The notes under the pieces were generated by a model. The model was given only the letters and a program-made list of their open reading frames with translations, was not told the origin of the DNA and ran no database searches. From NCBI RefSeq assembly GCF_006345805.1, contig NC_043000.1, positions 67,766,001 through 67,830,000 of the forward strand: 64,000 nt of DNA. The letters are read 5' to 3'. This DNA is from Octopus sinensis (lineage: Eukaryota). Position numbers and translations under genes: made by a program. Shown one piece after another: positions 1 to 64,000 of this stretch (its first letter is position 1; every line of letters starts with the position of its first letter).

Positions 1-381
1 TGTCCATAGAACATGATAATGCCTTATTTTGCTGAACACTCATTTGTCGTTCACGACAAGAGAATCCAGCCATCCACGTATGTGTGTGTGGGTGAGTGTG
101 TGGGTGTATGGTGTGTATTGCCTATCAGGCATTTCAGACAATAAAGTTTCCAAGTCCATCTTTCTCAAAAATGTTTCCAGGCTATCTCAACCTCATCTTT
201 GGGATATGGGGTAACTTTGATTTCTTTGCTGCCATTTTTATAATGGGCACATTATTATTATAAAGATTCTCCCGTCAGAACGAGGGAAAAGTTTCTTTTG
301 ATATATCTAAAAATTCTTTCGATGGCCTGATACTGTAGTTCAAAAGAAGCAACTCAATAATACACTACTCTATAAAGTTTG

Positions 382-418
<37 letters not shown>

Positions 419-877
419 GTTTAGTATTCTTACAAATGGATCTTTTCTGTCTGGCGCTAAACTTTTGAAATTTTGAAATTAAATGAAAACTTTCAAATTC
501 AGTATATTGATGTAATTTTTAACGTTGAGTCTTTTGATGTTATTTACTTGTTTCAGAAAAGTTTTTGAACAATGTTACAGCGGTTTAAAGTTTGATTATT
601 TTTATCCAATCAGAAAACAAGATTTGGAAGCTAGCAATTTCTGCGTAATAACTTTGATTAAACAAATGGAAGCTATATATTATGATATCGAAAGTTGTAA
701 GAGGTTTTTCAAAAGTTTAAATGAATGAAGTCCTGGGAAACGTTATTTAGAACAGGAAGAATCGTCAATGGATTTTTTTCTTCCGAAACATTACAAAAGG
801 ACAAACTGTTCTACTGTAGTTCGGACCATGTAAACAATTAAAAGCGAAAAGTCAAAAACGAAAGTTTGATATACACT

Positions 878-1062
878 AGGGTTATAGTTAGAGTTTATGG
901 TTGGGAAGTAGGGTTAAACTTAGGGCGCACAGTTAAAGTTAGAATTTAAGGTTGAGTTTCAAAGTTACAATTAGAGTTTAGGGCTAGAGTTAGGGATTAG
1001 CGTTAAAGTTTAAGGTTAGAATTAGGGTTCAGGGTTAGACTTAGTGCTTAGGCTTGGCGTTT
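878..1062 (+). repeat. Degenerate TTAGGG-like array (paralogs at ~7629-7810 and ~19765-19958)
   Basis: Six-base periodic ttaggg/ttagag/tttagg variants. Confidence 0.75.
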
Positions 1063-1247
1063 AAGCAAATTATAAAGAGCTATTAAACTTTTTATCGATT
1101 AATTTATGGCAAAAATGAGTTTCATCTCCATAATTAACATGCACAACTACATCAACACATCAAATTTGAAATCAATTGTAACAAAATTGAAGGGATTGAA
1201 AAGTAAAAGCCAAACAGAAGAGAACCCACAAGACTTTTAAACTTTAA

Positions 1248-2078
1248 TTAATTACCATGATAACGAAGGTGCGAATAGTCAAAAGTGCTCATATAGTTGT
1301 TCTCTTGCAAATAGTAACGTGCCTGTGTTGAATGTATCTTTGGTTCAAGGTAAGCTGTTTTTAATAAGAATTTCATGCGTTCATGAACATCATTTATGTC
1401 TATCTCCTCTCCATTATACCCTGTCAGAACTGACAAGTCATCAAACCATCTGGTGTGGAAGCCAAGTGCAATTATCCCCGTATAAAGAGCGGTTGCCGCT
1501 ACAAGACTTGGTTTATAGTAACATTTTACGCTAAGAAAGTCATCATATAGCGCTAGTTCCAATACATAGTTGGTCATACTATACAAATCGTGATGGGGTT
1601 CCAATTTGAGAATAATATGGTAATACGAAAGAAAGACATAAGGAGTAACAAAAAACGTTTTACCTCTGAAACGGTTAATAACCAAAATATATATTCTACG
1701 AAGCTCATCTATAGAAGACTCTGGGTCGACTCTGGATGTCATAGCAACAATTGCAAAACCCTCATCTGTTTTAGCATTATATATTGTGTCAAAAGCAATT
1801 TTAATACATATAGCTCCAACACATTGCAGTTTTTCGCGTGAAAACAGCGGTGACTTTTCAGAAGACAAGAATAAGTCAAATAATGTAACTGATAGGTGTA
1901 AGATATCCATAAGACCGTAGTAATAATCTACACATGATATCATCCAGTTGACCACAACCTTACGATCTTCAGGGGAAAAAATATGGCGACCTTCTCGAAA
2001 ATAATTACGGACTTTCTTCTGTCGTCTTTCCATTTCAGATATACTGCCTAAATTTCTAACAACATCTGAAAAATCCAT
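1248..2078 (-). CDS. Divergent cyclin A/B-fold protein, copy 1 (276 aa, intronless CDS)
   Basis: Cyclin box pattern DRKVVVNWM..LHLSVTLFDLFL..KLQCVG matches MRAILVDWL..LHLAVNYIDRFL..KLQLVG. Second fold NYVLELALYD..YKPSLVAATAL and terminal TQARY..ENNYMS match cyclin A/B C-termini. Frame is uninterrupted. Confidence 0.92.
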   Translation of the reverse strand: MDFSDVVRNLGSISEMERRQKKVRNYFREGRHIFSPEDRKVVVNWMISCVDYYYGLMDILHLSVTLFDLFLSSEKSPLFSREKLQCVGAICIKIAFDTIYNAKTDEGFAIVAMTSRVDPESSIDELRRIYILVINRFRGKTFFVTPYVFLSYYHIILKLEPHHDLYSMTNYVLELALYDDFLSVKCYYKPSLVAATALYTGIIALGFHTRWFDDLSVLTGYNGEEIDINDVHERMKFLLKTAYLEPKIHSTQARYYLQENNYMSTFDYSHLRYHGN

Positions 2079-2544
2079 GGTCGTTCTTCTGTGAAATTAA
2101 ACGAAATTTGCTTGTTTAGAAAGTATAGCGAGGGGTGAAGCGGCGAAAACCTCAAAAATTTATCAATTGATTACGTCATTCAAATGTAACAATCAGTAAA
2201 TGTCGTTCTATTTTATTTGAATAATTAAAATCTTCAGTTGTATTTGGATATTAAACTATTGTTCTTTAACATTTGAAGTGTATTAAATTGTTTGTTATTT
2301 ACAATATGATAGTTAAGCAATACATAACATTAAAATTTAAAAATGAATATGTTTCAGTAAAGCTTAAATTCAGTTACGAAAATAACATGGAATGTTTTAA
2401 ATCTATTTAATGCCCAAAACTATCATAATAAAGTTGCAAAGCATAACCTTTATGATATTTGGGCCTATAAAACACACAAATCATAATTCTAACTTATTTG
2501 CAAAGTTTCTCAAATGCAAATGTATGTATTTAAGCAACATATAT

Positions 2545-2691
2545 GCATACATACATATATACACACGTACGTACGTACATACATACATGCATGCATACGT
2601 ACATACATACACACATATACATGCATACATACATACATACATACACACACATGCATACATACATATACGCACACATACATACATACATACA

Positions 2692-2723
<32 letters not shown>

Positions 2724-2838
2724 CACACACATGCATACATACATACATACATACATACAACATACATACAGACATACATAAATGCATATATACATACATT
2801 CATATACACACACATGCATACACACACACGCATACACA

Positions 2839-2870
<32 letters not shown>

Positions 2871-2875
2871 CAAAC
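2545..2875. repeat. (TACA)n/(CA)n compound microsatellite
   Basis: Directly visible. A shorter paralog lies at ~10578-10668. Confidence 0.97.
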
Positions 2876-3129
2876 AAATAGAAAGACATACAGGCAGACG
2901 GGCAGGTCGACGAACAGGCAGAAAGACCGACAGACAGACAAGAAGTTAGATATAGATATTGATACAAATATATGAATATATATTTGTATACATGTACATA
3001 TGTAATATGTACGTGTGTGTTTGTATTTCTATGTTTTTATGTGTGTGTGCGTGTTTTATTTCTATGTACATACATATGCATGTGTTTATGTGTGCATCTT
3101 TGTAAATGTACATATGTGTATATGTGTGC

Positions 3130-4190
3130 ACGAGGATGATACCGAAAGTAATTGAAAGGTAAACGTGACATTTATATCAACTGTTAGGTCGTTTCAATAG
3201 TACGTGTTGGTAGAGCAAAATTTCGTCTATAGTAACTCTTCTTCTTGTTCTTCATTGCAGGCAAATAATTGATTCCAAGCAGAAATAACATACCATTATT
3301 GAATTCTTGATAGAGAGGGATGCAAGCGGTCCGACATCCATACAAAGCTACTAGTTGCTTACGGAGAGATGACGCTATTGACAAAAGTAATATACGCAGA
3401 CAGACGAAAATGTTTAAATAAGAGGAAAACAACACTTAAGACATAGCGCGCACTGGGAAAACATCAACTGCGATCATTGATACCATTCTCCAGCAACTGG
3501 ACGAATTGATTCGTTTAGTAAAAGTCACAATTCTTGAGCTTCCTGCATTGTTATCAAAATGCTTTACAGAAGAAGGTGCAAGACTGGGTATCGCAAAGTG
3601 TGTGCAAAATGGGTACATCGATTTGGAGGAGGGAAAGGGTAAAAGTCTGCTCTGAGCTGTTAGAAACATTTGAAGACAATTTTTTCCGATCTGATGACAG
3701 GAGATGAAACGTGGGCATATTTTTATTATCTACAAATGAAGATTCGGTCCATGGAATGGCGTTACATGCCTTCTCCAAGGCGTAAAACGCTCAATCTAGC
3801 GATCAGTACAGGTTTTGGGGGATGACAAAAGCGTTATTTTCCTTGATTTTCTGGAACGTATTTGTGATTTAAACTGCGAGCTGTATATTGAGACTCTCAG
3901 AAAGATTTGAGGAAATGGCCAAACAAGAATCTGAAAACGATTAACATTCACCGTGAAAATTCGTGTACGCACACATCTTTATCAACAAATCAAGTAATCT
4001 GCAAAATGGACTCGTCAGTGACCACTTTTCACCGTAAAGCTGGATTTGGCGCTCTCAACTTCCACCTGTTCAATCGAGAGTACAGTCTTTGAGGAGAATG
4101 ATTTGATGACGCAGACGACATGGGAGTGGTTACGAAGAAGTGCACACCTGAGCTTTTACAAAGATTCGAGACACACATATAAACACGTAC
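3130..4190 (+). mobile_element. Degenerate Tc1/mariner DNA transposon
   Basis: Frameshifted remnants GYRKVCAKWV (WVPHEL-like), TGDETW (first catalytic D) and a DLAPSDFHLF-like tract. Starts with a cgagg TIR-like end. Confidence 0.8.
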
Positions 4191-4191
4191 T

Positions 4192-4269
<78 letters not shown>

Positions 4270-4288
4270 GTGTGTGTGTGTAATTTTT

Positions 4289-4490
4289 TTACTTATTTCA
4301 GTCATTGGACTACGGTCATGCTGGGCCACCGCCTTGAAGGTTTAGTCGAAGGAATCTATCCAATGACTGATACCGAACCTCTAAGCGACGGGCATGTAAA
4401 CAAACCAACACCCGTTGATAAGCATTGGCATGGAACAAACACGAGCGCAGACACACACACATACACAGACGCACACACGCACACACACAC

Positions 4491-4581
<91 letters not shown>

Positions 4582-4740
4582 CGACAGGCTTCTTTCAGTT
4601 TCTGTCTACCAAATACTCTAACACGGCTTTGGTCGGACCGATGCTATAGTAGAAGACACTTGCCCAAGGTGACACGCAATTGGACTGAACCCAGAACCAT
4701 GTAGTTGGGAAGAAAGCTTCTTACCACACAGCCACGCTCA
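4289..4740 (-). mobile_element. tRNA-derived SINE (octopus type) with central microsatellites
   Basis: Reverse complement of the gtggctgtgtggtaag...ccttgggcaagtgtcttctactatag...gaaactgaaagaagcc family seen at 22812, 38361 and 49187. Confidence 0.85.
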
Positions 4741-4747
4741 TGTGTGC

Positions 4748-4866
<119 letters not shown>

Positions 4867-5259
4867 CCCAAATGTACAAAAAACAAAATACAGAAGACAG
4901 AAACAAGTGGCTCAACAACAAAGTGTATTAATTTCACGCTCAAGGAAAAATAGAAAAGCAGGTCACAAAAACTTAGGACTATTTCTTTTTTCTTTTTATT
5001 CTGTTAATATTATATGAACTTTGGTGATATACGCGAATGATATTCTTATAATATACAGTTAACATAACAGATATAATTTCTAACGTTGGCACAAGCCCAC
5101 ATATGTTAGAAGAAGATGCATATGATTGGTATTTCCTTCGTATTTTATCTTTGCCGAATAAAAGATAAAAGACAAAAATCAAACAGAGGTACACATAAAA
5201 TATATAAGGAAATTAGACTATTTTTAGTTTTGAAACATATATTGTATAAAATCCAAATG

Positions 5260-5261
<2 letters not shown>

Positions 5262-5304
<43 letters not shown>

Positions 5305-5862
5305 TACTTTTAATCTGCATATTTGTTAAGCCACTTGCCGTGACACACCCAATTTCCTGGGGCAGGTGTACGATAAGAGATGTTATAATATGACTGAAAG
5401 CTTCGTGGTGGGGGGGAGTAGCGAAATATCTTCATGTAATACAACACAGTCATTTAAAATGGATAGGGTTTTTCTAAGGATGTGGGCAGTACTTGTCAGC
5501 ACAATCTTTTGAATTTTTCTGAGACATGGTTTTCCTGGGATCTTATCTAGATGTTCCTGACATCCCTTTTTTCTATCATACCTAGTAACAGGAACAGTTC
5601 TCGTTTTAAGATGCCATATCTTCTGTATTTCAATTTCCAGGTCTTTATATTTACTTAATTTGTCAAATTCCTTGACAGATTCATTTTTATGAGTGGGAAC
5701 AATTACATCTATTAGTCTACAAGTATTTTCTTCCCTATCTTTAAAAATCACGTCTGGTCGATTATCTTTGATCGTTATGTCAGTGTTGACTGGAAAATCC
5801 CAGATAGTGACATTTTTACCTTCAATGACTGGCTCAGGATGATGTTCATACCAGCAAATATA
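5262..5862 (-). mobile_element. 3' fragment of an RLE-type non-LTR retrotransposon (R4/Dong-like) with (TAA)n tail
   Basis: WYEHHPEPVIEGKNVTIWDFPVNTD..NRPDVIFKD..LIDVIVP..KLSKYKDLEIEI..TAHILRKTLS is a PD..D..K endonuclease. Plus-strand (tta)n at 5262-5305. Confidence 0.85.
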
Positions 5863-5889
5863 TAAACTTTATTTTAAATCAGCAGAAAT

Positions 5890-5946
5890 ATAACAAAAGC
5901 TGTTACTCAGAGTTTCACGTTCCCGTTCGTCGGACAGTTTTGTTAA
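5890..5946 (-). ncRNA. Hammerhead ribozyme-like motif, type I, core variant CCGACGA
   Basis: Minus strand CUGU-CCGACGA-ACG(GGAA)CGU-GAAA-CUCUGAG-UA-ACAG. Helix I extends to about 12 bp with one bulge. Confidence 0.55.
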
Positions 5947-6519
5947 AATAGAACAGAAATAACGATATGATCAAAACTAGTCCAAAAATTCATTTTTGGA
6001 CTTTCTTCTATCGAAGGCATTTTAACAAAAATGCTTCCGTAAAGACAGTGAAAATATTGCCAATTTCCCCAAACAGGGTCACAATTCAATTTTTAAACAA
6101 TAACCAAAGCCCCTTCAACGAAAGGGGGAGGGTTACGGTTTACAATTATTTAACAAATGCAACACAACAATGTTTTCCTGACGAGGAACCAACAAACGTG
6201 ATTACAATAGTCAAGCAGTAATAATAATAACAACAAACCTTTTTAATGTATCCCCATTTATGTGAAACCACTTATTCAAGTTCAAGGTATTGACGCAATT
6301 TTATACGAATTGCTAATACACACACACACACGTAATAAGGGTGAAAAATTGAATAATACTTTGATTAATATGAATTGAAAACCAGTGGTATAGCATATAA
6401 GACCATAGCGGATCTTCTTCTAGCAAAAAGATTGACCACTTTTAATGGTTCATCCCTGTTATATAATACTTTCAGTTTAATAGTTTCAGTATTAAAATGA
6501 AAGTGTCTGCATTACAATA

Positions 6520-6718
6520 GAGAGATGTTTTTGTTTCACTTTTAACACGTAATACTGAAAAAGTGGAGAAAATATGATATTGCTGTGGGGTCGCCCTAGG
6601 AAAAGAGTTAAAATTTTTTTGCCGATGACACTCCCCGGACCTTAAGTAAGGCATGTGTAAAATTTGAATGAAATTGGTTGTGTAGTTCTCAAGTTTTAGG
6701 GAAACACACAGACAGACA

Positions 6719-6757
<39 letters not shown>

Positions 6758-6776
6758 TCTCAGTTTTATATATAGA
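6520..6776 (-). mobile_element. Non-autonomous Helitron-like 5' fragment
   Basis: Minus strand begins tctatatataaaac followed by a (GT)n tract, the same layout as 24838-25209. Confidence 0.45.
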
Positions 6777-8493
6777 GGGATAGATACACCAGTGGATTCA
6801 TAGGATATAAGTTATTCCATAGACGGCTGTTATTACTTCTAACTTATCTTCACCTGTATATAAATATATATTGCCTATCATGCGTTTATAGTTCGCTTCA
6901 AACAAAAGAGTTTCCAAGTCCATCTTTGTCAACAATGTTTCTCAACCTCATCTTCAGGATATGGAGTAAATTAGGTTTCTTTGCTGCCATTTTTATGATG
7001 AGCACATTATTATTATAAAGATTCCCCCACCAGACCGGGAAAAGCCTTTGTTCTAAAATATCTAGAAATTCTTCCGTTGGCCTCATAATGTAATTCGAAA
7101 TAAACAACTTCTACCTTATAAAGTTGTATTTGTGTGTGCGTGTGTGTGTGTGTAAGCGTGTCTGTCTCTGTGTGTGTGTGTGCGCGCGCGTGTGTGTGTG
7201 CGCGCGCGTACGAGTGCGTACGTGTGCGTGCGTGCGGGTGTGTGTGTGTGTGAGCGTGCGTGTGTGTTTATTATTTTCACAATGCAAGTCCCCAAAAGGT
7301 ATCTTTTCTGTCTGGCTTTCACGTTTTGAAATTTTTTAATTAAATGAAAATTTCCAAATTTAGTATATTGATGTAATTTTTCACGTTGAATCTGTTGCTG
7401 TTATTCACTTGTTCCAGAAAAGTTTTAGAAAAATGTTATAGCGGTTTGAAGTTTGATTATTTTTACTCAATCAGAAAACAGGGTTTAGAAGCAGGCAATT
7501 TCTGCGTAATAACTGGAAGCTATATATTATGAAAAGTTGCAAAAAGACAAACCATATGTTATACTACTATAGTCCTGTTCATGTAAACAACTAATGACGA
7601 AAATTCAAAATCGAAAGTTTGATATACACTAGAGTTAGAGTCAGATTTTAAGGTTGAGGTTTAGGGTTAAACTTAGGATGTACAGCTAGAGTTAGGATTC
7701 AGGGTTGAGCTTTAGAATTACAATTAGGGTTTAGGGTTAGAGTAGCGTTGGAGTTTAAGGTTTGACTTTGAGTTTAGGATTAGGCTTAGGGTTTAGCGTT
7801 GGTGTTTAGGGTCGCGCTAACCCGTGGATGATCTGGGGTTATTCAATTAGTAACATTTTTCGTGAACATTTTTCTAAAGTTTCTTTGGAACAAATAAATA
7901 CGAAAATCAGATTCAGTGTGAAAACTTACATCAACATACCAAATTTGAAAATTTTGAATTTCAAACATTGTCACATCAACAGAAAAGGCCCATTAGTTTT
8001 TCTGTCTAACAAAAGAATGCAAAACAAACGTTCGAACAGGAATGTAAACAATTTAAAACGGAAAAAGTCCTCAATGAAGTTTGCGAATAAATTGTAATAA
8101 TACTGTAATAAATTGTAATAATACTGTACTAATAGTTCAGTTCATGTAAACAATTAATATATTTTTTGAAGCGAAAAATCAAAAACGTAAGTTCTGAATA
8201 TCGGTACATAGGGGTTGTAATAGTTCTAAGCAGACAACAGCTTGGATTGTTACTATGGAAATAGGCAGCAATATATATGTGGCTTACGACTAGCTGAAAT
8301 TGACCAAAATAGGCAAATTTTAAAAAGCTATCAAACTTTATTAATTCATTAATTTATAGCAAAAATGAATTTCATTTCCATAATTAGCATGAATAACTAC
8401 ATCAATACACCAAATTTTAAATCAACTGTAACAAAATTGAAGGAATTGAAAAGTGAAAGCCTAAGAGAAAAAGCCCACAAAGGATTTAAACTT

Positions 8494-9312
8494 TTAATAA
8501 ATGCTTGAATAATCAATAGCACTCACATGGTTGTTCTCTGGTAAATCGTATCTTGCCTGTGTTGAATGTTCCCTTTCTTCAAGACTAGCTGATGATAATA
8601 AGAATTTCATGCGTTCATGAACAACTTGCAACTGATCCTCAAATCCATTATACCCTGTGAGATCTGACAAGTCCTCAAACCATTCGTCACGGAATTTAAA
8701 GACAATTATCCCTGTATAAAGAGCAGCTGCCGCTACAAGACTTGGTGGAAAGTAATTTCTTACGCTGAGAAAGTCATCATATAGCGCTAGTTCCACTAAA
8801 TAGTTCATCATACTATACAAATCGTGACGAGGTTCTAATTTGAGAATAATCTGGTAATACGAAACGAAGACATAGGGAGTCATAAAAAACATCCTACCAT
8901 GAAAACGTTCAGAAACCGAAATGTGCATCCTATGAAGTTCTTCTGAAGAAGACTCTGGGTCAACTCTAGATGTCATATGAATAACATCATTACCCTCATC
9001 TGTTACACGATTATATATTGTGTCAAAGGCAATTCTAAGACATGTAGCTCCAACACATTGCAGTTTTTCGCTTGAAATCGGTGGTGAGCTTCTAGAAGAC
9101 AGGAATAAGTCAAACAATGCAACTGACAGGTGGATGACATCCAAAACGCTCTCGTAATAATCTGCGCATGCTATCATCCAGTTGACCACAGCCTTACGAT
9201 CTTCAGGCTAAAAATTATGCTGACCATCTCGAAAATAATTACGGACTCTTTTTTGCCGTCTTTCCATTTCATATACATTGTTTAAATTTCTAACAACCTG
9301 TGAAAAATTCAT
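8494..9312 (-). pseudogene. Divergent cyclin A/B-fold gene, copy 2, nonsense codon at position 35
   Basis: ATG at 9312 (MNFSQVVRNL...) is in frame with the 8494-9189 ORF. TAG at 9208-9210 where copy 3 has CAG. About 76% aa identity to copy 3 by manual count. Confidence 0.88.
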
Positions 9313-9633
9313 GGTCGATCTTCTGCGAAATTAAACGAAATATCTCTCACTTGATTACGTCATTCAAACGTAACAATCAGTAAATGTCGTTCCAGTTTAT
9401 TTGAATGACCAAAATCTTAACTTGTATTTGGATATTAAACTATTTATTATTCTTTAACATTTGAAGTGTACTAAATTGATTGTTATTTACAATATGATAG
9501 TTAAGCAATATATAACCTTGAAATTATAAAACTGAACATGTGTTACAATTCAATTACGAACATAGCATGAAAATAGCTATTTAATGCCTAAACCTATCAT
9601 AATAAAATTGCAAGGCATAACCTTCATGATATT

Positions 9634-10490
9634 GTATTGTATTGGCATCCTTTCTGTCTCGGGAGACAATGGAGTTGCGCATGAAGTAGTCTAGTCCGGC
9701 TTTTATATTTCATGTCCTGATACATTTCCTGCTGTGGCTGTGTAGTCCTATCCTGGACAAACGCTCCCTCTGGCAGGTACCGCAAATGTAGCGAAGACTG
9801 TTCCTGGCTGGTTGTAGTGCCATAGTCTCTTGTTTACGTCTCTTCCTTTCTTTCCATTTCTCCTCTCTCTCTCTCTCTCTCTCTCTCTGTCACTCCTTTG
9901 TATTCCCTCTTTTACGGTACGTCGCCATTCTCCACGGTTGCCGGCAACTGCCTCCCAACCGCTAATATTGATGTTGCAGGCCTTCATGTCCCTTTTGCAA
10001 ACATCCTTGTAACGTAAGATCGGTCTACCCACAGACCTAGTACCCCTAGCAAGCTCTCCGTAGAGTATGTCCTTGGGGATTCTGCCATCTTTCATACGGC
10101 TAACATGCCCAAGCCATCTCATACGTCTTTGTGTGAGGAGTGCAAACATGCTTGGTTTTTCTGCTTGCCTGAGGACATCTTTGTTGGGGATATGATTCTG
10201 CCATTTGATGCGGAGGATTTTTCGGAGGCAGCGCAGGTGAAAGATGTTTAGGCGACGCTCTTGGCGTGTGTATAGCGTCCAGGTCTCACTTCCATACAGT
10301 AGAGTGCTGAGTACACATGCCTGGTAGATCTTCATTTTCGTGGTCTTGGTCAGCTTATTGTTGTCCCAAGCCCGTTTGGAGATTTGGGCCATCGCAGCAG
10401 CTGCCTTGCCAATGCGTATATTGAGCTCAGCGTCAAGGGATAGGTTGTAGGTGACGGTAGAGCCCAGATAGGTAAACTTCTCAAAAGTTA
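9634..10490 (-). mobile_element. 5'-truncated RTE (BovB-like) LINE with 8-bp TSD
   Basis: KFTYLGSTV..RIGKAAAAM..LLYGSETWTLY..RMRWLGHV. (CAATA)n tail. TSD atgatatt at 9626-9633 and 10491-10498. Confidence 0.93.
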
Positions 10491-10638
10491 ATGATATTTG
10501 GGCCTATAAAACACATAAATCATAATTCTAACCTATTTGCAAAGTTACTCAAACGCAAATGTGTGTATTTAAGCAACATACATACATGCATACATACATA
10601 CATACATACATACATACATACATACATACATACATACA

Positions 10639-10670
<32 letters not shown>

Positions 10671-10674
10671 CAGA

Positions 10675-10930
10675 CAGACAACCGATGCAAACTTTGTGGA
10701 GTTACCACCAAAGATATCACCCACATCATAAACAGTTGTCCGAAAATGTCATCACGGTATTGTCTACCGATGAGACATGACGTAGCTTGAACACTGTATA
10801 ACGAAATCTGTCGAAAGAACAAAGAAATGAGAACCCACAGTATGGTGGAAGCCATAGCCACTCATAATTAAAAAAGAGAGTACTAGTGGAATGTCCAAGT
10901 TACCAGTTGGATTTCAAGGCATACCAAATA
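10675..10930 (+). mobile_element. RLE-type non-LTR retrotransposon fragment (CCHC zinc knuckle)
   Basis: RCKLCGVTTKDITHIINSCP fits C-x2-C-x8-H-x4-C, followed by RHD. Confidence 0.7.
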
Positions 10931-10934
10931 TCGT

Positions 10935-11520
10935 GACGACAGATCGGGAAAGACAATTTGACTGTACACTTTTCGCAGAATTTAATACGTGTTGGAAATT
11001 CACAGAATTCGTACTACTTCCTATCACCCGCGATGTAACGGCATGATAGAAAGGTTTCATAGGCAGTTGAAATCTTCATTAAGAACTTATTCTGATTCAA
11101 ACAGTTGGTTAGAAGCCTTACCGGTTGGGAATCAAGAGTGCTGTTAAAGAAAGTTTCCAATTTTCTCCTGCTGAACTTCTGTACGAAACAACATTAACTC
11201 TACCTGGTCAAATGTTTGAAGAAACGAATTCTTTTACCGGGGATATTAACAATTATGTATCCGACTCAGGAGATTTCTTTCTGATGTTCCTTCTTTTACA
11301 AGTAAATTACAAAGTATTAAAAGTGTCGTCCCTACCGATGTTAATTCTTGGACTCATGTATTTGTACGTAATGATGCCAGTCATCATTCACTGAATTATA
11401 AATACACTGGACCTTTTAAACTTTTGTCAATTAAAGATAAAACTATGACCTTGGATATGCATGGTAAAAAGGAAGTTTCAGCTTCGACAGAGTTAAAAAC
11501 GTTTATTTCGACCAGTCTTC
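10935..11520 (+). mobile_element. Gypsy integrase fragment
   Basis: TTDRERQFD..RIRTTSYHPRCNGMIERFHRQLKSSL..FSPAELLY..YKYTGPFK, frameshifted. Confidence 0.85.
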
Positions 11521-12844
11521 ATGTCATGAGAATAAAAATTTAAGCAACACATTTCAAAATAACTCCAAACAGAACATTTCACAAAACAGCGAACTTAAGG
11601 TTGAGGAAAAGATCCACAAGTCAATTTTAAAATCACCTGCCATCGAAAAAAAACTAGAAGTGGTAGAATTGTACATTTTCCCAAAAGACTTTCTCAGTTC
11701 GTTTGAGTATTTTGCTCATGGATTTTTATATTTCCGGAATCGTTTTTGGAAAAAGATTTTACAATTTTTTTCAAGGAACTTCTATAAATTATATTGAACT
11801 TTATGATGAATATTTTGATAAACTTTCCATGAAAGCTGTATTGTGATAAAACCGTGATGCGCGGTTATTTTCGTTTGTTCAACATGTCGATACATTTCTA
11901 TATTTGTAAAAATGTGTAACTTTGACTTACTTAAATATTATTTCCAACTGTGTATTGAAATATGTTTGTATTATTATTCTTTGTTCGCAAAATTGAGAAA
12001 CTTTTTCTGGTTGAGGGATTATGTAGCAAGCCTTAATAAACCTCTATCGACGGTGATATGACGTTATGGTCATGTTGGCCGAATATGTGTAATTATTAGT
12101 TTCTCCATTGGTTAAAATTACTGTCCATATTTGAATTCTAATTTTCCTCAAAGAGAAATTTTTCCCGAAATACGGTTCTTAAAATTCAGATACCAGCAGA
12201 TATAAAAACCCTGATTTTGGGGAAATAAGTCAGTGTTCGTTGGTCGTCTATATGATTCCACGACACTCACTTTCATGAGATTTGGTTATTATGATGCCAA
12301 GTTGTTGTTTTTTTGTTTAATTCAACAATGCTATTTTGAATTGTTGTTTTACACTTTTTTTTAGCTTCCTTATGAAAGGATCCAAAGTTTATGTCGTAAA
12401 CTCTCTACGACAGTTTCTTTTTTAAATATCTTTTGACTTTTCATATAAAAATGTATTGTAAATATTATTAAATGCACGTAAATAAATTGAAACTTATTTC
12501 TGTACTTATTGAAACTGTTACTATAACGGTAAAAATGAGTGAGCTTGTATTTCTGGTTGAGGGATTATGTAATTCAACATACATGCACGTTCAGCGTCCT
12601 GGTGTATAACTCACCACAGCGTTTACATAGTCTGAGCTAGAATTTATGTATGGTGATTAAATACTTATAATTAAGTTATAAGTGTCTGATTTATCACCAC
12701 AGATTCCTGCTAAAGAAGTATTTATATTTATCATATTTTCTAGTCGTAAGTAGCATGTCATCATTTAACTCATCGAACACGTTATAAACAGATTAAATTA
12801 TTTAATTGTTATAGGTAGCCGCCCACTATCTTTTTTCTCTATAC

Positions 12845-13135
12845 GCCGTTATAACAGGATGAAACATAGGCGTATTTTTATTATCTACAAATGATGGCTC
12901 AGTCCATGGAATGGCGCTACATTCCTTTATGCAAGGCTTAAGAAGCTCAATTTAGCGATTAGTATAGATTTTGGGGGAGGACAAGGCTGTTATTTTTCTG
13001 GATTTCTGGAACATAGTTGTGCTTTAAGCAGCGAGCGGTATATTGAGATACTCAGAAATCTTTGAGTAAGAAGCCGAATAAGAATCTGCGAACGATTAAC
13101 ATTCACAATGACAATATGTAACTCCACACGTCTTT
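12845..13135 (+). mobile_element. Mariner fragment homologous to 3697-3990
   Basis: Aligns by eye to the fossil in unit 1. Cut off at the right by a Penelope-like element. Confidence 0.8.
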
Positions 13136-15850
13136 AGCAACAATACCCCAACTTTCCACCACATCTACATTGAAAATTTGCACCAAACCAGTGAAATTAT
13201 CCAGTGGTTCAATTCTCTACGCCCTAAGCACACCTTTGAATTTATACAAATCTACAATGATCAATACTACTCCAGCATATACATTATTCTTCTAAATAAT
13301 GCCCTAATTTTCGCCAAAAAACATTCCAACCTATCTCGTGACGATATTGATATAATATTAGCAGCCTGCCGCAATGTCATACTGTCTGATGGGAAATCCT
13401 AGACCCGCAAGGATACCCCCAATTTTTTTGACATCCTCATGGAGGCCAGTGACTTCGCCCAAGTTACGGACCTTAGAAGGCATTACCTACTTAACGGTCT
13501 CCATGAACAATTCACTAACATCTCTGGTAGTCTATACAGAAACAACGCTCTGTTCGCAATCCAAAATTCTAGCAACAGTAATCGAACAGACTAGAAAAAT
13601 ATTAAGAGGTTTTTAAAAAACGTCGGCCTTGGCATCTCCTGTAACAACACAAAAACTGCTAATTTCTTGGACATAACCCTAGATTTGCAAAAACCAAAGC
13701 TTCTACTCATACCACAAACCTCGAGGAAAATCTAAACTACGTGAACTTCTCCTCCAGATACCACCACACTCTGTCCTAAAATCTATTGTGGAAAACGTTT
13801 CCTAACGGATTTCCTCACTATCTGTTAGTAAAGATTTATTCGATCAATATGCAGAATATTGCAATTGTGCCTTACACGTGCCAGCTATAATAACTCAATC
13901 GAATATATCCCCATGTGGAATATTCCTCTCTGCACTAAACCCAGAACTGAAACCAGTTCACCCACCACCACCATATAATGAACGTAAAATTTCCCCTATC
14001 CCACCGCTCCGATACTCGTCCAAATTACACTCCCACCGAAACAGACACCAGCGTGCACCTCCAAAACCCTATCCCCACCCAATTAACACCACTAATCGGA
14101 TTAAACGAACAAGAACCCAGGACGTTATCTGGTTCCACCCTTCGCTCTTAATGTTTAGACTTGAGTACTTAAACTCTTCTTCACCCTTACTCGAAAAATA
14201 TTTCCCTAAATCTATCCCCCTTAGGAAAATATTTAACCCCCAATCTATAAAATTGTTCTACTCCACCACCACCAACAACATTGCTGGTATTTTCAAAAAC
14301 AAGGAACTCGGAAATCCACAACCATCAAACCCCAACCTAAATAATTTAACTCAACATAACCCCCAGCTCCATACATATAAACCCAAAACACCAATTGACC
14401 CGCTCAACAACACTAATCCCCATAACTCTAACTATAATTCCGCTACCAACACCCGATCCTTACATTTACCACAACGCCCAACTATACCTCTTGTAAAAAT
14501 AAAGAACGACACAGACGATACCACCCACCGAACACGATAATTATCATATCATACAGTCCCACAATACCACCCTTAACTCCCTCAAAATATTGATCTTAAT
14601 GCCAGTAATAATAATGAACCTAACACCAGTTCGTCACTAAATAACAATCCCATTACAAATTCATCCGGAACATCTCCTACGAACCTATGCAGCTTCAGAC
14701 GACTAACCTCTATCCTTTAGACAACCGTTGTCTCACAAAAGAACATCATTTACAAGTGTACAGTATCAGCTGCCAACTGTGGCTACATATACATCGATCC
14801 ATGCAGCACCACCTTCAAAGCTAGAGTGAACAACAACTACTCCAGTTTCAAATCCCAAACATAATCCAACAGTACATCGTTATCTCAGCTTATCAATAAA
14901 CTAAAGATCAATTAAACTCCTTACACTCTCAAGTGGCCCATAGTATCCCACGCCAAACCACTCAGCAGCTGTTATAACAAATGTGATATCTGCATAGCCG
15001 AAGTCTTAGCTACTGTGCAATCCACGGATTGTCTTAATGAACGCAGCAGTATAACTTTTACCTGCAAACATCGACCACTAACTCTATTCTCAAAATACAA
15101 ATAACAACTCCATACCGCTTCTTTTTCCCCTAACCTTCATAAATTTTTGACCAAAAATATTTCCCCACCATCTTCCCTCTACATTATCCTTTTTTCAAAT
15201 TTTACTCCCCTTGCTAATTTCTATGATTGAATAGCCCTATTGAATACTACCTGTCAAATTACCTTACTTAAATTCCTGTCTTCTCACTCCCTTGTTTTTT
15301 TTTTCTTTTTTCCTTTTTATTCCTAATTCCTCTCTACATTTATATTCTCTACTCCTACTGTATTCTCTTCAGATTCTGATTGAATCTTTCATGTGTTAAC
15401 ATGTACCTCCTTGAGACAATGTAAACTTTCATTGGCCTGAAGAGTAGCCTGCGGTATACACCTCGCTTGGATATTTACCACTTCCGAGGTTCCGCTCACT
15501 ATGAAACACATGTAGCCTGGATCTTATCGACTCCCTTCCTTAAATCTTATTTTCTTATTCGCATGCCCGGCAACCCTAGTTGCCTACCGTGAAATATAAA
15601 AATAATACATTTTTCAATTTATCATATTTCAATAAGAATAAAATCCACAACTTTCTGTCTCATTAACCATTATTGTCCCTGAAAGTTGTTTCTTATATTT
15701 ACTACGAATTGCTTGAAGCTAACCTTCTTCCAACACTTCGATCATTGGATCTTATATTTATCTCTAGAAACTTTGTTGGGATATTATGGTAGATAATTAT
15801 AGGACTTTTAGATAACTGTAGTAGATTTGTTGAGCGGAAAGCTTTAGCGT
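13135..15850 (+). mobile_element. Degenerate Penelope-like element (RT, linker, GIY-YIG, 3' pLTR)
   Basis: SEIIQWFN..IDIILAACRNVILSDG..LYRNNAL..NFLDITLDL is a PLE RT. IYKCTV..YIYID..LKWPIV..CDIC is a GIY-YIG remnant. A hammerhead lies in the tail. Confidence 0.85.
15434..15517 (+). ncRNA. Type I hammerhead ribozyme in Penelope pLTR
   Basis: GGC-CUGAAGA-GUAG...CUAU-GAAA-C(ACAU)G-UA-GCC. Core at 15437-15443 and 15503-15506. Predicted cleavage after A15514. Confidence 0.7.
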
Positions 15851-15871
15851 CAGTTATTACTATAACGAATA

Positions 15872-15941
15872 TTTATGGTAAGGTAAGGGACGGTGTGATA
15901 TTGCCATGCGTGTGTGCGTGTGTGTGTGTGTGTGTGCGTGT

Positions 15942-15997
<56 letters not shown>

Positions 15998-16684
15998 TGT
16001 GTGTGTGCTTATATACATAAGCGTACGTATTAAGTTGGAAAGACAGCCTTGTTGCATTTATAGATGATCATAGATATAATCAAAATATTTCCACTCATTC
16101 TTATTTCTTTATTGCCTACAAGGGGCCAAACATAGAGGGGACAAACAAGGGCAGACAAAGGGGATTAAGTCGATTACATCAACCCCAGTGCGTAACTGGT
16201 GTTTAATTTATCGACCCCGAAAGGATGAAAGGCAAAGTTGACCTCGGCGGAATTTGAACTCAGAACGTAGCGACAGACGAAATACCGCTAAGCATTTCGC
16301 TCGGCGTGCTAACGCTTCTGCCAGCTCGCCGCCTTATTTCCACTCATTCTTGATAACATAATCCCATCTGTTTAACAAATTATTGACCACACAGACGTAA
16401 AATTCCTCAGGTTTCGAAGAAAAGTACCTCTCAGTATTATTTTTGACCTCTTCACAAATTTTTTCCGGTAAATGATGTTACAGTGATCTAAAATTGCGAT
16501 GTAATGTGGAACAAGGACAGGACAATAGGGAGGATGACACGAAACTTTTATATTTAGTGTCGTAATCTTTCCCTGCGTGACTTGGGTAATATGTTGTCTT
16601 GCATTATCGTGTAAAAAGAAATACCACTTTACGGTTAATTATTGATTTATGGTAAGGTAAGGGACGGTGTGATATTGTCATGCG

Positions 16685-16750
<66 letters not shown>

Positions 16751-16779
16751 TATATACATAAGCGTACGTATTAAGTTGG
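15872..16779. repeat. Local direct duplication (15872-16037 and 16645-16779) around a (GT)n tract
   Basis: tttatggtaaggtaagggacggtgtgatattg-(tg)n-cttatatacataagcgtacgtattaagttgg occurs twice. Confidence 0.9.
16103..16334 (-). mobile_element. tRNA-derived SINE with Nin-like domain, 17-bp TSD
   Basis: Contains cctttcatcctttcggggtcgataaa on the minus strand. TSD tatttccactcattctt at 16086-16102 and 16335-16351. Confidence 0.88.
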
Positions 16780-17870
16780 TAATAACTGTCTCCACCTTCA
16801 ATGTGCGCACCCTCAGAAAACTAAACCAAGTCTCTGAACTTGTTGCCTCAGCCATCAAGCACAAAATTGATGTTGTCTATACGAAGAACACAGGCTTTAT
16901 CACGACGATGTTGAAATATCATAATGCTAGTAGTGGCTGCACTTTTATCTCAGTCTCAGATTAGAAGAACTCTACCAATTCCACCATCCAAGGAAATCAT
17001 GAGATATCAATCATATCTTGCTATTTGCCAACCAACACAGCTGACGAAAAAGAGGTTTCCAATTTTGATCAGGCTCTCTCTGCATCAATGAGACAAATAC
17101 CAAAGCACAGTGTTCTCATAACTGGAGGTGATATATAAGCTATAAACACTTACGTAAGCCAACGACCCGAATCTCCAACTGTATCACATACTAATCAACA
17201 AGAAATGGTTGAATAGCGCCTCAAACACAGAGTCTTACAATAATTTTGATAGCGACTACAAGATTTTAACATCGAAATAGTTAGCCTTAGAGCTAACAAA
17301 ACCAAATCAGCCTCTAGGTCCACTTATGACTGGTCAGTTTTAAAGAACAACGGGCAAATCTGCTACCAATACACCATAGAAGTTAGAAACGTATTTAAGC
17401 CACTACAAAATGAAAATGAAGAAAACTCTTACATAGCATACAATAATTTTGTAACTTCTCGATCAGAAGCTGCGAAAGAGACCACACCCATAAAGGCAAG
17501 AACCAAAAGCCGAAAGACTCAAGTCTGGCAAGCCGGAGAATTTTATATTCTGTTAGGCTTCTGCAATCGTCTACAATGAAGGCAACATTGACAAATGAAC
17601 AAATTTCATATTGCAATCGTTGCAAAAATTTATAAGCCCCTCACTCTTACTCAACAGAATACAACCAGAAATTGAGAAAGTTTTGAGAAGAAACCAAAAT
17701 GGCTTCAGAAGAAATAGATCAGCTGTCGAACAAATACTTACACTTCGTCGTCTACTTGAAGGAGTAAAAACCGTAACACTTGAAGCAGTCTTACTGTTTG
17801 TTGATTTCTCAAAAGCTTTTATCTCCATCCACTGTGGTAAATTGGAAAAACTACTACTAGCACTCACCAT
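16780..17870 (+). mobile_element. Degenerate RTE-clade LINE (APE and RT remnants)
   Basis: TVSTFNVRTL is the APE motif I. NQNGFRRNRS..QILTLRR..LLFVDFSKAF is RT. Confidence 0.85.
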
Positions 17871-18278
17871 TCCTTCAGTGTTAGGTTTTGTTTTAATCAG
17901 AAATTGCTCTGACGAAAGTAACATTAATTTGCTTAGGTCGTTAAATTTTTCTCAACTGATCAATGGGTCGATTGAGCAGGCCTATCAGTAAAGTACCTAT
18001 AATGACTTCTGCAAACAGTTGTAAGCCAATTTTGATCTAATAAAGGAAAAAAATGTGTAATGACCATTATCTGCAACTTGTCTTACACTCTGTGTAAAAA
18101 TCCAGTTTCTCTGGAGCCCAGCCACGGATTTACAATACAGAATTGCAATGAACCATAACAATGGACCCTGCCATAAGAGAACTTGGATTCACTAATCTAA
18201 ACAATATTATTAGTTTGACGTGCCAACAGAGAGCTTATGAAGTATTTTGCCCGGATTGATGATCCTCCACTATTAGCT

Positions 18279-18312
<34 letters not shown>

Positions 18313-18365
18313 CTATCTCTATCTCTCTATCTCTCATCACTCTCTCTCTCTTCTTCTCTCTTTGT

Positions 18366-18404
<39 letters not shown>

Positions 18405-18625
18405 TTTAGTATCAACTGTTAGAAAAACGAGTATTCAATACCATAGCTGAGATTAATAATATACTTTATTTTGGTAAAATCTGTTTCTTGCTACTCTTGA
18501 TTTCACCGGTAGGTAAACAAAATCTGCAGACAGGTCATAACTCGCCTGAAGATCTGGCGCACCTACAAGTGAAAGTCAGAGTAGCAAAAGATTGACATGA
18601 CCAATATATATACATATACTTACAT

Positions 18626-18695
<70 letters not shown>

Positions 18696-18921
18696 AATTT
18701 GTGCAAATGTGTATAGAATAATATATCACTTGAATAAAGTTAGATGCCCTGGTTTTCACATTTTTTATTATTATGTTTAATAAATGTTTTACGCTGTTGA
18801 AGTGTGTTAAACATTAAAAAAATATTCACTAATGTTCATAAAGTTCAATTAGCGCTTTCATACGTTCCTAGTAATCATCAGATTTCAAAATGTATTGACT
18901 GACAGTTGAGAAGAGCCCTTG

Positions 18922-18993
<72 letters not shown>

Positions 18994-19014
18994 GTATGTA
19001 TGTATGTGTGTGTA

Positions 19015-21805
19015 TTACCTATCAGGCCGTTATAGTTCGTTTCAAACAATAATGTTTCCAATTTCATCGTTATCAACAATGTTTCCAGGTTATCTCAACC
19101 TCATCTTCAGGATATGGAATAACTTTGGTTTCTTTGCTGGCATTTTTATAGTGACCACATTATTATAATAAAGATTCTCCCGCCACAGCAGGGAAAACGT
19201 TTGTCTTAAAATATCAAAAATTTTTCCGATGACCTGATACTGTAATTTGAAATAAACAAGTGTGTGTGTGTTTAGTATTCTTACAATACAAGTCCCAAAA
19301 GGGATTTTTTCTGTCTGGTGTTAAATTTTTGAAATTTTAAAATTAAATGAAAATTTTCAAATTCGGTATATTGGACGCAATTTTTCACGTTGAATATGTT
19401 ACTGTTGTTCACTTGTTCCAGAAAGGTTTTAGAAAATGTTACAGTGGTTTAAAGTTTGATTATTTTATCCAATCACAAAACGGGATTTGGAAGCTGGCAG
19501 TTTCTGCGTAATAACTTTTATTAAATAAATGGAAGCAATATATTATGACATCGAAAGTTGCAAAAAGATTTGAAGTTTTAATCGGTTTAAATGAATAAAG
19601 TCATGTTAAACGTTGGAACAGACAATATAAAAAGAAAAATCCTTAATTTTTTTTTTTTTTAGCGGAACATTACAAAAATACAAACTGTATGTTATACTAC
19701 TGTAATTCGGTTCATGTAAACAATTAATGGCGAAAATTCAAAAACGAAAGTTTGATATACACAAGCGTTAGAGTCAGATTTTAGGGTTGGGATTTAGGGT
19801 TAGAATTTGTGTTTACGGTTAGAGTTCGGGTTTAGGGATGAAGTTTGGGGTTAGAATTAGGATTTAAGTTTTAGGGTTAGAGTTAGGATGTAGCGTTGGA
19901 GTTTAAGGTTAGAATTAGGGCTTAGAGTTAGACTTGGAACTTAGGGCTGGCGTTTAGGGCCACTCTGACCCATGGATAACCTGGGGTTAATCAATTAGTA
20001 ACATTTTTTGTGAACATTTTAAAAAAATTTTTCTGGAACAAGTAAATATGAAAATCAGATTCAGCATGAAAAATTACATCAACATACCAAATTTGAAAAG
20101 TTAAAATTTCTAACACTGTCACAGCAACAGAAAAGACCCATTAGTTTTTCTGTCTGACAAAAGAATGCAAAACAAATGTTCGAACAGGAATGTAAACAAT
20201 TTAAATAAGAAAATTTCTCAATGAAATTTGTTTGCGAAAAATTACAAAGGAATAAACTGTAGTAATACTGTACTAATAGTTCAATTCATGTAAACAATAG
20301 ATTTTTTTGTGGCGAAAATTCAAGAACGGGAGTTGAGAATAGAGGTACATAGTGGCTGTAGCAATTTTAAGCAGACAACTGCGTGTCTTGTTACAATGAA
20401 AACTGGGAGCAATATGTTTGTGGCTTACGATAGGATAAAATTACCCAAAATAGGCAAATTTTAAGAAGTTATTAAACTTTTGTATTTATTAATTTATGGC
20501 AAAAATTAATTTCATCTCCATAACTAGCATGCACAACTACATGAATATACCAAATTTGAAATCAAATGTAACAAAATTAAAGGAATTGAAAAGTGAGAGC
20601 GAAGCAGAAAAGAACTCACAAAATTTTTTAACTTTTATTAAAGGTTTGAATAATCAAGAGCGCTCATATAGTTGCTCTCTTTAAGACCATATCTTGCCTG
20701 TGTTGTATGTTCCCTTGGTTCAAGATAAACTGTTTTTAATAAGAAAATCATGCGTTCATGAACAATTAGCATGTCTTCCTCCTTTCCATTATACGGTGTT
20801 AGAATTGACAAATCCTTAAACCATCTCGTGTGGAAGTCAAAGACAATTATCCCCGTATAAAGAGCAGCTGCCGCTACAAGACTTGGTTTAAAGTAATTTT
20901 TTAGGCTAAGAAAGTCATCATATAATGCTAGTTCCAATAAATAATTGGTCATACTATGCAAATCGTGACGAGGTTTCAATTTGAGAATAATATGGTAATA
21001 CGAAAGGAAGACATATGGAGTAACAAAAAACGTTTTACCATTGAAACGTTTAGAAACCAAAACGTACATTCTATGAAGCTCATCTAAAGAAGACTCTGGG
21101 TCGACTTTCGAAGTCATAGTAATAATTTCCAGACCCTCATCGGTTACACGATTATATATCGTGTCAAAAGCAATTCTAAGACATATAGCTCCGACACATT
21201 GCAGTTTTTCGCATGAAATCGGCGGTGATCTTCTAGAAGACAGGAATAAGTCAAATAATGCAACTGATAGGTGGATGACATCCAAAACACTGGACCAATT
21301 ATCTGCGCATGCTATCATCCAGTTGACCACAGCCTTACGATCTTCAGGCTGAAAATTATGGTGACCATCTCGAAAATAATTACGGACTTTCTTCTGTCGT
21401 CTTTCATGTTCATATACATTTCTTAAATTTCTAACAACATCTGAAAAATCCATGGTCGTTCTTCTGCAAAATTACACGAAACTTGCTTGAATAGAAAGTA
21501 TAGTGAAGTGTGAAGTGGTGAAAACCACAAAAATTTCTCAGTTGATTGCGTCATTCAAACGTAACAATCAGCAAGTGTCGTTGCCAGTTTATTTGAATAA
21601 TTAAAATCTTCACTTGGATTTGGATGTTAAACTATTTATTGATCTTTAACATTTGAAGTGTATTAAACTGTTTATTATTCACAACATGATTGTTAAGCAA
21701 CGTATAACATTCAAATTTAAAAATCAAATATGCATTTCAATAAAGCTTAAATTCAGTTACGAAAATAACTTGAAATGTTTTTAAATCTATTTAATGCCTA
21801 AAATT
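19015..21805. repeat. Duplicated cyclin module, unit 3
   Basis: Collinear with units 1 and 2. Homology ends at atctatttaatgcctaaa, where a Gypsy remnant begins. Confidence 0.9.
20638..21453 (-). CDS. Divergent cyclin A/B-fold protein, copy 3 (271 aa, intronless CDS)
   Basis: Same cyclin box and second-fold motifs. 199/271 aa identical to copy 1 (manual count). AATAAA about 150 nt downstream (plus-strand tttatt 20485-20490). Confidence 0.92.
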   Translation of the reverse strand: MDFSDVVRNLRNVYEHERRQKKVRNYFRDGHHNFQPEDRKAVVNWMIACADNWSSVLDVIHLSVALFDLFLSSRRSPPISCEKLQCVGAICLRIAFDTIYNRVTDEGLEIITMTSKVDPESSLDELHRMYVLVSKRFNGKTFFVTPYVFLSYYHIILKLKPRHDLHSMTNYLLELALYDDFLSLKNYFKPSLVAAAALYTGIIVFDFHTRWFKDLSILTPYNGKEEDMLIVHERMIFLLKTVYLEPREHTTQARYGLKESNYMSALDYSNL

Positions 21806-21807
21806 AT

Positions 21808-22590
21808 TGCGACCTCCTGACACGAACACGACTCCAACAGTCAAGTCAGCAGCTAGGAAACAGCAGGCCAGCCCAGCAAGCGAACTTGCTTAGAGTTGAA
21901 GAAGTAGTCGGACCCGACTGGATGTTTTGTGTAACGTGGTTTTTCATCGCCAGGGTTCACTTCGACTGATTACATCGCATCTTTACACCGACTGTCTTTA
22001 TTGCCAACTTCACACTACACTGTATTGTTTACGTTGCCAACTGACATTCCGCGTTCTTCACGTTGCCAACTGACACCACGCGTTCTTTACGTTGCCAACT
22101 GACATCCCGCGTTCTTTACGTTGCCAACTGACACTGTGTGTTCCTTCACCTGTTCAAGTCGTCCATCTCACGACAAAGAAGCCCAGAAAAGAAACGTGCA
22201 GCAAGCTTCGTATCACTCACGTGATCATTAACATTATTTCTCCTTCTTAACACCACCTCCTCCCTAGATCTTTGTCGACCCGACAAAAATATACATTTAT
22301 AACTTCAGTCCTTACGATGACTCTCTTGCTCTTGCACTTCTCCTTAGTCTTCCCTGGTAACTTCATCAATAGATAGGTCTAACCTCCCAGAAAGGTCCCA
22401 GCTGAGCTGGCCAGGCCCATAGTACTTCTACTGGCAGTTCACATACACAATTTTTGGACGAGACCTCTAGCCTCCTCGAATCTGGTACGTCATGTCGGAC
22501 AGGTGATTCATCAAAGTATAGGGTCCTTCCCATACATTCTGCAGCTTCCGCTGGGGGATTATATAGCCAAACTTCATCTCCCTCCATAAA
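21808..22590 (-). mobile_element. Gypsy 3' remnant: integrase C-terminus, PPT and 3' LTR
   Basis: EGDEVWLYNP then frameshifted KLQNVWEGPY..DMTYQIR..PKIVYVN. PPT agggaggaggtgg at 22253-22265, LTR TG start at 22252, AATAAA inside the LTR. LTR distal end uncertain (21930 or 21808). Confidence 0.8.
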
Positions 22591-22811
22591 GTTTATCTCA
22601 CTAACCGACGTTTCATCACTCCACTAGGAAAATATGTCTAGGTCCTGACGTATATATACAAACAACACTTTTTTTAAAATCGTTGAGTGCATAATAATAA
22701 AATTCAGATAAAAGACATGCAAAATAGAACACCCTGTATCGAATTATCTACAAATTAAACGATTAAAATGAGTTTATAAAGTACAATAAGATGAAATAAA
22801 ATAAAATAAAA

Positions 22812-23200
22812 AGGAGTGGCTGTGTGGTAAGTAGCTTGCTTATCAACCACATGGTTCCGGGTTCAGTCCCACTGCGTGGCATCTTCTACTATAGCCTAGG
22901 GCAGACTAAAGCCTTGAGTGGATTTGGTAGACGGAAACTGAAAGAAGCCCGTCGTATATATGTATATATATATATGTATGTGTATATTTGTGTATCTGTG
23001 TTTGTCCCCCTAGCATTGCTTGACAACCGATGCTGGTGTGTTTACGTCGCCGTCACTTAGCGGTTCGGCAAAAGAGAGCGATAGAATATGTACTGGGCTT
23101 ACAAAGAATAAGTCCCGGGGTCGATTTGTTCGACTAAAAGCAGTGCTCCAGCATGGCCGCAGTTAAATAAGTGAAACAAGTAAAAGAGTAAAAGAGTAAG
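22812..23200 (+). mobile_element. tRNA-derived SINE (octopus type)
   Basis: ggagtggctgtgtggtaagtagcttgc...gaaactgaaagaagcccgtcg...(gtaaaaga)n tail. Confidence 0.9.
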
Positions 23201-23850
23201 AAAATAATATTTGCATATAACAGTCGAAGGTTTTTCTTGAGAAATATGTCGAAATATATACAATAACTTTGCGATGCGAAATAAATCATGTATAATAAGA
23301 AACAAATCCAACAGTGTGTTTAAAAACTAATCCAAGAATCAAAAAATATACACTATCCATATGGTATATTGCTAGCCGACATTTTAAATTTAGCTGCGTG
23401 TCTACAGGAATTCAAGAGTTCACGTCTTTGATTTAAAGAGTTATTGTCCTGGAATAAAATAAAATATTTTTCCAGCAGGCGTAAATCACATTTGATGGGT
23501 CTTTCATGTGCACCGTACCAGTAAGGTGCAGCTCTATCTAAAATACTCCATGTCACGTTGAAAGGCCGGGTTTCTTTTTCTTTTAATTCCCAGACATATT
23601 TTGCCAGGCTGGTCTTCGTCCTATTTTCGGGGTATCTGAAGGAATTTTTATGCCCGATTTTATTCGCACATGCGAAAGATAGGTGGCTGAATATGTGTAA
23701 CGAACGTACGCGAAATAAAATTACGTTTACATGTGTATACAAAAGTGTATATCAGCATAAATACACATATAAGATCACATATATAAATATATGGAAATAT
23801 GTACGCAAATACACATCCACAGAAATCTAAGTGAATACATGCATACATAT
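23200..23850 (-). mobile_element. Penelope GIY-YIG 3' fragment
   Basis: HKNSFRY..TSLAKYVWELKEK..FNVTWSILDRAAPY..CDLRLLEKYFIL..LNQRRELLNSCRH. Confidence 0.85.
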
Positions 23851-23974
23851 GCACCCATGTAACAGCTTTTGTTATATTTCTGCTGCTTTTACATAAAGCA
23901 TATTACTCTACCTCTGGTATTTGAGTACTCTTTTTTCCACCTTGTTTCACATTTATGTGCTCACTCCGGTAGAC

Positions 23975-24268
<294 letters not shown>

Positions 24269-24277
24269 CATGAAAAA

Positions 24278-25814
24278 ATGCGAGCAAGGGAAATATTATT
24301 CTTAAGATTATAAACCTGGAAAATTACACAAGTTATTACACTTGGAAAAGTTAGGACAACTTACTACATTTGGTAAAGTGGAGAATAAGAAAATTTTACT
24401 TAAAATATTGCAGCTAAGGATAAAATTTCAAATATAATATTTAGAGTAAAGATTGTTTGCCAACATAACATGGCATTCCTGGTTTAGGACGAATATTTCT
24501 ATAATTTAGCACCAGGAGACGTCGTCTCCAGCTGGCTATAAGACACGATCTGTCTCCTTATATTTTCGAACAAAGATCGTGTCCTATAGCCAGCTGGAGA
24601 CGATGTATCCTGAGGCTAAATTACAGCAACATTTGTCCTAAGCCAGGACTGCTATGTTATGTTAGCAAACAATCTTTACTCCAAAATACTGTTACTGAAT
24701 ATATATCGTTGTGAGATTTACAAATAGTAATTTTTTAATAATATTTAGACTTAGAAAATATTAGCTTTCATTAAAACTAAAAATTTTATTTCAAGTTATT
24801 ACTTCTATTTGTTATTACTTGTTACTTTTATTAAAAACTAGCAGTATCGCCCGGCGTTGCTCGGGTTTGTAAGGGAAATAACTATAAAGCATTTTTAGAT
24901 AGTTATAGCCAAAATATGGGAAAAAAATGATGGTAAATTTTTTTGAGAGTTAAAAAGGTGGAGTTGCGTCCCCTAGACAGTCTGTGGTTTGTGTTTCTGA
25001 TTATCGACCCCATGTCGAATTTATCGATTTTTTTCAGAACTGGGGGAACTTTTCAAAATTTTCGCTGCGTTAGTTTTGAATTATGACATTGGGCTATGTG
25101 TGTGTCAAGTTTCATCAGAATCGGTTGAAAGCCGTGGTCAGAGTGAGGGTACAACCAAACAGACACACAGAAACACACACAGACAAACTGCCGTTTATAT
25201 ATAGAGAGATGAACAAAAATAACTCAAAATATTTTTGCACTTAAAAAATTCATTTCTTTAATTATTAATTAATAATTAGAACTTTGAAAATAGATTATAA
25301 AAAAATAATAATAGTACATAATTAGTTAGTACAATAAATAGAATAAAATAAAAATTAGTTATATATTACAGTAAAATCTACCTATAGCAACAAACTCACA
25401 GTAAAATTTGCTTGAGTTATTGTTGAAGTTATTGCCAAGTGTTCACATTTTTAGTCTTGACCCAATGCCTATTTTTTACGTAATGAATTTGCCTACCATA
25501 TATACTATTCTACTTAGCATAAAACTCTAGCTATATTGGTACTTCTGGCTCTCATTTTTTTAAGTATTCTAGTGTGTAAATATTTTAACAAAATGATGGT
25601 ACCTTTTTTAATTATAATGTTACTTTCTAAATTAAAATCAAATAATTTTTAATATTCAAATTTTATCTTTAGCTGCAATATTTTAAGTAAAATTTTTTTT
25701 GGTTTTGCACTTTACCTGATGTAATAACTTGTGCCAAATTTTTCCAAGTGTAATAACTTGTCCTGTAGTTTTCCAGGTTTATAACTTTAAGAAAATTATT
25801 TCTGTTGCTCGCAT
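24278..25814. mobile_element. Foldback/MITE-like element with ~165-bp inverted arms and an internal hairpin (24444-24681)
   Basis: 24278-24440 is an imperfect reverse complement of 25650-25814. Inner palindrome has ~108-bp arms and a 22-nt loop. Confidence 0.7.
24838..25209 (-). mobile_element. Non-autonomous Helitron
   Basis: Minus strand A|TC start. Ends in hairpin cccgagcaacgccggg plus CTAG|T. Confidence 0.8.
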
Positions 25815-26453
25815 TATGCTAATTATGCTAATTAACAATGTGTCAATTAGCGCTGTCATTGATGATTTTTTCCTTGCCTCAATGACACCGGTGACATATA
25901 TTAAAAGTCCCCTTCTAGAACTATATTCATAAAAAAGTATACCACTATATTATCACCCTCAAATTTGAGAAACAAACACTCATAACTTTTTTCTTTTAAA
26001 ACCCCATTGCATGAGATTAATACAAAGAAATTCCTTGAATTGAGCTCTATCATTTAAGCTTAATTAAAATATAGTTTGTTTTTATCTCACAATTTTTTGT
26101 ATGCAAATTTTTGTTGCATGGGACCAAAACTGTGAAATTGTTCATGCTTTCTTCTATCATTGAAGCTAAGATAAATATATTTTGCTTTTAAAATAAAGAA
26201 GTTACTTAGATCTGATTGGTGGAGTTACTTACTCTCCTATAACGTTGCTGCAAATTTTGACGCAAACTTTTTTCTACTGGATCAAACCTCAATTTTTTAT
26301 GCCAAAGTGTAGCTAGAGACCAGTCTTCAAAAATGTTAACAGTTTTCAATTTGGTTAAGAACTGAATTAGCGACAAGCTCTGAAACATGCTGCATGTGAG
26401 TAAATTTCGGCCTTAAGAATATTATTCAACTACCGTAGTTGAATGATATAAAC

Positions 26454-26515
<62 letters not shown>

Positions 26516-26572
26516 CTGTGTGTCTGTGTGCGTGTGTTTGTGTGTGTGTGTGCGACTGACTGATAATGTATA

Positions 26573-29546
<2,974 letters not shown>

Positions 29547-30369
29547 TGAAACTTTGCATACATGTTAAACCTACATCCAGTTTGTTACTAGGCTCATTGC
29601 AGCTTAATAAAAATCTATAATTGGACGGCTAGAGCCCCTAGAAGGGGTCCAGATATAACCTATGTATTTTCCTTTAACGGCCAAGGGGAAATAACACATT
29701 CATTTTTCTTTATTTTCCTCCTTTGCCCACTGGTCATTTCTCCCACCATTTATTAGAGAAGTAATATCATTAGAGTGACCAGTTGCCAGTGGATACGTTG
29801 TATAAATACGTGTTCGTTCTACATTACGTGGACTTTCTTACATAAAGTTGTCAGACAAGGTCAGTGATTTTACTATCAATTCTGTCCTTAGTCAATATAT
29901 AAATTTAATGACATTTCATAGACCTACCTAAGATCTTTCATTTAAAACAAATTCGAGTAAAATTTGACCAGAGGTTACGGAGATATCAATGCCACAACTT
30001 ATTTGCAAATTTTACCATTAACGTACAGTTTCTATGGCAATCGTGCAAAAAATTTTCAAAATATTACATTTTATTTGGTATAAATCATGTTGAGTATGTT
30101 TATTTCTTAGTGTTTGAACTGTTGGGGTTATTTTCACACTTTACCCAGAATAACCCTTAAACAAATACATAGTATTTTCCTCAGCAATAGATCCACTTGT
30201 TTTGGTTTGTGATTTACTCACGAATATACCATGAAAGACGATGCCTTTTATGTCACTTCAGCCAATTAACAAGCGCTGCATGAAGAACTGTTCTGCTTTT
30301 AGATAAATGCACTGTCATCACAAAGGTCATACCCTGTTTACAGATAAGAACACCTTAATTTATAATGAT

Positions 30370-31000
30370 AGATGCGTTAATGTTTTGTAACAATGTACTC
30401 TATGTAACAACCAGCTACACAAGCAGACAGAAATTGCCATTTATCTCTCAATAACATTGCAATCTGGAACAGTTGCCAGATGAGCATCACATTTACAATT
30501 CCACTGATGCTGTACTCAACATCGATTAAGCTGTGAATTATCCAGTTGAATATTTGAATAGTCTAACACCACCCGCCCTCTCACCTCACAACTTGCACCT
30601 CAAGGTTGGGGCACCAGCGATGCTGCTTCGAAACCTTGATCCACTAAAGCTTTGCAACGGCACACGACTTATAATAAAGAAGATGATGCCAACAGTTCTG
30701 AAAACAATTTTGACTGGTAAAGCAAGTGGTGAGCCTGTATTCATTCCTAGAATTCCACTTATTCCCTCGGATATGCCTTCCTAGTACAAGCACCTGCAAT
30801 TCTCGTTGAAACTGAGCTTTACAATGAGCATTAACAAGGCACAGGGGCAGTCCTTGGATGTGGTAGGTCTGAACCTTGTGGAACCAGTTTTCTCCCATGA
30901 CTAATTTTATGTAGGATACTCAAGAGTCGACAATCCTAATCATTTGTTTATTTATGCCCCACAAGGAAAGACCAAAAATGTTAATCAAGAAGCTCTCCAA
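30370..31000 (+). mobile_element. Helitron PIF1 helicase C-terminal fragment
   Basis: [56 protein letters not shown], with stops. Confidence 0.9.
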
Positions 31001-31729
31001 ATTTAATAAGATTCACCAAATCATCAGGTATTTATTATTTAACTGTAATATATTTAAGTGTTGTAAATGTATTAGTAATCTATGTTATTCTATTTTTAAA
31101 TCTATATGCAAATTTATTTGTATGTCTACTGTAATACTAGATGTCAGTCTGTTTCTACATTCAATGTAAATCTATTTCAACATTAGCCCTCCTAAGGGTT
31201 ATATTCTCTGGGAATGCACAAAATCCCTTTTCAGAGTTACTTACTTTGAATTGTTATTATCACATATCCGATTTGCCTGTTATTACGTAACATGCTTCAC
31301 AATTTTGGAATACATACCTTATTGGTATTTCCACCTAAGTTCTATATACTCTGGGAACGCAATAAAGCCCTTTCCAGGGCTACTTTATTTGAATTCAGCA
31401 TGGCCGCAGCTCTGAGCTGAAACTTTAAAAAAAAATTGGGTAACTAATTTGTATGTTATTACCTGACTTCACGATTTTGGAATTCATAACTTATTGGGAT
31501 TTTCTAAAAACGAGACCCTATGTAAAACGGTTCGGTATTCTCTGTAAATGCACAAAAACCGTTTTAAGGGTTACATTTTAAGAAATGTTCCTGTAAAACA
31601 CTGCGTGCTTAAAGAACCGTAAAAGAACCTCAAGAAACACGTGTAGCAGAGATTTAGAAACGAGTAGTAAGTATTAAATTAAAATTCTTTTATATGGTGT
31701 GATGATGGGGACTACTATCTCTAAATAAC

Positions 31730-31841
<112 letters not shown>

Positions 31842-31890
31842 ATAGGAAAGAATGGAGCTGAACGAAGATTTAACAAAATTCCTTTATTTT

Positions 31891-31976
31891 ATTTTCGACA
31901 TACGTTTCGAAGTCTGCAAAATCCCTAATTCCGAATGAATAAGGAGTCCATTATGCAGCTTTCTCTTCAGGAAAAT
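31891..31976 (-). ncRNA. Type I hammerhead ribozyme
   Basis: Minus strand AUUUUC-CUGAAGA-GAAAGCUGCA...UGCAGACUUC-GAAA-C(GUAU)G-UC-GAAAAU. Confidence 0.85.
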
Positions 31977-33979
31977 CCAGGAACTTAATTCTCCAACAAA
32001 ATGCACAACAAGTTTTTCGTTGACTGCTCACAAGGAGCCCATAGAGATAATGATAAATAATGTCTATTTATAGGGGGTGACGCCAGATTGGTTGAAAGTA
32101 GGAGAAAATGTCAGTTAAAATAGTTCAAGGGTTCAATCAAGGTTGGAGAAGGAAGGTAAAGGAAAATTAAAGTGAGGGAATGTATTCTGTATGACTGGTG
32201 TTTATATTTGATTTATTTTATGAATGAGTGCTCGTATGTATGAGTGTGTAAAATTGCCTTAATGTGTGTGTGTGTGGAAGGCAGAGAGAAAGAATTAACG
32301 GTCAGGAGGTGAAAAGACTGTGTCTGTGTGTTCGAATGTGTCAACTTAAGAGGGAGAGGGCAGGTGGAGGCCACAATAGTAATGACAAGAGACAAGGTTA
32401 CTGCTGGAATTGGTAGTAGTTCTTAGCAATTATGAGAAAGTCTTATAAACTAAAGGGATGAGATATCACATTTTAATTTTGTAGGAACTCCAGGGGTTAT
32501 CTATATTAGACTTCATTGGTATGAGTGAAAGGTATGCTTTTTCCAGTGTAGGCATCTGAAAGATCTCTCGACAATCGAGTTTATTAGTTGGCCTCGGGCA
32601 AACAGAATATGAAAGTGTTCTGAATTACAGAGGGCACAGATTTTTCTGCCCTTATCAAACGGTAAGGACACCGATAATATTGACCATTCCAGCTTAAAAG
32701 TTGAATTTGCGTTCTTCAAACATAACATATAGTAATAATAATAATAATAGAAATAGCACAGATATTAGCAGCCTTCATACCAGCATTGGCGTTAGTAATA
32801 AGGATAAGAGCACTGGCCTGGTCATTAACGGAGGGGGTCTCAACAATAATAGTAGCAGCGGTTTTAACAACAGTAGTTTTACGGACAATAACAATCACAG
32901 CATTCCCAGAAACAGGGAATGTGCAGGTGATATTGCCTTAAATAGTAATGAAAATAGGTTGAATAGTATCGAATCCAGCAGTAATTTTTACAACCATCAT
33001 AGAAATAAGAACGCTGTATTAGTATCGGAAACTAATCCCAATAGATTAAGGTTCTTATCAAATAACTCCAAAATTAGAAACACCACTTACCAGTGCAAAA
33101 TTTCTGCTGGATCCGATGTCTACCTCTATATTGGCGCAACCTCCTCTAAATTAGCCACAAGGATATCAAATCATTTTTCCACGTTCCGTGATAAGAGTAA
33201 ACAGCACACCACGAGGCTAAGCAAATTAGTCTGGCGTTTGAAGAACGCAAATTCAACTTTTAAGCTGGAATGGTCAATATTATCGCTGTCCTTACCGTTT
33301 GATAAGGGCAGAAAAATCTGTGCCCTCTGTAATTCAGAACTCTTTCATATTCTGTTTGCCCGAGGCCAACTAATAAACTCGATTGTCGAGAGATCTTTCA
33401 GATGCCTACACTGGAAAAAGCATACCTTTCACTCATACCAATGAAGTCTAATATAGATAACCCCTGGAGTTCCTACAAAATTAAAATGTGATATCTCATC
33501 CCTTTAGTTTATAAGACTTTCTCATAATTGCTAAGAACTACTACCAATTCCAGCAGTAACCTTGTCTCTTGTCATTACTATTGTGGCCTCCACCTGCCCT
33601 CTCCCTCTTAAGTTGACACATTCGAACACACAGACACAGTCTTTTCACCTCCTGACCGTTAATTCTTCTCTCTGCCTTCCACACACACACACATTAAGGC
33701 AATTTTACACACTCATACATACGAGCACTCATTCATAAAATAAATCAAATATAAACACCAGTCATACAGAATACATTCCCTCACTTTAATTTTCCTTTAC
33801 CTTCCTTCTCCAACCTTGATTGAACCCTTGAACTATTTTAACTGACATTTTCTCCTACTTTCAACCAATCTGGCGTCACCCCCTATAAATAGACATTATT
33901 TATCATTATCTCTATGGGCTCCTTGTGAGCAGTCAACGAAAAACTTGTTGTGCATTTTGTTGGAGAATTAAGTTCCTGG

Positions 33980-34065
33980 ATTTTCCTGAAGAGAAAGCTG
34001 CATAATGGACTCCTTATTCATTCGGAATTAGGGATTTTGCAGACTTCGAAACATATGTCGAAAAT
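33980..34065 (+). ncRNA. Type I hammerhead ribozyme
   Basis: Helix I auuuuc/gaaaau, CUGAAGA at 33986-33992, GAAA at 34048-34051, palindromic ACAUAUGU helix III, GUC site at 34057-34059. Confidence 0.88.
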
Positions 34066-34276
34066 AAAATAAAAGAATTTTGTTAAATCTTCGTTCTGCT
34101 CCATTCTTTCCTATACTTAATATATTAAATTAAACTTCAAATTTTCGCACTAAGGCATGGAGTTTATGCCCTATGGTCGTAACTTCAACCGTGCTTTTTC
34201 TGCTGTGAGTTTGCTACCCAGGTATCGGTTATCTTTCGAATTATCCGTAATAAGATAATTCATTTGTCTACTTAAA

Positions 34277-34329
<53 letters not shown>

Positions 34330-34523
34330 TATATATATATTTGAGTAGTTGAATGAATTATCTTGTTATGTATAATTCGGTTAACCGATACCTGGGTAGC
34401 AAATTCACATCAGAGAAGACACGTTTGAAGTTACGTGCTTTCGTGTGGAAATTTGTATGTTTTTTTTTTTATATAAATATATGAAAGAATGGAGTTGAAC
34501 GACGAATTAACAGAATTCCTTTA

Positions 34524-34606
34524 TTTTCGACATATGTTTCGAAGGCTGCATATTCCTAATTGCGAAGGAATAAGGAGTATATTATGCCGCTTTCTCATCA
34601 GGAAAA
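34524..34606 (-). ncRNA. Type I hammerhead ribozyme
   Basis: Minus strand UUUUC-CUGAUGA-GAAAGCGGCA...UGCAGCCUUC-GAAA-CAUAUG-UC-GAAAA. Confidence 0.85.
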
Positions 34607-34942
34607 GCAAGGAACTTATGTCAAAATCAAGATGCACAAAAAACTTTTAGATGACTGCTCACACGGAGCCCATAGTGATAATGAATGTCTCTTTAAAAAT
34701 TCCTTTATAAGGAGTGACGTCAAAATGGTTGGATGTAGAAGAATCTAGAAGGTTCTAAAGGTTCAAGGGTTCAAACGAAGTAGGAGAAGAGAGGCATAAG
34801 AATAGGAAGGTTACATCCAACCATTTTGACGTCACTCCTTATAAAGGAATTTTTAAAGAGACATTCATTATCACTATGGGCTCCGTGTGAGCAGTCATCT
34901 AAAAGTTTTTTGTGCATCTTGATGTTGACATAAGTTCCTTGC

Positions 34943-35025
34943 TTTTCCTGAAGAGAAAACGGCATAATATACTCCTTATTCCTTCGCAATTAGGAATATG
35001 CAGCCTTCGAAACATATGTCGAAAA
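34943..35025 (+). ncRNA. Type I hammerhead ribozyme
   Basis: CUGAAGA at 34948-34954, GAAA at 35009-35012, GUC at 35018-35020, helix I uuuuc/gaaaa. Helix II is weaker than in the partner arm. Confidence 0.75.
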
Positions 35026-35225
35026 TAAAGGAATTCTGTTAATTCGTCGTTCAACTCCATTCTTTCATATATTTATATTTTTAAAAAAAACATACAAATT
35101 TCCACACGAAAGCACGTAACTTCAAACGTGTCTTCTCTGATGTGAATTTGCTACCCAGGTATCGGTTAACCGAATTATCCATAACAAGATAATTCATTCA
35201 ACTACTCAAATATATATATAAACCA

Positions 35226-35722
35226 TCTACACTATAATTGCGCTATTTACGTGTGTGTCTGTCAAAATTTTGTAACCTAACTCCACAACCACTGGACCGA
35301 TTTCGACCAAACTTGGTGTGATGAACCGTGGGTACCGGGAGAATGTCAGCATCTATATGGAATTCACGAAAATTAACTGGTCCGGTTCCAGTTTGGTAAA
35401 ATCCCACAAAACGAAATACCCTTCTTTCACTATTCAATGGCTCTCCTACTATTCCTCATGCTTACTATCTCTTTCTCTTATTGAGAGCTGTAGTATGAGG
35501 AGTGGTAATTGACAGAATTGCATACAATGTCACATTTCATAACTCTCACACACACACACACACATATTTACTGTTTCTCTTAACTCATTCTCTCTTAACC
35601 GGTTGCGCCCTTTTCCATGTCTCCTTCGATATTACTTTGATGTTTCTCTCTCCATATATATATATATATATATATATTACGTATTGATACAATATTATCT
35701 CTCATAACTCTCTCTCTCTCTC

Positions 35723-35756
<34 letters not shown>

Positions 35757-38700
35757 ATACACACACACACACACACACATTTACTACTTCTCTTACTTCA
35801 TTCTCTCTTAACCGGTTGCGTTCTTTCAAATGTTTCTATCGGTGTCATTTTGGAAAAATAAATAGATACTGTTAGTCTTCGGTGAAAATTACAAATACAC
35901 CATACTCACTAAACACTATCTTAAAGTACGTTTTTATGTTATTGAATTGCTCTAAACGAATCTGACAATAAAAATGTTGGAAATTTATTTTTTTTTTAAG
36001 ATATTAACAAAATTTGTCGGATCTATTTTCATGCCGTCGGAGCTACTTTTATATCTGTTTACGTCGTTATGTGTATGAATATATTATTAAATGTACTGTT
36101 GTCTGATATTTTACGCATGCATAGAATTCTTGCAATAACAGACGTAAAAAAGTATGAAAATTTCAGAAACTTTACGCATTCAACTGCATGAAAATAGGTT
36201 CGATTGATTTTATTATTACCTTAAAAAATACTAAATTTCCGACATTTTTATGGTCGAATTCGTTTACAGCAATTCAACAACATAAAAATCGCACTTTAAG
36301 ATAGTATTTAGCGAGTATAGTGAAATTGTAAATAAATACACATGATAAATATTTACAATTAATACCATGAAAACTTCCCGTTCAGAGAAATTAGCTCAAA
36401 TACTAGCTGAATTGTCTCAAAATTTTCACTGAATAATTGTCATAAATATTCACGCTTTCATCAGTACACTATGCCCAGAAAAGAAAGGACAACAACCTGT
36501 CCCGAAAAAATTCCCGTTCACAAAAGATTACTGAGCAAAGACAACAGACGCTAATTGAAGAAAACAGACAAGGACTTAGCTCTTCTCAATGTCTCGAAAT
36601 AAAGCGAAGGAGAATGCAAGAAACCCGTGCAATGGAAACGCCAGAAGAAACAGAGGCACGGAGAAATGCAAATCGGCTGAGACAGGAAACCCGTGCAATG
36701 GAAAGACCAGAAGATTCAGAAGCACGGAGGAATGAGAATCAGATGACAACACAGGAAACCCATGCAATGGAAAGAACAGGCAAAAGAGAAGCACGAAGGA
36801 ACGTGAATCGGCTGAGAATACAGAAAAGCCGTGCAATGGAAACGCCACAAGAAACAGAAGCACAGACAAATACTGATCGGCTGAGGAAACAGGACTCTAG
36901 GGAAAATACGTCGCTGCCACATATTCAGCAGCGAAAGCAAACAACCAGGCACGATACCAATCGAGACTTCGTCAGCAAAGAACTGACACTGAGAGAATGG
37001 CTATGGAAGTCGATGTGGCAGATTTTCATGAGAAAGAACGAAACCCAAGTCTTATGTTGCACTACTGTGGAAACATTTTTAACAGAACATGCCCTGACTG
37101 CAGAGCTTACTTTTGGGATGCTGAGAAAACTACCCACTGCTGTGGCAAAGGAAAAATTAGCCCCCAGAATTAATAGCTAAGTACTATAATGTCAGTCTAT
37201 GCGGTCAAAGGTTTCTGATCAAAATTCGTGACTAGGATAATTTACTGGCTATGGTTTCGCTTGGGACTGGATAATCCACCAGTTGGACCACAGGGTGATA
37301 GCACTTTTATGCCTACTTTCAAGATTCAAAGAAAGTTGTACTACTGCTTAGGAAGCCTCCTACCAGCAGTAAATAGGAAGCCAGTCTAGGCACAGCTCTA
37401 ATTCGTTGACACTGAAAATGAGATGAGAAACAGGTTGTCATTCAGAGGAGCTAACAATAACCTTAATGAGAACATCCTGCTAGACTTGCAGAAAGCACTA
37501 CATTTACACAATCCATATGTCAAAATTTTAAACAGGCTATTGATATAATCAAGGAATACCCTGCACCAGGAAAATGGTCTACCGGTGATTTATAAGTCAT
37601 GACAAACGGCTTATTCCTACTGGGTCACATGAGAGAACCTATAATCCACCGACTGCATCACAAGTTGCTGTGATCATGGTGGGATATACCTATAATCCAA
37701 GCATTAAGCCTGCGGACCTTGTTGTGCAGTACAGAGAGAGAGCAATGGGAAGTTAGACTACATTAGTCAAATCCACAGAAGCTATGGCCCTCTTCATTAA
37801 GTACTTGTTTCCCTATGAGGAAGATGGTTGGAATGTGTTCTTGAAAGACAATGACCAAAGCAAAAACATCACTGAATGTGACTTTTATTCTAATCAGCTT
37901 CAGGCAAGAAAGGACAAGTTCAATGGCATAATGAAAAGTAGACGTCTGATGCAACAATATGCAGTAGATCAATATGCAAAGATAGAGCAAGATCGATTAC
38001 ACTTCCTGAAAACTAACCAGAAACAACTTAAGGTTGAAAAGTACCAAGGCCTTCTGGATGCTATTGCAAATGGTGGCATGAATGACGTAGGGTCTAAAAT
38101 CATTCTTCCACCATCACATACTGGTTCTCCTCAGTTTTACATGGAGTGTTTCCAAGCTGGAATGGCTCTGGTGAGAGAGTCTGGAAAGCCAGACTACTTT
38201 ATCACTATGACAACCAACCCGAAGTGAACTGAGATAACGGAAGCCCTGCTTGGTTCTGGGAACAATGGGCATATATAGGCTTTGGACTCAGGGTATAAGG
38301 ATATGAAAGGAATCCACACTGACAACGTTGTCTATAAGGGAATTCTTTAAGAAAATTATAGGTGTAGGCGTGGCTGCGTGGTAAGTAGCTTGCTTACCAA
38401 CCACATGGTTCCGAGTTCAGTCCCACTGCGTGGCACCTTGGGCATGTGTCTTCTACTATAGCCACAGGCTGACCAAAGCCTTGTGAGTGGATTTGGTAGA
38501 CAGAAACTGAAAGAAGCCAGTCATATATATGTATGTGTTTGTCTGTATTTGTCTCCTCACATCACTTGACAACTGATGCTGGTGTGTTTACGTCCCCATA
38601 ACTTAGTGGTTCGGCAAAATAGACCGATAGAATAAGTACTAGGCTTACAAAGAATAAGTCCTGGGGTCGATTTGCTTGACTAAAGGCAGTGCTCCAGCAT

Positions 38701-38823
38701 GGTCACAGTCAAATGACTGAAACAAGTAAAAGAGTAAGTTTCACTTTTTACTTTCAAACTATGAACAGGAGTTTAGATATGTACTAGCTGAATCAACCAC
38801 CCAGAGGGCGATGATTCATCTAG
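35226..38823 (+). mobile_element. Internally deleted Helitron with degenerate Rep region (~36470-38240)
   Basis: LFPYEEDGWN..LMQQYAVDQYAKIEQDRLHFL..IILPPSHTGSPQFY..GKPDYFITMTTNPK is Helitron Rep N-terminal region, preceded by ~25-aa charged repeats. Putative ends A|TCTACACTATAA at 35226 and hairpin plus CTAG|T at 38820-38823; ends are less certain than the coding call. Confidence 0.75.
38361..38737 (+). mobile_element. tRNA-derived SINE (octopus type), CpG-decayed
   Basis: Same family as 22812, with CpG changed to TpG/CpA. Confidence 0.9.
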
Positions 38824-39879
38824 TTTTTTTTTATAATTTTGTAATATATACATTATCAGTTAGTGACATTTCAAGTCGAAATCCAACAAAATGCTGATCA
38901 CAGCGCTAAAACATAACTTCAGTATCAAATGTTCAGAGATTTAAAGGATTGAAGCAATTAATGAGTGAGAACAGGGATTAATTTAAGCAAGAAATATGAA
39001 ACAAACCACTAAAAATCTCTTTTTAAGTAAAATGCATGCATATTTTAGATCTGAGAGTCCAATCATTCTTTAGAAGAGAGAAGTATAATGAACAGATGAT
39101 ATCTCTTTAACAAATTCCTATATCACAGACAAAGCAGTGCTAGCGACTTTTCTGCAATTTATGCAGAATTAGAAAATTCACTAAACCAACATTAATATTA
39201 CTGCATTTTACAATTTGCCACCATATATGTTTGCAATTAGTTCAGTTATTGCTTGTTTATCATTAGGTATATAGCTCTAGGCACAGTTTCTATGACTGGA
39301 TGCCCTTCCTAACAAAGAAACCATGCCAAATCAGACTGGAACCTGGTGCAGCTCTGGTCAAACCATCCAACTCATGCCAGCATGGAAAACAGATGTGAAA
39401 TGATGATGATGATGAGCTATACAAGGTAAAAATGAGTGTCATATACTACTGCCTTCTAGAATCATACAACTTCTTAACTTTTTGCAACTGTAACTATAAA
39501 ATACACAGTCCATTCTGTGTTTCAGTTAATTTTTAAAACAATCAAAAATTTAGAATAAGATTTTCTTTATTAAAAATGATGCTTGAAACAAAATATATAA
39601 CAAATATCATTCCATTCCCTGTAGCTGGTTAGATGGTGGGGAAAAAAAGGTGAATCCACTTTGAAAGTAATTGCATCAACAAATGTTACCTCATTCAAAA
39701 TGGATGTAAAACAGCAAAACAAAAAAAAATAATGACAATAACAAGGATTTCTTACATTGGTGCAAACTTATTGGAGGCAACTGCTGATTAAATTAACTTC
39801 TTTACTGGTACTATTTTACCATTCTGGTAGAGATTGTAAAGTAAAGTTAATCTCAGAAGTACTTGAACTCAGAACAGGC

Positions 39880-40683
39880 ATAACTAACATTGATTTCAAA
39901 TATTTGTACAAGGCCAGCAATTTCAGGCAAGGAGTTAAGTCAATTACATTGACCTCTGTGCTCAACTGGTATTTGTTTTATTGACACTGAAAGGATGAAA
40001 GGCAAAGTCAACCTTGATGGAATTTGAACCCAGTGCATAAAGAAGGACAAAATGTCACTGAGCATTGTCAGCTCACAACCTTATAAACATAACTAATACA
40101 GGCTTAAATTGTAAGGCCAACAATTTCAGAGAGGGGTTAAGTCAGTTACATCAACCCCAGTGCTCAACTAGTATTTGTTTTGCCGACTCTGAAAGGATGA
40201 AAGTCAACCGTGGTGAAATTTGAACCCAGAACATCAAGACAGACGGAATGCCACTAAGCATTTTGCTCAGCATGCTAACAGTTCTGCCAGCCCACCATCT
40301 TAAAGGCATAACTAATATTGCAAAATATTTTATTCAGTGCTATGATTCTGTCATCTACTACCCTCTTGATGATGATGAGGATGACAATCATTTCTAACAA
40401 AGATACAAATTTTGGAGGGAGAAGTTAATCAATTATAACAACCCCAGTACTTGAGTGGTACTTTATCAATACTAGGAGGATGAAGCATAAAATTGACCCT
40501 GATGGGACGTGATTTCGAAATGTAAAGAGCTGTAACTAAATGCCACAAAAAATTTTGTCCAACATTCAAATGACTGTAAATCTGAAACCATGCCAAATCA
40601 GACTGGAGTTTGTTGCAGCTCCCCAGCTTGTCAGCTCTGGTCAAACCATCCAAGCCATGCCAACATGGACAATGGACATTAAA

Positions 40684-40716
<33 letters not shown>

Positions 40717-40930
40717 TCTTTCTATTATAGGCACAATAGATATGAGATGTCAGGGGAAGAAGCAAGTTGATTACAGCAATCCCAGTACATGACTAGTATT
40801 TTATTTTATTGACCCCAAAAGAGTGACAAAGTTGACTTCAGCAGCATTTGAACTCAGAATGTACAGAGCCAGAAGAAATGTGAAGTATTTTGTCTGGCAC
40901 GGTAATAATTCTGTCAGTTCACCATCTTAA
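39880..40930 (-). mobile_element. Cluster of decayed Nin-like SINE copies
   Basis: Repeated gaaaggatgaaag..aaagtcaacc..gaatttgaac..cagaa blocks. Another copy lies at ~43950-44110. Confidence 0.7.
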
Positions 40931-43378
40931 TAATAATAATAATCATCATTTAACGTCCGTTTTCCATGCTAGCATGGGTTGGACGGTTCGACCAGGGTCT
41001 GGAAGTCATAGAGGCTGCACCAGGCTCTAGTCTGATTTGGCAGTGTTTCTACAGCTGGATGCCCTTCCTAACACCAACCACTCCGTGAGTGTAGTGGGTG
41101 TTTTTTGCGTGCCACCGGCACAGGGGCCAGTGCGGGCTGGCGAATGGCCACGATCGGTTGGTGCTTTTACATGTCACCGACACGAACGCCAGCCAGGCGG
41201 CGCTGGCATCTGCCTCATTCGGACGGTGCTTTTTACGTGTCACCGGCACGGGTGTCTTAACTACAATTTCCATTTGAATTTTTATTTTGATGTTGATGTA
41301 CTTGACTCAATAGGTCTCCTTAAGAACAGGTCACTCAACAATCCAAGGTTAGCACAGCAGGCCGTCCTGCGAGCCATGAACTCACTTCATTTGTCGGGTC
41401 TTCGAAGTCACAGCATATCTCCAGAGGTCTTGGTCTTTTGTCATAGCCTCTGTGAGACTCAGAGTACAAAGGCCATGCTTGACCACCTCATCCTATGTCT
41501 TCCTGAGTCTACCTCTACCCCAGATTCCTTCAACAGCTTGGGAGTGGCACTTCTTCACTCATCTCACCTCATCCATCCGTAGTACATGACCATACCAACT
41601 CAATCGTCTCTCCTGCACGCTGTATCCGATGCTTCTTATGCCCAACAATTCTCTCAGGGCGCTTACACTCTGTCATGCATGGACACTGACATTACACATC
41701 CAGTGGATCATGCTAGTTTCATTTCTTTCAAGCCTACGCATGTCCTCCACAGTCACAGCCCATGTTTCACTACCGTGAAGCATGGCAGTTTGCACACATG
41801 CGTCATACAATCTACCTTTCACTCTGAGCGAGAGGCCCTTTGTTGCCAGTAGGGGAAGAAGCTTCCTAAACTTTGCCCAGGCTATTCTTATTCTAGTGGT
41901 AACACTCTCTGAGCATCCACCCCTGCTACTGACACCTAGATAGCAGAAACTATCAACTACTTCTAGTTTCTCCCCAAGAAGTGTAATGGAATCTGTTCTC
42001 TGAGTATCAATGGTGTCTATTGCCCCTGTGCATCTGCAGCACACGAAAGCTATCTTCTCAGTTAATTTTCCTTTGATGTTGCTGCACCTCTTATGTGTCC
42101 ATAGCTTACACTGGGGACATCTTATGGAGTTTCTACCTACACCTTTTCTACAGATCAAGCAGGGCCACCTACCTGAAGGGGTGTGTGATGAGTTTGCCTT
42201 CCTACTTACTAGAACTTTGGCCTTTTGATTCTAAACCTAGCTTCCACAACTGAAATTTCTTTTCTAGTTCTGATAGTGATTCTGCTACGAGGGCTAGGTC
42301 ATCAGCATAGAGGAGCTCCCAGGGACAACCCGTCTTAAATTCTTCTGTTATTGCCTGGAGGACTATGATGAATAGAAGGGGGCTGAGGGCTGAGCCTTGG
42401 TGGACGCCAACTTCTCCCTGGAATTCTTCACTGTACTCATTGCCTATCCTAACCTTACTAACAGCCTCTCTGTAAAGGGCCTGTACAGCCCTTATTAACC
42501 ATTTGTCAATCTCCAGTTTCCGCATCGCCCACCAGATAGGGGATTGGGGGACCCTGTCAAAGGCTTTCTCTAAGTTCACAAAAGCTAAGTATAGGGGTTT
42601 ATCTTTGGCTAGGTATTTCTCCTGCAGTTGTCGGACTATGAATATGGCATCAGTGGTTCTTCTGCCAGACACAAAACCAAACTGCATCTCATCTAGGCTA
42701 ACTCTCTCCCTAATTAGTTGGGCTATGACCCTCTCCGTGACCTTCATTACCTGATCCAGCAGTTTGATACCCCTGTAGTTGTTTCTATCTAGAGCATCAC
42801 CTTTACCCTTGTAGCAATTGACTATGGTGCTGCTACGCTAGTCATTGGGTATGACTCCATCATGAACTACTTGGTTTACAATGCGGGTGACTAGGCCGTA
42901 GCCCACACCACCAGATGTTTTAAGCATCTCAGCAGTGATTCCTGATGGGCCGGGGGCTTTTCCTGACTTCATACCCTTAATTGCCTTAACTACTAGGGAG
43001 CTATCTATACAGATAGCTGGTCCTTCTACTGGGTCAACATTTGGCAGGCTCTCCTCCTCCCATTCATTCTCTACATTCAGCAGTCTTTCATAGTGGCTCC
43101 TCTAAGCCTCTTTCTTTTCAGAATCACTTAAAACAAGTGCCCCATCATCCATTCGAACACATTTCTCTCCTGTGACATCGCAATTTTCTCTCACACACTG
43201 TCTTGCAATCCAAAATACCTCAGCTCTTTGGTCCTCACGTGTCTGGACATTGGCAAACTTCTTTTCCGTTTCGCTCTTGGCTATGTATACCTGCTGCCCA
43301 GCCTCCCTTTTGGCTACCTGGTACCGTTCCCTGCTACCCCCATCCTTCCAGGCTTTAATAATAAATGCCCTGATGCAG
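40930..43378 (-). mobile_element. Degenerate 5'-truncated RTE LINE, same family as the intact copy
   Basis: ORF pieces 43102-43380, 42202-42747 (YADD) and 41673-42158 (PHD). 3' UTR motif ctggatgcccttcctaac and (GAT/TAT)n tail. Confidence 0.93.
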
Positions 43379-44695
43379 TACCAGGCAGTGGCTCTCATGG
43401 CTTCTGATCTTAAATGATTGGAAGTCTTATCATGTGCATTGTTTTGTCTTGGTATAAAAGATGGGCTACAGCAAATATTCTGCAATACCACAGATTTGCT
43501 TCTCGGTTGTTTGACCTTAACCAGTTGAGCATGTTCCTTAGTGGCTGACGATATGTGCATCTCTGATCATGAGCAGAAGTAGTGGGGGAGCATCACAGCC
43601 ATGTGTTGAGAGGGATTCTGGAAATATGGGTGCACCATTCAACATCTTTAAACAAACCTTATTCAGGGACCTTTTAAGCAGGATGGATTACTCGACTAGA
43701 AGGAAATTCTAACTGGGTCCCACCTGCAAAGTCATGTACTGTTTATCTTGATATGAGAACACCATGTCGTGCACATATGGTTATGATGCATGTGCCTAGT
43801 GTACCCTTATCATACAGATAGTCATGATGTATATACTGGGCTTTGTATATTTTACCCCAGTGTCACTTTGATGCCATGCACTGCTCTCTAACTCAATAAT
43901 AATAATAATCCTTTCTACTGTAGGCCCAAGGCCTGAAATTTTGTTGGGAAGGAGGTAGTTAATATCATCAACCCTAGTACTCAACTGATATTTATTTTAT
44001 CGATTTCAAAGGATGAAAGACAAAGTCAACCTCACTGGAATTTGAACTCAGAATGTAAAGCCAGAAGAAATGCTGGTAAGCATTTTGTCTGGCTTGTTAA
44101 TGATTCTGATAGCTAACGACAACGATGACAACAACAACAACAAGAAGCACAAAGCTAGTTCATCCCCAGTATTGGCTGGTGCTTTATTTTAGCAAACTGA
44201 AAGAGTTGATATGATAATGAAGCATAAAAAATGTGCAGATCTAAATATCTATATTCTCTCTAACGCAGTAGCAAGATGTGTCTGCAACTGGTTGAGAATT
44301 TCTGTAGTGATTGGATGAATTTTAGTTACAATTGGATGAGAATAATTCTGGTTCATTTCAATCTCAAATATGTTGTACAAATTTACAATCTTCACTTGAC
44401 ACTGCTGAAGACCCTGTAACATAAAGAATATAGCAATATAAAATCACAACATATGACATAAGTTAATTCAAAACATTTGTTAACAACTTGATTATTTATA
44501 CATGAAAAAAAATAATAAACAGAGAAATAATATTAAAAATCATTATTTGCTCTGTGCACAACAGTAACTAATGATTGAATCTGTCAGAATGTATAAAGAA
44601 TAATTATGCAAATCATCATTTCAGACTGCACTGTACACAATGCAAATAATGCTTTGTTTTCTTTTGTTTTATTGGTTGGCAGACATAAGCACTGA

Positions 44696-44890
44696 TCAGC
44701 AAATGGTTTGTTTGTTGATATGATAAACAAAGCCAGTAGCTTGTTTAAGCTCAAAGGTGTGGGTACTTGTGGCTGACAAGACACAAAATGTTGAAACACT
44801 GGTGTCCCAGAATCCCTTGCACCAATGAGCCAAGTGCATTTCACATGTGACATGCACAACTGGAAACAGTATATCTGTGTTTAAATCAAC
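44696..44890 (-). CDS. Candidate terminal coding exon of an unidentified host gene
   Basis: Strong acceptor tttttgtttttaatgtttcag, then phase-1 frame (V)DLNTDILFPVVHVTCEMHLAHWCKGFW...INKQTIC*. No TE motif recognised. Confidence 0.5.
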   Translation of the reverse strand, partial: VDLNTDILFPVVHVTCEMHLAHWCKGFWDTSVSTFCVLSATSTHTFELKQATGFVYHINKQTIC

Positions 44891-45522
44891 TGAAACATTA
44901 AAAACAAAAATGCAATTCATTGTTTTAGAAATAATGTAGTTTTTTTTTTTTTAAACATAGAAACTGTTCACAAAGTTCTTTTTCCCATGTTATACAAACC
45001 CAATTCTTTGTATTTTAGTAGACTAACATTGGGCTTTTTGGTTTTGTTATCTTTCTGTTTTTTGTCTTGTCACCATTCTATAGCCTAATTTAGATTTCCA
45101 GTGTTTCCAATTAGTAATTATTGCTAAGAATTTTGTTTTACAGTTGATTAGTATGAATAAAATAGGCTAAAATACCAGTTTTACATATTTTATCTAACTG
45201 GAAATATTTGGCCAAAGGAACCTCTAACTGGTCACTCAATCTGCTGAAAATAGCAAACAAATTTCCTTCAAACTACACCTATCATAATAGAAAAATTAAG
45301 AGGAAGGACAAATTAGATAAAGTAGTCCTAAATACCCCTAAGAAGAGAGAAAGGCCACAGCTGTTTTCTCAGCCATGAATAGAGGTTAAACAGCAATATC
45401 AACAACTAAAGATATTTTTCTACAGCACAGATTATACCATAACTGCCATGCTATTATCCTTTTATATATTCAAATATTTTATGATGCAATATTTAATGTT
45501 ATGTGTGGCTGTGTGGTGAAGC

Positions 45523-45557
<35 letters not shown>

Positions 45558-45559
45558 AT

Positions 45560-47520
45560 ATATATATGTATATGTATATATACATATATATATATAGTGA
45601 GAATTTACAAAAAAAAACAAAAAAGGACAAAGATGGGTGTGTAAACAACAAACAGATGTATTAGTTTAGTGCTCAGGAAGTGAGAAAGTCTTTTACGCTT
45701 CGAGCCTATGCTCTTCGACAGAAAGGTACACAGAAATAAACAGGGAGAGAAAATAGAAAAAGGTTTAGTGGCTAGTGATCTACCATGGTGAATGCCAGAC
45801 AGAGGGGTCACACAGGAGAGCTAAGAAGAAGGGATGATAATAAAGTAGTGGTGATCCGAAAATAAAGGTGCACATGCATATGTATGTACGTGCGGAAGGG
45901 GGCTGGTGACATTGACATGTGCCTGTGTGCATGTGTAGGTGTGTGGATGATGGTGTAGATACTGGGAAGTGGTCAGTGCTAGTGTGTGCAGAGTGGTGTG
46001 GTGGTATGTTGTGGTGGTGTGTGGTGGTGGTGTGTGGTGTGGTGTGGTGGAGGCAAGAGTGAGGGATGGTGGGGTTGGAATGTGTAGGGATGGGGTAATG
46101 AAGGAGGGGTGATGATGAAGGGAGAGGGGGAAGGGAGGAGGTGGGTAGGAGTGAAGAGAGGAAGTAGGTGCCAGAGCAAGAGAGGAGAGGTGGGTGGGAG
46201 GAAGTAGGTGTGAGAGGAAGAGAGAAGGAGAGTTATATGAAGATGGAAGGAGAGTTGAGCCCATGTGGCACAAAAGAGCAAAGAGAGAAGATTAATCCCT
46301 GCTCACGGCAAAGATGGGAGTCCAGATGGCCCCTGTGCAAAGACAATCCAAACACAGACAGGTGTTGTAAAGAGTGACCAGTAGAGTGGAAATAGCACAA
46401 GACCGGGGTGTGATTGCTGAATCGGATGTCTTTGAGGTGTTCTGCGAACTGGTCAGCCATGCATCCCGTTTGACCGATGTATAGAGAAGGACAGAGAGAG
46501 CAGGAGATGCAGTAGATGACGTTGCTAGAAGTGCAGGTGAAGGAGTCAGTGATATGGTAGGGTCAATGATGAGTGCCTGTGAGGAGGGTGGTGCTGGAGA
46601 GGTAAGGGCAAGTGCGACAGCATGGGCGGGAGCAGGGGAATGAGCTAGGTTGGGAGGTTGGGTTAGGTAAGGAGCTGTGGACCAAGAGGTTTTGTAGGTT
46701 GTGGGCTCGTTTGAAGTTGGGGAGGAGTTGATTAGGGAAGATGTGCAATGTGGAGTGGTTGACTGGAGTCGCTGGAAGGCTTGGAGAATGGTGCGTTGGA
46801 GAAGGTGGTGGGGTGGTAGGTGAAGGGAAACGGGAGACGGGTGACAACAGGGCAGGTGCGGGGGTAGAGAACAGATGCACGGTCCATGGAACATGCTCTG
46901 GCAAGGGCGGTGTGGATAGTGGTGAGGGGATATCCACGTAAGATGAAGTGTCGAGCCATAAGTTGAGACTGAGTCTCAAAGTCATGGTTGTCACAGCAGA
47001 GCCTGTGTAGATGGAGGAATTGGGAAAAGGGGATGGAGAGCTTGGTATGTTTAGGATGGGAGGAGGAGAAGTTGAGGCATGAGTGTAAGTCTGTGTGTTT
47101 GTAGTGGATGGAGGTGGTGAGAGTAGAGCGATGAATGCTGACCGAAATGTCAAGAAAGGAGACTGAGGTGTCGGAGATAGTGCAGAAGTGGAGGGCAGGA
47201 TGGAAAGATTTGACAAAAGAGAGGAAAGAGTCTAGATGTTCGCGGGAGAGTGAGATCACACCGATACAGTCATCAATATAATGACTGTATAGTACAGGAG
47301 TGGGACCAGTGAAATCTGGGCCTCAACATAGCCAATGAACAGGTTCACATAGTTGGGATCCTTTCTTGTTCCCATGGCCACTCCCAAGACCTGCTGGTAA
47401 AAATTACCCACGAATGAGAAGCAGTTAAGTGAGAGGACCAGTTCAGCCAAATGAAGGAGTGTGGATGTGTCAGGTTGGGGGTTGGGTCAAAGGTCAAGGA
47501 AATGTTGGAGTGCATGCAGC
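45560..47520 (-). mobile_element. Degenerate Penelope-like element (RT plus GIY-YIG)
   Basis: FYQQVLGVAMGT..YIDDC..SFLDISV..SHPKHTKLSIPFSQFL, then CRTCP..NVIYCISC..LYIGQTG..FAEHL. Confidence 0.9.
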
Positions 47521-47539
47521 CCCTCGTGGTGAGGAATCA

Positions 47540-47576
<37 letters not shown>

Positions 47577-47586
47577 TATATTGTAT

Positions 47587-47750
47587 AAAGGATCATGGGT
47601 AAGGTCAAAACAATGCAAAGTAAATGCAAGGTAAATCGCAAGAAAACAAATATGTGAATACAAGGTAAGTCTACATTAATTCACATATTTGTTTTCTTGT
47701 GATTTACCTTGCATTTACTTTCCATTGTTTGGCCTTACCCTCAATCCTTT
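47587..47750. repeat. Hairpin-forming inverted repeat (~73-bp arms, ~19-nt loop)
   Basis: gcaaggtaaatcgcaagaaaacaaatatgtgaat pairs with attcacatatttgttttcttgtgatttaccttgc. Confidence 0.85.
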
Positions 47751-48076
47751 ATGCAATATACTCTACACAAGGCTTCATAGTAATTATTCCCCCCCCCACA
47801 CACACACACACACTCACACACAGATAGGACAAATGATAGCAGGCTGTGAGAAGACAATAATGAATAAAAAATATGAAAATCTTTAAAAATATTTTTGTTC
47901 ACCAAAAACACACTAAAATTGCACTAAAAAGATTAGATTTTTCTTTCATGAATAGCTAAATAATATTAAAAATAAAATTAAACATCATTGATTACTTTTT
48001 AAATTGAATGTTAGCATGATTGGTGGGTTATTTTTGTTCAAAAGTATAAATAACTTGTTAAAGAAAAGGATCTGAC

Positions 48077-48130
48077 CTGGTGAAGTTTCTGTTTTAGGCT
48101 TGAATCGGAAGCTGAAGCAGCATTCATTTT
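48077..48130 (-). CDS. Candidate 54-nt internal exon
   Basis: ttttatttttacttag acceptor and CAG|gtcaga donor. Phase-1 frame (E)NECCFSFRFKPKTETSP joins the 44890 exon in frame. Confidence 0.45.
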
Positions 48131-48649
48131 CTAAGTAAAAATAAAATATCAGAATTAAACCTCGAAGAATAATGGGAAAGCAAAGGAAATAAATCAGGAA
48201 TTTCAGCAGGAATCTTAATGGTAAGATGGATGCTATGGTCAATCTGTATATTAGCAAACTAACAAACTTGCAAATAGATGACAAACTGAGTAAAAATTAA
48301 GAAGCTTTTTTAGTGACCTGCATCTACTAGTTTGATTTCTCCTAGGACTGTTATTTCTATATATAAAATCTTTTATAAAGCAGAAGATGAGAGGCATTGT
48401 CACTAGAAATACTTCAAAATAGGAAATGATTTGAAGACTAACAAAAAAAAATTGACAGGTTGGTTTTCCTGCACTATGGTTCAAAATGTGATGTTCTCAC
48501 TACTGAGATATCCACTCAAGTATCACTAGAGTCAAGTTGAAATATTTCATTTTACATTAATATCCTCTTGAAGGAAGTAGTATCCTAATTATACTGTCAC
48601 AAGAATTGTACTTCTCACAGAGGTTCCCTGTAGCTTTCAGTAGATCATT

Positions 48650-48960
48650 ATCATCATCATCATCATTGTTTAACGTCCATTGGACGATTTAATTGAGGTC
48701 TGACAAACTAAATGGCTGCACCAATCTGATCTGGCAGAGTTTCTAAAGCTGGATGCCCTTCCTAACGCCAACCACTCCAAGAGTGTAGTGGGTGCTTTTA
48801 CGTGCCACCAGCATGAGGGCCAGTCAGGCGGTACTGGCAACAGCCATGCTCAAATGGTGCCTTTTATGTGCCACCTGCACAGGAGCCAGTCCAGTGGCAC
48901 TGGCAACGACCTCACTCGACTGTTTTTTCACGTGCCACCAGCACAAGTGCCAGTAAGGTG
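48650..48960 (-). mobile_element. RTE-type 3' UTR/tail fragment
   Basis: (cat)n-tttaacgtcc...ctggatgcccttcctaacgccaacc. Confidence 0.75.
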
Positions 48961-49186
48961 AGTACAGCTAACTACTAACAGGTTATGGATAAAGTAGCTT
49001 TAAGTGTTGCAGTCCTTTTCTAAATTCCACTGTCAGCAATGGAGCCCTTTAACACCCAACTCATCATCCATTTTAACCAATATTCACACTTGTACAGTTA
49101 TCTCTCCTACATACATCAAATAATTTTGATACTTGACCACTCTGTCAAGCTATTCCTGATTTGACATCTGTACAGTTAACATTATA

Positions 49187-49592
49187 GGCGTAGGAGTGGT
49201 TGTATGGTAAGTAACTTACTTACAAACCACATGGTTCCGGGTTCAGTCCCACTGTGTGGCACCTTGGGCAAGTGTCTTCTACTATAGCCTCGGGCTGACC
49301 AAAGCCTTGTGAGTGGATTTGGTAGACAGAAACTGAAAGAAGCCCGTCATATATATGTATGTATTTATGTGTGTGTGTGTCTGTTTGTCTGTCTGTGTCT
49401 GTCCTCCCAACATCGCTTGACAACCAATGTTGGTGTGTTTACATCCCTGTAACTTAGCAGTTCAGCAAAAGAGACCGACAGAATAAGTACTAGGCTTACA
49501 AAAAATAAGTCCTGGGGTCGATTTGCTAGACTAAAGGCAGTGCTCCAGCATGGCCAAAGTCAAATGACTGAAACAAGTAAAAGAGTAAAAGA
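49187..49592 (+). mobile_element. tRNA-derived SINE (octopus type), CpG-decayed
   Basis: ggcgtaggagtgg...ccttgggcaagtgtcttctac...gtaaaagagtaaaaga. Confidence 0.9.
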
Positions 49593-49599
49593 CAGATTA

Positions 49600-49860
49600 T
49601 TACACATCCTGATCTTTCAATGCCCTTCTTTCATTATCATGCAGTATCACATTTCTCACAAATGTTTCAGTCTCCTTTTTGTGCAAAAAGAGAAACCTTT
49701 TGTTGCCAACAGAAGTAACAATGTTTCTCTTAATTTCTTCTTCTCTTTTCTTATCCTAGCCACTATACTTTCACAACAACCACCCACTGAATTAAGTAGG
49801 TCTTCAAAGCAACAGAAATTGTCAACATCTAGCAAGTTTAATAAGCAATTCATTGAATTT
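49600..49860 (-). mobile_element. Decayed RTE RT fragment
   Basis: LDVDNFCC..GGCCESIVARIR..LLLATKGFS matches the intact RTE C-terminal RT. Confidence 0.75.
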
Positions 49861-51499
49861 ATTTTATGGATGCTTTAATGAGGGAGTTTTTACCTAACTG
49901 CTCACACCAGCATGATATAACATCCGAATCTCCCTTATATTACATCCTACCACCTCAAAGAAGTTTGGAGACATTGGATGATTATGTACATATAGCCTGG
50001 AAAAGAGTCACAAGGATCTTGACTGAAATGCTTTCCACCATAAGATAAGGACTCACCAGGGCTTAAATAACAACTATTGTGCATCTATCGCTTCAAAAAT
50101 TTTGGGGTTTTCTGTCATTCTGTTAAATATTGTATCTTTAACAAACACATTACATTGAATATACAGTTCCTACTTCCTTATTTCTTATTTATTGAGGATA
50201 TCAGGCAATATTTTGTGCTTCCTCTTACTAATTGTACTTTTAGTATTTATCATACTGACTTTAACCTTTTGAACTTTAGTAAACCTATAAATGCCAATAG
50301 ACACTAACCTTGAAAAAGCTACAGCTTTTGGGGCTTTCATTATTTTTATTGCCTTATGACAAGGGGAAATGTTTAACATTATAGTGCAGCTTTGCATAAT
50401 AATAATATCATTTGATGATATAAACCTCATGTGTGTGCATGATAGGTCTAAGCTTAGCAGTCTTTTTAATGCATAATTCTATTTATGACCTTTCTTCTTC
50501 AGCCAAGATAAATCACCTATTTCAACTTCTGATAATAAAAAGCCCCAAGAATTTGCTCCTCAACACTAATTCATAATATATTGACATCGGATTAAAAATA
50601 ACCGTCAGATTTTCTAGATGAATCTTTTAGTCTTTCTTCATCAGGGTCATCTACTGCCTCTTCCACTGCCTTAACATATTTAATCATAAGCAGATACTAA
50701 GCCAGCTCACCTCGTAATGTAATAAGGGCATCCATTTTATTTTTCTTATTCTCAAAAGTAATAGTTCACAAAGACTGTAATGTGTACTCATTGCACCTCT
50801 TCATTACCTTCTTTTACTCTCCTCATCCACACAACAAGCCTCAAGAACGATTTGTTCTATGAGACTGAAATGCAAACTTCTATTATCTCTCCATACAGTT
50901 CTCAGCAATGCAATATGTCACTGTCTGATTTCATCTATGAAAAATAGATAATTACAGTATCCAGACTTCTAGGATCCAACAAATACTACTTTATTATTGC
51001 AGTATCAACCTACAATAAACAGCAAAATAGCTACTACTCTATGCTGTCTTTTCATACTAACAAAAGCATATGTACTGAAGCATATGTACCTAACTTTTGA
51101 TTCATATTAAACTGCCAAATAAGTGATAGAAACAGTCCACATAAGTAAATACATTATATCTCATAAAAAAATTATGAAAGCAATCTTAAAGTGGCTTACA
51201 CAAGATGTATAGCTGCTATTATATAGATCAAAAAGATAACTTGCTTACAAACGTAATTTATATAAGACCATCCAGAGAAAACTTTACCTTCTCATTGTGT
51301 GTGTGTGTGTTTCTTTGTGATGGACAACAGAAACAATGCATATGAATAACAGTTGTCATCTTAATAACCCTTTCTGTCCTTAAAGTTACGTTTTCCTCAC
51401 ACCCACCTCCCTTTTCCTTCCTTAGCGTTCTAAAAGTTACATACATGTATATGTATTGGTGTGCCTATATATGTAGGTATCTATGTATTTACATATGCA

Positions 51500-52201
51500 T
51501 GTATACAAACAGCAATTCTAGACGGTAGTGAGATGCAGGCCCTGAATGCAGAGAACATGTGAAGGCTAGAGAGGAATACAGCTAGTATGTTCCACTGGAT
51601 GTGCAACGTGTAAATGTACATGTGCAACAGAATGCAAGTGTGTTGAGAGAAAAATTAAGCATAAGAGGAATTAGATGCAGTGTGCAAGAAAGACTGTACT
51701 GGTTTGGTCATGTGATACAGATGGATGTGACAGCACCATAAAGAAGTGCCGTTCACTCAAAGTGGATGGAACTTGTAGAAGAGGGAGACCCAAGAAGACA
51801 TGGGATGAAGCACTAAAGGATGATCTCAGGACACTGAACCTTATGGAGGAGATGACAAAGAACCGAGATATCTGGCACTTTGCAGTACTCAAAAAGACCT
51901 GTCCTCCACAACAGAAGTGTTAATGCCACCACCCAACGAACCCTGATGAAGAAGATTGGCTTGCAAGAGTCCTATGCCAACTCTACATAATAAGCACTTC
52001 TGCCAGTGCCATGTAAAAGCACTCATGCTGGTGCCACATTAAAAGCACCCAGCACACACTGTAAAGTGATTGGTGTTAAGAAAGGCATCCAGTTATAGAA
52101 ACCAAGCTAAATCTGATTAGACTGGAACCTGGTGCAGCTCTTCTACTTGCCAGCTCTGATAAAATCATCCAACCCATGCTAGCATGGAAAGCAAACATTA
52201 A

Positions 52202-52233
<32 letters not shown>

Positions 52234-52235
52234 AT
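51500..52235 (+). mobile_element. RTE 3' fragment with UTR and (GAT)n tail
   Basis: KCRSLKVDGTCRRGRPKKTWDEALKDDLRTLNL, then the gaaaggcatccag UTR motif. Confidence 0.88.
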
Positions 52236-52375
52236 ATGCAACGTCCATCATAATATATTGTTATATTTTACCAAGCCCTACCCACAGCTTGGAAATTTCT
52301 CAATTTTGATTCTTTAACTTAACTCCTACCTTACCCCTCTCATTCAAGTTCAGTGCAACTCAGCCCACACCTCAC

Positions 52376-52401
52376 CTTTCCTAATAATACAGTAAAAATA
52401 G
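52376..52401 (-). CDS. Candidate 26-nt microexon
   Basis: ctaacaatcattcag acceptor and AAG|gtgagg donor. Confidence 0.3.
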
Positions 52402-52529
52402 CTGAATGATTGTTAGAATTTTACAAGTTATAGGATATAGACATATTCACATGTATCTTTGAGCCAGATTGAATTAATTGTCAGAAAATCTTACATCAAT
52501 ATAAAATTAGTTCCAGCTGGTGAATCTCT

Positions 52530-52900
52530 AATAATCTTTGACTTTATCTTTCCTCTCAATCCTGCAGCAAACTCAAAGTGAACAATTACCAAACCAATTC
52601 ACTGCTACAACCATTAAGTAGGAAGCTGCTTCATCTGCCACTTCAGCTATCTTTGGGTCGATGGCATTCATTAAAAAATTTCATCAATCTACCAAATTTA
52701 CCAACAACACTAGTTATTTCCATTACCACTGGTTCAAAAATATGTACCTTGCAAGGAAGCATACTTGATCCACTTGCTTTTCTTGGCCCTTGTTGCAGTA
52801 CCCAATGAGTGAATAGCAGCTTCTGGGATAAGGCTATAAGAGAAAGTATTGGTAATGGTGACATCCAACACCAATGACCAATCTGAGACTTCTCAGATGT
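52530..52900 (-). mobile_element. RLE-type (CRE-like) non-LTR retrotransposon C-terminal remnant
   Basis: SLVLDVTITNTF..KWIKYASL..FEPVVMEITSVVGK, frameshifted. Confidence 0.55.
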
Positions 52901-53337
52901 TCACCATGACATGGACTCTGAAATCTTCAATATTAAGGATTGTTCGATTATCATATCTGTCCATCATTGAAACAGCATGACATCAACACAGATGTCAGGC
53001 ATAAACAGGTAAAAACAGTTAGGAACAAACAAGTTTCCTTTCCAAAATCACACAAATCATAAATATTCACAATCACAAGCACTTTATGCACACAATGGCA
53101 ACAGGAAAACTTTCACAAACATACAATCACATCTGCACTGAGAGTTTCTCTTTTTTTCTTTAACCATCAAAACAGATTTTTAAAAACTTTATCTCAAAAT
53201 GAGTGAAACAAGATAGGAAAAAGAGAAGTTGAGTATCACCCTTTGGTAGCTGATGCTGTAGGTATGGTATGAAGAAAGTTTTAAAAGAATAAGTAAAAGA
53301 ATTCAAAATGAATGAGAAATATAATGTTGTTACTTAC

Positions 53338-53379
53338 AACTGATTCTTCAACTGTAAACCCAATGAATTCAGTAAGTAG
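53338..53379 (-). CDS. Candidate 42-nt internal exon
   Basis: tgtttgatttcag acceptor and gtaagta donor. Open in two frames (LLTEFIGFTVEESV or YLLNSLGLQLKNQ). Confidence 0.5.
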
Positions 53380-54782
53380 CTGAAATCAAACAGTAATCTT
53401 TGAATAATACCTTATAACAATAATTTTCATTCAAAAATAAAGACCAAAAATTAAAAATAATTTTAAGAAGAGTTGCATATAAAAAAAAATCAGATGAGAT
53501 GTAACTGAAATCTATTGATCTAAGTTTAGAAAGTATTGTTAATGATAAATTTCAAGCACGACCCTTTCCCTCTTTTTACTCTTTTTACTTGTTTCAGTCA
53601 TTTGACTGTAGCCATGCTGGAGCACCGCCTTTAGTCAAGCAAATCAACCCCAGGTTTTTTCTTTGTAAGCCTGCAGCTAAAGTTTATTTCTATGTTATTT
53701 CTTTTGGTAGATTAGTGGGTTTTTGGGAAAGAGTTTATTAACAAAAGAAAATAACTATTTTTATACATTGAATTTTATACATATGATATACAGAAGATGA
53801 AGTCTTCTATAAAGCAGATAAAATCCCATTGTCTAGATATATTTTTTTAGGCATTCATAAATCAGATACATTCATTTCCATTTTTGCCACTCATCACAGC
53901 ATCAGTAAAATAGTAAAACCTAGGTATGTATGATATACCTAATACTGCAATACAAAAGCAAACTACCTATGATATTAGAGTGTAGGACTACACACTAAAA
54001 AGACATGAACTCAAACCTTGTTGTTATGATTGTTGTTTAGCCCCAGGTTAATCTTGATTGGGGAAATTGTGATCTATCTGCTATATCAAACACTACAATA
54101 TTCAGTGTGCCCTTATCTTTTTAAAACAAAAGTTTGATTTGAGGGTGGTTTAGATGCTATTTCTTTCCAGCCAAACAACAATGTAGAGGCTTCCTTGTTG
54201 GCTCAAACATGTAAACACTTAGTGAGTAACACTATCAGGTTTTGTTTGAGTGATTAAACAGTAGAAAAGTACTCAGCACTTTGCTACATGATCAATGGAA
54301 GCATTTAAATGTTTTTTTAAATCCTATTCTTGCCAATATTTATAAAATAATAAATGCAACACAGTTTTCAACATCCATGAAGTAAAAGCAACAAAGAAAA
54401 TTCTTTAACCCTTCAGCATTTAAACCAGCCATACCCAGCCCAAATATTCTATCTGCTCTATGTTCAAACTGGCCAGCTTCTCACACCTTCCTGACAATCA
54501 TCATCATCATCATCGTCGTTTAACGTCCGTTCTCCATGCTAGCATGGGTTGGACGGTTCGACCGGGGTTCTGGGAAGCCAGAAGGCTGCACCAGGCTCCA
54601 GTCTAATTTGGCAATGTTTCTACAGCTGGATGCCCTTCCTAACGCCAACCACTCCGTGAGTGTAGTGGATGCTTTTTACGTGCCACCTGCACAGGTGCCA
54701 GGCGGGGCTGGCAACGGCCACGGTCAGATTGGTGTATTTTATGTGCCACCGGCACGGAAGCCAGTCGAGGCGGTGCTGGCAT

Positions 54783-55390
54783 CGGCCACGAGTCGGATAG
54801 TGCTTTTTACGTACCACCAGACCAGGGATCCTGGCTGGTTCAATTCGATTTCGATTTCGATTTCGCTTGCCCCAACATGTCTTCACAAGCAAAGGGGGTT
54901 GGCAAGGGTGCCTGTCGTACGGTCGCATTGGAGTATTTTACGTGCCACGGCCACGAGTCGGATAGTGCTTTACGTACCACCAGACCAGGGATACTGGCTG
55001 GTTCAATTCGATTTCGATTTCGCTTGCCCCAACATGTCTTCACAAGCAAAGGGGGTTGGCAAGGGTGCCTGTCGTACGGTCGCATTGGAGTATTTTACGT
55101 GCCACGGCCACGAGTCGGATAGAGCTTTACGTACCACCAGACCAGGGATCCTGGCTGGTTCAATTCGATTTCGATTTCGCTTGCCCCAACATATCTTCAC
55201 AAGCAAAGGGGGTTGGCATGGGTGCCTGTCGTACGGTCGCATTGGAGTATTTTACGTGCCACGGCCCCGAGTCGGATAGTGCTTTTTACGTACCACCAGG
55301 CCAGGGATCCTGGCTGGTTCAATTCGGTTTCGATTTCGATTTCGATTTCGCTTGCCCCAACATGTCTTCGCAAGCATGGGGGGTGGGATG
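54783..55390. repeat. Tandem ~157-bp repeat (about 4 copies) inside the RTE 3' UTR
   Basis: cggcc(a/c)cgagtcggatag starts at 54783, 54948, 55105 and 55262. Confidence 0.92.
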
Positions 55391-55485
55391 GGTGTCTGTC
55401 GTCGGATGAGGTTCTATATCGACTTCGCTTGCCTCAACCGGTCTTTGTGTCCAAGGGAGGAAAGGCATTCATAAGTGGGCTGGGC

Positions 55486-58400
55486 TCACTTGTCCTGCCT
55501 GGTCTTCTCACGTACAGAATATTTCCAAAGGTCTCGGTCTCTGGTCATTTCCTCAGTGAGGCCTAAAGTTCGAAGGTCGTGCTTCACCACCTCGTCCCAG
55601 GTTTTCCTGGGTCTACCTCTTCCACGGGTTCCCTCAACTGCTAGGGATTGGCACTTTCTCACACACCTATCTTCATCCATTCTCGCCACATGACCATACC
55701 AGCGCAATCGTCTCTCTTGCACACCACAACTGATGCTTCTTAGGTACAACATTTCTCTCAAGGTGCTAACGCTCTGTCGAGTATGTACACTGACATTACA
55801 CATCCATCGGAGCATACTGGCTTCATTCCTCACGAGCTTACGCATGTCCTCAGCAGTCACAGCCCATGTTTCGCTGCCATGTAGCATGGCTGTTCGTACA
55901 CACGCATCATACAGTCTGCCTTTTACTCTGAGCGAGAGGCCTTTAGTCACCAGCAGAGGTAAGAGCTCCCTAAACTTTGCCCAGGCTATTCTTATTCTAG
56001 CAGTTACACTTTCAGCGCACCCACCCCCACTACTGACTTGGTCACCTAGATAACGGAAGCTATCAACTACTTCTAGTTTTTCCCCCTGGAAAGTGACGGA
56101 AGTTGTTTTCTGCAGATTTTCGGAGGTTAATGCTCCCGAGCATCTGCCACATACAAAAACCATCTTCCCAGTTAGCCTACCTTTGACATTGCTGCACCTC
56201 TTATGTGTCCATAGCTTACACTGGGTACATCTTATAGAGTTTCTACCTACACCTTTTCTACAGATCGAGCAGGGCCATCTTCCTGAAGATATTTGTGGAT
56301 TGTCTACCTTTCTACTTATTAGTACTTTGGTTTTAGCTAGGTTGACTCTAAGGCCCCTTGATTCTAAACCCTCCTTCCACACCTGGAACTTCTCCTCCAG
56401 TTCTGATAGTGACTCAGCAATAAGAGCAAGGTCGTCAGCGTAGAGGAGCTCCCAGGGACAGCCTGTCTTGAATTCCTCCGTAATTGCCTGGAGTACTATG
56501 ATAAATAGGAGGGGGCTGAGTACTGAACCCTGGTGGACCCCAACCTCTACTTTGAATTCTTCTGTGTACATGTTGCCAACCCTAACCTTACTTACGGCAT
56601 CTCTGTACATGGCTTGCACAGTCCTCACCAGCCATTCATCTATCCCTAGTTTCCTCATTGACCACCAGATAAGGGATCGGGGGACCCTATCAAAAGCTTT
56701 CTCCATGTCAACGAAAGCTAGGTACAGGGGCTTATCTTTGGCTAGGTATTTCTCCTGCAGCTGCCTTACCAGGAATATAGCATCAGTGGTACTTTTTCCT
56801 GGCACGAACCCAAACTGCATCTCATCTAAACTAACTCTCTCTCTAATTAGTTGGGCTATGACCCTCTCCGTAACCTTCATTACTTGATCCAACAGCTTGA
56901 TACCTCTGTAATTATTTGTATCTAGGGCATCACCTTTACCTTTGTAGCAGTTGACTAGTATGCTGCTGCACCAGTCATTGGGTATGACTCCTTCGTGTAT
57001 CACCTGGTTGACTATACGGGTGACTAGGTTATAGCCGACACTGCCAGATATTTTGAGCATCTCTGCAGTAATTCCTGATGGGCCTGGGGCTTTCCCTGTC
57101 TTCATGCTTCTAATTGCCTTAGCTACCACGGAACTATCAACTCGGATAGCTGGTCCCTCTGTAGGGTCAACATTCGGCAGACTCTCTTTATCCCATTCAT
57201 TTTCCTCATTCAGTAACCTTTCATAGTGGCGTCTCCAAGCTTCTCTCTTTGCATCCTCATTTAGCGCAAGTGAACCATCCTCCATGCGAACACATTTCTC
57301 TCCTACCACATCACGATTCTCTCTCACACACTGTCTTGCAACACGAAATACCTCAAGTCTTTCATCCTCACGGCGCAGGACATTGGCAAATTTTCTCTTA
57401 TCTGCTTCCCCTCTGGCTAGATAGACCTGTCTCCTAGCTTCCCTTCTGGCAGTCTGATACCCTTCCCTGCTACCACCGTTCTTCCAGGCCTTCCAAGCCT
57501 GTTTCTTTTGTCTAATAGCCCTGTCAACAATATTGTTCCACCACCACGTTATTTTGGGTCTTAAGGGGACTTTGCACCAGCCACAGATCTGGTCAGCGGC
57601 TTTCAGCAGGTTGTCCCTCAGAAACGTCCAGTTGTCTTCTACCCCATGTGTAGCTATACCCCCTTCCACTTCGTCAAAGGCTTCAAGTAACATATCTCTA
57701 AATCTCTGTCCATTCGCAGGGGCTTTAAGCTTCCAGACCCTTCTTCTCCATGTTGGTCGTCTTCTAGTCGCCCTCTTAGTCCTGATCCTAAAGTCACTAA
57801 CTACCAGTCTATGTTGTGGGGTGCATTCTTCGCCTGGGAAGGTTTTGGCATTTTTAAGCAGCCATCTTTCCCTTTTTCTGGCAAGGATGTAGTCGATTTG
57901 GCTAGTATGCCGGCCCGATCGGTAGGTGACCAGGTGGCTTGTTGGTTTCCTGAAGTTAGTGTTGCAGACCATAAGACTATTCGCATCGCAGAACTCCAGC
58001 AGCCTGGTTCCCTCCTCGTTGCGGGAACCATAACCGTAGCCTCCATGTACGCCATGGAAGCCCCCAGCATGTCGTCCAACATGCCCATTGAAATCACCAG
58101 CCACAAAGAGAAGGTCCCTGTCGTTCGTCGGTGAGGTGGTCTGCAGTAGGGTGTCATAGAAACTGTCTTTCTGTCCATCGGGTAGCCCTGGCTGAGGGGC
58201 ATAGGCCGATATAATGGTTGCTAATCTATTATGAAGCACTATTCTAATCTTAAGTATTCTGTCACTTACTCTGATTACCTCAATTACTCTATCTATCCAT
58301 TTCTCAGCGATAATTATACCCACGCCACCAACCCCGTCAGTGTTCCCTGCCCAGAAAATCTTGTACCTGTGTCCCTTGCCTGTGAGGACCCTAGCAGATC

Positions 58401-58608
58401 CTCCTCTCCACCTTATTTCTTGCATACAACATACATCAACACGTCTCCGTTCAAGCATCTCGACTATCTCGCCAGACCTACCTTTCAATGTGCCAACGTT
58501 GAGGGTGCCTACCCTGAGGGTGTGGGAGGTGTGGGCCTCTGAGACCCTGGGATGAGGGGCCGCAGTGTTCTGTACCTGAAAAGAAAGCTTGCATTTGCCA
58601 GATATCAT
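55486..58608 (-). CDS. RTE ORF, 1040 aa: APE endonuclease, reverse transcriptase and PHD finger
   Basis: APE motifs TLNVGTL, MQEIRW, AGDFNGH, SQIDYIL. RT motifs FVDMEKAFD, QGSVLSP, YADD (56431-56442). C4HC3 finger at ~56140-56280. Confidence 0.97.
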   Translation of the reverse strand: MISGKCKLSFQVQNTAAPHPRVSEAHTSHTLRVGTLNVGTLKGRSGEIVEMLERRRVDVCCMQEIRWRGGSARVLTGKGHRYKIFWAGNTDGVGGVGIIIAEKWIDRVIEVIRVSDRILKIRIVLHNRLATIISAYAPQPGLPDGQKDSFYDTLLQTTSPTNDRDLLFVAGDFNGHVGRHAGGFHGVHGGYGYGSRNEEGTRLLEFCDANSLMVCNTNFRKPTSHLVTYRSGRHTSQIDYILARKRERWLLKNAKTFPGEECTPQHRLVVSDFRIRTKRATRRRPTWRRRVWKLKAPANGQRFRDMLLEAFDEVEGGIATHGVEDNWTFLRDNLLKAADQICGWCKVPLRPKITWWWNNIVDRAIRQKKQAWKAWKNGGSREGYQTARREARRQVYLARGEADKRKFANVLRREDERLEVFRVARQCVRENRDVVGEKCVRMEDGSLALNEDAKREAWRRHYERLLNEENEWDKESLPNVDPTEGPAIRVDSSVVAKAIRSMKTGKAPGPSGITAEMLKISGSVGYNLVTRIVNQVIHEGVIPNDWCSSILVNCYKGKGDALDTNNYRGIKLLDQVMKVTERVIAQLIRERVSLDEMQFGFVPGKSTTDAIFLVRQLQEKYLAKDKPLYLAFVDMEKAFDRVPRSLIWWSMRKLGIDEWLVRTVQAMYRDAVSKVRVGNMYTEEFKVEVGVHQGSVLSPLLFIIVLQAITEEFKTGCPWELLYADDLALIAESLSELEEKFQVWKEGLESRGLRVNLAKTKVLISRKVDNPQISSGRWPCSICRKGVGRNSIRCTQCKLWTHKRCSNVKGRLTGKMVFVCGRCSGALTSENLQKTTSVTFQGEKLEVVDSFRYLGDQVSSGGGCAESVTARIRIAWAKFRELLPLLVTKGLSLRVKGRLYDACVRTAMLHGSETWAVTAEDMRKLVRNEASMLRWMCNVSVHTRQSVSTLREMLYLRSISCGVQERRLRWYGHVARMDEDRCVRKCQSLAVEGTRGRGRPRKTWDEVVKHDLRTLGLTEEMTRDRDLWKYSVREKTRQDK

Positions 58609-58702
58609 ACTGAGACTCTAGACTACAACCTGCATAAATTTCAAAGTTTTTGCGCTATATGATCACAATAAACCCTACATAGGGGTGCGGGGGGGGGGTC
58701 AA

Positions 58703-58820
58703 GAAAGATAGAAAACAGAAACTTCCGGTTCTGGTAGAGGGGTGGGAGGGCGGGGTCACCTGAAAGATAGAAAACAGAAACTTCCGGTTCTGGTGGACGG
58801 GTGGGAGGGCGGGGTCACCT
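58703..58820. repeat. Two 59-bp direct repeats containing ETS-like and GC-box motifs
   Basis: gaaagatagaaaacagaaacttccggttctggt..gggagggcggggtcacct twice. Confidence 0.85.
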
Positions 58821-58825
58821 CCAGG

Positions 58826-61800
58826 GAACAACAGGTTTTAAGTTAATACGTAGGGAATTTTCTGCGACAGAAATTACTGAACATCTAGAAACTTCGGGGT
58901 TCGATTAAAACATAATATAAATAGGAGAGAGGGAGAATATTGTAGTGAATTCTGGGGATGGAATAACAACGGGATGACACTGAAATTAAAGGAGGAATTT
59001 AAAATGCATGACAGACAGGAAGCCATGCATACAAGATGGCGAAACAAATAATAGAGAAACGGGATTTAGGGTTACGAATCAACGCTTAAAAAATGAATAT
59101 GAATGACAGGTTGTAAGTTAATTCGCTTAGCTGGTCATTTTTCGAGTCAGTGTTTTGTCAGCAAGATGTAGAATCGAGAAGAAGGACGAGATAAATCGAA
59201 CACTGCTTTATAAAGGGTTAGGGATTGGGGGGGGGGATTATCAGGTGGAAGCATGAGGAAAGAGAGAGGGGGGAAGGAAGAGAGAGAGAGAGAGCTAAGG
59301 GACAACATGTTTAATTCGTAAGGAATTTTCTGCAACAGAAATTACTGAACATCTAGAAACTTCGGGGTTCGAGAAGAATGTAATATAAATAAGAGAGAGA
59401 GAAAATATTTCGTAGGGAATTTAGGGTATCTTTGAACAACAGGTTTTAAGTTAATACGTAGGGAATTTTCTGCGACAGAAATTACTGAACATCTAGAAAC
59501 TTCGGGGTTCGAGAAGAATGTAATATAAATAAGAGAGAGAGAAAATATTCGTAGGGAATTTAGGGTATCTTTGAACAACAGGTTTTAAGTTAATACGTAG
59601 GGAATTTTCTGCGACAGAAATTACTGAACATCTAGAAACTTCGGGGTTCGATTAAAACATAATATAAATAGGAGAGAGGGAGAATATTGTAGTGAATTCT
59701 GGGGATGGAATAACAACGGGATGACACTGAAATTAAAGGAGGAATTTAAAATGCATGACAGACAGGAAGCCATGCATACAAGATGGCGAAACAAATAATA
59801 GAGAAACGGGATTTAGGGTTACGAATCAACGCTTAAAAAATGAATATGAATGACAGGTTGTAAGTTAAATTCGCTTAGCTGGTCATTTTTCGAGTCAGTG
59901 TTTTGTCAGCAAGATGTAGAATCGAGAAGAAGGACGAGATAAATCGAACACTGCTTTATAAAGGGTTAGGGATTGGGGGGGGGGATTATCAGGTGGAAGC
60001 ATGAGGAAAGAGAGAGGGGGGAAGAAGGAAGGAAGAGAGAGAGAGAGCTAAGGGACAACATGTTTAATTCGTAAGGAATTTTCTGCAACAGAAATTACTG
60101 AACATCTAGAAACTTCGGGGTTCGAGAAGAATGTAATATAAATAAGAGAGAGAGAAAATATTTCGTAGGGAATTTAGGGTATCTTTGAACAACAGGTTTT
60201 AAGTTAATACGTAGGGAATTTTCTGCGACAGAAATTACTGAACATCTAGAAACTTCGGGGTTCGAGAAGAATGTAATATAAATAAGAGAGAGAGAAAATA
60301 TTTCGTAGGGAATTTAGGGTATCTTTGAACAACAGGTTTTAAGTTAATACGTAGGGAATTTTCTGCGACAGAAATTACTGAACATCTAGAAACTTCGGGG
60401 TTCGAGAAGAATGTAATATAAATAAGAGAGAGAGAAAATATTTCGTAGGGAATTTAGGGTATCTTTGAACAACAGGTTTTAAGTTAATACGTAGGGAATT
60501 TTCTGCGACAGAAATTACTGAACATCTAGAAACTTCGGGGTTCGAGAGGAATGTAATATAAATAAGAGAGAGAGAAAATATTCGTAGGGAATTTAGGGTA
60601 TCTTTGAACAACAGGTTTTAAGTTAATACGTAGGGAATTTTCTGCGACAGAAATTACTGAACATCTAGAAACTTCGGGGTCGAGAAGAATGTAATATAAA
60701 TAAGAGAGAGAGAAAATATTTCGTAGGGAATTAGGGTATCTTTGAACAACAGGTTTTAAGTTAATACGTAGGGAATTTTCTGCGACAGAAATTACTGAAC
60801 ATCTAGCAACTTCGGGGTTCGAGAAGAATGTAATATAAATAAGAGAGAGAGAAAATATTTCGTAGGGAATTTGGGTATCTTTGAACAACAGGTTTTAAGT
60901 TAATACGTAGGGAATTTTCTGCGACAGAAATTACTGAACATCTAGAAACTTCGGGGTTCGAGAAGAATGTAATATAAATAAGAGAGAGAGAAAATATTTC
61001 GTAGGGAATTTAGGGTATCTTTGAACAACAGGTTTTAAGTTAATACGTAGGGAATTTTCTGCGACAGAATTACTGAACATCTAGAAACTTCGGGGTTCGA
61101 GAAGAATGTAATATAAATAAGAGAGAGAGAAAATATTTCGTAGGAATTTAGGGTATCTTTGAACAACAGGTTTTAAGTTAATACGTAGGGAATTTTCTGC
61201 GACAGAAATTACTGAACATCTAGAAACTTCGGGGTTCGATTAAAACATAATATAAATAGGAGAGAGGGAGAATATTGTAGTGAATTCTGGGGATGGAATA
61301 ACAACGGGATGACACTGAAATTAAAGGAGGAATTTAAAATGCATGACAGACAGGAAGCCATGCATACAAGATGGCGAAACAAATAATAGAGAAACGGGAT
61401 TTAGGGTTACGAATCAACGCTTAAAAAATGAATATGAATGACAGGTTGTAAGTTAAATTCGCTTAGCTGGTCATTTTTCGAGTCAGTGTTTTGTCAGCAA
61501 GATGTAGAATCGAGAAGAAGGACGAGATAAATCGAACACTGCTTTATAAAGGGTTAGGGATTGGGGGGGGGGATTATCAGGTGGAAGCATGAAGGAAGAG
61601 AGAGAGAGAGAGCTAAGGGACAACATGTTTAATTCGTAAGGAATTTTCTGCAACAGAAATTACTGAACATCTAGAAACTTCGGGGTTCGAGAAGAATGTA
61701 ATAAAATAAGAGAGAGAGAGAAAATATTTCGTAGGGAATTTAGGGTATCTTTGAACAACAGGTTTTAAGTTAATACGTAGGGAATTTTCTGCGACAGAAA

Positions 61801-64000
61801 TTACTGAACATCTAGAAACTTCGGGGTTCGAGAAGAAGTAATATAAATAAGAGAGAGAGAAAATATTTGTAGGGAATTTAGGGTATCTTTGAACAACGGT
61901 TTTAAGTTAATACGTAGGGAATTTTCTGCGACAGAAATTACTGAACATCTAGAAACTTCGGGGTTCGAGAAGAATGTAATATAAATAGAGAGAGAGAAAA
62001 TATTTCGTAGGGAATTTAGGGTATCTTTGAACAACAGGTTTTAAGTTAATACGTAGGGAATTTTCTGCGACAGAAATTACTGAACATCTAGAAACTTCGG
62101 GGTTCGAGAGGAATGTAATATAAATAAGAGAGAGAGAAAATATTTCGTAGGGAATTAGGGTATCTTTGAACAACAGGTTTTAAGTTAATACGTAGGGAAT
62201 TTTCTGCGACAGAAATTACTGAACATCTAGAAACTTCGGGGTTCGAGAAGAATGTAATATAAATAAGAGAGAGAAAATATTTCGTAGGGAATTTAGGGTA
62301 TCTTTGAACAACAGGTTTTAAGTTAATACGTAGGGAATTTTCTGCGACAGAAATTACTGAACATCTAGAAACTTCGGGGTTCGAGAAGAATGTAATATAA
62401 ATAAGAGAGAGAGAAAATATTTCGTAGGGAATTTAGGGTATCTTTGAACAACAGGTTTTAAGTAATACGTAGGGAATTTTCTGCGACAGAAATTACTGAA
62501 CATCTAGAAACTTCGGGGTTCGAGAAGAATGTAATAAAATAAGAGAGAGAGAAAATATTTCGTAGGGAATTTAGGGTATCTTTGAACAACAGGTTTTAAG
62601 TTAATACGTAGGGAATTTTCTGCGACAGAAATTACTGAACATCTAGAAACTTCGGGGTTCGAGAAGAATGTAATATAAAAAGAGAGAGAGAAAATATTTC
62701 GTAGGGAATTTAGGGTATCTTTGAACAACAGGTTTTAAGTTAATACGTAGGGAATTTTCTGCGACAGAAATTACTGAACATCTAGAAACTTCGGGGTTCG
62801 ATTAAAACATAATATAAATAGGAGAGAGGAGAATATTGTAGTGAATTCTGGGGATGGAATAACAACGGGATGACACTGAAATTAAAGGAGGAATTTAAAA
62901 TGCATGACAGACAGGAAGCCATGCATACAAGATGGCGAAACAAATAATAGAGAACGGGATTTAGGGTTACGAATCAACGCTTAAAAAATGAATATGAATG
63001 ACAGGTTGTAGTTAAATTCGCTTAGCTGGTCATTTTTCGAGTCAGTGTTTTGTCAGCAAGATGTAGAATCGAGAAGAAGGACGAGATAAATCGAACACTG
63101 CTTTATAAAGGGTTAGGGATTGGGGGGGGGGATTATCAGGTGGAAGCATGAGGAAAGAGAGAGAGAGAGAGCTAAGGGACAACATGTTTAATTCGTAAGG
63201 AATTTTCTGCACAGAAATTACTGAACATCTAGAAACTTCGGGGTTCGAGAAGAATGTAATATAAATAAGAGAGAGAGAAAATATTTCGTAGGGAATTTAG
63301 GGTATCTTTGAACAACAGGTTTTAAGTTAATACGTAGGGAATTTTCTGCGACAGAAATTACTGAACATCTAGAAACTTCGGGGTTCGATTAAAACATAAT
63401 ATAAATAGGAGAGAGGAGAATATTGTAGTGAATTCTGGGGATGGAATAACAACGGGATGACACTGAAATTAAAGGAGGAATTTAAAATGCATGACAGACA
63501 GGAAGCCATGCATACAAGATGGCGAAACAAATAATAGAGAAACGGGATTTAGGGTTACGAATCAACGCTTAAAAAATGAATATGAATGACAGGTTGTAAG
63601 TTAAATTCGCTTAGCTGGTCATTTTTCGAGTCAGTGTTTTGTCAGCAAGATGTAGAATCGAGAAGAAGGACGAGATAAATCGAACACTGCTTTATAAAGG
63701 GTTAGGGATTGGGGGGGGGGATTATCAGGTGGAAGCATGAGGAAAGAGAGAGAGAGAGAGCTAAGGGACAACATGTTTAATTCGTAAGGAATTTTCTGCA
63801 ACAGAAATTACTGAACATCTAGAAACTTCGGGGTTCGAGAAGAAGTAATATAAATAAGAGAGAGAGAAAAATTTCGTAGGGAATTTAGGGTATCTTTGAA
63901 CAACAGGTTTTAAGTTAATACGTAGGGAATTTTCTGCGACAGAAATTACTGAACATCTAGAAACTTCGGGGTTCGAGAAGAATGTAATATAAATAAGAGA
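58826..64000. repeat. Satellite array: 140-bp monomer interspersed with a ~420-bp variant block; runs off the window
   Basis: Monomer period 140 (e.g. 60187 to 60327). Long block starts at 58904, 59651, 61239, 62801 and 63388. Confidence 0.97.

What the first reader, a model, noticed from the sequence alone, without database searches (positions are those of the whole stretch)
20638..21453. All copies have lost the invariant CDK-contacting Lys and Glu: candidate pseudo-cyclins
Seen: where cyclin A has LASKFEEIY all three read IAFDTIY (no Lys). Where it has LRMEHLV they read RRIYILV, HRMHISV and HRMYVLV. DRFL is DLFL and MRAIL is DRKVV/DRKAV. The Arg-Asp pair, Trp and LQ of the fold are kept. 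Known: Lys266 and Glu295 of human cyclin A2 contact the CDK and are near-invariant; MRAIL/W/LQ form the RxL docking patch. Inference: a folded cyclin that does not activate canonical CDKs, acting as a decoy, scaffold or partner of a co-diverged kinase.
Basis: partly seen in the sequence, partly recalled or inferred. Interest (0 to 1): 0.85.

Follow-up and report, generated by a model that had tools for sequence, protein, structure and literature searches.

The report
Octopus cyclin-A-derived genes lacking CDK-contact residues
Octopuses carry a small tandem cluster of fast-evolving, intron-free genes descended from cyclin A. The genes keep the cyclin fold but have lost every hallmark residue that cyclins use to grip and switch on their kinase, so they probably do something other than drive the cell cycle.

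Summary
Window 20638-21453 (minus strand) is an intact 271-codon ORF, one of three cyclin-like copies in the window. The window is Octopus sinensis chromosome CM016862.1.

**Lost residues**
- Four alignment methods agree that no Lys or Arg occupies the cyclin A2 Lys266 position. Three of them show a 2-residue deletion there.
- Glu295 is Tyr or His. Phe304 is Gly.
- Half of the RxL docking patch is also replaced.
- All of the nearest 144 non-family cyclin clusters keep at least one of Lys266 and Glu295; 143 have Lys, 142 have Glu.

**What is kept**
- Cyclin_N and Cyclin_C pass Pfam thresholds.
- A deep-alignment AlphaFold model (pLDDT 93.8) matches cyclin A2 at TM 0.82.

**What the family is**
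- It is known only from octopods.
- Its coding sequence has no introns, whereas octopus cyclin A has nine coding exons. This fits a 5'-truncated retrocopy that was later duplicated in tandem.
- ORFs are preserved against neutral expectation (P about 1% per pair).
- The promoter is more conserved than the coding sequence.
- Nonsynonymous sites diverge about twice as fast as the flanks.

**Exceptions and limits**
- Copy 2 is a pseudogene. Its TAG at codon 35 is shared with O. vulgaris.
- Loss of CDK activation is the best inference but is untested.
- The closest precedent is cyclin F.
- An RxL-decoy role is disfavoured.

The parts
20638..21453 (-). Copy 3 (the finding): intact 271-codon single-exon ORF. 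It encodes an N-terminal helix plus two cyclin folds, with no N-terminal regulatory region.
   Evidence: ORF list. Pfam Cyclin_N and Cyclin_C. AF2 pLDDT 93.8. Foldseek top hit cyclin A2. The CDS is 100% identical in O. vulgaris. No protein record of its own exists.
21166..21171 (-). Ala95|Phe96 junction in helix alpha3. This is the site of the 2-residue deletion that removes the Ser265-Lys266 equivalents of cyclin A2.
   Evidence: phmmer, MAFFT and hhalign. Codon coordinates checked.
21064..21066 (-). Tyr130, at the position of cyclin A2 Glu295. It is Tyr in copy 1 (1689-1691) and His in copy 2 (8923-8925).
21037..21039 (-). Gly139, at the position of cyclin A2 Phe304.
   Evidence: The role of Phe304 is from PMC12356897.
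21310..21342 (-). DRKAVVNWMIA, equivalent to MRAILVDWLVE. Met210 is Asp, Ile213 is Ala and Glu220 is Ala. Arg211 and Trp217 are kept.
   Evidence: column counts. coordinates.
21533..21610 (-). Conserved upstream element with paired bZIP/CRE-like half sites (…GAACGACA…GTTACGTTTGAATGACGCAATCAA…). The core is at 21542-21564.
   Evidence: Alignment A6. Mean pairwise identity is 91%, against 82% for the CDS. The pattern occurs only at the three copies in the window, with 0 expected by chance.
21454..21481 (-). Conserved leader immediately 5' of the ATG (TTTCGTGTAATTTTGCAGAAGAACGACC). It could be the 5'UTR or a 3' splice site of a non-coding first exon.
   Evidence: 91% mean identity. A similar leader lies upstream of the distant paralog P0007.
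8494..9312 (-). Copy 2: a pseudogene. It has 273 codons with an in-frame TAG at codon 35 (9208-9210). In O. sinensis it also has a ~50-nt deletion between the promoter element and the ATG.
   Evidence: The same TAG is in O. vulgaris. The deletion is visible. Its near-twin, copy 4 (P0002), has CAG at that codon.
1248..2078 (-). Copy 1: intact 276-codon ORF. The ortholog of O. bimaculoides P0004.
   Evidence: The O. vulgaris ortholog differs at 5 nonsynonymous and 2 synonymous codons.
2167..2189 (-). Copy 1 promoter core element.
9351..9373 (-). Copy 2 promoter core element.

Best explanation
These are real protein-coding genes of a family known so far only from octopods. Copies 1 and 3, and a fourth copy outside the window, are intact. 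Copy 2 is dead.

The family most likely began as a 5'-truncated processed retrocopy of cyclin A. That copy acquired its own bZIP/CRE-type promoter and was then duplicated in tandem.

The protein keeps the whole cyclin architecture: the N-terminal helix, two five-helix folds and the buried Arg-Asp pair. It has no N-terminal degron region. It has lost all three signature CDK-contact residues (Lys266 by a 2-residue deletion, Glu295, Phe304) and half of the RxL docking patch.

The most likely mode of action is therefore that of a CDK-independent cyclin-fold adaptor. In this reading a stable helical scaffold uses new, rapidly evolving surfaces to bind other partners, as the cyclin domain of cyclin F does.

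What is shown: the fold homology, the residue losses, ORF maintenance, promoter conservation and fast protein evolution. What is inferred: the retrocopy origin. What is inferred and untested: CDK independence and the adaptor role.
For: - Identity and context: the window is 100% identical to O. sinensis CM016862.1. There are three copies in the window and a fourth nearby.
- Fold: Pfam hits. The family profile scores 66 bits against cyclin A2, 46 against D1, 41 against B1, 40 against F and 31 against E1. AF2 pLDDT 93.8 and pTM 0.91. Foldseek TM 0.82 to cyclin A2.
- Residue losses.
- Functional meaning of the residues: PMC12356897, PMC3590450, PMC6971155.
- Shift of constraint: in the family, N-fold identity is 0.45 (alpha4 0.31, alpha5 0.34) and C-fold identity is 0.51. 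In canonical cyclins the values are 0.67 and 0.40.
- Retrocopy origin: canonical octopus cyclin A has 9 coding exons over 12 kb on another chromosome. At least 6 of its introns fall in the region that is uninterrupted in the family. The family protein starts about residue 195 of cyclin A.
- Selection: P(no new stop | observed divergence) is 0.8-1.7% per pair. Promoter identity is 91% against 82% for the CDS. Between O. sinensis and O. bimaculoides, nonsynonymous sites diverge about twice as fast as the flanks (p=4e-8 and 8e-5). Ortholog dN/dS is 1.2-1.6.
- Restricted distribution: 6 family representatives at E<=1e-35, then a gap to 8e-22. Named members are Octopus species and Argonauta.
Against: - No expression or protein evidence was found. 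Copy 3 has no protein record, and no transcript-derived member exists in the 15-billion-protein collection.
- Whole-gene dN/dS is not statistically distinguishable from 1 in most pairs. On that test alone, relaxed constraint cannot be excluded.
- The N-terminal helix, which in cyclin A contacts the CDK, is retained and well conserved. A remodelled CDK interface therefore remains possible.
- A basic residue (Arg/Lys93) sits three residues before Phe96 in the close subgroup. Whether it could substitute for Lys266 cannot be judged without model coordinates.
- The high AF2 confidence depends on canonical cyclins in the alignment. The family-only alignment gave pLDDT 47.7.
- The faster CDS divergence could partly reflect constraint on the flanks or gene conversion between paralogs.
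Confidence: 0.55

Rival explanations
1. The proteins still bind and regulate a kinase, through a remodelled interface. The partner would be either a co-evolved octopus CDK paralog or an atypical CDK, so they would be divergent but genuine cyclins.
For: - The full cyclin architecture, including the CDK-contacting N-terminal helix, is kept, and that helix is conserved (family identity 0.50).
- Co-evolving CDK1 paralog and cyclin B pairs with an altered PSTAIRE exist in Oikopleura (PMC8832800).
- CCNG2 lacks the Lys but has another basic residue and is still counted as a cyclin (PMC6971155).
- The close subgroup has Arg/Lys93 near the deletion.
- Fast evolution of alpha4 and alpha5 could reflect co-evolution with a partner.
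Against: - All three signature contacts are gone at once.
- Residues at the Glu295 position vary within the family (Y, H, F, and V, L, Y in distant members). They are not fixed to a new solution.
- No kinase gene lies in the window or in the fetched neighbouring loci.
- None of the 144 nearest cyclin representatives shows a comparable loss.
Confidence: 0.25
2. The intact copies are non-functional relics. In this reading they are retro-pseudogenes, or genes in the course of decay, whose open frames persist by chance or by gene conversion.
For: - Whole-gene dN/dS is about 0.6-1.6 and mostly not different from 1.
- Copy 2 is already dead.
- P0004 is C-terminally truncated, and the Logan fragment P0012 looks frameshifted.
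- No transcript evidence was found.
- The RefSeq models here are inconsistent, including a chimeric XP_029634929.2.
Against: - The probability of escaping stops is 0.8-1.7% per pair and about 0 against the distant paralog. Even so, more than 10 members in at least 4 species keep ORFs of about 257-276 codons without frameshifts.
- The promoter and leader are more conserved than the CDS, and are recognisable even in paralogs with dS>1.
- Helix alpha3 and the fold core show pN/pS of 0.1-0.8.
- dN exceeds the divergence of the flanks. Decay alone does not predict this.
Confidence: 0.1
3. The proteins act as decoys. They would soak up RxL-containing substrates or CDK inhibitors through the hydrophobic patch without recruiting a kinase.
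For: - Trp217 and Leu253/Gln254 of the patch are kept.
- There is no degron region, so the protein could be stable.
- Cyclin F uses its patch in a CDK-independent way (PMC12356897).
Against: - Met210 (M in 106/106 canonical cyclins) is Asp. Ile213 is Ala or Val. Glu220, which by established knowledge of cyclin A-p27 and RxL peptide structures holds the Arg of RxL, is Ala or Ser. Arg250 is Cys or Ser in most members.
- A charged residue in the patch together with loss of the acidic anchor argues against classic RxL binding.
Confidence: 0.1

Closest known systems
A-type cyclins (human cyclin A2, PDB 1FIN/4I3Z; octopus cyclin A XP protein P0255)
   Same: - Best sequence and structure match: profile E=3e-17 and Foldseek TM 0.82.
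- Same N-terminal helix plus two cyclin folds.
- Arg211-Asp240 pair, Trp217 and Leu253/Gln254 are kept.
   Different: - No N-terminal ~190 residues, so no Cyclin_N2 domain or D-box region.
- No introns in the CDS, against 9 coding exons.
- Lys266 is deleted, and Glu295, Phe304, Met210, Glu220 and Arg241 are replaced.
- A 3-residue insertion lies before alpha3 and a 6-residue insertion in alpha3-alpha4.
- The conservation pattern is inverted.
Cyclin F (CCNF/FBXO1)
   Same: [quoted passage not shown]
- It uses the cyclin fold as a protein-binding module.
   Different: - Cyclin F has an F-box and is an SCF substrate receptor that keeps a working hydrophobic patch.
- The octopus proteins are bare cyclin folds of about 270 aa with an altered patch, and are closer in sequence to cyclin A (66 vs 40 bits).
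- The loss is independent.
CNTD1 and other atypical or orphan cyclins
   Same: - Cyclin-box proteins with non-cell-cycle roles, often in the germline. CNTD1 acts in meiotic crossover maturation (PMC6971155).
- From my own knowledge, a short CNTD1 form has been reported to act without a CDK.
   Different: - According to PMC6971155, human atypical cyclins retain the Lys-Glu pair. The octopus family does not.
- No sequence affinity to these families was seen.
Viral cyclins (gammaherpesvirus v-cyclins, giant-virus cyclins)
   Same: Short, intronless proteins that consist only of the cyclin box.
   Different: - Weaker structural match: best TM 0.66, E 3e-6.
- CDK6-v-cyclin keeps the Lys-Glu contacts (PMC3590450).
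- Nothing here points to a viral origin.
Oikopleura CDK1d:Cyclin Ba/b co-evolved pair
   Same: Lineage-specific duplication and rapid evolution at the cyclin-CDK interface, with germline-restricted expression (PMC8832800).
   Different: There the cyclin still pairs with a CDK1 paralog. Here no partner kinase is known, and the hallmark contacts are deleted rather than changed.

Membership tests
Cyclin-box fold superfamily (Pfam Cyclin_N PF00134 + Cyclin_C PF02984) | Both domain HMMs above the gathering threshold | tested here: met
   Cyclin_N scores 41 bits (cutoff 23) but matches only profile positions 4-84 of 127. Cyclin_C scores 37.1 bits (cutoff 22).
Cyclin-box fold superfamily | Two five-helix cyclin folds superposable on a solved cyclin | tested here: met
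   AF2 pLDDT 93.8 and pTM 0.91 with a 114-sequence alignment. Foldseek TM 0.82, rmsd 2.8 Å over 271 columns to cyclin A2. Caveat: the family-only alignment gave pLDDT 47.7.
Cyclin-box fold superfamily | Buried Arg211-Asp240 pair of the N-terminal fold | tested here: met
   Arg39 and Asp68 are invariant in the family and in canonical cyclins.
Cyclins in the strict sense (CDK activators; criterion of PMC6971155) | Lys-Glu pair (cyclin A2 Lys266/Glu295; cyclin B1 Lys257/Glu286) | tested here: not met
   The Lys position is deleted or non-basic in four alignment methods, and the Glu position is Tyr or His. The same holds in all 12 family members aligned.
Cyclins in the strict sense | Aromatic residue at Phe304 (third CDK-interface position) | tested here: not met
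   Gly in all window copies. Y, I, H or F in distant members. Aromatic in 143 of 144 nearest cyclins.
Cyclins in the strict sense | Binds and activates a CDK | not testable with these tools
   Needs complex modelling or a bench assay.
A/B-type mitotic cyclins | N-terminal regulatory region with destruction box or KEN box | tested here: not met
   The protein starts at the N-terminal helix. There is no KEN box. The only RxxLxxxxN match (residue 162) lies inside a helix of the C-terminal fold.
A/B-type mitotic cyclins | MRAIL hydrophobic patch with Glu220 for RxL docking | tested here: not met
   The segment reads DRKAV or DRKVV, and Glu220 is Ala or Ser. Trp217 and Leu253/Gln254 are kept.
Cyclin F-like SCF receptors | F-box N-terminal to the cyclin domain | tested here: not met
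   Only Cyclin_N and Cyclin_C hits were found. The protein has no residues N-terminal to the cyclin core.
Processed pseudogene | Intronless copy of a multi-exon parent with disabling mutations and no constraint | tested here: inconclusive
   The copies are intronless against a 9-exon parent. Copy 2 has a stop codon, so this feature is met for copy 2. Copies 1 and 3 have intact ORFs against a roughly 1% neutral expectation, and a conserved promoter, so it is not met for them.

The most novel reading that the evidence does not exclude
An octopod-specific cyclin-fold family, born from a cyclin A retrocopy, has been recruited to a CDK-independent job and is under recurrent positive selection. One example would be a germline or early-embryo adaptor engaged in a genetic conflict such as sperm competition, meiotic drive or transposon control. 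This would make it a second, independent 'cyclin without a CDK' after cyclin F.
Probability: 0.2. Interest if true: 0.7.

Novelty: new variant of a known kind. Interest (0 to 1): 0.45.

Why it matters
The Lys-Glu pair is kept in all human cyclins except cyclin F (CCNG2 has another basic residue in place of the Lys) and has been proposed as part of the definition of a cyclin. A second, independent lineage that keeps the whole cyclin A fold but has deleted these contacts offers a natural experiment on what a cyclin fold can do without a CDK. This lineage has also been amplified and maintained for at least the age of the Octopus-Argonauta split.

It is also a clear case of a lineage-specific, retrocopy-derived, fast-evolving gene family in cephalopods, whose genome novelties are of wide interest.

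On the practical side, current RefSeq names ('cyclin-B2-1-like', 'G2/mitotic-specific cyclin-A') and one chimeric gene model are misleading and should not be used to infer cell-cycle function.

Tried and rejected
- **Family-only AF2 run.** An 8-sequence alignment gave pLDDT 47.7, too poor to use. It was replaced by a 114-sequence alignment.
- **Viral origin.** Foldseek against BFVD gives weaker matches than cellular cyclin A, TM 0.66 against 0.82. Rejected.
- **Transposon-captured fragment.** Copies occur only as a local cluster on one chromosome in each species, and the duplicated unit includes promoter and 3' flank. Tandem duplication fits better than dispersal. LINE and Helitron sequences in the window are separate insertions.
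- **Sequencing error for the copy 2 stop.** The same TAG is in the independent O. vulgaris assembly. Rejected.
- **Expression evidence from Logan contigs of the distant member P0011.** The contigs contain the promoter region and look genomic, so they are no evidence either way. The run accessions are not mentioned in any searchable paper, so the species is unknown.
- **Literature on these loci.** No paper mentions the LOC identifiers or an octopus cyclin expansion.
- **D-box.** The single RxxLxxxxN match sits in a structured helix with family-invariant His163 and Leu165. It was not accepted as a degron.
- **Residue-level structural superposition on cyclin A2.** This would show which side chain occupies the Lys266 site, but the tools do not expose model coordinates.
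- **Search for an octopus-specific CDK paralog.** No remaining search could address it.
Full report
**What is at the coordinates.** Window 20638-21453 on the minus strand is an intact 271-codon ORF. Two more copies lie on the same strand: 1248-2078 (276 codons) and 8494-9312 (273 codons with an in-frame TAG at codon 35). tblastn finds exactly these three copies in the window. The window is 100% identical over 31.4 kb to Octopus sinensis assembly GCA_006345805.1, chromosome CM016862.1. A fourth, intact copy (RefSeq XP_029634928.1, P0002) lies about 10 kb beyond the window start and is 94% identical in DNA to copy 2. The rest of the window is mostly transposon sequence, including a full-length LINE, reverse-transcriptase fragments and a Helitron fragment.

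**Check of the observation.** The ORF matches Pfam Cyclin_N (41 bits, cutoff 23) and Cyclin_C (37.1 bits, cutoff 22). I aligned the proteins to cyclin A2 or to canonical cyclins in four ways:
- phmmer against PDB chains
- a family profile against PDB chains
- MAFFT with 106 canonical A/B-type cyclins
- hhalign of a 12-member family profile against a 35-member canonical profile (probability 99.9%)

Three of the four place a two-residue deletion exactly at the 'S/A-K' of ...LIASKFEEIY.... The fourth puts Thr98 opposite Lys266. None places a basic residue there. All four put Tyr or His opposite Glu295.

Column counts in the 106 canonical sequences are K 106/106 and E 106/106. Among the 144 nearest non-family representatives from a 1.84-billion-protein library they are K 143 / R 1 and E 142 / Q 1 / D 1, and none lacks both. 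The octopus's own canonical cyclin A (P0255) has all the standard residues.

- Phe304 is Gly in all three copies. It is F, Y or W in 106/106 canonical cyclins and aromatic in 143/144 of the nearest representatives.
- Lys266, Glu295 and Phe304 are exactly the three positions mutated to alanine to stop human cyclins binding Cdk1. The same paper notes that cyclin F lacks them and does not bind CDKs (PMC12356897).
- The Lys-Glu pair hydrogen-bonds the backbone just before the PSTAIRE helix and is conserved in all solved CDK-cyclin pairs (PMC3590450).
- A review proposes the pair as a defining feature of cyclins, with cyclin F the only human protein lacking both (PMC6971155).
- In the docking patch, Trp217 and Leu253/Gln254 are kept. 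Met210 (M in 106/106) is Asp, Ile213 is Ala or Val, Glu220 (E104/D2) is Ala or Ser, Arg250 is mostly Cys or Ser, and Arg241 is Leu.
- By established knowledge of cyclin A-RxL peptide structures, Glu220 anchors the Arg of the motif and Met210, Ile213 and Leu214 form the pocket. Classic RxL docking is therefore doubtful.

**Fold.**
- With only eight family sequences, AlphaFold gave an unusable model with pLDDT 47.7.
- With 106 canonical cyclins added, the model has pLDDT 93.8 and pTM 0.91. It shows an N-terminal helix (3-19) and two five-helix folds.
- Foldseek against the PDB returns cyclin A2 chains first (TM 0.82, rmsd 2.8 Å over the full length), followed by cyclin B1.
- Viral cyclins match less well, with best TM 0.66.
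- The family profile scores cyclin A2 at 66 bits, D1 at 46, B1 at 41, F at 40 and E1 at 31. The family is therefore closest to A-type cyclins.
- The high confidence is borrowed from the canonical sequences in the alignment. Model coordinates are not exposed, so I could not see which side chain fills the Lys266 site.
- The only nearby basic residue is Arg/Lys93, three residues before Phe96. It is present only in the close subgroup and is Trp or Ser in distant members.

**Family and origin.**
- A profile search of 1.84 billion cluster representatives found six family representatives at E<=1e-35, then a gap to ordinary cyclins at 8e-22.
- Named members come from Octopus sinensis, O. vulgaris, O. 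bimaculoides and Argonauta hians. Two further members (P0011, P0280) come from unidentified samples.
- In O. bimaculoides, three members are single-exon genes within 130 kb on one chromosome.
- Canonical O. bimaculoides cyclin A is a 457-aa, nine-coding-exon gene spanning 12 kb on another chromosome. At least six of its introns fall in the region that is uninterrupted in the family.
- The family protein begins at about residue 195 of cyclin A, just at the N-terminal helix.
- From this I infer a 5'-truncated processed retrocopy of cyclin A followed by tandem duplication. The duplicated unit carries about 350 nt of 5' flank and about 1 kb of 3' flank.

**Are the copies alive?**
- Copy 2 is not. 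Its TAG at codon 35 is also present in the independent O. vulgaris assembly, so it is real and predates that split. Its near-twin, copy 4, has CAG at that codon. In O. sinensis, copy 2 also lacks about 50 nt between the promoter element and the ATG.
- For the intact copies, pairwise dN/dS is 0.63-0.86 between paralogs and 1.2-1.6 between O. sinensis and O. bimaculoides orthologs, with dS of 0.1-0.16. It is mostly not distinguishable from 1 by Fisher tests. On its own this could mean neutrality.

Three observations argue against neutrality:
- Random substitutions at the observed density leave the frame open in only 0.8-1.7% of simulations per pair, and never at the divergence of the distant paralog. 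Yet more than ten members keep frames of 257-276 codons without frameshifts.
- The 78-nt upstream element and the leader before the ATG are 91% identical on average across paralogs and species, against 82% for the CDS and 83% for third codon positions. Related TGACGT/TTACGC motifs and a similar leader are recognisable upstream of paralogs with dS>1.
- Between species, nonsynonymous sites have diverged about twice as fast as the aligned non-coding flanks: 0.166 against 0.074 (p=4e-8), and 0.150 against 0.084 (p=8e-5).

The simplest reading is an expressed gene with a conserved fold core and rapidly, perhaps adaptively, changing surfaces. Helix alpha3 shows pN/pS of 0.1-0.8. Constraint on the flanks or gene conversion could contribute, and a formal site-model test needs more species.

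**Where constraint has moved.**
- In canonical A/B cyclins, the N-terminal fold is much better conserved than the C-terminal fold (mean pairwise identity 0.67 against 0.40). Its CDK-contact helices score alpha3 0.77, alpha4 0.71 and alpha5 0.55.
- In the octopus family the order is reversed (0.45 against 0.51). Alpha4 (0.31) and alpha5 (0.34) are the least conserved parts.
- Family-invariant residues that differ from canonical cyclins cluster in the C-terminal fold (Thr145, Tyr147, Ile156-Leu157, His163, Leu165, Tyr178, Asp214, Leu218-Thr219, Tyr221).

This is what one expects if the CDK interface is no longer the selected surface.

**Mechanism.** The best-supported reading (confidence about 0.55) is a CDK-independent cyclin-fold adaptor. 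The protein would be a stable helical scaffold with no degron region, whose old kinase-binding face has been dismantled and whose function now rests on other surfaces. The cyclin domain of cyclin F is the only well-known precedent.

The main rival (about 0.25) is a remodelled interface with a co-evolved or atypical kinase. Co-evolving CDK1 and cyclin B paralogs in Oikopleura are a precedent (PMC8832800), and the conserved N-terminal helix fits this reading. The non-functional-relic reading and the RxL-decoy reading are each given about 0.1, for the reasons above. The CRE/PAR-type promoter and the intronless, tandem, fast-evolving character are reminiscent of germline-expressed genes. That is a recalled resemblance, not a result.

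**Annotation issues.**
- RefSeq XP_029634929.2 ('cyclin-B2-1-like', P0001) joins the first ~36 codons of copy 3 to the rest of copy 1 across 20 kb.
- Copy 3 has no protein record of its own.
- The O. vulgaris model for copy 2 (CAI9721534.1, P0006) skips the stop by using a different 5' exon.
- Names such as 'cyclin-B2-1-like' and 'G2/mitotic-specific cyclin-A' imply a function that the sequence does not support.

**Novelty and interest.** No paper in the searchable library mentions these loci or an octopus cyclin expansion. Cyclin-box proteins that have left the CDK business are known, so this is a new variant of a known kind rather than a new category. Its distinctive features are complete loss of the Lys/Glu/Phe triad in an otherwise cyclin-A-like protein, a retrocopy origin, tandem amplification, and evidence for selection together with rapid change. 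With no expression or interaction data, I score interest at 0.45.

Noticed in passing
window 9208-9210 (copy 2, minus strand); L011 13443-14261: Copy 2 carries an in-frame TAG at codon 35 where its near-twin copy 4 has CAG. The same TAG is in the O. vulgaris assembly, so the pseudogene is older than the O. sinensis / O. vulgaris split.
   Followed up: yes
window 1248-2078 and 20638-21453; L002 10001-30206: RefSeq XP_029634929.2 ('cyclin-B2-1-like') is a chimeric model. It joins the first ~36 codons of copy 3 to the body of copy 1 across 20 kb and skips copy 2. Copy 3 has no protein record of its own.
   Followed up: partly
window 21533-21610, 9351-9373, 2167-2189 (minus strand): The conserved upstream element has paired bZIP/CRE-like half sites (GTTACGTTTGAATGACGTAATCAA). 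It is more conserved than the coding sequence (91% against 82%). Related motifs lie upstream of distant paralogs in L005 and L007.
   Followed up: partly
window 21454-21481 (minus strand): The leader just before the ATG ends in TAATTTTGCAG|AAGAACGACC-ATG. This looks like a 3' splice site, so there may be a non-coding first exon upstream. It could not be tested without transcripts.
   Followed up: no
window 9310-9360 vs L011 13368-13415: In O. sinensis, copy 2 lacks about 50 nt between the promoter element and the ATG. All other copies have this segment, and O. vulgaris appears to have about 47 extra nt at this point.
   Followed up: partly
window 55486-58608 (minus strand): Intact 1040-aa LINE ORF with endonuclease, reverse transcriptase and a PHD-like finger. 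It may be a recently active element. A related degraded copy lies at 41673-43560.
   Followed up: partly
window 37784-38227 (+): Helitron helicase-like N-terminal domain fragment (Pfam E=4e-27).
   Followed up: no
window 12024-13510 vs L001 4188-5660 / L002 35132-36604: Part of the spacer between copies 3 and 2 is 88-93% identical to the spacer between copy 1 and copy 4. This hints that the array grew by duplication of a two-gene block or shares a repeat. The dS values of the gene pairs (0.20 for copies 1/3, 0.065 for copies 2/4) do not fit a single simple event.
   Followed up: no
window 2410-2975 and 23869-24313: Long imperfect microsatellite tracts ((TATG/CATA)n-like) give spurious ORFs rich in YIHT and MYVC repeats next to copies 1 and 3.
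   Followed up: no
window 20634-20640 and 8490-8496 (minus strand): Poly(A)-signal-like hexamers overlap the stop codons: TAATAAA in copy 3 and ATTAAA in copy 2. However, homology between copies continues for about 1 kb downstream, so the true 3' end is unknown.
   Followed up: no
L007-L010 (Logan ERR12921337, ERR12921340, SRR9969974, SRR8281680) and L006 (ENA ERZ21867824): The most divergent family members (P0011, P0280; 31-33% identical to copy 3) come from unidentified samples. If the species is not an octopod, the family is older than stated.
   Followed up: partly
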